DNA of 60,887 nt, counting the filler. It is 3 parts of 3 records of this genome, joined end to end, with 100 filler letters (N's around TTAATTAATTAA, not from the genome) between each part and the next. Parts side by side here need not be neighbours in the genome. Positions count along the whole stretch, not along the records: positions 1 to 31,747 come from SRR20825019_457; 2 more parts are not named here. The stretch is one strand, 5' to 3'. A program made the position numbers and the translations under genes. Below the pieces are notes generated by a model. It made no database searches. It was not told where the DNA came from and was given only the letters and a program-made list of their open reading frames with translations. Of the stretch, positions 1 through 60,887 are shown piece after piece (the first letter of the stretch is position 1; the number at the start of each line of letters is the position of its first letter).

Positions 1-23
1 CCCCCCCCCCCCCCCCCCCCCCC
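1..23. repeat. Poly-C tract at the start of contig 1
   Basis: C23. Matching tracts are G24 at 31724-31747, G24 at 54527-54550 and C20 at 60868-60887. Confidence 0.95.
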
Positions 24-136
24 TCCCGCGTACGGTATGGGCAGACATCCGCGCCGGGCACGGGGCACTTGGCTGTGTTATTGGCGTCATATAGATATTT
101 GGGTTAGCAAGTCAATATGAGCGTGAACTGAAAGCC

Positions 137-1699
137 ATGGCTGAGCGAGACAAGGCCGAGGCGCTTGAGCGCGAAATGCGCGAGCGTGAGTTGCAGCGAG
201 AGAGACGCGCCAGTGAAAGGCGAGCCGCAAGGCTGTCTGTGGCTCAGAGGTCACCGAAAAGATCCATCAGAGAGAGCTTGCTGTCGACGGAGGAGCTGTC
301 TGACGGATGGACCAGCAACCCTACATTCATTGAGCAGCGAGCTGCCAGCCTGTTTGAGTCGAGACGATCATCTAGCGCCAGTCAGCGTGCCCGCTTGTCC
401 GGTCCCAGCGAAGATGTGGAAATGGGAGAGTTCAAACGGAGCCCACAGTCGAGGTTGTCATCGGTTGAGGGGAGCCCCCATTCTGTACGCAAGTCCCCTG
501 AGCCCTCTCCTGTAGCCCGCGCCGGCAGTAGTAGCCCATCTCGTGGCGCAAACGACAGTGCTCCCTCGGTGCAAACTACTATTGTGGTGAAGAATAAGAC
601 GGAATTCCTGAAGTGGTGCCCAAGTCCTTGGGTTGTGCTCTCCATGATATGTGTGTTTATGTGGCTTCTGTGTGGTACAGTTGCATATACACTGCTAAAC
701 CAGTGGCGTTGGGATCAGGGCTTTTACTATGCATGCCAAGCCGGTCTTTCCGTAGGTTTTGGGGCCCTTGCAGAGACCAACAAGTGGAGCATGCTCTATT
801 CAATCTTCCACGTGCTCATTGGTGCGTCCATCGTAGCGGCAGCCCTCGCTTTGTTCGTCGAATTGATGCTTGAGAAGAATGTTAAGTACTTCGACGAGGA
901 GAAGCACTTGGCGAAGATGAGCATGGCTGCAGTCGATAAGGATGGGGACAACCTCTTTGATATTGACGAACTGAAGGCTTTTTACGGAGCTCTGAAGGGC
1001 CACCGCCGTCTCTCTTCAGAGAAAGTGGAGAAAATATTCAAGAAGGCAGACCAGGACAATAGCGGCAAGATTACTTTGGATGAGTTCCATGCGCTCCTAA
1101 ACTCCCACAAGTCTTGTGCACGAAAGGTGTTCGATTTGTACGCAAACAACGCCACGCGCATCAACACCATCATTATCTTCGTTACCTGGCTGACGATAGG
1201 GACATGCTATGGGGTGTTCTGGGAGAAGTGGGACGTTATCAAGTCAATGTACTTCGCGGTGGCTGCTCTCTCCACTGGTGGACTCGTGGCGCCTTCTACG
1301 GACCAATTTTCAATGATCATGGTCGGAACATATGTCATTACAGGAGTGCCCATCTTCGGTATGACCTTGGGTCAGATTGCAGGTGTCATCGTGGACAAAT
1401 ATGCCGCCAGCAAGGCCACGGCTCTGGTGGAGGAGGATGTAACTGAAGCCGAATTCGAGTTTGCCGCGGAGCTTGGAGCCGACGATGGCGATATTGATTG
1501 GCCCGAGTTCCTCCAGATGGAGATATTGAGGCTCGGCTTAACGGACAGGGACATGCTCCAGCGCATCAAGGCAAAGTTTGATAGACTGGATCTGAATAAG
1601 GACGGGAAGTTTTCTAGGATGGAAATGTTGAAGGCTCTTGGCAAGACCAAGTCGTCAGGCATCGATGAGCTCCACAGTCAGGTTACCAGTGGATTCTAA
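137..1699 (+). CDS. Two-pore-domain (4TM/2P, TPK/K2P-like) potassium channel with EF-hands
   Basis: Uninterrupted 520-aa ORF with four hydrophobic segments. Pore loops FYYACQAGLSVGFG and YFAVAALSTGGL. EF-hand loops DKDGDNLFDIDE, DQDNSGKITLDE, DDGDIDWPE and DLNKDGKFSRME. Confidence 0.85.
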   Translation: MAERDKAEALEREMRERELQRERRASERRAARLSVAQRSPKRSIRESLLSTEELSDGWTSNPTFIEQRAASLFESRRSSSASQRARLSGPSEDVEMGEFKRSPQSRLSSVEGSPHSVRKSPEPSPVARAGSSSPSRGANDSAPSVQTTIVVKNKTEFLKWCPSPWVVLSMICVFMWLLCGTVAYTLLNQWRWDQGFYYACQAGLSVGFGALAETNKWSMLYSIFHVLIGASIVAAALALFVELMLEKNVKYFDEEKHLAKMSMAAVDKDGDNLFDIDELKAFYGALKGHRRLSSEKVEKIFKKADQDNSGKITLDEFHALLNSHKSCARKVFDLYANNATRINTIIIFVTWLTIGTCYGVFWEKWDVIKSMYFAVAALSTGGLVAPSTDQFSMIMVGTYVITGVPIFGMTLGQIAGVIVDKYAASKATALVEEDVTEAEFEFAAELGADDGDIDWPEFLQMEILRLGLTDRDMLQRIKAKFDRLDLNKDGKFSRMEMLKALGKTKSSGIDELHSQVTSGF

Positions 1700-1862
1700 A
1701 CATTTAGAGTTGGGTCAAAAGCAGTTTTAAATTGCAATATACAGGTGTACCCCGGCACCAGATATGGCCTCACTCGGCCACCATATAACGACCATATAAC
1801 GAGCCGCTGGAGTGGCGACGTTTCAATGCTAGCATTACATAGGCTGCCGCCCGTCTTGCGAC

Positions 1863-3250
1863 TCACTCGAGGCCGGCGAAGAAATTGTCCCCTGCCGCCT
1901 TAGAAGCTATTCTACCAGCTCGAGCCTTCTCCTTCTCCTTTTCTTTCTTCTTTTCCTCCTTCTGCTGTTTTTTCCTTGCTTTCCTGTCCGCAGGGGCGGC
2001 AGATGGACCCGCCTCGCCATCATCAACCTCCATAGCCCCTTCATCAACCTGCATCTCACCGCCTTCTTCCTCGTCACCCGAATCTTCTTCGTACAAGAAG
2101 CCTACATTCCAGAACTTGACTGCAACGATGGTCTACTTAGAGACTGTAACCAGTGCAAAAGGGAATATACATACTACTGTTATCATGTGAACAACTGCAC
2201 ATGAACTGATTGTCGCGCGAAACAACAATTTTTTCAATCGGATACTCGCCATGTTCTCCTGCAAGAGACTTAAGAATCCATGAGTTTCACTTCCCCGGTT
2301 TCCTACCAATAACACCCAGCAGACTGTTTGGCTGGATCTGAACGACCCTAATGATTCCATCGCTAGATCCAGTTGCAATGACATCCTCATTGATCTTCAG
2401 CATGGTGTCCACGGAGTGTGGGTGCCCAGGGAACCGATCCGTCATATCTCCCCAGTCACCATAAGAGAAAATTGCTAAAACTCCTCCCTGGGTTCCGCAA
2501 ACGACCTTCTTACCACCCTAATACACTTTCAAAACATGTTCAGCCCCAGCCCATGAAAGAATCCCTCACCTTAATGGAAACCATCGACAGGAGTTCGTCT
2601 TCCATGTTGTCGGACATGGCAATCAACTTGCCACTTCGAGGGTTATACACAGATATGGTCCCATCTCCGCTCGTGGCCAGCAGCTCACGGTGCTCCTCAT
2701 CATACATCAGCTGAGAGATGAAGTCTTCATTTTCCTCAATCTTCTGGGCGCAGGTCTTCTGCCTCACGTCCCAAATCTTGATGACGCCATCGTCATCACC
2801 AGTGGCAATGATGTTCTCATCGTGGCACAACAACGCGTTAACGGCAGTGTTGTGTGCGTCGGGGATGCACCACGCCACCTTCCCAGCGGCAAGATCAAAA
2901 GACCGGATGGTTCGGTCCGCTGAAACTGACAAGAGAGCTGCCTGGAAGTTAGGAAAGATCGTAGGGGTCAAGAGCGCTAGGCTTACCAGCACCGTCTCCG
3001 GGACTGAACTCGGTGCAGCGCACAGACTGCTTGTGATACTTCACGTTCACTATCATGTTCGAGGCTTCTTCCGTGTACTCGAACCTATAAAACCGCGTCA
3101 GAACATTGCAACAAGACTTACGAGAAGAACCTACAGCTTCACGCGCCCAGTGATCAAGCCAGCGGCAAGTACGTTCCGGGTTGGGTGGAACGCCAAGTCC
3201 ATACAGTGCTTGTCAAGCACAATACTTTCTGGGGCACTTCCTTCCGCCAT
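1863..3250 (-). CDS. WDR55: WD repeat protein 55 / JIP5 homologue (nucleolar, ribosome biogenesis), 5 short GT-AG introns
   Basis: Hand-spliced product reads MAEGSAPESIVLDKHCMDLAFHPTRNVLAAGLITG...IATGDDDGVIKIWD...LLATSGDGT...GDWGDMTDRFPGHP...SCSHDNSIKFWN, then an acidic/basic tail ending NFFAGLE. This matches the WDR55 pattern. Confidence 0.88.
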
Positions 3251-3957
3251 ATCTTCTTGCTTCGATTTCTCTTCCGTTGAACGGCGGTACTTCTAATATC
3301 ATTTGTCACAGCACACAGAGGCAAGACTCACTGGGCAGCAACCATGACCGGCCGGCTGGTGATCTTCTCACTCAAGACAGGACAGCAGCACCCGGTAGCC
3401 GGCCCCAAGACTCAGGTACTGCCAGTGTGCGGACAGCCCATCTGATTGGGTCGAGGCTGCTTGTCACATCCCAGGGCCTAGGAAAGCAGTGGCCTGACCG
3501 AAACCAAAGATGATTCCGTAAGCCTCCGCTCCATGCGGCTGGCGGTCAGATCATGGGGCTGCCAGGCCAGCCTAGTTACTGGCCACCGATAATATGGAAT
3601 TGTATACATGTGGCAATTGGTCAATCCTCCCTCTGTCGTTGACACGTGTATCTGTAATAGTTGTAACCTCATCCAACGACCGAGGGTGGTGCGCCCTACG
3701 CTCAGTGCGTGCCCACTCCACTGTCGTTCCGGAGCACCAGCGTGATCTGGGACAGGCTTCCGAATCATACTTGGCCCATCCGGGCCCCCGGGCCCCGTCA
3801 CAGCTACTATAGCCGCCCTTCTTCCACCGTGTCAGTCGTCGTCTCATACGATACGCGTCGTGACCGCGCCATGTCCGGCTCCTCAATGTTATGTTCCCCT
3901 CATTCCGGTATCCATACATAAGTGGCAGGTTTACGTGTGCCAATAGATTGCACTCCA

Positions 3958-6338
3958 ATGAAGCGCCTGTGCTTTGTTGTGGTGGTTTTGGCTGCATGTT
4001 GTCTTGTGAGAGCAGCGGGCGAATCTTCACGCTTAGATGAAAGTGTCCGAATGACTCGACTGCTCGGTATGCTAGGCATGTCGTCATCATCGAGGAGCGA
4101 TGTGAAGTTTGGCGCGTGCAAGCCGAACAAACCAGCCGGGAATGGAAGTCCAGCTCGACCTGCAACTCCTGTGCCGCGGGGCCTAGAGGCCAGAATACGC
4201 ACGAGATACAGGACATTCCTTGACGCTGGGCCTGTCGTCATTGGTGCTGACAGCTTCATCCTTGATATGGTGGATGCGTCTATTAAGTACACTAACCACG
4301 GGAAGTCCTCCTCGTTCTGGCTGAACGCCCGAGTGGACGATTCGAGCGTTGTCTTCCCCGAGAAAGTTCCACAGAGGTGTAGTGAGGGCAACTACGCGCA
4401 AGTGATGCTGAGGGTCGAGGATGCCATTATAGTTTTCAAGGAAAAAGCCAGCGCTTTCGACCCTGTTCGCGGCATCATAGGCGATGAGATTAAGGTTGAG
4501 AATATGGCCCTTGAAGTCAGTGTTGCGGCCACCGCGTTTGGAACATATGATGAGTTCAATTCTATGAAAGTGGGGGGGCCCGTGTTTGACTTCCTAGATA
4601 AGCCCCTCACAGATCCCACAAATGGCTTCCACTTTTGCTTGGGTGAGCTCAAGATCTCTTCGTTGAAGAGTTCAAGCTCTATGGCAGAGCAGTTGCCCGC
4701 ATTTCTCTCTTGGTTCAGGTACGTAATAATGCAGTAGTGCCGACGCGTTTGTTAATGGTGATCACCAGACCAACTATTGAATCTCAAATTGGCAACGAGC
4801 TGAAGTGTGCTCTGCGGTATGGCCAGCCCGACATTGTACGAATTATTCATGAAGCCGAACACCCCTCGGAATACCAGCTTGGATTCGAAGCGCACACCCG
4901 GGGCGGAGTGTTTGTACGCGAGGAGGAGGATCTATCTATAGACCTCAGAGGAACAGTTCAGGTATTTACATCGTTATTATAGAACAATTGTTGTTTCTGA
5001 TATGGGAAACCTGCGTTCAGGTGGATCTCCCTACAAGTCCGTTATTCAGTACATTGGCTAGAAATGCAAAGTCTGTGCTTGAAACTTTGAAGGAGACTAA
5101 CACCGCCGAGTCCACGAGGGATATTGCACGCATCGAAGAGAGGATCCGAGATGGGGAAACCTTGAGGCAGGATGAATACGGTTCATTCATTAGGGCAGCT
5201 GCAAACAACATCATGTTTGCAAATGGAATGGATGTAGCATCAATGGAGGCGATTGTTGACTATGTGGTGGAGAGGTTCATTGATGGGAAGAGCGACTTCA
5301 CTCTATCATTGAAGAAGGTGGATTTGAAACTGCAAAATTCTGTTGTGGGCTCGGCCGGCCCTGGCGCTGACTTCAGCGCTGGGGAGGCCTTGATCAATTT
5401 TGAGGGTGGCGAGGGATATATTCCTGTGACGTTGATGATGGCAAAGTTTGCGGAAATACGTGATCGTGAACGGCTCACCCGCGCTTGCGAGGTGTATTTA
5501 AGTCGTTATCAGTCAATGGTGGAAGAGAAATACAATGAATTGATGCAAGAATGTCTTCAGTTCGAATTGGGCGATGAGCCACTTCATCTGGATGAAGTCA
5601 AGCAAGAATTGGCCAAGGAGAAGTACAAGATGTCAGGGGATATATTGGCGAGAATAAGAAATTGGAGTCTCTCGGGGAGACTAGACGGCGACTTCTGGGA
5701 CGCTACCGCAAAAGCTATGTGCGATCCGGAAGACAATGGGTGTAGAGAGGTATGAAGCTTTCACTTTGACAGAAATATTGCCGCTGAAGATTCACTCGCA
5801 GAATATTGTTGTGCTCGACGATTTCTTGAGCAGCAATGATCTGGGATTGCGTCTCTCCAGTGGTGACACAAGTGGCAAAGACGGGGCAAAGGGTGTTCAT
5901 GCGAGCAAAAACATTATATCTGCGCACTTAGGACTGGACTTCTTTGGTTCGATACGTAAGTTTGGTGCTACAGAATTGGAAATCACATATTCAATACCTT
6001 TAACAGCTCTGCCTACATTATTGGCAATGGGATCGAATTGGCCGAGGTTCCTTCTAGATCATTTGAGCAGCATTCACTCTAAGAGGCGTGTAGCACGACG
6101 AGTGCAGGCATTGGTGAATTCAAAACTGGAGGGAATGGTGCCCGCGGCGGTGCGAAATATCATGTTGCATCGGTCCGCCTCTTTCGAGACTGCAATCTCA
6201 GACGACGAGCTCACCACACCTTCACCCCTTGAGGTCGGGGATGGTGACTTGGATACGAGCGAGACTAACTCCCCGCATTCGTTATACGATGATACTGGTG
6301 AGTTTGGCACGCACAGAACAGTGGTGTATGAAGAATAA
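3958..6338 (+). CDS. Hypothetical protein with N-terminal signal peptide, 3 introns (about 4719-4768, 4962-5020, 5750-5801)
   Basis: ORFs 3922-4737, 4710-4982, 4988-5755 and 5736-6338 join through GT-AG introns. The start MKRLCFVVVVLAACCLVRA looks like a signal peptide. No family recognised. Confidence 0.7.
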
Positions 6339-6555
6339 AATCTTTGTAATCGCGTCATGACTTTACAGTGTTTTCGTTAGTTTATGTGTTAATTAATAAA
6401 TAAATTGGTTAGTTCATCGCCGTAAGTCTATGAGAAATATGAAAGGGCGTCCAACGCCGTTCCAATCTCTCAGAGTTTGAACCATTAGTTATTATACATG
6501 ACTTGCTCCAAGACGATCGAATCGTTCACCCGGAGCCGGGGTTCAACTCCAACAC

Positions 6556-7826
6556 TTAGAAGTAGCTGGCAACCTTGGTCACCTCTGGGAGCTTGGCTGT
6601 AGCCATGAACTTGGAGCTGCTGTACTTCTTGCGGACACCGTGAGCAGACTCCTTGTCCACATTCTTGATGTGTGCAGCAAGGTCCTTGACGCATGGCATG
6701 ATGTCGTTCTCGGTCAGACGGGTGATGCGCTGGAGGGTAGGGGTCCAAGGGGTGCGGCCAGAGACCTTCAGGCCAATGTATGTGGCGGCAGCGGCAATGT
6801 GGGATCCCTTGTAGCGGAGCATGTTGTAGTGCTGGTATGTAATCTCGACGAAGTAAGAGATCAAGAAGGAGAGCTTCTTGTCAGCCTGTGCGGCCTTGAG
6901 CACACGAGGAAGGAATGTAAGTGCGTTGGGGTGGGACAGATCGTAACCAAGGGTAGAGAGGATGACGCGCTCCATCTTCAGGAACTCAGCACGCTGGTAG
7001 GTGCGATCGGACACGTACTCGTAGTCACGGACCTCGGGAGCAAAAATCTCTTCGTACTTTGCGGCAATCAGCATGGCAGTGCAGCCAATAAGCTGGAGCC
7101 TGTTGCGCATGACAGCCTTGGAGGCAAGGAAACGATCAAGGATGTTGACTGTCAGGGACATGGTCTCAGGGGCGAGCTTGAACTTGAGGTGAACCTCAAT
7201 GAGCCAGTCAATGAGCACAGTCCTCATCTTAGCGTTAATGTCGACCTGGGTCTTCTCCATGTAGCCTTCAAGGGAAGGCATGTTGTTCTCACGGTCAAGA
7301 AGAAGGCGGTAGATATCGTTGACGTAGTCAGTGACCATCTGAGGGTTGTTGCGGTCGACAGCATCAATGTCATCAATGATAAGGTCATCGAGAGACATGT
7401 CAGCTGCGCTCATATCGGAGAAGGTCCTGAAACGGAAGCTGTCCTTGGCAATGCCGGAGCGCTCAGTAGGGCATGGGGCGTTGCGTGAAGTCATGCCGGG
7501 CTGGATGTCACGGGCAGACTCGGGCATCTGGGTGGTGAGATTATCACCGAAGCCACGGACCTTGTTCATGTCGAGCTTGGGGGCATTCTTGGTGGTCTGA
7601 TGAATAACTGTAAGACAAGAGATTGACCTCGCACAGTCACACACTCTACCTTCTTGGTCTGTTCGCGGGCAGTCAAGGCATTGTTGGTGTTGTTAGTGAT
7701 GTCGCCAAGAGTGGTGCGCTTGAGACCGATGATGGGCTTGATGGTCTCGAACGCCTTGCTAGCGCCAGAGGCGAAGCGGTTCTCGTTGTTGGCGAGCTGC
7801 TGGGAAGTCTGAACCTTGAAGGACAT
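6556..7826 (-). CDS. CYCB: Mitotic (B-type) cyclin, one intron 7597-7649
   Basis: Destruction box RTTLGDITN in exon 1. Cyclin box MRTVLIDWLIEVH...LQLIGCTAMLIAAKYEEIFAPEV, and a C-terminal VRKKYSS. Confidence 0.93.
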
Positions 7827-9180
7827 GTTTTCTTGATCGTTAAAAGTGTTGTTGGCTTGCGTGCTGGTCTCCAGTTTGAATTCTCTTAAATGCTAGTAAA
7901 TATATTTCAGTATTGTGATATCGAGTGAAATCACGCAAACGTCTCACCTGTTCGAACGAACAAGAACAGTAATACCGATATTCCTGAAAATAAAGGGAAG
8001 AGTTAATATGTTAACTGTGGGCGCTAGTGTTGTATATAAGCACGGCCGCGGAGGGAAGAGGAGGAGGGCAAGGAGGGGTGGTGGGGGCACTGCTACTGAA
8101 TTAGGTGACAGGACTAGAGTTCTAGGGTGAGGAGGGGACTGTCATGGCACCAAGGGTACACCACGAGAGTGTCCCGACGTCACAGCTCTGGTACATAGCT
8201 AACGTGTGTCGCCTTATCTGGTGGGAAGTACCTGAACCGTACCCAACGGTACTTGCCCCCAGGCCGTTGGAAGCGATAGGCATGGCACTGGGGCATGCTG
8301 GCCCCGACAGCCGGGTCACCACCAACCTAGTAGGAGCCTAACGACCGCGTGGCCCCAGGCCTCTCACAGTGCACTCACTGTTGATACTGATCATCGACTC
8401 GCGCCAGTGTCGATGATAGGCCTCGAGACCACTGACGCTGCGCCGCCGGGGGCGCCGACCACCGAGGACTTGATGAGGGACCGTCCTCACGTGTCGCCAA
8501 CGACGACGATCGTGAGTACCCCCCGGCACATCAATATTAACGTTAAGCCCCGCTGCGACCCGGATAGCACAGTGTGATTCCAACCCAGCCTGATCGGATA
8601 AGGTTGTTACCCTCCCTAAGCAAAAATCAGTCGTCGTCTGGCTGATATTTTCATTCTATCCTGATTTGATCGACCTCGAAACCATTATTAGGGCGTGCAA
8701 CGGTTGCGCCTGACCGGCGGCCCGGGGGCGCTCAGCCCGGCCCCGCGCCTACAGTGCGCATCAGTGGGGGCAGGCTTGCTCACGACCGGCCCCGGCCCTC
8801 GGCCCGGCCCAGGCCTTGGCCGGCAGCCGGGGCCGCAGAGGTCTCAGTGGGCCCACTGGTCCCCACGCCCCCACCCTCAAGTTCGCCGAAGCACGTAGCA
8901 ACGACCACTAACGACCGAGGTCGTGCGTGAAACACATGAACCTGGACAGCTGGTCTGGGGTAAGCCGGTTCTTGCTGACACAATAACCGGAGGAGACGGT
9001 CTTTTGGCCACAGGACCGATACACCAAAACCCGCACCAGTCGTGCCACAGTAGATTTCAGCACTTCGCAGTTTCAGTGCAGGGGCCAATCAGTTTGTGGT
9101 TACTAGACCGATAGGCACGCTTCTTTTGCATATAACCGGTAGAAATCACGCTACGTGATATTTATTGGCAAGACTTAAAC
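7827..9180. promoter_or_regulatory. Divergent promoter spacer (cyclin B / HEAT gene)
   Basis: Lies between head-to-head ATGs. GGCC/CCGG-rich patch at about 8700-8870, many CAGTG/CACTG sites, TATAA at 9131. Confidence 0.65.
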
Positions 9181-11391
9181 ATGGGACGGGGAGGTTTGGG
9201 CCCTATCGGTGAGGATATCGAACTATATTTTGCAGACGGTATAGAAGCAGAAGAAGTGGCCAACGGTGGAGAAGGTGGAGGCTTCGAGCCGGGGTCGTAC
9301 GATGCATATGGAGGGGGCGATGTATATGGAGGGTACGGCGGCGGAAGCTACGGCGGCGGCGGCTACGGCGGAGGATACAGTGGCGGGGGAGCGACGTCTG
9401 CAAGCAAGGCGTCTGGTGGGATGGCCGAGAGTCAAGGCTCAAAGGCTGTAAGCTTTTCGGTTTCGACGGTGCCAAAGATAGAAGAGTTCAACGCAGAGGA
9501 GTTTGCGCGGCGTGCTTATGCCGACTCGGACTTTATGGCTGTGGGCAAGGCGGCAACACGAATTTGCGTGCGGTGCTACGAAGAATTCGCACCTTCAGAG
9601 AACGACAATGACGCATGTGTGTTCCACGAAGGTATACTTGCCCCCGACACCAATCCTGAGACCGGCCCAGGCTCCCTTTTGTGGGATTGTTGTGGTGTGG
9701 AGGAGGATCAACCCGGATGTGCGAAAGGGCGTCACACCTGGGTGGTGCGCGGTCCCGGTCAGGACTTTGACACCAAATTTGACCTGCTGCTGGATGAGGA
9801 CGAAAACACTCGGCTGTCTGCCCTGTCAGAGCTGATGGTGGTGGCCACAGAGCAAAAAGGATTTCTGGTTTCCGACATGGGCGAGTCGTACCGCCAGGCG
9901 ATAGCCGCAACGCTGCTTTACGAGCAGAGCGTTCAGCTCCGCTTGGAGGCGATGAATTGGCTCCGCAGCCTCGAATTGTCCGATAAGGAGATCCTACAGC
10001 TTCTAGTTACCGGAACCCATAGTACTGGCAAAGGGGACAAAGGCCGGGCGGCTATGAGAGCACTTGATGCCTTGAAGTTGATTCCGAAAACGGTGGACAC
10101 ACTGATGCTTACTAGTACAGGAGTCCCGCAGACAGCTACAATGGGCGCATACATCCTGCTTAACGATTTTGCAGTCAAGAATGACTCCAAATTCGCGAAG
10201 CTTCTTACGCACGAGGACTTCCTTGTTCGAGCACTCGCTGCAGAGGTGATGGGAAAGATCGGCCCTCGCATGCAGAAGCATGGGTCCGCTCTCGTCGCCA
10301 TGCTCAAAGACAAGCACAGCCACGTACAAAAGGTGGCTTCGTACGCAGTGCTGCACATCGGCGGATCTGTTGAGGCGGAGTTGATGAAGTTGGCCGACAG
10401 CACCGACACCGAAATCGTCTGGCTAGCGGTTGACACCTTGAGGATGCTGGACGAGGCGGAAGGTGCGAAACTTGTGGACAAACAGAGGATGATGCAGAAC
10501 ATCAACCCCGCCATTCGAAGCTCATACGCCAAGGAGTTCACTCAGCTGGCCGTCCGCGAGCAGAACCACAACAGGCTGTATGTGCGGCTACGTGACTACC
10601 CTGATCACAATGTGAGATGGGTGGCTGATGATTCTACCCATCAGCTCCGTGAGAGGATGCCCGACCAGGCTGAACTTGTAGCGACCCTACTTATCGATGA
10701 CGACAAGCAGGTCTTGTTGGACACCTTGGGATGCCTGGCAGCGTTTGAAAACTTTGCACGGCCACACGTCACGGAAATATCCCGTAAGCTGACGGATACT
10801 GACTGGAGAGTTCGGAAGGCTGCATTGGATACTATGAGAAGGTTCACTAAGGACCTAGTTAAGCTCGTAGATAGGATCACCCCCCTTGTAGCCGACAAGA
10901 ATCGCGAGGTTCGTGTTGCTGCGGTGGGATTGCTCAAATCTGTTGCTGAGCACACTGACAAGTTTGGCGACGACATGGTCATGCTCATTGAAGCGAACAG
11001 CTCGGTGGATGTCACTGTAGCCGCCATCGACGTCATCGCTGCTATGGGAGAGAAAGCAGATCGCTACTCTCCTGTGGTTGGGCAGATGTTGTCATCGGTG
11101 CAACCGTCTATCCGTCACTCTGCCGCCAAGTGTCTCGGCCAACTTGGTGACCGTGCCCAGCTGTGGTCTCAAACATTGGCGGAGATGACTCAAGATACGG
11201 ATCCGTATGTCCGGTGGGCGGCCGCCGAGTCCCTTGACAAAATGATTGAACGAGTCCACGAAGAGCGTCCTGATATAGCCGCAACAATCCTAGAGCATAG
11301 AAACTGGTACCGCACGCTACCTGCCGATAGTGCCCCGGGGAGCGCCATGAGCAGCCTCGCACCGTCGAGACAAATTACTACTGAAGGGTGA
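9181..11391 (+). CDS. HEAT-repeat protein with N-terminal Gly/Tyr-rich tract and CHORD-like Cys/His zinc-binding module
   Basis: 736-aa ORF. Contains CVRC...EN...ACVFHEG...WDCCG...PGCAKGRH and repeated HEAT units (DFLVRALAAEVMG, DWRVRKAALDTM, NREVRVAAVGLL, DPYVRWAAAESL). Confidence 0.8.
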   Translation: MGRGGLGPIGEDIELYFADGIEAEEVANGGEGGGFEPGSYDAYGGGDVYGGYGGGSYGGGGYGGGYSGGGATSASKASGGMAESQGSKAVSFSVSTVPKIEEFNAEEFARRAYADSDFMAVGKAATRICVRCYEEFAPSENDNDACVFHEGILAPDTNPETGPGSLLWDCCGVEEDQPGCAKGRHTWVVRGPGQDFDTKFDLLLDEDENTRLSALSELMVVATEQKGFLVSDMGESYRQAIAATLLYEQSVQLRLEAMNWLRSLELSDKEILQLLVTGTHSTGKGDKGRAAMRALDALKLIPKTVDTLMLTSTGVPQTATMGAYILLNDFAVKNDSKFAKLLTHEDFLVRALAAEVMGKIGPRMQKHGSALVAMLKDKHSHVQKVASYAVLHIGGSVEAELMKLADSTDTEIVWLAVDTLRMLDEAEGAKLVDKQRMMQNINPAIRSSYAKEFTQLAVREQNHNRLYVRLRDYPDHNVRWVADDSTHQLRERMPDQAELVATLLIDDDKQVLLDTLGCLAAFENFARPHVTEISRKLTDTDWRVRKAALDTMRRFTKDLVKLVDRITPLVADKNREVRVAAVGLLKSVAEHTDKFGDDMVMLIEANSSVDVTVAAIDVIAAMGEKADRYSPVVGQMLSSVQPSIRHSAAKCLGQLGDRAQLWSQTLAEMTQDTDPYVRWAAAESLDKMIERVHEERPDIAATILEHRNWYRTLPADSAPGSAMSSLAPSRQITTEG

Positions 11392-11575
11392 GAACAGTGC
11401 GGAGAGCATAACAGCCAAGGCAGCACCGGAGCGTCACCGCACGCCAATCTCGAACCTGGAGATTTGGATTAAACCGTTCAAACCTCAACCCTGAATATTT
11501 GCAATGTAATGTATAGTATATGGTGGACCAAACGCCCCAGTCCATTAGTGGCGCTGTGGATGCGTCACTACCACC

Positions 11576-14500
11576 TTACCACGGGTCTTTGTGGCTGCTA
11601 GTTGATGAGTGGATGTGTGTGGGACACCAGGGCCCCGCTGCCTATTGTGGTTAGATCTCGTTTTAAGGCACAACAACCGACAAAATACCTTGCTAGCGCT
11701 CGCAGTCTTCTTGACGGCTGGTGCCTGATGGGCAGGTCGAGCAAGGGTTGCCACCCGCGGAACATTTGCAGCTGGTCGGGTGGTCCTCGGCACGCTTCCT
11801 GACCGGCTCTTGGTGCCTCGAGGTCCAGGGCCAACGCTTGACTGCCGTCCTTGCCGACCGCTATCGTTCGATCCTGCAGCGGGGGGGCTCCGGCTGTTAC
11901 GGAGGCGCGCGGGAATATTTGCTGCACGGAAGTCGCTCAAGGTGGTTTCCACTCCTTGCCGGCTGTAAGTACACCCGGGTGTCAGTGTCGCCCCAACACC
12001 ACCGCACCAGCACTGCATTCTTACTTGGCTTGACCAAACATATCCTCAGCTCGCAGCGACTCAATGGACCTTCGGGCCACCTCAAGTCGACTGTGAATAT
12101 TATCCGCGGAGTACTCATCGCCAAGCCTCTTGGACGCCATTCCCTCCACCATCTGGCGGAATCGATTCGTGCCAATCGACTCTGGGTCGCTATCCTCAAC
12201 GGTAATTGTGGTGCCCATGTTCCGGCCCTCCTCCATGAATTTGCTGGCATTCTTCTGCACCCTCTCCTCAATACGCTGTGCCGCTCTTGCTCGTGAAGAC
12301 TCGCTTGCCTACAAAGTAAAATTAGCAGTCGAATACGCAACATCGGAGCATTATCACAACATGCCTGGGGGGTGGAGGCAATCTGGGCCTCTGTTGTCAC
12401 TAGGCTGTCGATGGGTTCACTCACTCGTTGAATCGTAGGCGGAGAATTGATTTTCAGATCCGGGTGGAGTTGATCAGCCTCAACCGCTTCATTGTGCCCC
12501 ATTATCTTGTTGACTATAAGCTCACTCGCGTTGGCGCTGACGTTGAACCTGCGAGGGCCATTCATGGTGTGAAGCGCATGTGCAACAGTTGACTTCTCAT
12601 GAGTGGCAATGGGCGAGCGCGGCGCCTTGATCCCGCTGGCTTCGGCAAATGTACGCGCGACCGGAGAAACGGGCTGAGAACAAAACAACGGGTCAAAATA
12701 CACGGTAGCGGGGCGCTGCTAATCCCCACCTTTTCCAAGAGCGCCTTGAACTCCGCCGCCTGTCTCCTCTCCTTCTCCAGCAATGCCCTCTGCTGGGCCT
12801 CGGCCTCTTGTTGTCGCATCGCCTCCGCGTGCATTTCCTCCAGTCTCAATCGCTCACGCACTTTCTCTTCCTCAGCCTTCGCCATCTTCTCTAGACGCTG
12901 CGACACGTCCTGCTGCATATCCACAGGCAACACCCACGCTTCCTTCGGGGCGGTCAGCAAGCTCCCCTCACGTGGTGGCGCGTCGCTTAGCCGGGACGCA
13001 TCACGTGAGGCATCACGAGACATCGACTGGGACTGGGATTGCATCATCATTTCCCGCATTATTCTCTTGTTTTCCAACAGTTCTTGTGAGACGTCTTCGT
13101 ATCGTTTGTTCGCCTCCTCCATGTGTGCTTTGAGGAGCTCATAGGTCTTGTTCTGCTCTACCTCCGAGTCACGCCTCATCCTGTTCACACAAACATAAGA
13201 ATGCATCTCCCATAGACCCCAATCACGCACCTTTCGATCTCGTGTTGAATTTCCGCTACACGCTCACTTTCAATGCGCTTGCTCTGTCGCTGCTGTGTCC
13301 TAGCATGGAGGACATTCTCCTTTTCATCCGCAGATTCATCATCGTTGATACTCGATACCTGATTTAGGGTGATTATCAGGAGCCAACGATCGCGCTGAAC
13401 ACACCACCATACCTCATCCATTTGGCGGGAAAGCTCATTGTCAATGGATCGAATTTCGCTGATGAGACTCTGCACAGGGCCATAAGCCTACTCATCTTCA
13501 TTTGGGCAAGCATGCCATTCTCACCTGCCGATGGCCTTCCCTGTTCTTCGGCTGCTTCCCGGAAGATCTCCGTTCACGCCGGGCACCCTCCTCACCAGAA
13601 AATGCGTCCAATTCACCCATAAACTGCTGGTCCATATCGAGGCCACCTTCGGTGGATTCCACAATGCCGCTCTTCAGACCCATATGCAGCATGTGACGAA
13701 CTTGCTTGCGCAGCTTGTCGTTTTCATCGGCCTTCTCCCTCAGCTGCATCTCCGCTGAGTGCACGACGCTATTCAGCTCCTCACTGTGAACAGAGTCCTG
13801 CAATCACGTCAATGCGAGCCCGCCATGATAAGCCTCTTCCTTACTTTACGCAAAATCTCCGAACGAAGCGTGTCTTCAAGGTTGACGATGTTGCTCTTTT
13901 CATTGACCACCTGGTCACGAAGCATGCTCATAGACTCCTCCATAGACTCCATAATCTCGCGGGACTTATCCTTCTCATTCTTTAGGATTTCACACTCCAA
14001 AACTGACTTGTTCAGGTCCGCACGGCTCCGATCGAGCTCTGCATTAAGGCGAGATGTCTGGTTTGGCTCACCATTAGAACATGTGCAGAAGCAGCATCCC
14101 GTGAAAATATTCCCATTACCTCTGCAACAGCCTGATCTTTCGATCGGATGAGCTCCTCACTCTGCTTATTGAAGATCTCACGGTCATTCTTCAGAGTGTC
14201 TTGCAAGCTCGACACCTCCCTTTCCACCTCTCGTTTGTATACATCCATCTCAGCCTCCTTACGAGCAACTGGGACAACCTTGCGTAAGCACACAGAGACC
14301 AACAGCAGGCAGAACAACGCTCACGTGACGCAGTCAGTTCCTTGATCTCCTGATCCTTGCTGCTTAATTTCTCCAGAAGGGATGTGACCTCTGAATTCAG
14401 GCGCTTGATTTCCTTCCGGGACTCGTCAAGGGCATTGGCCTCTCGTTGAAGCCGGTCACGCTGCTCTTGCGCCTCTTTCAAGGAGGCATATAGGCCGGTC

Positions 14501-16192
14501 AACTCATTCTTGGATTCGTTCAACTGTTCCTTGAGCAACTCCACGTCCCGGTCCTTGTATCTTCCGGCAAGCCTTTCTTCGGAAAGAGCCCTGACCTTGC
14601 CATTGAGCTCAGCAATCTGCACAATTCCCATCAGCGCCTCCCCAGTCCGCCCAGTACGGAATCCTACATTGCACCGCGAGTCTTCGAGCTGCTTGTTCAG
14701 GAGGCCGATCTCCGTGTCCTTCTCAGAGATCTTGGTTTTAGCTGCCTCATATTCCATCTTCACAGAATTGAGCTCGCTATCTCTCTCTCTGATGGTAGTG
14801 GCCCACTTGTTCTTTTCCTCTTCCGCAAGTTTGTGCAGCTCCACAAATTGTTTTTCAACCTGGCGATCGTTAGACCTTGACTCGCTGCACAAGGAACTCA
14901 TAGCTACCTCTGCCAATTGGTTTGTCGAGTGAGCCTCCAGCGCTTCAAACTGTGCCTGCTCTACAAGGATTAAGTTGTCTCTCTCATGAACATCCTGTTG
15001 GAGACTAGAAATCCGTTCCTCCAGCTCATTTCGGGTTTTCTCAAACCATGCCCTCTGCGTGTCAAGCTTGGCCTGCAACGCGCATTCGACTAAGAAATCT
15101 TTGTATCACAACTACCTCCTCGGAACACACCTTGTCAGCATCGAGCTCAACAAACTTGGATCGGATCTCTGATTCGATGTTTTCCCAGCGCCCGTCCTTT
15201 TCCTTGAGCTTGCCCTCCTTAGAATCAATCTCCCTCTTCAGCTGCTCCCGCTCGCCATTGAATATCTCTCGGTCAGCTGCGCGATTCTACAGAGCAAACA
15301 TCAATATCACGCTGGGGTCCCAAATATAAGCCTCAACACCTGTTCCAGCTCCAATATCTTCGCCTTGAGCGACTTTTCGGTGGACGTCCATGAGTCCCGC
15401 TGGCTTTCAAACATGCGGTGCCTTGAATCGAGCTCATCCCGCACAGCATCAAGCTTATTCTGATACTGGAGGACCTTTTCCCTTTCAATTTGCAATGCCA
15501 TATTGCTCTGCCGAAGCTCCGCCTCCATGCGTCGGGCAATCGCCTCATCGCTAGACAGAAAATGAATATAATCGCAAAAATCGTTGAAGATTTCTTACCC
15601 TTCCTTCTCCAAACTGCGCGCATCTGCCATGCGAGTCACCTCCTGTCGAAGCTGGTTCACGCCTTCCTTCTCAGAGAGAAGAGCGCTTTGAATAATACTC
15701 GACCCCGCCTCACCCAGCGGCTCCACAATGGGAGGGCGCACAGAGCTGTCTTCCTTCCCATACTGCTGGGACAGAGAGAGCCCGCGCGGGGGCGAGTTAG
15801 CCGCTACTGACGCCGAGAGTAATGGCGTTGTCTTGAACGTAGGGTGCTGCATGCGTGGATAGGTTAGTACGCGCCCCCCTCAGTGTGAGAGCCGACGCAC
15901 CGACGATGACTCCACTCCGGATCTCGATAGGTCAGAGAGGAACGCGCCCGGGCTGGGGAGAGTTATTGCCGGCCTGGCGCCTGTGTGGTGCGAAGGGTCC
16001 ACCACATCGCCGGTTTGCTTGAGTGGCGTAGTTGGTTGCATCCCTCGCACCTCCTCAAGAGTCTTCATATAAGCGGCCGACTCGATGGTCTTTCGCCTAG
16101 TGTTGGGCGACGATGGATCTAACGAGTGGCTGTGTTAGTCTGCGTTAGCAGAAGGGCCAAATAGTGTTCTCACCGGCACCTTCCGAGTTCAT
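11576..16192 (-). CDS. Long multi-exon coiled-coil protein, function unknown
   Basis: A chain of E/K/Q/R-rich minus-strand ORFs; the junctions checked are joined by GT-AG introns with CTAAC/CTGAC-type branch points. ATG at 16192 follows TATAA at 16246-16242. The stop at 11576 assumes a final 47-nt intron; without it the stop is 11545. Confidence 0.72.
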
Positions 16193-17348
16193 TTCCCACC
16201 ATTTGCACGAAGCCTTGAAAGCATCTGTCAAGGGGGCTTCCTTATACAGTGTGTGCACAGCTTATGAGTTCCTGGTGTTTGTTGCATTGCGGAGAAGGAA
16301 TATCCACCCATCAGTAATGAGACTGTGCAGGGTCCGGCGGCCGGGCGCTCCGAGGAGCGGCCGCGTAGCTCCGCGATTGCCATGGAATGCCGGCGGCCCA
16401 ATCGATTGACGACGGTGCCATGGAGCAGCCGTGTGGTCCGGCAGTGGCCAGCGCCACTGGCAGGCGGGCAGCCAGTGAGCGAATGACACGCTCGGCTCAC
16501 TTCGCGCCTGGGCCGGGCGCCGGCCGGGCGGCCCGGCAGGCCGTCCGGTCCGCCGCGCATAGCTGTGTGCCCGGCCCCGCTCCAGTGCCGGCGGCACCGT
16601 GCAGCGCAGGCCGACAGTCAGGGGCCCGGCGCGCGGCGGCTCCGCTCCCGGCGTCCGGCCGGGCCGGCCCCGGCCGCGGAAACTCAAACTTTTTGACATC
16701 CCGCGAAAACTCAACAGCAAGTTTCGAGGACTATCACATCCCCAGTCGAGGAGAGGCCACATGCTTTTTGGTGGAACTTTCTCACGGCCCGGTCGTCGTC
16801 CCCGGCCCGGCCAGCGGCCGGGCCTGACGGCTCACCCCGCGCCCGCCGCCCGGGCCGGGCGGGCCGGGCCTGATTCCGGGGCCGGTCGGCGGACCTAGGG
16901 CGTCCGGCGACGGGGCGTGGCGCGGACTCACGTCCGCGGGCGGCCGGGGCCGGCGTGCCTCCGAGCGTCAGTGGGTCCCGCCGTGACGCAGGCGGTCGTG
17001 GGGCGGCGGTTCAGGGCCCGGCCCGGCCGGCAAGATCTGAATCACGAGGGCCGGTCCGGTCCGACTGGCCCGGCCCCCCCAGCCGGCTGAGGTGCCTGGG
17101 GGGAGGACGAGAAGAGTGACGCTCATCAGGCTGATGAGAACCAAGACTGGGACCGGCAGCGCGTGCGGACCCGAGCGCGGTGTAGGCATGGTGCCAATCG
17201 GCATCGCGGCTTTGAGTGGTAGCGAGGGCACCCTGTAGGCCGGGGGCGAGAATAGCCAACTCCAGCGAGCCGCGGTTGTCCCATCGACGCCCGTACTCAC
17301 TCTGGATATATGGGCGTTTAATTTGTAAACGATGACGGTGCTGTCGCT
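16193..17348. promoter_or_regulatory. Divergent promoter spacer (coiled-coil gene / CysRS-like gene)
   Basis: Very GC-rich GGCC/CCGG arms around an AT-richer core. TATA-like boxes at 16242-16246 (minus) and 17307-17311 (plus). Confidence 0.65.
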
Positions 17349-19784
17349 ATGAACATGGATGACGTTGACCTTGTGCTAGAGCAAGTGAAGGCCGAACCCT
17401 CGGAGGATCTGCCCTCTAGCGTCACGGACACCCCGGCGCTCCGCGTGGGGCCCAGTCTCGATTTCTCAGCCGCACAAGAGCTGCCTCCGCTTAAGGTTTA
17501 CAACTCTCTTACGGGGAAAAAGGTATGTTTGGGCGTGTCATGAATGCCTCGGCCTGCCTCTGACTGTGCGGCCGCCCGCCAGATGGAGTTCAAGAGCTCA
17601 GCCCCAAACCGTGTCTCCTGGTACTGCTGCGGGCCCACCGCTCTTAACACTCTTAGCATAGATCAGGCGAGGTACGCGGTACAGCGCACTAGTGCATCTG
17701 CATGTGATCCTGATTCGAGCTCTAGGACGTTCCAGGTGTTTGATTCGATTCGCTGTATTTTAGAGACAACCTTTAGACTAGACTTGTTTTTCGTGATGAA
17801 TATCACAGACGTAGACGACGAGATCGCTAGCACCGCCGCGAAGATTCACCAGGACGAAATTGAGTTTGCAAGGGGAGTGGAGGAACTCCTCTCAGCACAG
17901 TTTAAGCGGCTGTGCATTCAGCCACCCCATGTTATGACTCGCGTCTCTGAGTTTATCCCGGAGATTATAATGTTCTGCGAGAGACTGATCGAGAACTCGG
18001 TGGCATATGTTGTGAACGGGAGGGATGTGTATTTCGATACAAAAGCTTTTGCTGAGAAAGGATACAAACTAGGGAAGCTTCATGACGATGGGCGGCCCAC
18101 AAGCTCGCCTCCATCACCTGGGGCCGAGTGGCGCGGCGGGAAACGCTCTCCGGCGGACTTCTTGCTGTGGCGAACCTGCATCAACCCACAGAAAGAGCGC
18201 TGTTGGGACTCGCCTTGGGGCAATGGCCGCCCGGCGTGGAACGTGCAGTGCAGTACCATGGCTGCCCAACTTCTCGGGAAGAACCTGGACCTCCACAGTG
18301 GCGGATGCAATCTGCGGTCGCCCCATCATGAGAACTCTATGGCGCAGTGCGAGGCGTTCTTCGAGCAGGAGCAGGTATGGGCATCGCCCGGTTGATTCGG
18401 GCAAGGACTGATATGAACTATAGTGGGGGACAAATTATCTTCATGTTGGAAAGACCTCCATTGCACCGGACTTCAGGCTTGATCTTGAGGGTGTTCTGAA
18501 TAACTACGGCTGTAGGGTCTTCCGCATTTTTGTGCTTTCGCATCCATATGGCAATGATGTGGTCCTCGACGAGAACCAGCTGATCATGGCCAAAGAAACA
18601 GACAAGAGCTTCTGCCACTTCTTTGAAAAGTCGCATGCTCGCATTCGCAGCGCTGGGAAGCAAGCTGCGCAGAAACATAGGTTAGATGCAAGGCTTGGGG
18701 GTCGGGGTTGTATGATGACGTCAAGTGCATTTAGGTGGTCACAACAAGACAAGGACATATATGCCAGTGTGTTGCGGGCACGAGGAGCAATCGAGCGATT
18801 TTTGAGGTGCGTTTGCTAGGAAGAATTGCTGAGTAATAGGCTGACATATCGCATGGTTGTAGAGACAACTTTGACACTCCCAACGTGCTCATGCAGCTCT
18901 CGTTTATCGCCAAGTCAGTCCACGTGTACATGCTCGACAAGAAGAATCAACCAAAGGTGGATGGAAGTGCGCCGATGCTCACACAAATCCTCTTCTTACC
19001 CATCTGCAGGTACATCTGTTGGAGCTCATCCGAAACTATATCCATTTTACTCTCACCGGATTGGGATTGCATTACCAAAAGGCACAGGATACCTGTTCTT
19101 GCAGTACGTGGGAGGGTATGTGGTCCTGCCGGGTTTTATTGATGCTCGGCTTTGTTGCAGCTGAGATTGAGAAGGGCAAGGCAACCCTTGAAGAGAAAGG
19201 AAAACAGAAATCCAAACAGAAAGCAGCGGAAAAAGCGGCAGTGGAACACAAGAAGTTTTCGGACAAGAAGCAGGTGAAAACATTTTGGTGCTGCAAACCG
19301 AAGAGAGAATTGATGTGTATCGATGCAGAATTTTGTGGATGAGATTACCAAGGTGCACATGCCGAGGAAGTACAATCCTGTCAGGGTCTTGGTCAAGTTT
19401 AGGGAGAGGGTTCGGCAGGCGGCCCTTGCTGGTGAGTGTGGCAGCTAGCATGGCTCAACATGATGGCAGGGGCTCAATTGAGGTTCAGATAATACGGATA
19501 GTGAGCTTAAGAAAGAAATTCTGGGTATGTGTGACAAGGTAACGGAAACCTGCATTGCGGAGTTGGGTGTTGCCATTGAAGATAAAGAAAAGAAGTCGAC
19601 TTGGAGACAGGTTTGTGTGGGACACGGTGAATCCGATCATGTGCTGAACGAAATACAATAGGTGAGGGATATTCCTCCCGAGGTGATGCACAGTTTGTAT
19701 GTAGGTCTCCAAGAGAGCAAGAATCTGGCCGACCAGGAGAAGAAACGGGGCGGACAAGACGAAAAGAAGCGAGAGAGTAAATGA
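17349..19784 (+). CDS. Cysteinyl-tRNA synthetase paralogue with degenerate catalytic motifs (about 10 introns)
   Basis: Colinear with eukaryotic CysRS: LKVYNSLT, WYCCGPT, MNITDVDD, TRVSEFIPEII, VYFDT, KRSPADFLLW, SPWGNGRP, PHHEN, DNFDT, ELGVAIED. The HIGH and KMSKS motifs are absent. Confidence 0.85.
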
Positions 19785-19841
19785 TTGCCAGTGATGTGGC
19801 GTTTCCGCTAAGTCTTAGACAATGATTTGTTGTGACGAAAT

Positions 19842-22800
19842 TTAATCATCATCATCCTCAAACTCGTCAGCTTCATAGGATTCATCGCTTCCTTCGGGTT
19901 CGGAAGGGCTGTCCCCCTCGTCAAGTGGGATCTGGTCCTCCTTGACCAAGCGGTACCACTCCAAGAAGTCATCGAGGTCTACGGATCGGCCGCTTAACAG
20001 GCTGCTGCGGTCATATCCCTCCACACCGAGGTCAACAACAAGACTCTTCAGTTGCACGACACTAATAGTTCTGCTCATGTTCTTGTCATATTTTGCAAAT
20101 GCTTGCTTGACAGCAATCTCCTCATCCCGAGAAAATCCCCCAGACTTTGGAACTTGGTCCTTATCATGATTGAATGCGTTCACATACCAAAGCAAAAAAT
20201 CATTCAGCATGACGATGCCGCCCGACGACTCAAGCGCCGAAAAGTCATGGTGGTCCATCCTCAAGTCTTGAACCAGAGTCGAAAGGTCAGAGGAAGGGAT
20301 GCTCCTCGATCTATCACGGTCATAAAATGCAAATGCCCGCTTCGCCTTTAACTCCACATCTTTAGGAAGCGGTTCTGATAAGGGAGGTGCTTTGGGCAGG
20401 GTGTTGATACTCCCTAGTAGTGACAGCTCCGCCTGTTTGCTGACAGCCTCCTTAACGGAGCCATCGGCCACACCCTCGTACCAGGCCAAAAAATCATCCA
20501 GTTCAACAACACCATCAGCCCGAATAAGGTCCGAAGTCGAGAACTCCTCGCATCCCAAATCACCAACAAGATCCGGCAAATGCTTCACATCGATGGCTCT
20601 TGAGCGCTCGATGTCGTAGCGGGCGAAAGCTCTCTTGGCATTGAGTTCCTCCTGGTGACCGAACTTGGTTGGGGGCTTCATCTTTAACTGGGCCATGTTA
20701 CCGAGCATGGTGTTAGCTGCAGTCACCATCGCAACCTTCTCTGCCGTTCCATCCAAAACACGCCGGTACCACGCCAAAAACTCATCAAGGTTCACCACAT
20801 CAGCGGAACGCAGGGCCATTGTGTCAAAGTCCTTCGAGACGTCTAGTTCTTGCAAGACAGCATCTAGATCCTGCGTGGGGATTGTCCTGCTGCGCTCACG
20901 GTCGTATTTCGCAAATGCTCGTTTGGCCTTCAGCTCCCTTTGCCTCGCCTCATCAAGGTTTGAGTTTCGGTTCGCCTGGACAGGGGCTCCTTGATCTGCC
21001 TTCAAACTCTGAGGAATTTGCCCCATCATCACGTCGGCGGCCGCCGTCATTGCGGGTGGCGGCTCTTGTGTCACCTTAGGTGCCTCTTTCACCTTCAAGG
21101 TATCAGGTATTCTGTTCAGCAGCACCTCCGCGGCAATCTCTGCCGGTGTTTGCTTTTGCTTCCTCATGAGGGCGCCGTACCACTCCAAGAAGTCCTGGTA
21201 TTCGACATACGCCCCAACGTGAAGATCCCTTGCGTCATCTTCACTGAGTCCGAGGTCACCCAGAAGATTCGCAAAGTGCACGATGCTCACCTGGCGGTTT
21301 CGCTCGACATCATAAGACGAAAACGCGCGCTTGGCCCGCTGTTCTTGCTCTAGGCTCAGTCCTGGTATTCTTGGAGTCTCCGGGCGCAGAGACCTGGCTG
21401 GTTCAGCCGCATCGCTTCCACCACCTCCCCTCGTTGTTTCCGGAGCATCATTAGGCCCGCGAATTCTCTCCACATCGTTGGGTGAGCCTGATGATCCCAA
21501 TGGCGTCGCCAATCCCTTCGACACACTGCGAAGCGAACTCAAATCGACCTCATCGAGTATCTTGGAATTTCTCCGGCTGTAGTTGATGCCTTCGCTCTTC
21601 ATCGCCTCGAGGATGTGAGGTTTCTCATCCAAGTTTGAGGCAGTTTCGTCATCCGACAGGTCTAGTTTGATGTCCTCTTGCTTGATATTCTTCAGGACTT
21701 CGACTGCTCCGTGCACGTCAACATTGGATACTGAGCGGTAGAAATCAGACAAGATGCGCTGTCGCTTGAATTTGTCAGCAGAGGATAACGAGGAGAAAAT
21801 ATCTTTCCCGGCCTTGTACACCTCCTTCCTCATCTGTGTTCTGACCATGTCCGAGTTGCTGCGCAGAGCCTTCTTCCTCTTGTGACGCTCCGCTCTGATC
21901 TCCTCCATTCGCGCTTCCATCTCCTCTTGAACTCTTTTCCGCTCAGCAGCGCGCTGCTCGTTCAACTTACGCCGGGTGTTCCACATATCACTGATCCACC
22001 CGTCGCGTCTCTCATCAGGGCGGTACGATACAATGTTCCCGCTGAAGTGTTGGCTACTGGCTTCTTCCAGCCTATCCCTAGAGTTGAGACTGCATTAGTG
22101 ATTTGGCCAAGACCGTTTGAACATGACCTACTTATAGGTGTACAATGGTTGTACTCTCTCAATCAGCTGCTGCTTCATCTTGGGATGTTGCCTCTTCCTG
22201 TTGATACGAATGAACTTCCAGTGGGGATGCTCATTCTGGGTTTCGCCAGTCCTGAGATTCATGTACTCCTTCTGACCAGAAAATGGATCTACTTGCGGAA
22301 TCTTATCGAAGGCAAAGTTAGCGTCATCAATCATATTTTCGTTCGCGCAAAGCATCATACCCAGTCATCTTTGAGAGGTTTCTTGAGCAAATATCGCGTC
22401 ATATTCTCGTTCCACATCTTGTAACTTCCCTCGATACGTTTTTTCTCCGCCATAATCTCAGTGTCAATACGCTCCGCCTGCTTAATGAGAAAATAGGAGT
22501 TGATGAACTTGCTCTCCTCCTGCTTGAAATCTTCACGGAAAGAGTCCATCGCGTTCTGCCACCGTAGCCTGTCCATCCGTGTGGCTTGGATGCGCTATAG
22601 CAACTAGTCAGGATTTTTCATATTTTCTCGCGACAAATAAAAAGTCTTACCGCCATCATGGAAGAAAAGAACTTCTTTTTCTTAGACATTAGATTTCTCA
22701 TCGCGCGTTGAATCATAATGATCGCGTCACGTATCTTCTTGGTATATTGTTTAGCTTTGTACATCCGCCACGTCTTTTGTATATCCACCGCAGCCTCGAA

Positions 22801-24573
22801 CTGGGCGCGCTTTCTTTCCGTCAACAAAATCTCAAGTGGATTATCCCTCATTTTCTTCAAAATCTTCATATACTCTACTTGCGCATCTTCTGACTTCTCC
22901 TTGTTTTGGGCCACCGTCATGAGATCCTCAAAAAACACACGGTTGTTGTGCTCCGCGTACAACTTGGCCGACCTGTACATTCTGATTCGGAATCTCAACC
23001 AATCCTTGACCTTCTGCTCCAGGGTTCTTCTCTTGACAGCCTCGACGATAAGCTTGTGGAATCCGGCCCTGTTGAAGTAGTTTCGCCACGTTCGTTGAAT
23101 GATACTCGCGCATGTATTCCGGAACCTTTCGTACGCCAACGCTTTGTCGCGTTCCGCCCTCTCCTTCCTCTTGATCTCAAGAAACCGCCGGATGTGTTTT
23201 CTGAACTCTGCGAACTTTCGCTCCTGAACCCGCCTCATCAGTTCCCCAACCTTCATTTCGTGAAACCTTTTCTGGATCTTTCTTTCCTCTAGCGCCTCCC
23301 ATAGCCGTTTCCGAGCCTGGCGGGCCCGCACAATCGCCTGGATTTTCTTGGTTGACTCAATCACCTTCTCAGTGACTTCCACAAAGGTTGTTTTCAGCCT
23401 GGCTCTTGTCTCCGTGTGATGCTTCCCATCTAGCTCCCCCCCAAAATATTCTTCCCTGTCAATTATCGCCTGCATTCCACCTGTCACCGCAGCGCCGGTC
23501 TGGAGCACCTCCTGCTCCTTCTTCGCCACAACCGCGCTCTCCGAGGCTTTTTTGGGCTTCTTCCTCGTATTGACAAACGCATCGGCCGTCGGCGGCCGGC
23601 CCCTTTCAGCCGGTGCCCCCGCCATGTACTGAACCTTCTTGAGAAACTCAGGATCCTCCAATTCCTTCAGAACGCGCTGGAATTCCGCCGCGGCGTCCAT
23701 GAGCTGCTTGGTCAAGACCTGCACAGGCTTGTTCATCGTCTCCACTTTTCCCTTGGTGCCCTCCAGCTGCGCCATAGCCTTCTGACGCATAGACGCCAGC
23801 TGATTCTTCCACGTGTCTGCATCGAGACCTTTCCCGAGCATTTGCTTAACATCGGTCAAAGGCCCCGCCGACTTGTGCGGAGACATCCTGACCAGCCCAG
23901 GGGCAACACTTTGTGAAAGATGAAGGGTATTCATCCTCTTTTCCTCCTCGATTTCATTTAAAGCAAGAACATCGTCGGCAAACTGCACCGCGCCTAGATC
24001 AGCAATCGCATCAAGGTTGGACCTCTTCAACTGCTTCAAGAGCTCGACCTCCCGTCCACAGCGCCACTCCTCGCGGAACTTGCACTCCAGTAACAGCTGG
24101 CCTAGTGTTCTGCTATCTACCACCTCGGACCCGCTCTTTACATCCTGCAATAGACGGAAGTCATGCGCACGACCAAGCGAGCACCGCATCAGCTCGTCAA
24201 AGCTCGCCTTAACCTGCATCTTCTTCTGGTACTTGGGAATCACGGTATTAGCCATGTTATCGTCGCCCCAGCCTTCCATCCCCACGCCCACGCGACTCGC
24301 GGGCCACTGTTCTTTCTGTGCCCCTTTGTTGTTAGGAGTGGCAGTTGGTGGATTGGGCGCGTACATCACACGTTCCCCGACCTTAACCGGGGCATGCTTC
24401 TCTGTAGCATTCACTAACTTGCTGTGTCTGCTTAACCCAGCGCTCCGGACCCTCTTTTGGCCCTTAACGCGGCCGATGCGGTGTGCGGCCCCCTGATAGA
24501 AAAACAACATTTCCTCCCCCTTGCCGTCAGCTCGCGTCCCGCCTGGCCGGCGGGGCGGCTTTGAGGCACTCAT
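19842..24573 (-). CDS. Large protein with IQ motifs, a WW domain and five EF-hand-like repeats, 3 introns
   Basis: ORFs 22618-24630, 22355-22576, 22128-22358 and 19842-21986 join in frame via GT-AG introns. IQ motifs IQAIVRARQAR, IQRTWRNY, IQKTWRMY and IQRAMRNL. Spliced WW-like PLKDDWIPQVDPFSGQKEYMNLRTGETQNEHP. An alternative ATG lies at 24630. Confidence 0.8.
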
Positions 24574-25811
24574 CCCTGTTGTTGTCGGCCACGATACAAT
24601 GAAATAGTGTGCAGGGCCTTGCCGATACATATGCCAAGGGGTTGTTGTATGAAGTGTGGAAGGGAGAGTCCCGTCAAGAGCCGCGGGAAGAGTCGGGCCG
24701 GTTCAATCAGCCAAAGGCATGCCGGGTGAGCCCTGGCCACGCCCCTCGATGGGCCAGCCGGCCTGGCTCCCTACCTGCCCAGTGCCCGCTGATCACGGCA
24801 GGCCTCGTCTGGGCGAGGCCCCCTAGCTACAGAAGAGAATGTGGCGAGGCCATGGGGTGCGCCCCATAATAACGGCTTGAGGAGGATGGAGAATGAACTA
24901 GCACGTTAACCGGCCGGCAAACCTCCCGGCTCATCAGATGGGCCCGGCTGCCGGCACAGAGTCTCACTGGGGACACGGCTCCGGACAGTGATGGAGTCGC
25001 GAGCCGTTTCAAATGTGTTTTTCCTGAAGAGCATTGGTAATTAGAGGGTGGCCTCAATCCATCGCGAAACAATCGACGTCACACTGTTGTTCGCGCGTGA
25101 GCCGTTGACCGGCACACGGTTTTCCGGCAGTCCAAGTCTCGGCCGTGCTCGTGGCGGCATCCGGCGATTGAGCGCCGCCCGGCCGCCCGGTTCAGTGCCC
25201 GGTTCGGGCCGTGGCGTGCGCAGTCCGGCGAGAGTACTCGTATGCGACCGGCGGAGCCGGCTACCGGGAGGCCCGTCGTCCGTCGTCCGGCGCCCCCCCG
25301 GACAGGGCCTGAGGCCGCCGCCCCCCGGGGCGCGGAGCCGGGGGCCATGGCCCCCCCGGCCCGGCCGGGCCGGCCTGGCTTTAGTCAGTGTGACTTCCCG
25401 CGATGGTGCCCGGCCACGCACGGATTGGCCACGGAGCGCCACGGCCTGGGCTTCATGGCCGGCGAGCCGGAGCGGTTCCCCAGCTTTGGAGCAACACTGA
25501 CAGGCCGCCGACGGCAGTGCTGAGCGACAGTGACGCCGTAGTGTGCCACCATCCCCAACAGTGGAGGGTTACTGAGCCTCCAGTCGTCCGGGGTTCAATG
25601 AGGGATCAGTCGTGGGTCCGACTAGACCCGCAGTGATAGAGTTTACCCCTTAGTTGGGAGAGAGAGGCCGACTGCCATAGGGTGGCACCAATCTTGCGGA
25701 AGAACACGGCTGCGCTGCGCCTCCTCTAGGTGGCTGGACTCAGTAGAGTCTCTTATAAGTCGGAGCGGCGAAGTTCTAGTCAATTTCACGGGGTGAACGC
25801 GCGTTCTTGAA
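24574..25811. promoter_or_regulatory. Divergent promoter spacer (IQ/EF gene / ERCC6L)
   Basis: GC-rich island with 11 CAGTG/CACTG sites between 24780 and 25635, and TATAA at 25754. Confidence 0.65.
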
Positions 25812-28800
25812 ATGGCCGACGATACCCCAGCAAAGATTAGGGGTGCCTCTGATGGATGGCGCAAGAAGTCTAGTGCGCCTTCCAAGAGCCGATATGCATT
25901 CAAGCCGAATGTGGCTGTCCGTGAGAAGATTAACGAGAGTGACCTTCTACAAGGGCTGGACAGTTTTCTCATGACGGTAAAGAAGACTCATCAGGAGGTG
26001 TGTGATATGGTGGATTCCTTTGAGAAGGAGAACCACAACCCGGATACAATGGAGTCCCCCGTTCCCAAAGTGGCTGAATCTCGGGATGAGACATTGTCCC
26101 CGGCGAGCGGTATGGACAAGAATGACACCTCCGGACCACCGAAGGAGAGCGGGGAGGAGGAGCAGGGCATGACCAAGGAGGACAAGAAAAGGTTTAATCG
26201 GTACGTCCGCAACGCCAAGGAGTGCGAAGAGGCCGGCGATGTTGAGTCCGCCATCGCACTGTATGAGCAGGCGGCGGCCATCACGGATCCGGGAGGCAAG
26301 ATTGCCAAAAAGATATCGAAACTCCAGTCCAAGGGCAGGCCGAATGCCCTTGCTGAACTCGGCGGGGTGGAGTCCGTGGGTGGTTTGTGTGTTTCGTCCG
26401 AGCAACTGGAAAGCCCTGATGTCCATGGTGTCAGGAGACACGTGTCAACAGGCGAATACTTCTTCGACGGCTCGTTTGCGCTCCCCGCGGCGGTTTATGA
26501 AAAGCTTTATGGGTACCAGAGAGATGGCGTCCGGTGGCTCTATGACCTCCGTGGTAAGATTAGTGGTGGTGCCGGTGGGATACTGGGTGACGACATGGGC
26601 CTGGGCAAGACCATCCAGTGCGCCGCATTCTTGGCAGGGCTGTTCCACTCCAGATTGGTATCCAAGGTTCTTCTGGTTCTCCCGGTCTCTTTGGTCCATC
26701 ACTGGGCGGACACGCTTGGACAGTGGTGCGAGGGCGTTAAGGTCAAGATGTACTACGGCTCCTCAGTGGCAGATAGGGACCGGGCACTCAAGTCTATTGA
26801 CAAGAAGGGTGGGATATGCATAACCACCTATGGCATGGTCAACACCTCCGCGGACCGTCTGTCCTCAGTGAAGGGCCATTGGGACTATATCATCCTAGAC
26901 GAAGGGCACAAGATCAAGAACCTGAAGATCCAGTTGAACCAGCAGTTGAGCTCCATCTCCTGTGATTACCGTGTCATGCTCACGGGGACGCCAGTCCAGA
27001 ACAATCTCCTTGAAATGTGGGCACTGTTCGACTGGGCCTGCCAGAGCAGGTACCATTATTCCTTGTTGTGAAAGTATGCATCCTTACTCGTTTCTTGCAG
27101 GTTGCTCGGATCTGTACAAGACTTCCGCGACACGTTCAACACCCCAATAGTCCGTTCGAACGAGAAGGTTGCCACCTCATACGAGAAGAGACTAGGTGCG
27201 AAGAAAGCAGAGCTTTTGCGAAGGACGATAGCTCCCCACTTTCTGCGCCGGGAAAAGTCTACCACGTTCAAATCGAAGCCTTCATCTGAGGCATCTGAAA
27301 GCAGCGCAATCTCTTCAATTGTCACCCCTTCTGAAGCCGTGTCTGTGCCACAGAGCTCACTTCCGCGCAAGATAGATCTGATCGTGTGGTTGAGGTTGAG
27401 CAATGAGCAGCGTGCGATGTATGAATCATTCCTCAAGTCAGACCGGGTTCAGGTCGTGCTCAACCAGAGCAAGTCTCCCCTCGCTGCAATCACGGTCCTC
27501 AAGAAAGTATGCGACCACCCCCTTCTACTTCAAACGACCGGGGTCATTGCCCGCGAGCTGGAGGAAGAGGGTGTTCTTCCTTCATTTGAGAATGACGATG
27601 TATCTACCTCTACTGACGATCCCTCCTCCGAGGACTGCTTCGCTTCCAACCTTGCATCGACACCCATGGATCAGGTCATTGACGTGTCAAGCAAACTTGC
27701 ATTCGCTGTGATGCTGTTGGATGAATTGAAGCGGCAGGGCGACGCTGTGCTTGTTTTCAGCCAGTCCAAACGCATGTTGGATATTCTCTCCAAGGTGTTA
27801 TCTGCAAGGGACGTGAATCATTTACGAATGGACGGAACGGTGAAGTCATCTGACCGCCAGGAATCTGTGCGGCGCTTCAACTCGGATGAGAATCTGTTCT
27901 GCTTCCTCCTCACCACTCAAGTTGGCGGCCTGGGTCTGACCCTTACACGTGCCAATAGGGTGGTGATTTTAGACCCGGCATGGAACCCGTCGGTGGACAA
28001 CCAAGCTGTGGACCGCGCATATCGGATTGGCCAGAAGCGCGATGTCATTGTGTATCGTCTGATGACTTGCAGCACGGTGGAAGAGAAGATATACCAGCGA
28101 CAAGTGTTCAAGGGAGGACTGGTTCGGGCGAGCATGGACGAGACCACTCAGTATAGGTATTTCAGCAAATCTGACATGCAAGACCTGTTTACACTTGTCA
28201 ACCCGGACGCATCGGAAACACAACAGACCCTCTCGGACCTTCACGGGCGCGGATCGTATCATCCCGACGTAGACGATCATCTGAGCCGCTTGGAGAGCCA
28301 TCCCGCGGTATTTGGTCTCTCTAGTCACGATCGCCTATTTTCTATCGAAGGCGAGATCGAAGAGGTCGATGAAGAGAGCAAGGTTCGTATAGAGATGATG
28401 ACCCCCAGGGCCACTCCCGCACGCGGGAGCAAGGCAGGGGGCATGGAGCCGAGCCAGGATACCAGCATGATGGAACCGAGCCAGGATACCAGCATGATCG
28501 AGGGGCCTGACTTTGGCCATGGAGCTGATGAGGAGAATACGGATGGCCAAATGGAGGAGGATACGGATAACCAAATGGAGGAGAATACGGATGGCCAAAT
28601 GGATGAATCAGGTATTCAGCCCCCAACTTTTCTGGACTTTGGAGGCACCGATGGCCATGACTGCGGTGCTTCTCAGGATTCTAGTGATAATTTCTATTCA
28701 TTGGAGGGAGATGAACTGTCGGCCGAGCCGTCCCAAAAGTCATGTGGCTCCAGTGAAAACTCTGATCAGAGGCAAGACCCCCCCGCTCAAGGAGGAGATG

Positions 28801-29605
28801 GTGCCGTGGCGGATGACATGCAGACGGCATTGGGATCGCCATCATCAACGCGCAGCGCGGACTTGCACACCGCAGATGGATCAGAATCTGATCAGGGCGG
28901 AGAATTCGTCGAGTCTAAAAAGATGACAGAAAACGAAGGTTTTTACGGCAACGAGAACATCCCCGCGGATTCCGCCGACGAGGACGAGTTCCTTTCGGCG
29001 CATGGCTCCTCTGTAGCCGCTCTTTCCCCAAGGCCGGACCTTACATCCGCCGATGTGTTGTCTCCTACGCCTCTTGGTTCTGAGGAGGGCGAAGAGCCCT
29101 GGACGGATTGCGGGATGTCTGTAGACCGATCATCAAGTGTGGACAAGGACGATGGAGTCGACAGGAGTGTTTCTGAGTGCAATGACAATGTTGCCGAGCC
29201 AGAGCCAGAGATAGACACCGGATTTAATGACGTAGGTTGATCTTCTCCATGGGTATCCCCGTCCTCATTGTATCACAGGGTTGCCCCAGAAGCGTGTGCG
29301 AGGAGCATGCCCAGGGCGCTGAGCCGTTCAGGCCTGACCTTTGCCGGTGCTTCTTGGAAGAAGACGACATGGAGCACTACTTCAGCCTCCTCGACATGGC
29401 CAGGTATGGGTTGAATTTGTTCGCACAGCTGGCCTCAAGGGCGTGCACTGACACTGGTTGCGAATAATTCAGTTCATTCGAGGAGCTGGGGGATCTAGAC
29501 GCGGCGCTTGAATCCTGCGCAGATGCCTTGGACATTTGCAGCGATGATCCCAAGCTCCATGAGCGCACGATGCACCTCTATAAGCTTGTTAGTGGCACGG
29601 GATAG
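25812..29605 (+). CDS. ERCC6L: SNF2-family DNA translocase ERCC6L/PICH-like, 3 introns
   Basis: Helicase motifs GILGDDMGLGKT, ILDEGHKIKN, LTGTPVQNNL, FLLTTQVGGLGLTLT and DPAWNPSVDNQAVDRAYRIGQ. TPR-like segments occur at both termini (FNRYVRNAKECEEAGDVESAIALYEQA; YFSLLDMASSFEELGDLDAALESCADAL), as in PICH. Confidence 0.88.
28443..28601 (+). repeat. In-frame coding tandem repeats in the acidic tail of ERCC6L (27-bp x2 and 24-bp x3)
   Basis: MEPSQDTSM occurs twice, followed by EENTDGQM/EEDTDNQM/EENTDGQM, with near-identical DNA units. Confidence 0.9.
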
Positions 29606-29670
29606 GGAGTATTCTAATCCGTCCACGGAGATCACCTTCATAATTGAGACGGCAGTGGCGATGAATGTCT

Positions 29671-31539
29671 CTAGATGCTGTCTAGTGCCTGGGTGCGCCT
29701 TTCCCTGTTGAAGTCCAACTCTTTGGTAAACTTTTCAAACTCCACACTCATCTCCAGCCTTTTCTTCAACATCGAATTGACAACACGCTGCTGCGACAGC
29801 TCGTTCTCAAGGAGCCTCAGGTTTGCCTTCCGCTAGTTGCGGCCATGTCAGCGTAGAATCCTCAATGCTAACAGGGTAACACTTACATCTTCAAGTTCCG
29901 CCAGGTGGGTTTTTGCCCTGGACACTTCCCCCTCCGTGGAAGCGATCTCATCCGCAATCCTGTTATTCTCGTGTCGAAGCTCAGACACTTCCTGGTCGAG
30001 CTCGTTGAAGCGATCTATTCGTCACAACCATTAGATATCGCCAGCTCAAGCTGTGGGAGATCATACCTCTCACGTTTTGTAGTGCATCAAGGTCTTGGTT
30101 TTCCTTCTCCTTGAATGTCTCTAGCTCCAGTCGCACCATCTCATAAGCCAGAAACTTGTTCTCCGCAACAATCTGAGCCACTTCAAGATTGTCTTGGAGT
30201 GCTTTAATCTGTTTCCAGACGAGTTAGGAAAACGCAACCGCCTGCGCAAGCATTCCCGCACCTGCGCTGCACATTGTGACTTCATCTCATCAAACTTGTA
30301 GGCTCTCGCTGCCTGCACGTCCTCAGTCTTGTGTTGCATCTCCGTATCCACCCGTGCACGTTCGTCTAGATACGTCACCAATTGTTCTGAGAGTTCGTCA
30401 GTGTCAGGATCTCAAAGTCACATAGCGTGGCAAGAACATACGGGACCGTAAATCAGCCTCATTCGCCCGCTGTTGAAGCATGATGAGTGCCTTCTCCTTA
30501 AACCTACTAAGGTGGTCCTTCTGCCGTCGGAGCTCGTCAATCTCCTCGTCTTTGAGCTGTAAGACAAACGTCAGATCCTCGCCCCGGAACCCAGCCCAGC
30601 GTCGATACCACGCACCATGAGTATATGTGACGGCTTCCAATCCTCCACCTGCAGCACCACATCCATCTTGGACCTCCCAAGCCCGGTCTCCTCGGTCCGA
30701 TATGCCACACCGGGTGATATCCCAAAGTCCTGATCCATGAGAAACGATGTTCGGTTGTTTTTGGCTATGGGCGTTCCGATTCCTGGTTTTCCAGTGGACG
30801 ACGTCTTCACTTTGAAGGATTTGTCGCTCCAGCCCTCCCTCCACGCATTGACCAGGCCCTCTGTAACGATGTTGCACAGACCATTGTCAACCATCATGTT
30901 CTCGGACCCGTCACCCTCTCCGTCCTTCTGCTCTACAAGCCGCATAGTGAGGTGCACCTGCACAGCCGAGGACGGCCGGATCACCTCGGGGGGTTCGCCA
31001 GCTTGCTCCATGTTCCTACTGTCAAGTGTGTACCAGCGGTCTATCTCCTCAGAATCTTCCTCGACGTGCAGCAACGACCTCAACGGCACCCGGCACTGCC
31101 CGACGACATCATACGGCCCCCCCGGTGGACCCGCTTTGAGGGTCACCCCTATGAACGATGTCTCAAAGTACCCCAGCTCATGGAACACATGTGACTCATT
31201 CCACACGTGACCCGCCACGGCATTCTTCACCGTGGCCACCGAAGTTTTCCATTTTGTCTTTTTGCTGCCGTTGACGTTTAGCGATACGTAAATGTCCTTG
31301 CGACTGCTGATATTCGAGACCTCCACTACAGTAACACCGACAGCAGCACTCCCGGCTGTTTTGCCGAGCGCACTGGCAAGAGACCCCGCCGAGCCGCGGC
31401 GGGTTAACGTGGAACCTTGCCGGGTGAGGCTGGCGTTGGAGTCACGGCGGCTGATCTGGGAGTCCCTGCGGGGGGGCTGGGAGCCAGTGTAAGGGCGCAG
31501 GGAGGAAGGAGTGTGCGGGGAGAGCATGGGCGATGACAT
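29671..31539 (-). CDS. C2-domain protein with C-terminal coiled coil, several introns
   Basis: C2-like segment VTVVEVSN...DIYVSLNVNG...KWKTSV...WNESHVF...VGQCRVPLRSL...DRWYTL. Downstream exons are coiled-coil and end RTQALDSI* at 29671. Confidence 0.75.
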
Positions 31540-31747
31540 GCTTGCCCTTGAGCAACAGCTCGTCTATGGGGCGCCAGGTGGTGAGCTATATACTGGGCAT
31601 CGACCGGCCACCACCAGGAGAGCCACCTGATGACGTTGGGCCGGGCCTCTAAGTGAGCGGCCGGCGGGCAGCGCCCGAGGATCGCCGGCCGCCGGGCTGC
31701 CCCGGCAGCCAGCGAGTTCCGGCGGGGGGGGGGGGGGGGGGGGGGGG

Positions 31748-31847
31748 NNNNNNNNNNNNNNNNNNNNNNNNNNNNNNNNNNNNNNNNNNNNTTAATTAAT
31801 TAANNNNNNNNNNNNNNNNNNNNNNNNNNNNNNNNNNNNNNNNNNNN
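31748..31847. other. Artificial contig linker
   Basis: N44-TTAATTAATTAA-N44, exactly 100 bp, with stops in all six frames. Identical to 54427-54526. Confidence 0.99.
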
Positions 31848-31941
31848 GAGGTGTTACCTGGTGGGATGGGTGGGGTGATGAACCCAACATCGTTGTGCTA
31901 CTGGACACCCCTCTATACACTGATGAGTAATAAGCCCCCAT
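31848..31941 (-). CDS. Possible 5' fragment of a gene cut by the contig edge (MGAYYS, N-myristoylation-like start)
   Basis: ATG at 31941 is preceded by a pyrimidine tract and AG, and the frame is open to the contig end. It is on the same strand as all neighbours. Confidence 0.4.
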
Positions 31942-32107
31942 AACGAACTCTGAAACGATAACGCTCCTTGAAAAGCAAGAAACAAAAAATATACAATGCC
32001 CCACATAGTAATAAAATTATATTTACACAACAGTATAAATATTAAAGATTGATAAGGATAGAAGGTTCTTATATCTATGTGCGTCTCGTATCATATACAT
32101 AGTGTAG

Positions 32108-32332
32108 TCAGGCCCTTACCATCAACACTAACATCGAATCGGGCTCGATACCCGAGGACTCAACCGTCTTTAAATCCGAAAGCACACGACCAGCGTATAT
32201 CAGGTGGCGTTGTCTATCCACATCAATACCGTGGGTGTCGTGTATCTTGTACTTTACGTTTTCGATTGTATCATCCTTTTCCACTTCGAGTGGGAAGCTG
32301 ACACCACTTAGTGTTTGTATTTGTAATTGCAT
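32108..32332 (-). CDS. Stand-alone ubiquitin-like protein (74 aa) without C-terminal di-Gly
   Basis: MQLQIQTLSG...LEVEKDDTIENVKYKI...GIDVDRQRHLIYAGRVL...aligns with ubiquitin and ends LMVRA*. Confidence 0.85.
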   Translation of the reverse strand: MQLQIQTLSGVSFPLEVEKDDTIENVKYKIHDTHGIDVDRQRHLIYAGRVLSDLKTVESSGIEPDSMLVLMVRA

Positions 32333-32548
32333 GAGTGCAGGACTACTGATTAGCGCTGGAGAGATCATCAATGGGAATGGTGAGGAAAGTAAGGATGAGG
32401 AGAATGTTAAGATATGATTATAATTTCAACATTAAAACGCGAAAAGTGTTCAAATGGAGCTAAAATAATACAATTTTGTGTGAATCGAATCTTGATGGAA
32501 AACACAGAAATAATTGTAGTAAAGTCTACAGTAATATGTAAACACATG

Positions 32549-33433
32549 TTATCGTCGCCTAGCCGCCATCATCGAGGCCAGCTTAGCCTCCAACGCCGCA
32601 ACCTCGTCGTCATCTTCCTTTGCCTGTTGCTCTAGGTGGGCCTCGTACCGTGCTCGCACCCCATTGCGGATCTCCTGAAGTACAGGATCGCTACTAGTGT
32701 ACATAGCCTCATCCATCTCGGCAAAGCCCTTCTCTCGGACCGCCTCCCGCTCCCTTCTAGTCTGCTCCCTCACCTCAGACTCCTCCTTCAACAATCGATC
32801 GAGTCGTGCCTCCTCTGCCACCTTCCTATCTAAAAGGGTTTGTTGGTAATGGTGTTCAATGTTGTAGACGAGAGATAACAGGATGCCTCTACACAATGAC
32901 TCCACCTCTATGACCCGCTGCATCACGGCATCGGATTGCCGTAGCTTTTCTAGTTCAGCATTTCGTTCATCCCGTGCAGCACGTCTCTCAGCCTCCTTAG
33001 CCTCCAACACCCTCCTGTATTCCCTATCATCTCCATTGGCCCGTTTCCCTAGCGCTTCGGAGACGTTACCAAGCCTCCCCTCGAGCTCCTGTAACCGCCT
33101 CTCCATATCATCCATATCCCTATCATCGGCAGCATCGATATGCTGATAGTCACTCTCGGCTGCCCCCTTGTAGGCTGGCCGATTATTATTATCACGACCG
33201 TCCTCAGATATTGACATCATCTCCTCTGGGGTTGGTGCGTGTGGTTGTTGGGGTGTACGAATGTGCACCTCCTTCTCCTCCCTCGCCTCGACGCTTTGGC
33301 CGTAGACATAGCGTGGGGCGGCAGTGGTGGTAGTAGCGTCGTTGTTGTTATTGGTAGGAGAGTTAGGACCCCCATGTAGGGAAGAGATGGTTCGAGGAAT
33401 TCGTTTAACGGTGGTATCGTGTTCGCGGTCCAT
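32549..33433 (-). CDS. Hypothetical coiled-coil protein
   Basis: Intronless E/R/A-rich ORF. The likely start is MDREH at 33433; the upstream in-frame part looks like AT-rich UTR. Confidence 0.75.
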   Translation of the reverse strand: MDREHDTTVKRIPRTISSLHGGPNSPTNNNNDATTTTAAPRYVYGQSVEAREEKEVHIRTPQQPHAPTPEEMMSISEDGRDNNNRPAYKGAAESDYQHIDAADDRDMDDMERRLQELEGRLGNVSEALGKRANGDDREYRRVLEAKEAERRAARDERNAELEKLRQSDAVMQRVIEVESLCRGILLSLVYNIEHHYQQTLLDRKVAEEARLDRLLKEESEVREQTRREREAVREKGFAEMDEAMYTSSDPVLQEIRNGVRARYEAHLEQQAKEDDDEVAALEAKLASMMAARRR

Positions 33434-33651
33434 TTTAAAAGTGTGTGAAACTGGAAAATAATAATATTGATATTGAATCTTTTTTAGAAGATGGAGAAAT
33501 AATAGAAACACATACATTCAAAGGCAATCCCATAACTCCAATCAGTGAAACAAAAGTGTAGAAAATTTGAAAGAAGTGTACAAAGTAGGGAAATGGTAAT
33601 CCAATTACATAGAAAGATAATGTGTGGGGATGATGATGGTTCCCTGTACTA

Positions 33652-36600
33652 CTACCAGGGGGGACTAGTAAGTGCGGCGGTAATATCATCACCAAATTCA
33701 TCGTCCATCGAAAAGGAGGAGATATCATCATTCCTTTCGTCAAAGTCGTGGCCTTCTGAGGTGGGAGACAGTTGTGGTGAGCTAGTAGTAGCGGGGTTGG
33801 GGTCGACTCTCGTTCCTGGTACATCCTCCCCCTCCTCATCGGTGTAGCTATCCTCGTCAGACCACGTCGCCATCCACTTCCTAAATGCTCTCTGAATGGT
33901 AGTAGCGCACCGTCTCTGTAGGTCTAGGTTAGAGGCACTTAGCATGTTAAGCACCTCTAGGTATCGCCTCTCGGCATCCACTATGGTGGCCTTGAGACGC
34001 TTTGAAGAAGTGGCTACAGAGTACACTGGGGAGGAGGGGGATGATGGTGTTGCGTTGGGCTGTTCTTGATTGTGATTGTGGTTCTCTGGTGACTCGTCGT
34101 CGACATCATCTTCCTGTTCCATATGCCGCATCTCGTCCGATACGAATGTATTAACCAACGACATGAAGGGGTCCTCCGGTGCCTTAGCGGTACTATCCTT
34201 GATCGACCTAGGGGTGGTGATGACGGTAAGATCCCGTAGCTGGGCCGGGGAGCGCAGGAATATGTTGGGGGTTAGTTGGTGGGCATAGGACCTGATGAGG
34301 GCGTAGTCTTGCCTGTCGTTGAAGGTAGGGGATAGCAGAGGAGAGCAGGCAGTGTCTCCCTTTGGGGTGGGTTGTGCCCTCATCGTACCCTCCACCTTGG
34401 GAGGGGCCGATGCTGCTGATGGTGTCGACTTCACAGTAGTATCTTCATTGGCCGTTGTCTTGATATCGACGATGGTATTGGTGGGAGTTGATAGCATACG
34501 TGAGGCAGCGGGAATACGACCTGTGCGAATCACCAACGCACTCGCTCGTAGGAACTCGGACCTTGCTTGGGCCTCCTCCTTTAGGGCGTCCATAGATGGT
34601 GATAATGTTGATGAACTGCGGGCCTCATCGAACCGTAAAAGTTTCAGCTCCACGCCCATCTTTATGGCATCGATGCCTAGTGACAATGCACGGGCCTGGA
34701 GGGTACTTTGATATGTACGAGGGACGACTCCTCCCTCGGAGTCAAATACATGGGTTGGGCGGTAGCTGTCGTACACAGCATCCCTATCACGTTTTACCCC
34801 CTGTAGGAGCTGGTCATAGAAGGCTTTCCTACCCGCCTCAGCATGTAGCAATACGGCAAGGTCCTCACCACCACCACCACCACACCCCTGACCTGACAGC
34901 AATACATTAGTGGCAGCGGAGCTAATATTGGGGTTATTGGACACCCTCTCTCGGGCCCGGAAGAGGTCTAGGGGCATTCCCTCCAACTCATCCAGCTTCC
35001 TTCTACACACAGCATTTAGATGTGCGGCTGCAGAGGAGGGACGAGCCTGGGGGGTTGCTGGTGTTGCTGATGTTGTAATCCGTACCGGGGTAGAAGTAGT
35101 GGATGTGGGGAACCCATGGGATGTCTTGGGGGGCTGATGTTGTTGGGGGGACGTTGAAGTAGTGCCTATTGCACGATTAGCTGGGGCAGATGACACTCGA
35201 GACGGGAGCCTCTTTTGTAACACAAACCGGGACTGTGGTGGTGGTACAACATTTGTGGTGTTAGTGGATGCCTTACTACTACCATGTGGAGCAGTACGTG
35301 GGGGTGAGAGAGGGGAGGCATCGTGCGCCGAGAGGGGTCCTCCTCGTCCTGGAAGTTGTTGTTCCGAAGACGAGTTAATGTCGACGGAGCCGATAGACAG
35401 GTCACCCACCTTCCTATCACTTCCACCACCATCACTATCATCTACTAACGCCAATACCTCTAGAGCACTCCCTCTCATAAACCCACTCATATCGTTCCCA
35501 TCGGTATGTTGGAATTGTAATGAGGAGGTAGAGTTCATAGCAGGAGCAGTAGCAGCATCAATGGTGGTGGTGGTATCGATGGGGCTGCGTCCCATTAACT
35601 GTGGCACAGATCGATAAGTTGGGGCGGCGTTGTTACCGGAGCTACTGGTAGGGCGGCCCTTGTTGGTAGGAGGAGGAGGGGAGTAGTCATCTGTGGCGAA
35701 TCGAACATTCTTTTGCGTGCCAGTGGATTGTGGACGTGGTGGTAGACCACTACTATGAGGCTTCACAGTGGTGTTTGAGATTGCGTATTCCTCTTCATCC
35801 ATGCCGTCCAATCGAATCGAGTTCACCACCGCCCCACTAACACCACTCATAGCAGTTCCGCGTGATGGGTGTGCAGAAACACGTGCAGAGGAGGTGGCTG
35901 GTCGTGGGGGCTTTTGTGCGGAGGAAGAGCTCCCTAGACGCCCACTGGACTTCGGGCGACCTGAAGAGGTATTCGGGGTAGGCGGTAATGAAGTGGTAGT
36001 AGTGGTGGTGGTGTCGTCAGTATTGTGCCAGTAGCCCCTAGAATTGGGGCGGGTAGCGGCCTCTCGAGACTTCTCCAAATCCTCTAGTTTCTTCATTGCA
36101 CTCCAGTTTCGCCAATATGTCGATGTAACCCGGCCATCGGCACTCCACGGCCGTGTTATTTTCTTCGGAGCCTTGTTCACGCGCATCGAACGGGTGTTGT
36201 CTGTTCCACCAGCAGTAGCTGTAGTGTGAGTTGGGGAAGGTGGTACAACAACCCTTGCTGCACTGCTTTGGGGGCGGTGTCGAGAGCTGACAGGCATGGG
36301 TGGTGGCGGTGCATGGTGATGTGAGGTTAAAGAGGGGGATAGTCTTCCTCCCTCAGCCCCCAGCGCACTTCGCATGGGAGGTAGCCTGCCACGCTCCTGT
36401 AGGCGGGCTTGCTTTGGCGTTGGTGTTTTGATAGAGGAGGATGGGGGACGTATGTGGGAGAGGTCAGAGGCGGACAGATGCTGGGGGATGAGGATGCTAC
36501 TCCTATATTCTACCGTAGGAGAAGCAACAATACCCACCACACCACCACCATCGTTGCAATCACTGCTAAAGACATCACGACGGGTCATCATTGTACCCCT

Positions 36601-39153
36601 ACCACTACCAGAGCTGAATGGTCGATCATCGACGTCGGAGGAGGAGGATGACGAGGACAATACTACTAGTGCACTGGAGGCCATACGGCCCTCCATAGAC
36701 ATCGATCCTCCCCCTCCTGAGGCACGCCCACGGCGGCTACCCTTCTCGTCGTGACTACCCCTGCGACGACACGAGTGGTGCTTTTCGTCGTCCTTAGTGA
36801 AGATCACATCGAGTAGAGAGAGGGGCTCTCTAACCCCTCCTACTTTAGAGGGGGTTGTTGGGACCTCTCGACTTATATCACTGGCTGTAGTTGGGCGAAG
36901 CATAGAGGCGGATGCAGGGCGGGGAGGTATAGAGCTTGAGGAGGGTCGAGCCAGTAGTGGCCCATAAAGCCGAACCAACTCCTCATGTTGCTTTTGAACG
37001 TGTGCTTCCCGTTGAAAATGCTTCCTATCGTTGACATGCTGCACGTACCAGTCATCCTCCCCACTTTCAAAATCATCATTGTCGTGGTGGGAAGTATGGG
37101 TAGGGATACCATCTCCATCGAACGCATCTTCATCTTCACCCTCTGTGGACGAGATGAGTTCAGCAAAGGAGGTCACACCGTCCTCCTCCTCCCAGTTATC
37201 GTCCATGTGATCGTCGTCATCAGCATCGTGGTGAGTGATAGAAGTATGGGTGTCATGATGAGGACTGTCGTGATCAGCAGTGAAGAAGCTCTCCCCCATC
37301 ACCTCCTCATTGGCCAAACTATCCATAAAATTGCCAGCAGGCGATGAAAGCCCCTTTTGTTGTTGTTGGTGACGACGCTGGCGGTTGTGGCGTCGGGAGG
37401 TGGATGAGGATTTCTTGGAATTGGTTCGTTTAGTAGATGAGGATACACGCTTACCGCTGCGGCTGCCATTGTCTAGAATCGACACGCCAGATAGTCGAAT
37501 TCTCTCCTTCTCGTGTTCTGCTTCCTCCCGCTCCAAGTCGTCCAAAACCCCTCTATACCTGACCAGCATGACGTGGGCAGCATCGAGCTGCTCCCATTCA
37601 ACATTTATAGGCTTACTACTACCACATGAAGCTGCTGATGCGGGACGTGAATGCTGAGTCAATTTCTTGAGTGACACCCTACTACTAGGACGTCTGTCCT
37701 GTAGTACCAAAGTTGTGCGAGTAGCGGAGGCTGTGATAGTTGTTGTTGAGTCAGCCGTCTTGGGTCTAAATATAGATGGTGGGGCGGTAAGGGTTGCGAT
37801 GGGGGGGAGGCGGCCATGGTGTTGGGACTGGTACTTGGAGGGCTTTGTAGTTGGGGATGTACCAGCAGCTGATACCTGATGCCCATCCGCCGCAGCGACA
37901 GTAGTAGGAGCAGTTGTATCGCCCTGATGATGCTTTTGGTCGCTCACATCGGCATGGAGGTTGAGGCGGGATGCCTTCCTCGACTGGAACACCTCCTCGG
38001 CATGTATAGCCCTCCTTTGATGAACATCGTTGCTATTGAGCATGACGGGTGTAAGGTCGTGGTTAAGCACAGGGGCAGCATACTTTAGTATTAAGGGGGA
38101 TGGGGCCTGATCTAGCTTATGAAGATGTGCGGCCCACAGCTCCCTCTCAACTGCCTGTACACCCGCCTCGAAGGCAACACTACCCCACTGCGGACCTCCT
38201 CTAAGAGAGTTCTGCTTCATGGTCTCCACAGCAGCAGTATGTAGGTCGGTCTTAGTAATACGGTCTCGGACGCCCTCCAATGGTTCATCATCACCTGTAT
38301 CGGAGGATGACGAATCATTCTCAACATCGCCACGAGATGAAGATGAGGATGAAGATGAAGAGTGAGTAATAGTAGTTGCAGTGGGTACAGTTTTCTGAAG
38401 GAGGGATGTCATTCGTTTTGAGTAGTGCGATCCAGATGGTCGATCCTCAGTGGGCACTCCTCTAGTGGTGCGCACATCCTCGAGGAAGTGGAGGTGTTGG
38501 CACCGCTCCACTTTTTTATGTACCAACTCTGCCAACCTGTGTTCATGCTTTGCCATTTCTAATAAGAATCCTGATCGGTCTTCTGATACCAATACCTTGG
38601 TTTGTCTACTGAGTTCCAGCTCCTGTATTTTAGCAAGGACGTCGTGGCTGCTCATTGATCTACTACGGGGGTCTTGGGGACCACCACCAGCCCCACTGCC
38701 AAAGGGGTGTAGGAACCCCGATACACTAGAGGCTGGGGAAGACGATCCGGGATGGTGTTGGTGTTGGCCTGCGGGGGCGTACTCCGCCAACCCTCCACCT
38801 CCAGAAGTTGGGGTTGGTGCGTGGATACTAAGTCTACCCTGAGAGGTTGGTGGTGGTGGTGTAACGACAGGAAAGAGGCTGTAGGTGGTTGTGGAGTCAT
38901 CTTGGCTGAAGGACGCCCCAGAGGGTGCTGGTGTTGCCCCACCTCCACCACCTCCACCAACAGCTGTCGATGATGATGCTGGGGGGTCGACGGTGGTTGA
39001 TCGCAGCTGGTAGTGGGTAGGAGTCGAGATGGAGTCGTATTGGGTGATAGTGAAGGGGAACATATCACTGTCATCATTATCGTCACCGAACAGGGTCGCA
39101 TTGTGCTCCACAACGAAGCCTAACTGCTGAACAGGTGATGATGAGGAAGCCAT
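33652..39153 (-). CDS. Large low-complexity protein with C-terminal IQ motif
   Basis: Open frame of more than 1800 codons, rich in S/T/G/H/P runs, with CATTIQRAFRKWM near the end. Likely start is MASSSSP at 39153. Confidence 0.8.
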   Translation of the reverse strand: MASSSSPVQQLGFVVEHNATLFGDDNDDSDMFPFTITQYDSISTPTHYQLRSTTVDPPASSSTAVGGGGGGGATPAPSGASFSQDDSTTTYSLFPVVTPPPPTSQGRLSIHAPTPTSGGGGLAEYAPAGQHQHHPGSSSPASSVSGFLHPFGSGAGGGPQDPRSRSMSSHDVLAKIQELELSRQTKVLVSEDRSGFLLEMAKHEHRLAELVHKKVERCQHLHFLEDVRTTRGVPTEDRPSGSHYSKRMTSLLQKTVPTATTITHSSSSSSSSSRGDVENDSSSSDTGDDEPLEGVRDRITKTDLHTAAVETMKQNSLRGGPQWGSVAFEAGVQAVERELWAAHLHKLDQAPSPLILKYAAPVLNHDLTPVMLNSNDVHQRRAIHAEEVFQSRKASRLNLHADVSDQKHHQGDTTAPTTVAAADGHQVSAAGTSPTTKPSKYQSQHHGRLPPIATLTAPPSIFRPKTADSTTTITASATRTTLVLQDRRPSSRVSLKKLTQHSRPASAASCGSSKPINVEWEQLDAAHVMLVRYRGVLDDLEREEAEHEKERIRLSGVSILDNGSRSGKRVSSSTKRTNSKKSSSTSRRHNRQRRHQQQQKGLSSPAGNFMDSLANEEVMGESFFTADHDSPHHDTHTSITHHDADDDDHMDDNWEEEDGVTSFAELISSTEGEDEDAFDGDGIPTHTSHHDNDDFESGEDDWYVQHVNDRKHFQREAHVQKQHEELVRLYGPLLARPSSSSIPPRPASASMLRPTTASDISREVPTTPSKVGGVREPLSLLDVIFTKDDEKHHSCRRRGSHDEKGSRRGRASGGGGSMSMEGRMASSALVVLSSSSSSSDVDDRPFSSGSGRGTMMTRRDVFSSDCNDGGGVVGIVASPTVEYRSSILIPQHLSASDLSHIRPPSSSIKTPTPKQARLQERGRLPPMRSALGAEGGRLSPSLTSHHHAPPPPMPVSSRHRPQSSAARVVVPPSPTHTTATAGGTDNTRSMRVNKAPKKITRPWSADGRVTSTYWRNWSAMKKLEDLEKSREAATRPNSRGYWHNTDDTTTTTTTSLPPTPNTSSGRPKSSGRLGSSSSAQKPPRPATSSARVSAHPSRGTAMSGVSGAVVNSIRLDGMDEEEYAISNTTVKPHSSGLPPRPQSTGTQKNVRFATDDYSPPPPTNKGRPTSSSGNNAAPTYRSVPQLMGRSPIDTTTTIDAATAPAMNSTSSLQFQHTDGNDMSGFMRGSALEVLALVDDSDGGGSDRKVGDLSIGSVDINSSSEQQLPGRGGPLSAHDASPLSPPRTAPHGSSKASTNTTNVVPPPQSRFVLQKRLPSRVSSAPANRAIGTTSTSPQQHQPPKTSHGFPTSTTSTPVRITTSATPATPQARPSSAAAHLNAVCRRKLDELEGMPLDLFRARERVSNNPNISSAATNVLLSGQGCGGGGGEDLAVLLHAEAGRKAFYDQLLQGVKRDRDAVYDSYRPTHVFDSEGGVVPRTYQSTLQARALSLGIDAIKMGVELKLLRFDEARSSSTLSPSMDALKEEAQARSEFLRASALVIRTGRIPAASRMLSTPTNTIVDIKTTANEDTTVKSTPSAASAPPKVEGTMRAQPTPKGDTACSPLLSPTFNDRQDYALIRSYAHQLTPNIFLRSPAQLRDLTVITTPRSIKDSTAKAPEDPFMSLVNTFVSDEMRHMEQEDDVDDESPENHNHNQEQPNATPSSPSSPVYSVATSSKRLKATIVDAERRYLEVLNMLSASNLDLQRRCATTIQRAFRKWMATWSDEDSYTDEEGEDVPGTRVDPNPATTSSPQLSPTSEGHDFDERNDDISSFSMDDEFGDDITAALTSPPW

Positions 39154-39509
39154 AATAAATATATGGAAGGTATTTTGGTGGTGTGGGTGAGCGTAATGGA
39201 GTAGTACAAAGTGAAAAAGTTGTATGCTGTTGTTGTGAAGTAAAGTATTTTCGGAGTGAACCTTAAAAGTGAGAGGTGAATTTCTTTCAACTATACTTCT
39301 TTTAAAATTGAAAAAGGTGGATAACATTGGAAAAGATACATGAAAAATGCAACAGACTTTAAAATGCATCAGACAGCGATATTAAAATAAAATAGGTTCG
39401 TTACATTGAATGTTGGATGATATTTGATGATTTGTACACTGTTGTTTGTGGTGATAGGCATATACTGGCGTATATGTAGAGTAGATAGATAAGACTACTA
39501 CTTACTTAC

Positions 39510-42500
39510 TTACTTACCTATTCTAGCTCTAGCACTGCTTGCCTTGTTGTTGCCACTACTAGGAGGCACAGGTCCGCCACCGCTACCACCCCCAGTTTTC
39601 ATGTTGTAGGTGGATAAGGCCGTGATGTTACTACCAGGTCGTTTGTAGGAGGTGTCACCCTCTGTACGATTCATATGGGAGGATTCTACTGCAGACTGGC
39701 GATTCCTAGAAGTTGTCAGTAGCTTTACCCAAGCCTGCTCTCTTGCAACAGCCACCTCCTTGACACTCTCCATCCCAAAGCCGATCTTTCCACCTCCATC
39801 ACGATCAGTCCGTTTAGGCTTGGGGGGTACAGTAGCCCCCTCCAGTGGCAACTCACTGTGGATTCGATCTACCCATATTGGCTGTTGGCCATTAACATGG
39901 GGGGAAACCACGGGTGCTGAGGGAGGAGCACCACTTCCGCTTCCAGAGCCGAGGATGTAGTTCATCAGGCGCTGGTTCTCTTGATTATGTTTGAGTTGGC
40001 GGGCGCTAATCTTCACAGTAGCTGTTGTGCCCTGTTGGTGAGATATTGGGACAGCAGGGGCAGTAGGGGTAGTTGGGGTAGTGTCCTTGAAAGTAGTAAG
40101 GGCAAATTGATGGTGGGCCTGATCCAACTCCTGAGGACTAAGCTGGAAGCTGGGGAGGTTAAGCACAGTTCGGTTGGCATCCGACGAGACGAGGCCCCCT
40201 AAGGATATTCTACCTAGTGACGACACATCCTTACCTGTAATGGTGTGTAGGTACCTACCAATGTCTCCTACTAGTGTATCCTCCTCTATAGGCGGTAGTG
40301 TGAGGAAATACTCCCTCTCTCTGACAGTCAAATCGGCAAGGGTATCTGCGGATAGCCATCGGGGCTCGGATGGGTCGGCGATAAGCTTGGAGCGGAGCTG
40401 GGAGGCGGTTGAGGCAGCGACGGGGGGTGGGCGGGGGAGGTACGCAATATTCTTGTTGAGTGCGCCTCCTATCTCATCGTCTTTGTGACGACTTCCTGCC
40501 GCATCTGTACTACCACCACCCACAGCACCAAAGCAACTAAGTTGAGAGGATTTCTGGAGCTCGGTGTGCTCGCTCAAAAGGTGTGCTAGAGCGGTTTCCA
40601 TGAGACGTTGGCTGACGTCCTTATTGTGGATTTCGAGTGGATCATTTTCATCTACCTCATCAAATAACTTAGAGGACTCTGAGAAGAGGGCAGAGGCTGG
40701 AAGGGACTTAAGCACGGATGCCGCAATTACACTGGAGCGTCGACGTTCCGCCTGGAGGTGCTCTCGTCGAAGCCCCTCTGCTCGCTCTAAAAGAGTCGCC
40801 ATGGAGGGGATAGTATTATTACCACCCGCTGGGGTCGGTACCCCTGAGGACGACCGCTGTGATTGTGAAAGTCGGAGCGATGAGTTAGCTGCTGGGATGG
40901 CACTGGTACCGAAGACGCTGGATCGACCCAATCGAGGCGACATTCCTCCTTCAAGATCCCCACCTCCTCCAGCAGCCTGCGCTCTCATTTCCATATTAGC
41001 CGTGCTATGTACGTATATCGGCCCCTTGATATTCTTGAGTAGCTGCAATGCCCTATCAGGTGTCTCCCACAGGGATACCTTACCAAGCAGCTCATCCTCT
41101 ACACTGCCCATGTGGTCAAATGCCCGACGTGTTCTGGGGGTGGGGACCATGCCTGATGCTGAAGCAGAGGCCACTGGCATGATGGAGGACGGGTCAGCCG
41201 TCGACTCGAGAAAGAGGGACGATTCTCCACCAACACCGACACCACCACAAAACACGTTACTTCCAGCACCTCCTGTTGTAAATGGTGATGCTGCAGTGAG
41301 CTCCTTATCGATGCGATCTCTGCGCTTATCCAGTGCTTCCTTTTTAATTCGATCGGCCTCCTTCACAATAAGGGTCGAGAAGGCTAGCATGGTATTCTGG
41401 GTGGATAGGGGAGGAGGACCACCGCCACCAATGGTAGTGTTGGCTTGAGATAGGGAGCCGGCAGAGATACCACCCTCCCCCTCAACAACAGGGTCCTGGT
41501 GGGGGTTGATGGTGGTAGTAGTGGAAGACGGCGGGGTATCGTTTTGCCCGAATGCACCCCTTGAGCGGTGAGTATTGAAGGTGGAACGTAGGGGTGGGGC
41601 GTCGTCCTCCTCCCCATCCAGTACCTTGACCTCCTGGTCATTGAGGAGCTGAACCGACAGTCGACGACGCTCCTTAGCTTGCAGCATCCGAGCAGCTACC
41701 TCCGCAGTAAGGATGAATGATCCCACCCCGACCGAGTTGGGAACAGACTCGCCCTTCTTCTCACTATCATCTAATTCTCGGAGGCGTTTCACGTGAACGG
41801 GACGACGAAGGAGTCGGGCAGCCTTGTACACTGCAGCAGGGAATAGCAACTCGGATCCATCTCCCAGACGATTGGTTGGCAAGTTCATCAACTCCTTCTG
41901 AGTGGCTCTGCGATTACGCCTCGAGGTGACACACTTCTCTTGTACCAAAGAACGAGCCCTTTGTCGACGGCGCTGCTTTTCTCGTTCTTCCTCTTTTTCC
42001 TCCATTTCTACCGCCTCGAGTGCTTTTTCGGACACCAGCATCATGGCTGCGAATTTGGCACCAACAGTCCCCTCATCTTCCCCAAGACTTGCGGTAGCGG
42101 ACTCTTGTTTTTGGGATTTACTACTTCGTAGTGATGCACTTCGTTGCTTCTCACGTTCCTCATCAAGAGCCTTGCCTCTCTTCTTAGCCGATACCGTCTC
42201 AGCAAGATTACGGTGTGTACTAGCCCTCGCAGATAGCAATACTAGTGTATCTGCTGTTGTAGGTGGTAGTTTAGAGAGACCACCCCTTCTTGGAGAAGCT
42301 GCTACTACACCACCAATAGATGGAAGGAAAGACGGACTAGCCGACGACCCAACACCATTATTTTTAGGAGAGTTGGCATCCTTTCGTCGAATACTGACGA
42401 TTCCATGTTTTGATGGTGGTGATGACCGTGGGGAGGATAGCAGTAGAGGGAGGGAGCTAGGGGTAGGGAGGTGTTCACTACAGCTATCATCGGGGCCCAG

Positions 42501-45500
42501 CATTGGTAGATCATCGTCCATGATGGGTTGGTAGAAGGTGTCATCAAGGGGTACCAGCGCCCCAAGAGAAAGGGGTGGCATGTACGGCATTTTGGTGGTT
42601 GGTTGTTGCTTCTTGTTGTTAGTAGTACTATTGCTGTTGTCGAAGGAAGTGGAGAGGTACTTCAGTGGGGCCCCCCTTCTGGGGGTAGTAGTGGATAGTG
42701 CTCCTCCACCACGAATAGGTGGTAGTCCGACATCCACCGTACGAGGAGTAGTGGAAGGGGTCATAGTCTGCAGAGGTCGGGGAGCTCCCTGCTGGGACGG
42801 AGAGAAGGATGCATGTCCAGCAGTAGTGTAATGGTCATCATTATCATCGAACCCTCCGGCTGATGCAAACTTCGCCTTTACCATCATAGCGTAAATATCG
42901 TTTTCAAGACGCTTCTTTACAATTGATGCTTGGCCCCGATCCACGACATGGAAGCGGCGTACATCTCGTAGTAGCTGGGAGCGTTCGTACTTTTCTTGAT
43001 CAGAGAGGAGCACTGCATCCTCCGCCGCAGAGACACCCAACATTTGATCTGGGCCCATATGATCACCACCACCACCAGCTGTCTTAGTCCTTCTAACTCC
43101 GAGGAATTCCAACATGCGGGCATCCACGTCCCGGAGGGGTACTTTCCCGACACCACCACCATTCCCACCACCGCCAGCATAGGATGTGGAAGAGGTGATT
43201 GAGTGGTTACCCATTTCCATTGAAGCATCAATAGTAATTGTAGCAGTATTACCGCCACCTAGCGTATCGAGAAGATTGGGTAGCTGCAATGAGGTGCTGG
43301 TATTATTAAAACTGGTGTTAGGCTGCTGATCGTGATGGTGTTGTTGGTTGTGGTGGGATGAGACATACAGAGAAGAAGACGTGCGGAACATCGAGGCAGC
43401 ATTGCTCTTATTATTATTGGTGTTACCACCATGGCGGGGGCTGCGGAGGATCGTCGACGCCTTACGTTGTTGGAAGGCTAACCTCTCCTTATTGGCCCTT
43501 GAGCGGTCATTGAGGATTTGGGTAATACGCAACAGCTCCGCAGTGACTGCCTCCTTGGATACCCCATCGTGTTGCATTCCCGTCTTTATCTCATTCATAG
43601 CCTCTATGGCTATCATCGCCCCACCCCCAATGCCCCCTAGCACATTGACCGAAGAGCTGATAAGTAAGTCATTGATTGTAACGTCCACGAAGGGGGCGGT
43701 CTTGGCATCTGTCAGTATCTGACCCTCTGGTAGGTGCTGGGTGTCCCACTTACTAAATCGTAGGTATTTACTGTGTTCGACGGTATCAACGATAAAGCAC
43801 GTAATAGTCTCTGAAACGGGCTCTCCACCAGCAGTAGTAGTATTAGTACCCCCATCATTGTCACCACCACCAGCGACAGCAGCATCCTCCAATTCACCTG
43901 AACTGTTGAGTATCACTGAAGTAGCCATACCATTGTTGTTTTCATCATCTTGATCACAAACTCCAGGGTGGAGGGTTAATGTGGGTATGAGGGGTACTGA
44001 AGTAGGGGGTAGGGGGGCAGCGACGACGACCGGTGGGGGTGGGGTGATAGCAAAGAGTAGTATCACGGTCCCTTTGGTGGCATCACCAGCGCGGCCTGGA
44101 ACATTGACAGCGGAGCAGATCTTGGTACCCCTAAGTAGATGCGGCATGAAACCGTTGGCATAGGCAACATTATTATTACTAGGGACGGAGGTGTTGTTGG
44201 TGGGTGGAGCAGACATGGGGCCAAGGTTTGGAGTCGACAGCGTTGGCGCTCCATCACCACCACCAAAGGAGGATCGACGGCTAGTCGGTAGGCTACCCCT
44301 CTCGTTTGATAGGGGGGAGGCATTGTTGGCAACCAGGGTGTTGGCAGACTCTGTGACCTCCACCAGAGGGGCTCCCTCGAGATGCAGAAGTGGCTTCAAA
44401 GAGGGGGTTGTGTTGTTGGTATCCCCACTACTACTAGCATCCACTGCAAAAGTGGTGGTAACGATGCGGTTGTTGTGATTGGTAGTGGCTGTGGTGGTAT
44501 GGTTGTTGGTGTTGTTGCTGCCAGTCTCGTCACCAGAGGAGTTGGTTGTTGTGCCGACGAAGGGGCTAGCACTACGGCTAGGATTTCTAGAGCCCTGATT
44601 GCTGCTGGTAATGATGTTCTTAATACTACCACCTCGACCAATGGTTCCACCCCCAGCACCGCCGCCGCCAACATGGGACTGCTTCCTATTCAGGCCTCCC
44701 ACTCTGAAGGTAGCCCGTCGCTTGTCGGGGGAAGGTGATGAACCTCCACCACCAGCTTTATTACTCACACCCTTACGTCCGACAACTTGTGTGGAGGCAT
44801 CAGTAAGGGGTACACCCGTGGCTAGCATGTTGAACACATCCACCTCCACCCCAGGCTCGGCAAGACAGAAGGCACCTCTCCACCTCTTGAACTCCTTGGG
44901 GGGCATCCCCGTCGACTGACGACGGGCAGAGGCGTCGATCTTGGCCTGGGTATCAACCTCAAGGAATCGGGGTAGATACTTTACTTTTTGGGCAGGGGTA
45001 CCGAATCGTAGGATGAGACTACCAACGAGGGCATCTTGACGTCTTAGAGCCTCTAGTGCAATATCCTGTGGGCCATCCTTACGTTGTATCGCAGACACCA
45101 ACTCGGTCTTTTCCGCAAACTTGAGCTGTCGATGATCGCCTTGTTTTCGCATTGCTTTTATCGACATTTTGAGCTTTAGTCCAGAGGGTGGCGGTGGGGG
45201 GATATGAAGGGCAGGTGGGGCTGGTATACGGGCTGATGCAGTAGCACCACCACCGCCGGTCACATCCACATCGAACGATGCACAGTCGCTAGTACGGACA
45301 CTTCGTAGTCTCTCTACCGTCTGAGCATCGTGTAGCACCTCCCTAATAAGGGGGTCGGATATGTGACCTGTAGACCCTACGGCATACTTAGGGGGCCTCG
45401 ATACCACCTTAACGGTAGAGGAGGTTGTAGTGTTGATGTTGTTAGTATTGCTAGGTGTAGTGGTGTTGGGAGGACCACCTCCACCGAAGGAGGTACCACC

Positions 45501-48500
45501 TGCAAAACCAACGGTCCTATTGGCAAACGAAACCGATTCACCTCCCGCCCATGATGGGCTGCCCATGGATCTACTACCACCCACTCCCACCAGTGCCCTC
45601 CCACTAATACGGTTATTTGTAGTATTCAACTCTTCCATATCCGTATCGCTGTTGTCAGACCAGGCATGTAGCTCCGGGTCATCATTAATATTAATAGTAG
45701 GGGATGCAGCATCGATCACGGTGGCAGTGGTGCCATCCTCCTTTTCATCACCAGTGACGCTGTCGGGCTTAGAGCCGATCATCGACGCACTGGAGGGGGA
45801 GGCGGTAGCTTGGCTCCTATTGGTACGATGAGGCCGACTACCGCCTCCAACACCACCCTCATCGGAAGAGAACACCCCACTACTAAAGGCTGATATATCC
45901 GACTGTAGTGGTGGTGATGAATTGGTGATGTTGGCATTACCAAGAAGTTTGGGTGGAAGGAGGGCGTTGGCAAAGGGGTGGTGGTGGTTGTTTCGGGGGG
46001 AGGAGGCAGAGGAGGGTCCGCCGCTAGCAGGAGGCAGGCTACGGGTATCGTCGTTAGTCATAGAAGGCAGGTGCGGTAAGCCCCCTCCCTCTCTCCGAGT
46101 CCCATCTCCCCCAGATTCATCATTATCGGAGCCCTCCCGATCAAAGGGGGGTATATCGCTATCGAGCTCATGCTCATCGATAAACGGGGAGGCATTGTCA
46201 ACAAATGCAAGGACCTCCTCATCAGGGGCTTCAGGTGCCCAAGGCAACTCAACAAATTGAACAACCTCTGCATCGAAATCATCATTGACTGAAAATAGTT
46301 GATTTTGGAAGGTGTTTTGTATGTCGACGAGGAGACGGGGTGAAAGAGCCTCGGGTGGCTCATGTCCAGCCCTTCGTGTTGGCTTAGAAGTGAGGGTGGT
46401 TGAACGACGACGAGCGGCAACGCCACCAACAACAGCCTTACCCCCATCTTTGGTGGTATGTCCTGACGACGATGACGACGTGTTAATTGCAATTTTAGGT
46501 GGTGCCTTACGACGAAGTCCTCGTGACAGTATAAACTCTCCAAGACACCTAGGATGGGTCATCGACTCCAGTATTTGCTTCAGTACGTCTTGTACGCTAT
46601 CCGCATCGGATACAAAGGTATGGGGTTGGAAAGCCCTGCCACAGCTCAACATGCACCCCCTGGAGTACGCCTCTACTAACGAGGTAGTAGTAGATGTCGT
46701 AGTGGGAGGTGGGGTACCCTGCTGAGAGCGAGTAAAGGCACTAGTATTGATGTTGTTGTTGTTGTTGCTGACCTTGTTGTTATTGTAGGCGGCGGTGGGT
46801 GTGAAGGGGCTCTCGTCGCCAGGGGGCTGTTGGTGGGTTGGACGCATTGCCATCAGGGGGGTAAATATGGTCTCAGTGCAGAAGGGAATACCAGTAATAC
46901 CACTATCTCGAATAGCGTTGGCACACGAATCCAACTCATCACGGACAAGACCCCTAGAGGCGTTGATAAAGTCAAGGATGGCAATAGCTGGGGCCCCAAT
47001 CTGGCGACATTCATAATAACGCCTCCTATTCTCTACTAACCGCGCCTGCTCGTCCTCCTGCTCCTGGCGCTTTGTGCCAACACGCACCTTTCGGCGAGTA
47101 GGGCCTGCAGCCGCCGCCATCTCCTCCTGCTGGGATGCAAGTATAAGCTCCTTCTTGGCCTCGATATCTGCCCGCTCCTGTTGCATCGTCTCAAGAAGGG
47201 CTGCTCGCAGCTTACGCGTCGTGATGATCTCGTAGCGCTTAATAAACTGCAAGACTGCTGCACGCCGGCAGGTATCGAATAGACTAGATGCCTTCTCTGT
47301 GTGGGGTAGGACGTTCATTCGCAGTTGACTATCCCCTACACACATAAGTCCGTGGCCGTGTACCAAATCCCACATCACAACATACGTATCGGATCCACAT
47401 GTAAATACATACGGCATAGACTTCTCCATAACAGCATTGGTGGTCTCTTGGAAGACGGTCCTTAGGGAGGCAAGATGCGAGAGGCTCTGAGAGCGGGACC
47501 GTGAGGGTGAGAGGGTAGTGGTACCATCACGACCCTTAAGGGGGGAGAACATGGCCCCGGAGTGAGCAACCGATGCCCTGTGGCCCTGATGCCTAGGGGG
47601 TGTGGAGGGAGGGGTGCTACTGCTACCATGAGACCCAGTACCCCTACGGCCCTCATTAAAAGAGTGCCGGCCCACAGCATCACACTTTTGTAGGGACTCA
47701 TCGATACAGGCCGCAAGGGTCATATCGCGCTTCAAAATATTAGTTTCACCCGAGCGATTAACACGTACGATCTGTGTTACAGAGCCGTCGTGGACGCGTC
47801 TCCTTGAGAGCAGTACAAACATGTCAGCCGTGACTGTGAAGTCCTTTGTATAGGTGGTGTGACTCTGGGAGGCCGCCACCTTGCCTGGTAGGGGTGGGGC
47901 AGGGAATCCACCCTTAAGGTGCCCCACCTTAGAAAATGCAGACATAGTGGCGGGACTCGCAGCAGGGAGGGTGCTCGCAGTTCCAAATTCACTACTTTGG
48001 AGGTTCGAGGGGCCCAGACCATCTCTGGAACTCAGTGCCTCTCTAAGGGCGGATGCCTCTACGTTCCCCACAATATACCGATGAATGCTGATGGCGGACA
48101 AATACCCACTACTATCTCCAACAAGTAATATGTTCTCATCGGGCGATAGGAGGAGGGATGTGATGGCGTCTTGGGCCACAATGGGGACCTTCATACGGAA
48201 CAACTCCACATGCGTCCTACCACTCCACACCTGCAACATGCCATCACTTGAACCAGATATAACGGTGTAGGGTGCAGTGCAGGTGAGCACTATTAAGCAA
48301 TCAATGGAGGGGGCACTGTTAGCTGTTGTCACTACCTTGGGGGTAGTGTCAAGGGGGTCATCCGATGAAGCAGCGGTCTCATCCCCAAGGACCAATGTGC
48401 TTGCTCGGCTGGTGGAATCATCGCGATTATCAATATACCAGCGTTGGGAGGAGATGGGGTCGCGGCATGGAGACCCAAGGAACACTGAAGACGTGCAGAC

Positions 48501-51500
48501 GAACTTCGTCATGTCACCAGGCACCAGTCTTGGTGAAGCTGCCGTCGAAGATGAAGGGGATGCGTGCCGGTTCTTGATTGACATCGACACATCGTACGTG
48601 TTGGTGTTATTGTTTTTGCCCGCCAAGGATAGCTGGCTAGCATCGGGAGCTGTAAAGAAAGAGCTGGAGGGGTTTCCAATCATGCTAGCATTATTACCCC
48701 GCTGTGATAATACAAGAGATTGCGAGGGTGTCTTGAGCTGCTGTGCCTGGATCTCTGTCAGTAGAGAAAAGCCAGAGTTCTTTCCAGTAGAGTCGTCGAG
48801 GCTGTAGGATACAAGTCGGCCCTCAGCGCCAATAAGAACTGAACATGGGGGGACGATTTTGGCACAGAATGCAGCACAGCCAGACGGTATTGTCGCATTA
48901 GCGATGTCCGCAATCTTGGCAGGGAAGGCCTCAGTGCCGTCCTCGTCGACGTATGCTGCGACTTTACCTGATTCATGGGTTGAGATGATAAAGTTGATCC
49001 TTCTAGGGGCGGTCTGCTGCCCTGCGCATACATTGGTAGCCTCCCCAAAGTAGACCTCATTGCCATCGATTCCACCACCACCATTACCATCCCCACCCAT
49101 ACCCTTCCGAATACGGGTCCCCATTGTAATTAGCTGGCCTGCTAGGTCGGTATCCTCATCGTGTTTCTTAGCCGAAGACATCTGCTCCCCCCTGAGGGCC
49201 TCCACTAGGTCATCATTATGCCCGTCATTATCGTCACTGGAGGGGGGTACAGGCTCGGGGGGTAGTTGGAGCCAGTCGCGGCTGTAGGGAGTACGGCGGT
49301 CGTTGAGGATTCCCTTCTCCTTGTTGATCATGTTTGTGAGGACGGTTGGGTTGATAATCTTGGGGCCGGTAGAGCGAGGAATACATGTACGAAGAAGCTG
49401 TCCATTTACGTAGTTAAACATGCGGACGGCGCCGGTTTCTGTTGCCACGAGGAGTCGGCGCTCATTTGCATCTAGGGATATGTTGGTGATGCCCTCAGGG
49501 ACCGTCCACCGCATCAATGATGCAAATCCATTGAAAACATCCCACACAATAACCTGCCTATCATCAGCGGAGATGAGCTGGTTAAACTGGGAGCTGAACG
49601 CCATGCCGACCACTGGCTTCCTGTGTCCGTTGTACTGCGAACTATACATTGCCTGCTTTTCTACTCTCCACTTACGTAGGGCGGTTGTGCCCAGCACAAC
49701 ACAGTTTTGGGCATCGTCATAGTGGGCTATTGAAAGGAGATCCTTGACGCGTTCAGGGGGTGCGTCGGTTAGGTTATGTATACAACGATAGCTTCGCATA
49801 TCCCACACCTTGACACCGCGATCCGAATCCAATACCGTGAGCACAAATGCAGCATCCGAAAAGCTGACACTGATGGCCCTCGTACCAGGATTACCATCGA
49901 GCTTCATGACCGGCTTCGTGATGTAGGGGGACCACAATAGCGTATCCCGCTCCCTTGCACAGGAAGCCAACAATCGCGCCTTGAGACTCCAGTCCATGGA
50001 GCATATTGGCTTAGTGTGACCCCTCGCACCAATATCTACGATTTGGTGGTAAGTAGCCGATGGGACCCCTCCTGGCGTATCGCCAATATTAACAACCCCC
50101 TCCCCTAGAGTAACACCATATTCTCCGAGTCGGTCCCAGTGTCGGACTTGAATGGTACCATCTGCCGAAGCAGTGAATACAAGACTCATTGTCTCACAGA
50201 CCTTGAGGATGGTGATAGCGGCACGGTGGACCTGTATTGTGGCAAGGCAGGGGATAGAAAGCGGGAGGCCAAATAGGGAGGGGGCATCGAATTCATAGAG
50301 CTGAAGATGGCCGCTATCGAGTCCGAATATCATCTTTGGTCTAGAGGGGTGCAGAGTACCGGAATCCTGGTTAGGCAGGGATGATGATTTCGATGTAGTG
50401 GAGCCGTCCTTGGATTTCTTGTCAGTGTAGGTGGCGAAGCATAGAGGATAGCCGGTCGATACAAGCTTGTTGATGGACTCTGAATCGGCTACCGATGGCG
50501 GACCCCTACGACCCTTGGGAGGAGACGGTACCCTCGTCTTCGCTGACGACGATGTGTTGTTGTTACGGTGACGTCTGGAGGCACCTATTGAAGCGGACGA
50601 AGGAGACTCCACCATGCTACCCCCCGAGACCAGATGGGACTGTCCCGAGGAGGTGTTGTTGGGATTATTATCACCAGATCTAGTAGCTCTAGTACCACTG
50701 GTAGTAGTGGTATTATTATTGGTTGGTACAAGGTGATTGTCGTTATTAACCTTGCGGTCATGACGCTTCTTGGCAGCGGCACCTCGACGACCCCCACCAC
50801 CACCTCCACCACTCCCAAGTCCTTGTCGAACGTGGTGTTGTAGGTATTTCCGTGTTGTCTGTTGTTGTTCGCTATCCGAGCCGTCTGAGGAGCGATCAGA
50901 TAGGATATCACCACCATCCCCACCACCACCTGTAGAGGAGGTATGCTGATGATGCTTCCTACTCCTCCTAAAAGTATGTCGGTGTGCCTCTTTGTTCTGT
51001 CGAATATCCTCCTCTGGTACCCACCCCAGATCCTCCAGGCCAGTAACTTCCAATGGTTGGTCCTTGACGAAGTGGGCAAGGTGGGGAACACTAGCCCCAA
51101 CGGCTCCGAAAGCCTTGGCATCCTCTCCGTATTTAATAGCCTCCAGCTCCTTGCTAGACAGGGGAATAACAAATTGTGGCCGATAGACCACCGCTCTACG
51201 ATCATCTACCATCCTCTTTGTGACCGTCCCTCCTAGGCCACCCTTACCTCTGGCTGAGGTAGCGGCCTGTACTGCTACCGCCCTCCTCTTCCGCTCACCC
51301 TTGTACGCCCTCAGCATCTCGCCCGTAATAGGGGAGTAGAAGAACACTGTGAAATCCATTCCTAATACAGCAATGGCATCGTGCCAAGTAGTGTGACACA
51401 TATCCACTACCGGGCTCCTACTTGTGTGAAAGGTACGCTCATGGCGAAGAGTATCCGCATTCCACATCTTGGCAGTTCCGTCAAGTGAGCAGGTGAAATA

Positions 51501-52673
51501 GCGCGCGATGCGATTTGTAGGGATGCTCGATGCGGCGGATGATTGGGCCTTCTTCTTTTTACCGCCCCCACGGCCACCATCCTCATCAGTACCGCCACGA
51601 GCAGTCAGGTACTCCTGTCCCACTGCATTTCCACCTCGTACGAAGGGAACTACCTTAGAGATGGGCTGTTGGTGAGCAAGATATCTGAGGGCAGGATGAT
51701 CGTCATAATGATCAATATCATGGGCTACAACAGGATCCTTCTCAAAGCGCCTAATGTTGACGAATCCCAGAGCTCGTACAGCCGCCTTAACGTCGTTCAT
51801 GAGGAGAAACTCAGCGATCTCGAGCCAATCGACGGATCCATTTGCATTGGCATCGATACGTTTGAATAATGTCTCCATGTCCTTGAGAGTAGCATCAGGG
51901 GCTTTAATCTTAACAAGGGGGCCTATCTCCTTGATAAAGGCCTTGAATTTCATCCCACCCTCCGCTTCGTATTTATCAAACTTGGACTTAACTCTCTTCA
52001 TTTCCTTCAAGGAAAAGGTGTGGTCACGGTGGAACGATGAGGAGGAAGAGTTGCGCTTCTTGGACTTCTTCGTCTTGCTGTTGTTGTTGTGGTGTTTGTT
52101 GGAAAAGGTGCTTTGGGACAGAGTGACGGATACCCCCTCCCCGTCATTATCGGCATCGTCATGGGATGACTCCCCAAACGCATCAAATGTAGTCGATATA
52201 TGAATACCGGGAGCTTTTCCTATGTGTTGTGGTGATGTGTTGTTTTTGTGTTTCTCGTCAGACTTTTTGGTTCGTTGGGTGGACTCTTTTATATCGTTTG
52301 GTGCGACCACGCTAACACGACGCATCCTTCTCCGAAGATCAGCAGGAAGCTCAGCAGTAATGCCAATACTGGAGTCGCTACTAGAGCCACCACCACCGCC
52401 AAACTCATTGTCTGACGTAACACCGATGGAGGACGGTGCTGCAGAGGAATTATTATTGTAGTCATGCCCCCCTCCGTCTTTATTATTTCCATCATCGTCC
52501 GAGTCGGCAGCATCCCACCCAGAGGACAGAGATGCATCGAGTAGCCGTGTAAGATCACCCACCCTGTGGTCGGGCATGAGATCCACGTCACTAGTCTGAC
52601 CCTCGCTACCAAAGTCTGAATCGCTTCCACTGCGGGCTAGAGCGGATACCTCTAATTCCCTGCTAGTAGACAT
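39510..52673 (-). CDS. 4387-aa EF-hand + WD40 protein (WDR49/EFCAB8/WDR64-like) with an embedded degenerate acyl-CoA dehydrogenase-like region
   Basis: EF-hand LFKRIDANANGSVDWLE. WD repeats FTCSLDGTAKMWN, FTASADGTIQV, GHTKPICSMDWS, LLWSPYITKPV, VKVWDMR, GHRKPVVGMAFS, ISGSSDGMLQVWS and FTCGSDTYVVMWD. ACAD-like motifs lie at about 43584-45060. Confidence 0.82.
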   Translation of the reverse strand: MSTSRELEVSALARSGSDSDFGSEGQTSDVDLMPDHRVGDLTRLLDASLSSGWDAADSDDDGNNKDGGGHDYNNNSSAAPSSIGVTSDNEFGGGGGSSSDSSIGITAELPADLRRRMRRVSVVAPNDIKESTQRTKKSDEKHKNNTSPQHIGKAPGIHISTTFDAFGESSHDDADNDGEGVSVTLSQSTFSNKHHNNNSKTKKSKKRNSSSSSFHRDHTFSLKEMKRVKSKFDKYEAEGGMKFKAFIKEIGPLVKIKAPDATLKDMETLFKRIDANANGSVDWLEIAEFLLMNDVKAAVRALGFVNIRRFEKDPVVAHDIDHYDDHPALRYLAHQQPISKVVPFVRGGNAVGQEYLTARGGTDEDGGRGGGKKKKAQSSAASSIPTNRIARYFTCSLDGTAKMWNADTLRHERTFHTSRSPVVDMCHTTWHDAIAVLGMDFTVFFYSPITGEMLRAYKGERKRRAVAVQAATSARGKGGLGGTVTKRMVDDRRAVVYRPQFVIPLSSKELEAIKYGEDAKAFGAVGASVPHLAHFVKDQPLEVTGLEDLGWVPEEDIRQNKEAHRHTFRRSRKHHQHTSSTGGGGDGGDILSDRSSDGSDSEQQQTTRKYLQHHVRQGLGSGGGGGGGRRGAAAKKRHDRKVNNDNHLVPTNNNTTTTSGTRATRSGDNNPNNTSSGQSHLVSGGSMVESPSSASIGASRRHRNNNTSSSAKTRVPSPPKGRRGPPSVADSESINKLVSTGYPLCFATYTDKKSKDGSTTSKSSSLPNQDSGTLHPSRPKMIFGLDSGHLQLYEFDAPSLFGLPLSIPCLATIQVHRAAITILKVCETMSLVFTASADGTIQVRHWDRLGEYGVTLGEGVVNIGDTPGGVPSATYHQIVDIGARGHTKPICSMDWSLKARLLASCARERDTLLWSPYITKPVMKLDGNPGTRAISVSFSDAAFVLTVLDSDRGVKVWDMRSYRCIHNLTDAPPERVKDLLSIAHYDDAQNCVVLGTTALRKWRVEKQAMYSSQYNGHRKPVVGMAFSSQFNQLISADDRQVIVWDVFNGFASLMRWTVPEGITNISLDANERRLLVATETGAVRMFNYVNGQLLRTCIPRSTGPKIINPTVLTNMINKEKGILNDRRTPYSRDWLQLPPEPVPPSSDDNDGHNDDLVEALRGEQMSSAKKHDEDTDLAGQLITMGTRIRKGMGGDGNGGGGIDGNEVYFGEATNVCAGQQTAPRRINFIISTHESGKVAAYVDEDGTEAFPAKIADIANATIPSGCAAFCAKIVPPCSVLIGAEGRLVSYSLDDSTGKNSGFSLLTEIQAQQLKTPSQSLVLSQRGNNASMIGNPSSSFFTAPDASQLSLAGKNNNTNTYDVSMSIKNRHASPSSSTAASPRLVPGDMTKFVCTSSVFLGSPCRDPISSQRWYIDNRDDSTSRASTLVLGDETAASSDDPLDTTPKVVTTANSAPSIDCLIVLTCTAPYTVISGSSDGMLQVWSGRTHVELFRMKVPIVAQDAITSLLLSPDENILLVGDSSGYLSAISIHRYIVGNVEASALREALSSRDGLGPSNLQSSEFGTASTLPAASPATMSAFSKVGHLKGGFPAPPLPGKVAASQSHTTYTKDFTVTADMFVLLSRRRVHDGSVTQIVRVNRSGETNILKRDMTLAACIDESLQKCDAVGRHSFNEGRRGTGSHGSSSTPPSTPPRHQGHRASVAHSGAMFSPLKGRDGTTTLSPSRSRSQSLSHLASLRTVFQETTNAVMEKSMPYVFTCGSDTYVVMWDLVHGHGLMCVGDSQLRMNVLPHTEKASSLFDTCRRAAVLQFIKRYEIITTRKLRAALLETMQQERADIEAKKELILASQQEEMAAAAGPTRRKVRVGTKRQEQEDEQARLVENRRRYYECRQIGAPAIAILDFINASRGLVRDELDSCANAIRDSGITGIPFCTETIFTPLMAMRPTHQQPPGDESPFTPTAAYNNNKVSNNNNNINTSAFTRSQQGTPPPTTTSTTTSLVEAYSRGCMLSCGRAFQPHTFVSDADSVQDVLKQILESMTHPRCLGEFILSRGLRRKAPPKIAINTSSSSSGHTTKDGGKAVVGGVAARRRSTTLTSKPTRRAGHEPPEALSPRLLVDIQNTFQNQLFSVNDDFDAEVVQFVELPWAPEAPDEEVLAFVDNASPFIDEHELDSDIPPFDREGSDNDESGGDGTRREGGGLPHLPSMTNDDTRSLPPASGGPSSASSPRNNHHHPFANALLPPKLLGNANITNSSPPLQSDISAFSSGVFSSDEGGVGGGSRPHRTNRSQATASPSSASMIGSKPDSVTGDEKEDGTTATVIDAASPTININDDPELHAWSDNSDTDMEELNTTNNRISGRALVGVGGSRSMGSPSWAGGESVSFANRTVGFAGGTSFGGGGPPNTTTPSNTNNINTTTSSTVKVVSRPPKYAVGSTGHISDPLIREVLHDAQTVERLRSVRTSDCASFDVDVTGGGGATASARIPAPPALHIPPPPPSGLKLKMSIKAMRKQGDHRQLKFAEKTELVSAIQRKDGPQDIALEALRRQDALVGSLILRFGTPAQKVKYLPRFLEVDTQAKIDASARRQSTGMPPKEFKRWRGAFCLAEPGVEVDVFNMLATGVPLTDASTQVVGRKGVSNKAGGGGSSPSPDKRRATFRVGGLNRKQSHVGGGGAGGGTIGRGGSIKNIITSSNQGSRNPSRSASPFVGTTTNSSGDETGSNNTNNHTTTATTNHNNRIVTTTFAVDASSSGDTNNTTPSLKPLLHLEGAPLVEVTESANTLVANNASPLSNERGSLPTSRRSSFGGGDGAPTLSTPNLGPMSAPPTNNTSVPSNNNVAYANGFMPHLLRGTKICSAVNVPGRAGDATKGTVILLFAITPPPPVVVAAPLPPTSVPLIPTLTLHPGVCDQDDENNNGMATSVILNSSGELEDAAVAGGGDNDGGTNTTTAGGEPVSETITCFIVDTVEHSKYLRFSKWDTQHLPEGQILTDAKTAPFVDVTINDLLISSSVNVLGGIGGGAMIAIEAMNEIKTGMQHDGVSKEAVTAELLRITQILNDRSRANKERLAFQQRKASTILRSPRHGGNTNNNKSNAASMFRTSSSLYVSSHHNQQHHHDQQPNTSFNNTSTSLQLPNLLDTLGGGNTATITIDASMEMGNHSITSSTSYAGGGGNGGGVGKVPLRDVDARMLEFLGVRRTKTAGGGGDHMGPDQMLGVSAAEDAVLLSDQEKYERSQLLRDVRRFHVVDRGQASIVKKRLENDIYAMMVKAKFASAGGFDDNDDHYTTAGHASFSPSQQGAPRPLQTMTPSTTPRTVDVGLPPIRGGGALSTTTPRRGAPLKYLSTSFDNSNSTTNNKKQQPTTKMPYMPPLSLGALVPLDDTFYQPIMDDDLPMLGPDDSCSEHLPTPSSLPLLLSSPRSSPPSKHGIVSIRRKDANSPKNNGVGSSASPSFLPSIGGVVAASPRRGGLSKLPPTTADTLVLLSARASTHRNLAETVSAKKRGKALDEEREKQRSASLRSSKSQKQESATASLGEDEGTVGAKFAAMMLVSEKALEAVEMEEKEEEREKQRRRQRARSLVQEKCVTSRRNRRATQKELMNLPTNRLGDGSELLFPAAVYKAARLLRRPVHVKRLRELDDSEKKGESVPNSVGVGSFILTAEVAARMLQAKERRRLSVQLLNDQEVKVLDGEEDDAPPLRSTFNTHRSRGAFGQNDTPPSSTTTTINPHQDPVVEGEGGISAGSLSQANTTIGGGGPPPLSTQNTMLAFSTLIVKEADRIKKEALDKRRDRIDKELTAASPFTTGGAGSNVFCGGVGVGGESSLFLESTADPSSIMPVASASASGMVPTPRTRRAFDHMGSVEDELLGKVSLWETPDRALQLLKNIKGPIYVHSTANMEMRAQAAGGGGDLEGGMSPRLGRSSVFGTSAIPAANSSLRLSQSQRSSSGVPTPAGGNNTIPSMATLLERAEGLRREHLQAERRRSSVIAASVLKSLPASALFSESSKLFDEVDENDPLEIHNKDVSQRLMETALAHLLSEHTELQKSSQLSCFGAVGGGSTDAAGSRHKDDEIGGALNKNIAYLPRPPPVAASTASQLRSKLIADPSEPRWLSADTLADLTVREREYFLTLPPIEEDTLVGDIGRYLHTITGKDVSSLGRISLGGLVSSDANRTVLNLPSFQLSPQELDQAHHQFALTTFKDTTPTTPTAPAVPISHQQGTTATVKISARQLKHNQENQRLMNYILGSGSGSGAPPSAPVVSPHVNGQQPIWVDRIHSELPLEGATVPPKPKRTDRDGGGKIGFGMESVKEVAVAREQAWVKLLTTSRNRQSAVESSHMNRTEGDTSYKRPGSNITALSTYNMKTGGGSGGGPVPPSSGNNKASSARARIGK

Positions 52674-53182
52674 ACAAAGAATAGAGGGAAGAGAGTAGTG
52701 GGTTGTTGATTACTAGAGGTGTGTGTTTGTGTATTGTGTGTTATCCTTCACGTTTCTCAAAATGTGAGAGAGTGTGTTTCTTCGATATTTTGATGATGAG
52801 AGTGAGGGATAGGAAATTTTAAATGACCATCAAACACTATATTTCAAACAACAATTCAATCAGCCAACACTGCAGTAACACCCCACAGGTCACACACACA
52901 TAAATAGAGTGATGATCGAGTAGTGAAACAGAATGTTGAAAGACTGAAGTAATTAAAAAGGAAAGGGGGAAGTGGTATCAATTTTGGTGGAGGAAAGGGG
53001 GAAGACTGTAGTGATAGACTTTAATACGATATGCTCAACGAGAGAACGACGATGATGACATGTGTGTGTCATGTGTGTGTCTGTTTGTTAAACGGAGGGG
53101 TATTGATCGCCCTCTAGTGTAGTGTTGTCGTCGTCATCTTTTCTGTCAAAGGTGCTGGTGTTGGAGTATTGTCGTATATCGA

Positions 53183-53707
53183 TTACATGTACCCGGAGGT
53201 GTGGGTGAAGGCGCGCTTGGAGTATCCCTCGAAGCCTATGGTACCACGGGGGGTAAGGTCGTACTTCAGGAAGGTGGCCTTCACCAGCTCGTCTACATCG
53301 CTCTCAGCGACCTCCATCCAGGAGGCGGCGAAGCAGCTGTTCAGCATCTTCTTGAGGTCAGCAGGGGAGATCTCACCATCACCATCGGCATCGTAGATCT
53401 TGAAGAAAAGACGCTTCTTGTCGTCGTCGGAGATGTTACGGGCCTTGTTCTGGTAGAGGGCGAGGCTAATAACAAACTCGGCAAAGTCGATGCCGCCGCT
53501 GCTATCACGGTCGAACATGCGGAAGAGGCCGTCGGTGAAGACGGAGCCGCCCTGGGCCTTCATCATGTCGCGGAACTCATCCTTGTCGATGATGTTGTCG
53601 TCCTTCTTGGAAGCGGAGAGCTTCTTGAAGTTGGCGTACATGTTGTCGAGCTCCTCGGCGCTGAAGGAGGTGTTCTCGGTAAGCTTGGCACGGGTGGCGT
53701 TATCCAT
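53183..53707 (-). CDS. Calcineurin B-like / neuronal calcium sensor-type EF-hand protein
   Basis: 174 aa with FSAEELDNMYANFKKL, LFRMFDRDSSGGIDFAEF and FFKIYDADGDGEISPADL. Strong GC3 bias suggests high expression. Confidence 0.88.
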   Translation of the reverse strand: MDNATRAKLTENTSFSAEELDNMYANFKKLSASKKDDNIIDKDEFRDMMKAQGGSVFTDGLFRMFDRDSSGGIDFAEFVISLALYQNKARNISDDDKKRLFFKIYDADGDGEISPADLKKMLNSCFAASWMEVAESDVDELVKATFLKYDLTPRGTIGFEGYSKRAFTHTSGYM

Positions 53708-53888
53708 TTGACTAGTTCAACCTTTTAAATTAAAAAGGCGGGAAGGTAGAAAAACATAATCGTAGCTCAAATCAAAGCAGTATCAAAAATTCTAAACAGT
53801 TCAAATTGATTTTCTAAAATACAGCGAGGGTGGGGTTTTTTTTGGTGATGTGAGTCATCATAGATTGTACCAGTAGTAGCCATTATCA

Positions 53889-54110
53889 TTACTGTAGGAA
53901 CAGCACTCTGAAGGCCATAATAAGCAGCATGATGGACACGTAGGGGCTAAGACGATCCCCCACTACGGAGCACTTATACAAGAAGGCCTTGTGGAACTCG
54001 GTACTATCCCTGTGGTACATAGCAGGCTGATACTGACGAACATAGGTCGCAGTGCAGATGGAGAGGAGCAACACGAAAATGGTACTCTCAAAACTAAAGA
54101 TGGCGCTCAT
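53889..54110 (-). CDS. KSH1: Protein Kish (TMEM167/Ksh1 family, secretory pathway)
   Basis: 73 aa, MSAIFSFES...LLLSICTATY...YKCSVVGDRLSPYVS, matching the Kish pattern (MSAIFNF..LL.ICTC.Y...WKCARIGER.SPYV). Confidence 0.9.
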   Translation of the reverse strand: MSAIFSFESTIFVLLLSICTATYVRQYQPAMYHRDSTEFHKAFLYKCSVVGDRLSPYVSIMLLIMAFRVLFLQ

Positions 54111-54319
54111 ACTGGTGTTGGTGTTGTTGTTGTGTTTTTTAAGAGAAGTAACACTTTTGTAATTTTGTGCACAAGGCTACTGTTAAGTGTGTGATGAGCG
54201 GAATGAAAAAAAATTCGATGGCCTAAAAATACAACAATAATCAATGCAAAACAAATTGAAATGAAAGACATTATTATAAAATACAATAAAATCAAGTGTA
54301 CCGGTACCAGTAAACGTTA

Positions 54320-54426
54320 CTACAACTGCTGTCTTGAAACTATAATGAGACCGATTACTTCGGCAGTTTGCCAAACTCCCACCACCACGGATGCAACACC
54401 AATCGCAACATAATATGCCGTATCGA
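54320..54426 (-). CDS. Probable 3' end of an upstream membrane-protein gene cut by the contig edge
   Basis: The frame from the contig edge reads DTAYYVAIGVASVVVGVWQTAEVIGLIIVSRQQL*, a hydrophobic segment, and ends where AT-rich intergenic DNA starts. Confidence 0.45.
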
Positions 54427-54526
54427 NNNNNNNNNNNNNNNNNNNNNNNNNNNNNNNNNNNNNNNNNNNNTTAATTAATTAANNNNNNNNNNNNNNNNNN
54501 NNNNNNNNNNNNNNNNNNNNNNNNNN
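54427..54526. other. Artificial contig linker
   Basis: N44-TTAATTAATTAA-N44. Confidence 0.99.
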
Positions 54527-55795
54527 GGGGGGGGGGGGGGGGGGGGGGGGTTGGCAGTGTTTGCCTCTGTCCTTTGCTAGAGACCTGAAAAGGCACCACC
54601 CTGACAAGGCTCTTGAATAGCTGGGCCTCAGTCGCTTGGACACCTGGGCGGGGAGTACGGGGGGTGGGGACCCCAGGGTCTCAGCACGTGGGCCGGTGGC
54701 TGCGAGAACGCAACCTCTCATTACTGCAAGGGGTACGCGGCAAGGACTCTCCCAGGTTCTGTCACTTTCTCTGTCGGCCTGGCGCAAGCGCGCCAACACA
54801 GTGTTTCGGAACGGACGTCTTACACTTCAGAGTGTGCAATGCGGCACTCCAGCACTGTGATCAGCAGTGCAGCACGGTACCCAGCCCCGGTCGCCGGGGA
54901 CCTTGGGAAATGCGACCTTGCAACTGAAGTGCCACGGTTGTCGCCGGCACTGCCGAGGTCGTGCCCATGACACACACTCACCAACCCTCACCTCCTTGGT
55001 TGAGGGGCAAGCCGCGCTGTGGGCACTGAGCCTGCGTCGGGCGTTATTGATTTGACTACTTTCAACGGCGATCCCATACAGACCATAGTCACGAGCACAG
55101 TGCGAAGGGGTTGCACTGCAGGCCACCAGTGAGGGGTTCACATCGCACGGGTCTGGGTCGCGATTCCTCGTGGGAAAGTTTCCATCAGACATGAAATCAT
55201 TCCCACGGTTGGTGAATCTCAGCTGACGACGTCTGGGACCACTGAAGAGGCGGGTGTCGCTTGACTACTCCAAGGGTCCACTATTATCAAAGTATAAAGA
55301 GTTATAACTGCCTTCTGGCCATTTTTTGTGGGTAATAACCCACCTAGGAATGGAACTTCTAGATTCAATTTAGACTGGATGGGATTATTCCAGATTAAAA
55401 CCCTCTTGTTTGGAGTGGTGATGTCAAATCGTTATGTAGTCACGTTTATCCATTCCAATTGTGTCCGGCAACGCTCTCGTCTCTAACATGACATCAGTTC
55501 TCACTCAGTCGTGACTCAAGGCTGGCCGCGCGCACCCGAGCACCGCGGCCCGGCCGAGCGGGCTGTGAGCCTGTGACCCTGACCGCCACTCCACGCTGAG
55601 CACGCCCTGACGGTGATCTTGGATCACTGTCAGTGCGCAGGGGGCCACACAGCGTGCCAAGGGCGCCTTTGGCCGGCCCGGCGGCGGTCGCCCTGGGTCA
55701 GCTTCTGCGCGGAGTGTACGGCAGCAACGTGCTCCTCACTGGCTATGAATATAAGAGCAACGCTATGTTTTGAACTGTTGCTGCAGGGAGAAGAA

Positions 55796-57996
55796 ATGGC
55801 TGGAGGAGAGCCCCTTGATGCTGAGAGCGCAGAGCGCAGCAGGCTTATTGCCGCCATTGAGTCGACGCAGCAGCAGATCAAGATCAAGGTTTGCTTTAAG
55901 TTGAGTGAGTGACGGGGACTCTGCGTCTGATCAATCTATTAGGAAAGAGAACGCGCTGCCGTGGGGCGGCGAAAACTAGTGCAGCAGGAACGCATCAGGC
56001 AATACAAGGAAGAGTTGGAGAAGTTGAATCGTGCCGTGGGTTCTGCCAAGCAAACCAAAGAAAACGCTGGTTAGTTATGTAATGGGGACACGCATGGAGC
56101 TGGCCTCACATGTTGCTTGCAGAGGAGAGGAAAATGAATATGCAGCGAAAGGCGGACGAGCTTGAGCAGGAGGTGGAAGAAGCACGAAAGAAGGCGTCGG
56201 CACAGTCGGAGGAGCTAAATACATATAAGGCCCGTTGGGAGATCTGGTCCGAGGACCTGAAGGATGCAGGGACGGATGGGAAGGTTATCGAGACCCGGGT
56301 AGATGATGCCTATCTCAATCAGCTAAGGGAAGATGTGACGTCGTCACATGAGAAGCTGAATGAATTACAGCACGAGTCCGAGTCACTGCGCCAAAAGAAG
56401 CATTCATATAAGGCGAAGGTGTCCAGTCTCCAAGAGGACATTAAAGCGAAGAAGGAAACCGTCCGTAAGAATGCGCAGGAGCTGCTGCACTTGACCGAGG
56501 AAGTAGAGTCACTGAAAGTCAACGACGAGTTCCTATCGAAGCAAGTGAAGGAGAAGGATCAGGAGCTGTTCTCCCTCCTCGAGCAGATAAAGAAGATCAA
56601 CACTGAGGCTAATGACCTCGGTGACACCATACTGAGCAGGAAGGTTGATCTTGACAAAGCCCGTGAAGAAGGCCAGAAGTTGAGGGAATCGGAGCTCAAG
56701 GCGGCAGCCGGAAAGCTGGACTCGCTTTCTGTGCAGGATGCCGCTGCCCAGCTCAAGGTGGAGGAGGAGAGGGAGGATACGCTGCGCATGAAGATTGAGG
56801 GGCTCAAGGCCGAGATCACCGCAAAAGACAACAGAACATTAGAGGTACGACCAAGATGGCGCAATTGTGCCGAGTAAGGTTTTGGTCTGACATCCATGTC
56901 TACAGGAGAATAAGAAGGAAGGGGAGCTCCAGAGAGACGTGGCCCGCAGCCTGGACGAGCTGGAAGAGGCAAAGGCGTTGTTGGAAAAAATGAAGGCCGA
57001 GCGGGACAGTGTTGCGAAAGAGGTTGTTGGACTGAGGGAGAAGACATCCAATATGGAAGCAGACCTGTCGGTGTTAGAAGACAAGGTGAAGCGCGAGAGT
57101 GGGGTAGGCTCTGCTGATGATGCAACTCTGGGTGAGACCTTTGGTAGTGCCTATGGTTGTGGCACTCACCTTTCTCGCAGAAAAAAGGAAGAAAGATATG
57201 GAAGTACTCTTGCTCAGAGAGAGAGATTCCCTAGAGGAGCGGACGAAGCAGAGGGATGTACTAGCAAAAGAACTTGTGGAGAAGCGAAAGCAGCTCGCTG
57301 AGGAGCAGGAACGGCTCAAGCAGACCAAGAAGGAAGTGGCTGGCAAGGTGGAGGCTTTGAGCGGGCTTGGTATGTTGATTGGAACTGTCGCCTGTACCCA
57401 CCTCACAGTACATGCAGAGAGCGAACTATCCAGGTTCCCGGCAGACGGCCAAGAGCACGAGGGTAGGCTGGACTTTGACAAGGAAATGGGCATGGTCAAA
57501 GAGGAGAAGCAGCGGCTGGAGAAGCGTCTTGCCGAGTTGAACAAAGAGCATGAAGAATTGACGGGAAAGGCTGAGGAACTGGAGGGCCAAATGGAAGATA
57601 TCGAGGATGATATTGCAGATGCACAGGAAAAATTGGCGGTAAGAGTGAACCGTTTTTCTGGCGCACTATGCTCACTGTGTCGACAGGCCCGAAAGGAAGA
57701 AGCGAAAGTGTTGCAGGAGGTTAACGAAAAGTTTTCTGCCAAGCTTGAGGCCGCCAGAGCGGAGATGGAGAAGCTCGAGAACGAAATTGATCAGAGTCGG
57801 GGTATGCGACAGGTATATGGTCGAGACGACAGGTTGTCTGACGAGTGCTGATGCAGAGCGGTCTGAGGAGTATGAGAAGCAAATCAAAACATTAGAAGAC
57901 AAGATTGCAACTTCAGGCGCCGAGCTCAAGCCCATCCAGCAGGAGATCCTCCGAGCGAAGGAAGAGCTGCAACAATGGAAGGATAAGCAGAAGTAG
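55796..57996 (+). CDS. Multi-exon coiled-coil protein, function unknown (about 7 introns)
   Basis: ATG at 55796 follows TATAAG at 55750. E/K-rich heptad ORFs are joined by GT-AG introns (e.g. 55889-55942, 56070-56122). Stop TAG at 57994-57996. Confidence 0.78.
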
Positions 57997-58073
57997 CGCC
58001 CCCTTCCCCAGGGAGGCTGCTGAACACCAGTGTCGTAAACAAGAATTGTACTCGTTGAAGATCACCTTTATTC

Positions 58074-59914
58074 CTATCCCCAGATATCTTCGGTTCCCAT
58101 GATGGCCCGTGCCTGCTCACGGCAAGGCATACCGGCACATTCAAAGTCAATGGGTGCCAAGCGATCGATGCAGGACACATCGGGCTTTCCAAATTTGAAG
58201 AAGGATGTCACCATGGACATCCCGCAAGGAGGAGTCGATACATCACCGTCCGTTGTCCGAGACTGCATGATGGTGGCGTGCGGTGCGTTGGGAACCTCCA
58301 CGTATAGGGTGTCGGGGTTCGAGTTAAGGAAGCGGCGGGACAGATGAGCCCACTCCACGGGGGTCTGCGGGTCGAGATCCCCATTTAGGAGCAGTGTAGG
58401 TCCTTGATATGAGCTCATGCCGAACTTGAAGTAGTAGGGGTCGCTATCAACAGAGTACAGAGGGAAGTCATCGTACACCTCCCGGAGGGAAGAGGTGACT
58501 GTCATGTATAGTGCATCCTTTTCAATGCCTGTCAAATCAGTCATGGTTGGCGGCACTGTGCGGGTGGAGTCGAAAAACATCTCGCTGAGACCAACATTGA
58601 ACTGCAAGTACATGCTTCCCCACTTATCCTGGGGTGCCTGAGAGGCTGCTGCCAAGTACTTGGCGATGGACTTGAACACTTTCACATCATTATCATTGCA
58701 ACGCTCCAGCCGCTTGATGAGCGCAGGGCCGAGGAGCCTAGTATCCTGGGAAGTAATCGTGAGTCCCAAGAAGGTAGTGATGGCCTCGCGGTTCAAGCCC
58801 TTGTTGACCAAGTCCTTGCACACCTCCCCAGCATCACCGGACTCGAGGCGGCTAATCGCCTCGTCCAAGACCCTAACAGGGTCCCTTCCTTCAAACATCT
58901 TGGAACAGAACTTGTCCTTGTTGCAACGTCCGCGCAGGAAGTCCTCGGTTCCGACCTTGTTCAAGTTCAGCGAGTAACTAGCAAACCTGCAGGTTGTAGG
59001 TGGGCAAATTCCGTCCAGAGTCACTCTATCTGGATATGCCAATGCATTCTTGCCGCCCTTCTCAGCCATGATGATCTCCAAGAGGCGGTTGGACCAGTAT
59101 GTTCCGTACGAAACGCCGTACAAGAAAAGCTCTGCAGTGGACTCCGGATCCTTCGATGCGCGCAGGCCTCCCGTCTGATGGTTCCCAGTCACAACCCACG
59201 ACCTCACATCCTCCATAAAGGCAATAACATCCCGCGACGACGCAGACGTCGTGTAGAAGTTCGAGCCAGACTTGAGCAGTTTGTCATAGCATTCATAGGA
59301 GCTCATCTCGTCAGAGCACAAGTCTTCCATGCGGCTCGACCGGCCGGTTCCGCGATGATCAGGGATAAATATGTCCACATCGCCACCGAACTCTCCCATC
59401 ATGCGCACAGCTAGGGTCTCCAGGTGCTCACCAGCACCGCCGGGTCCCCCATTAAGCAAAAAAACCTGCCGCGGGGACGGTTTGCTGGACCCCTTGGCGT
59501 AGACGCGTTTGGCAAATGCTGGGGAACAAAGTCAGCACCATGGACAATGCAATAGAGCTACAAGAACTCACATCGAAAGGTGTTGTCCTTGGTCAAGGGC
59601 TTGCTCCAGTCTAGTGGCACTTCCATATAGCCACACTGGGCCGCCAGAGCATCCTCCGAGCCAGCAACCATAGCAGTGGGGAGATTGAAGCCAGGCATTC
59701 TGCTCGGCACGGGGAGAACACTTGTGGCTGTCTCGGCTGTCTCACCCTGGACTGAAAGGCGAAAAAGAGAGGTCGTTGGAGAAATTACTGGGCAGTCGGT
59801 CCATGTTGCCTTGTACTGAACACCGGCGCTGCCAACATCACTACCGGCGGTGACACCATATACTGTTACATACAGCAAGGTTGCCAACAGAGCGGCTGTT
59901 GAAGGGGTTCCCAT
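58074..59914 (-). CDS. Secreted alpha/beta hydrolase, peptidase S33 / TAP-like family, one intron
   Basis: Signal peptide MGTPSTAALLATLLYVTVYG, then CGYMEVPLDW, LNGGPGGAG, DHRGTGRS, nucleophile elbow YGVSYGT, LNGDLDPQTP (Asp) and NAPHA (His). Confidence 0.87.
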
Positions 59915-60887
59915 CACTGTGGCGTGCACTGATCAGTGGTGGAACGTGCGGTACACTTATGGGAAGAGAGTGCGGATAAGATTGGCAGCGGCGGTGGCTG
60001 AAGGGAGTGTTGACTGCAGAGCAGTGGGCCGTCGGCTGTAAAGAACTCAGTGTACAGTGACCGTTCGGGTAGTCTGACAGATCGGACCCTGCCGCCTGAT
60101 GCTGGACCGGCGCCCGGGCCCATGTTGGTCCCGGGTTCGGGGTTTTCAGCCCGTGTGACGGTCCACAGCGACACTGCGACAGTTCGGATACAACCTTAAC
60201 TTGATCCCATCAAGATTGTAGTTGAAACGGGGGCCACAGGGCGCGGCCGGTGCCTCGCTGGGTCATGGCACGCTCGGGCTCCGCGCAGTGGTGGCCCGGG
60301 CCGGCCCCCGCCGGGGGCGCCGCGCCCGCGGCCGCCGGGGGCCCCCCGGGCGGCCAAACTGCGTCCGTGGCTTGGGGCGCCAGGGCCGCCGGCCCGTGCG
60401 AGATTAAAATCTGAACAATGATAAAGCAATTGATGTTAATATAATTAATATAAAGAGTACATGGTGAACTTTCCCGGATTTGAACCGGCGCCGGCGGGCC
60501 CCGGCACGGGCCGTGGCATAGTGTGGCGCCCGGGCGCCCGCGGGCGCCGGCCCCGGGCCGGCGAGGCGCTGGCCGGGGCCCCCAACCCGGGGGCCAGTCC
60601 CCCGGCGGGCCGGGGTGGTCATGACACTGGTTCGAGTGGGCGCCGGACTGGGCCCACCGGTCCCGGCCGGGGCCCCAGGGTCCGGGCGGCACCGCACTGG
60701 CGCCGGCGGCCCTGCCGGATGGCCGCCCCACGCGGGCGCGCGTCGGCGGGGCCGGCCCGACCCTGGCCGCGCACCGGCCGGCCGTCGGCTCTGCCCCCCG
60801 GGCCTCGGGGGCCAGCGGAGCCGCCCTGTGGCCGATCAGGTGGCCCGGTGCTGGCGACCGCGGCCCGCCCCCCCCCCCCCCCCCCCC
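59915..60887. promoter_or_regulatory. GC-rich upstream island of the hydrolase gene, ending in a poly-C tract
   Basis: Same GGCC/CCGG and CAGTG composition as the internal divergent spacers. Confidence 0.55.

Follow-up and report, generated by a model that had tools for sequence, protein, structure and literature searches.

Results

A spliced, full-length CysRS-like gene

The plus strand of the 60.9-kb window (the whole stretch of DNA that was analysed) carries an 11-exon CysRS-like gene at positions 17349-19784, with its ATG at 17349 and its stop codon at 19782-19784. The coding sequence of 1890 nt comprises 629 codons and the stop, contains no internal stop, and is interrupted by 10 introns of 49-60 nt, each of the GT..AG type. 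The finding concerns one organism, a marine single-celled eukaryote from a lineage missing in databases. Three RNA runs contributed to the gene model: X1 and X2 come from a single sample (a cultured or isolated cell), and X3 is a marine metatranscriptome from an independent study. The features of the locus are as follows.

17340..17348 (+): 5' UTR; cDNA 5' end at about 17340, the start of the X1 contig
17349..17522 (+): exon 1, aa 1-58; acidic N-terminal extension, then the conserved N-terminal LKVYNSLTG; no Pfam match
17583..17671 (+): exon 2, aa 59-88; WYCCGPT, in which C74 is the first zinc cysteine; HIGH motif degenerate
17655..17666 (+): SIDQ at the HIGH position, aa 83-86, by comparison with 201 canonical CysRS
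17726..18374 (+): exon 3, aa 88-304; Rossmann-fold body and connective-polypeptide insertion
17820..17831 (+): EIAS at the KIIK position, aa 120-123, by alignment to CysRS
18234..18251 (+): AWNVQC at the GWHIEC position, aa 258-263; Trp and second zinc cysteine retained
18324..18338 (+): HHENS at the HHxNE position, aa 288-292; E. coli H234 equivalent retained, E238 equivalent a Ser
18424..18680 (+): exon 4, aa 305-390; stem-contact region, including a shortened, degenerate KMSKS loop
18442..18486 (+): site of the lost KMSKS loop, aa 311-325; exon-internal, away from splice junctions, with RNA contigs continuous across it
18735..18806 (+): exon 5, aa 390-414; from the RNA contigs and the CDS translation
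18863..18956 (+): exon 6, aa 414-445; the helical anticodon-binding domain begins here, with the DNFDTP motif retained
19010..19103 (+): exon 7, aa 446-477; donor set by RNA (junction 19103/19161 in X1 and X2)
19161..19273 (+): exon 8, aa 477-514; Lys/Glu-rich stretch, opposite gaps in all 11 CysRS-family sequences aligned
19329..19431 (+): exon 9, aa 515-549; conserved FRxxVR helix retained
19489..19610 (+): exon 10, aa 549-589; C-terminal anticodon-domain motif, with D..RD read as DKVTE at 19533-19547
19662..19784 (+): exon 11, aa 590-629 and stop; short Lys-rich tail, without the C-terminal extension of the aligned full-length canonical sequences

The first-pass annotation, made from the DNA letters, had proposed about ten GT-AG introns with an open frame after splicing, and had named RNA as the check. 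The RNA bears the proposal out: assembled contigs of X1 contain the junctions of all 10 introns, whose removal leaves 629 stop-free codons, and one contig of 1897 nt spans 17340-19761. Contigs of X2 contain the last 7 junctions and extend to 19801, and a contig of X3 carries the intron-3 junction. A donor of intron 7 at 19116, a sequence-only guess, is ruled out, since the RNA places this intron at 19104-19160. Genome and contigs differ at three positions, two of the differences being synonymous and one non-synonymous (G619D, in the tail). A 21-nt loose end at the 5' end of the X1 contig, which has no match to the window, is presumably the tail of a template-switching oligo. The transcript contigs encode exactly the degenerate motifs seen in the genome (see below), and alternative splicing or editing therefore does not restore them. 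Transcripts whose splice pattern brings back HIGH and KMSKS had been named beforehand as a refutation; the transcript is fully spliced and still degenerate.

CysRS homology extends from the N-terminus to the anticodon domain

The Pfam family PF01406 (tRNA-synt_1e) matches exons 2-3 with an E-value of 1.2e-55 (189.5 bits, against a cut-off of 27), and a profile of 201 canonical CysRS aligns to the spliced protein over residues 44-618 in one continuous alignment of 434.8 bits; the colinearity with eukaryotic CysRS from the N-terminus to the anticodon domain, read initially from the translation, is thus upheld. The C-terminal half (residues 305-629) scores 109.1 bits against the canonical CysRS profile, versus 8.6 bits for the best shuffled copy (200 shuffled copies searched, 198 reported). 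Exon 4 alone matches no Pfam family and no PDB entry, and exon 4 read through to exon 5 gives no PDB match at E-values up to 10; the homology of this exon is detectable solely with the CysRS-specific profile. Past the KMSKS loop, 33 of the 59 columns conserved at at least 60% are retained, many of the changes are conservative, and the anticodon-binding domains are present and colinear with CysRS.

The Pfam match and a structural match both place a Rossmann-fold catalytic domain homologous to CysRS in the protein. The AF2 model of exons 2-3, predicted from an uninterrupted reading through exon 2, intron 2 and exon 3 with a homologue alignment, has a mean pLDDT of 85.5, and its best PDB match is the Plasmodium falciparum CysRS (TM 0.83); a good fold is expected given such an alignment and does not separate an active from an inactive protein. 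Confidence is low at residues 24-43 of the query, a stretch that comprises the degenerate HIGH region and most residues encoded by the intron. Among the PDB matches, CysRS is found at E = 3.5e-49 versus E = 3.4e-28 for MshC. The domain order is that of the short-form eukaryotic cytosolic CysRS (P. falciparum, PDB 9yru/9ys2; Cryptosporidium; a euglenid), the length being 629 aa here versus about 580-640 aa in those enzymes. Identity to canonical eukaryotic CysRS is 31-34% over about 550 residues and 43-47% in exon 3, and the motifs held in common are CGPT, NITDxDD, DFxLW, WxSPWGxGRP, DxHxGG, PHH, DNFxTP, FRxxVR and LGxxxED. HIGH, KIIK, the KMSKS loop, the HHxNE Glu and part of GWHIEC, all present in canonical CysRS, are lost here. 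Exon 8 adds a Lys-rich insert, the C-terminal extension is missing, and the branch is about three times longer.

The catalytic signatures are lost and the zinc side of the pocket is largely spared

Motifs were read by tblastn, by MAFFT alignment and by HMMER against the PDB, E. coli numbering being taken from the PDB match, and the alignment reproduced all the motif readings of the first-pass annotation. The HIGH motif (CGPTVYDxxHxGHAR) is replaced by CGPTALNTLSIDQAR, so that H, G and H, conserved at 99-100% in the 201 canonical CysRS, are here S, D and Q. The KMSKS loop is missing: what is left of it in the GHLxIxGxKMSKSLKNF region is degenerate, with gaps at six conserved columns, and the K, M, S, K, S, L, K, N and F columns (94-100% conserved in the canonical set, and 99-100% for KMSKS itself) are changed or gapped. 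No His or Lys substitute is visible at the HIGH and KMSKS positions, and none of the four KIIK and KMSK lysines is present. GWHIECS has become AWNVQCS and DDKII has become DDEIA; the invariant Asp of GGxDL is changed, as are the equivalents of E. coli H206 and E208, which adjoin the pocket. The anticodon-domain motif D..RD reads DKVTE, with D564 retained, R567 (87% conserved) changed to Thr and D568 to Glu, beside a retained LG..ED. In E. coli CysRS the arginine of this motif contacts the anticodon; its replacement by Thr weakens the interpretation of the protein as a binder specific for tRNA-Cys.

Two cysteines and the histidine of the zinc site remain, as had been noted from the translation: C74, C263 and H288 are the equivalents of E. 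coli C28, C209 and H234. Residue comparison thus gives three of the four zinc-site residues as retained; the fourth, the Glu of HHxNE (E238 in E. coli), is the Ser of HHENS. We take H234 and E238 to be zinc ligands of the E. coli enzyme, and its G29, T68 and W205, which presumably line the cysteine pocket, have retained equivalents (G75, T115 and W259). C28 and C209 are described as zinc ligands of E. coli CysRS in PMC5660078.

Over the whole protein, 68 of the 107 highly conserved columns (at least 90% in the 201 canonical CysRS) are retained, while members of the canonical set retain between 81 and 107 of the same columns (5th percentile 97, median 106). The 39 changed columns are concentrated at or near HIGH, KIIK, LWK, GWHIEC, GGxDLxF, HHxNE and the KMSKS loop. 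They fall on ATP-handling and catalytic positions, and structural positions are retained; the ATP side of the pocket is gone and its cysteine/zinc side is largely spared.

Accelerated evolution with an intact frame

The terminal branch of the protein is the longest in the tree, measuring 2.77 against a median of 0.92 in a first tree and 1.77 against 0.53 in a tree of 27 rows (LG+G4). Despite a branch about three times the median, the frame is intact over 11 exons and 20 splice sites. When the coding sequence was substituted at random in a neutral simulation, none of 300 runs was free of stops at any of 20, 36 and 60% amino-acid divergence; in the observed protein, 36% of the most conserved columns depart from the consensus. 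Consensus identity is 18% in variable columns and increases to 64% in the most conserved ones, and GC by codon position (0.55/0.38/0.62) is similar to that of the neighbouring genes. With its intact frame and clustered losses, the protein may be maintained by purifying selection.

The first tree puts the protein at an open fork, close to short sequences of probable prokaryotic origin, and with a long-branch warning. A clade with P0194 and P0199 was considered and set aside: the AU test does not reject it (p = 0.498; 27 rows, LG+G4), but the grouping was chosen post hoc. These two sequences are 31-33% identical to the protein, no higher than canonical CysRS, and their motif changes differ.

Exon 3 found no orthologue among 5.8 billion clustered proteins of 379-2000 aa (best identity 47%), and the WHIEC-type motif is kept in 120 of the 120 matches listed. 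Likewise, no orthologue was found among 1.84 billion representatives of all lengths (best identity 50%, in a partial alignment) or in one scan of JGI metagenome contigs, where 20 loci were all at or below 41% identity. The conserved SNF2/ERCC6L-like gene next to the locus has no database match above 52% identity; the lineage is thus unrepresented in databases, and the missing orthologues are uninformative. An in-frame stop in this SNF2 gene is not a sign of codon reassignment, as it belongs to a normal GT-AG intron of 51 nt. No second CysRS-like stretch occurs in the window, and the neighbours of the CysRS paralogue, an EF-hand repeat protein and unrelated genes, include no evident partner gene.

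Discussion

Based on these data, the gene probably encodes a pseudo-synthetase, from a transcribed, spliced and full-length duplicate of a eukaryote-type cytosolic CysRS that has turned into a pseudo-enzyme. The CysRS fold persists, as do the tRNA-facing domains (helical and C-terminal) and all but one of the four zinc-site residues; both class I signatures for ATP handling, HIGH and KMSKS, are lost. With these motifs and the four KIIK/KMSK lysines gone, it most likely makes no cysteinyl-adenylate, does not charge tRNA-Cys and produces no cysteine persulfide. The spliced transcript with its degenerate motifs, the intact frame and the clustered losses thus support the initial proposal of a retained protein that is probably unable to aminoacylate, and a separate working CysRS presumably exists in the same organism. 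The protein would then act by binding rather than by catalysis, our preferred candidate being a non-catalytic binder of tRNA, RNA or the product Cys-tRNA, a function that the new lysine-rich insert of exon 8 may help. A partner subunit of the real CysRS and a cysteine/zinc sensor rank next among the candidate roles. The roles put forward in the first-pass annotation (scaffold, RNA-binding protein, metal or thiol sensor) are likewise hypothetical.

Several other explanations deserve weighing. It is very improbable that the protein is a still-working CysRS, possibly the sole one of the organism, with non-canonical residues serving for HIGH and KMSKS. The largely retained cysteine/zinc pocket (C74, C263, H288, W259, T115, G75) and the retained tRNA-facing domains are what such an enzyme would show, but columns conserved at 99-100% in 201 canonical sequences are replaced or deleted, the E. 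coli E238 equivalent and the invariant Asp of GGxDL are changed, and a branch about three times the median is unlike that of a sole essential enzyme. Class I synthetases, moreover, need HIGH and KMSKS for transition-state stabilisation. A functionless, decaying duplicate, still transcribed and in which a stop or frameshift has yet to arise, is also quite unlikely. The ablated catalytic motifs, the longest terminal branch in the tree, the one genome-transcript difference in three that is non-synonymous and the failure to find an orthologue in the collections searched (where the lineage is unrepresented) are all compatible with decay; however, the frame is open over 629 codons, none of the 20 splice sites is damaged, each of the 10 introns is spliced out, the coding-type GC pattern persists, and the losses form clusters instead of being spread evenly, with identity climbing from variable to most conserved columns. 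The neutral runs argue in the same direction even at 20% divergence, though the release from constraint may be very recent.

That erosion has taken the ATP side of the pocket and left its amino-acid side speaks for a third alternative, in which the retained cysteine/zinc pocket would support a new ATP-independent activity or sensing. The protein might act on pre-charged Cys-tRNA, in the manner of cyclodipeptide synthases, or report cysteine or zinc to a partner, as in the HisZ-HisG pair. Class I synthetase-like enzymes that use aminoacyl-tRNA and not ATP are described (PMC3105412, PMC7566563). We nevertheless regard such a role as unlikely, given that the fourth zinc ligand is a Ser, that the H206 and E208 equivalents are changed, and that the EF-hand repeat protein and unrelated genes beside the locus offer no evident partner.

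The pseudo-synthetase favoured here differs from the known derivatives of CysRS. MshC, the mycothiol cysteine ligase, is likewise a CysRS-derived paralogue; it keeps the ATP motifs and is without an anticodon domain. The present protein, by contrast, has lost the motifs, has an anticodon domain, is encoded by a eukaryotic gene with spliceosomal introns and matches MshC more weakly in the PDB. As described in PMC9437257, MshC is an ATP-dependent ligase of actinobacteria, and CysRS* of Desulfobacterales, likewise a duplicated CysRS with altered function, is an active enzyme that charges a SelC-like tRNA and has no anticodon-binding domain; the protein here, unlike CysRS*, keeps the anticodon domain and has its catalytic motifs gone. 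The CysRS paralogues in the table of that 2022 review are the active CysRS* and MshC only (PMC9437257). The persulfide synthase CARS belongs to the same family and has the zinc cysteines in common with our protein. The lysines of KIIK and KMSK are described as needed for PLP-dependent cysteine persulfide synthesis by E. coli and human CARS, and mutation of each as strongly lowering this synthesis in the E. coli enzyme (PMC5660078). With all four required lysines absent, the protein probably lacks this other known CysRS activity as well.

Further parallels come from other specificities. HisZ and the HisRS-like domain of GCN2 are non-catalytic synthetase paralogues in which the fold has outlasted the active site and the role has moved to binding or regulation. 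SLIMP and the inactive subunit of the animal mitochondrial SerRS combine a kept fold with an ablated active site and have shifted to a binding or regulatory role (PMC10570016), and the pseudo-monomer of trypanosomatid TyrRS is described with the same pattern (PMC9437257). These non-catalytic paralogues derive from other synthetases, mostly of class II and none from CysRS, and their partner or ligand is known. No eukaryotic CysRS paralogue that is both stand-alone and catalytically ablated is described in the literature searched.

Dead synthetase copies, known for several specificities, have repeatedly proved to be regulators, sensors or subunits. Since the gene is expressed in the cell sample and its spliced transcript occurs in a marine metatranscriptome, it could be cloned and assayed. 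It is improbable that the protein is maintained in order to read cysteine status without ATP. Such a reader might bind zinc and cysteine, or else the cysteinyl end of Cys-tRNA-Cys, in the surviving half of the active site and either signal to a partner or use the charged tRNA as a cysteine donor; if true, this would be the first eukaryotic CysRS-derived sensor or aminoacyl-tRNA-using enzyme. If the erosion pattern is confirmed, the protein would be a natural separation-of-function variant for scaffold roles of CysRS beyond tRNA charging.

Gene structure and transcripts

The window is eukaryotic nuclear DNA (~52% GC) in which stop-to-stop reading reveals a chain of plus-strand frames across 17200-19900. 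The longest (17544-18395) matches the class I cysteinyl-tRNA synthetase (CysRS) catalytic domain (Pfam PF01406, E = 1.2e-55), and tblastn with four CysRS proteins as queries gives colinear homology over 17490-19607. An 11-exon model, built from the homology layout and GT-AG boundaries, was then tested on assembled contigs of public sequencing runs (X1-X4). A 1897-nt contig from X1 covers 17340-19761 with 10 of 10 introns spliced out, and an 899-nt contig from X2, a run on the same sample, has the last seven junctions spliced. A 151-nt contig from X3, a marine metatranscriptome from a separate study, spans spliced intron 3; the marine metagenome X4 contains an unspliced fragment beginning within intron 10. 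The RNA contigs agree with nine of the ten sequence-predicted junctions and place the intron 7 donor at 19104. The corrected coding sequence is 1890 nt long (629 codons and a stop; introns of 49-60 nt), which bears out the roughly ten GT-AG introns and open frame proposed in the first-pass annotation. At its 17340 end, the X1 contig carries a 21-nt tail absent from the window; we take it to be the end of a template-switching oligo, which puts the cDNA 5' end nine bases upstream of the ATG (17349). Six of the ten intron lengths are divisible by three. Introns 2 (17672-17725) and 4 (18681-18734), 54 nt each, are in frame and free of stops, and retention of either would add 18 residues without truncation.

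Genes and frames of the window
95-1699, plus strand: frame joining an ion-channel pore domain (Ion_trans_2) to EF-hands
17349-19784, plus strand: CysRS-like gene, 11 exons
19842-22094, minus strand: 750-aa frame without introns, carrying repeated EF-hand matches, convergent with the CysRS-like gene
25797-29240, plus strand: SNF2/ERCC6L-like helicase gene interrupted by an in-frame stop
33652-39381, minus strand: 1909-aa frame with no Pfam match, immediately downstream of the 4399-aa frame on the same strand
39510-52709, minus strand: unbroken 4399-aa frame with WD40 beta-propeller matches at about residues 895-1545

The stop codons of the CysRS-like gene and the 750-aa frame are separated by 57 nt. 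Because the transcript of the former extends to at least 19801, its 3' end nearly meets that of its neighbour. Codon reassignment was rejected for the helicase gene, whose stop sits in an ordinary 51-nt GT-AG intron (27050-27100); its nearest database relatives are 41-52% identical. GC3 is ~0.50 in the 4399-aa and 1909-aa frames versus ~0.60 in other genes. GC content reaches 61-63% in the 2-kb bins 16001-18000, placed just upstream of the CysRS-like start, and 24001-26000, against ~52% elsewhere.

Loss of the catalytic motifs

The spliced protein was aligned with 201 database CysRS (430-900 aa, each with all four signatures), among which 107 columns reach at least 90% conservation. The window protein retains 68 of these, whereas the canonical enzymes retain a minimum of 81 (5th percentile 97, median 106), and its 39 altered columns are clustered.

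Signatures altered in the window protein (alignment with 201 canonical CysRS; canonical form, then window protein)
VYD..HxGH (HIGH): ALN..SxDQ
DDKII: DDEIA
LWK: LWR
GWHIEC: AWNVQC
GGxDLxF: GGxNLxS
HHxNE: HHENS
GHLxIxGxKMSKSLKNF: degenerate, six columns gapped

The alignment reproduces the loss of HIGH and of the KMSKS loop noted in the first-pass annotation, together with its AWNVQC, HHENS and DDEIA readings. CGPT, TDxDD, RVxE, VYFD, DFxLW, WxSPWGxGRPxW, CSxM, DxHxGG, PHHxN and AQxEA are retained. In E. coli numbering (1LI5 alignment), the equivalents of W205, C209, H234 and H235 are kept and six are changed (K73 to Glu, K76 to Ser, H206 to Asn, E208 to Gln, D229 to Asn, E238 to Ser). The C28 equivalent (C74) also persists in the 201-protein alignment; the two Cys and the His of the zinc site (C28, C209, H234) are thus present, as had been claimed. 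Judged from these alignments, the motifs are truly lost, and selectively so.

Neither motif is rescued by splicing or RNA editing. The HIGH position lies within exon 2 and the KMSKS position within exon 4; the transcript contigs are continuous through both and, where an alternative splice pattern might have restored them, show the degenerate motifs. Genome and transcript contigs differ at three positions only, two synonymous (17399, 18920) and one giving G619D (19750).

Of the 59 columns beyond the KMSKS loop that show at least 60% conservation, the protein retains 33. Many substitutions in this part are conservative, and FRxxVR and LGxxxED are present; the anticodon-domain D..RD is altered as previously described, its 87%-conserved Arg being Thr. 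A profile of the 201 canonical CysRS aligns residues 44-618 in one piece (434.8 bits), in keeping with the proposed colinearity with eukaryotic CysRS into the anticodon domain. For residues 305-629 by themselves the score is 109.1 bits, and shuffled copies reach no more than 8.6, so this colinearity is not due to chance. An AlphaFold2 model of the stretch read continuously from exon 2 through intron 2 into exon 3, built with 44 homologues, reached pLDDT 85.5 and pTM 0.86, with P. falciparum CysRS structures as top PDB matches (TM 0.83); given these aligned homologues, we take the prediction to confirm the fold and nothing more.

P0194 (664 aa) and P0199 (780 aa), two CysRS-like database proteins encoded on large ENA contigs of 0.76 and 2.0 Mb, pair in the tree with 100% support. 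The KMSKS loop is degenerate in both, and DDKII and GWHIEC are intact; P0194 has HLGH and retains 98 of the 107 conserved columns, and P0199 begins beyond the HIGH position. They may represent another KMSKS-less CysRS paralogue lineage, independent of the window protein.

Possible maintenance under selection

No orthologue was found in 5.8 billion clustered proteins (best identity 47%), in 1.84 billion representatives read exhaustively (best 50%, partial alignments) or in JGI metagenome contigs (identity at most 41%). This says little, because the neighbouring helicase gene also lacks any database match above 52% identity: the lineage itself is absent from the collections searched. The window protein has the longest terminal branch of the tree (2.77 versus a median of 0.92 under LG+C20; 1.77 versus 0.53 under LG+G4), and yet its frame and all splice sites are intact. 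When the coding sequence was randomly substituted, 0 of 300 runs were stop-free at each of 20%, 36% and 60% amino-acid divergence. Moreover, identity to the canonical consensus climbs with column conservation (18%, 36%, 56%, 64%), and the three-position GC pattern resembles that of neighbouring genes. Based on these observations, we argue that most of the divergence arose while selection kept the frame open and the protein foldable; that constraint was lifted very recently is conceivable.

Proposed function

Class I synthetases rely on HIGH and KMSKS for ATP binding and for stabilising the transition state of adenylation. Since both are gone, adenylate formation by the window protein is very unlikely. 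The spliced transcript, intact frame and selective motif loss support the initial proposal of a retained protein that probably cannot aminoacylate. CysRS proteins (also named CARS) synthesise cysteine persulfide as well; in E. coli CARS and human CARS2 this activity relies on the lysine residues of 73-KIIK-76 and 266-KMSK-269 but does not require the zinc cysteines (PMC5660078). None of these four lysines is present here, so persulfide synthesis also appears unlikely. On its cysteine side the pocket is mostly kept: both cysteines and the histidine of the zinc site are in place, as are the equivalents of G29, T68 and W205, which line the cysteine pocket in the E. coli enzyme. The tRNA-facing domains are intact, exon 8 encodes a new Lys/Glu-rich insert, and the calculated pI is 8.0. 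The kept cysteine side, the tRNA-facing domains and the insert lead us to favour a binding role: the protein would foremost be a non-catalytic binder of tRNA, Cys-tRNA or other RNA, or, as a second choice, a subunit of a working CysRS or a cysteine/zinc sensor.

Full-text literature searches for paralogues of CysRS, whether CysRS-like or inactive, returned nothing relevant. The CysRS paralogues in the table of a 2022 review, CysRS* and MshC, are both active (PMC9437257), whereas here the catalytic motifs are lost. Non-catalytic paralogues are described for other synthetases, for example the trypanosomatid TyrRS pseudo-dimer (PMC9437257) and animal mitochondrial SerRS, with its inactive subunit (PMC10570016). 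The window protein is probably a stand-alone pseudo-synthetase derived from a eukaryotic-type CysRS. Pseudo-synthetases being known for other specificities, a CysRS-derived one in a eukaryote would be a moderately interesting and directly testable finding.
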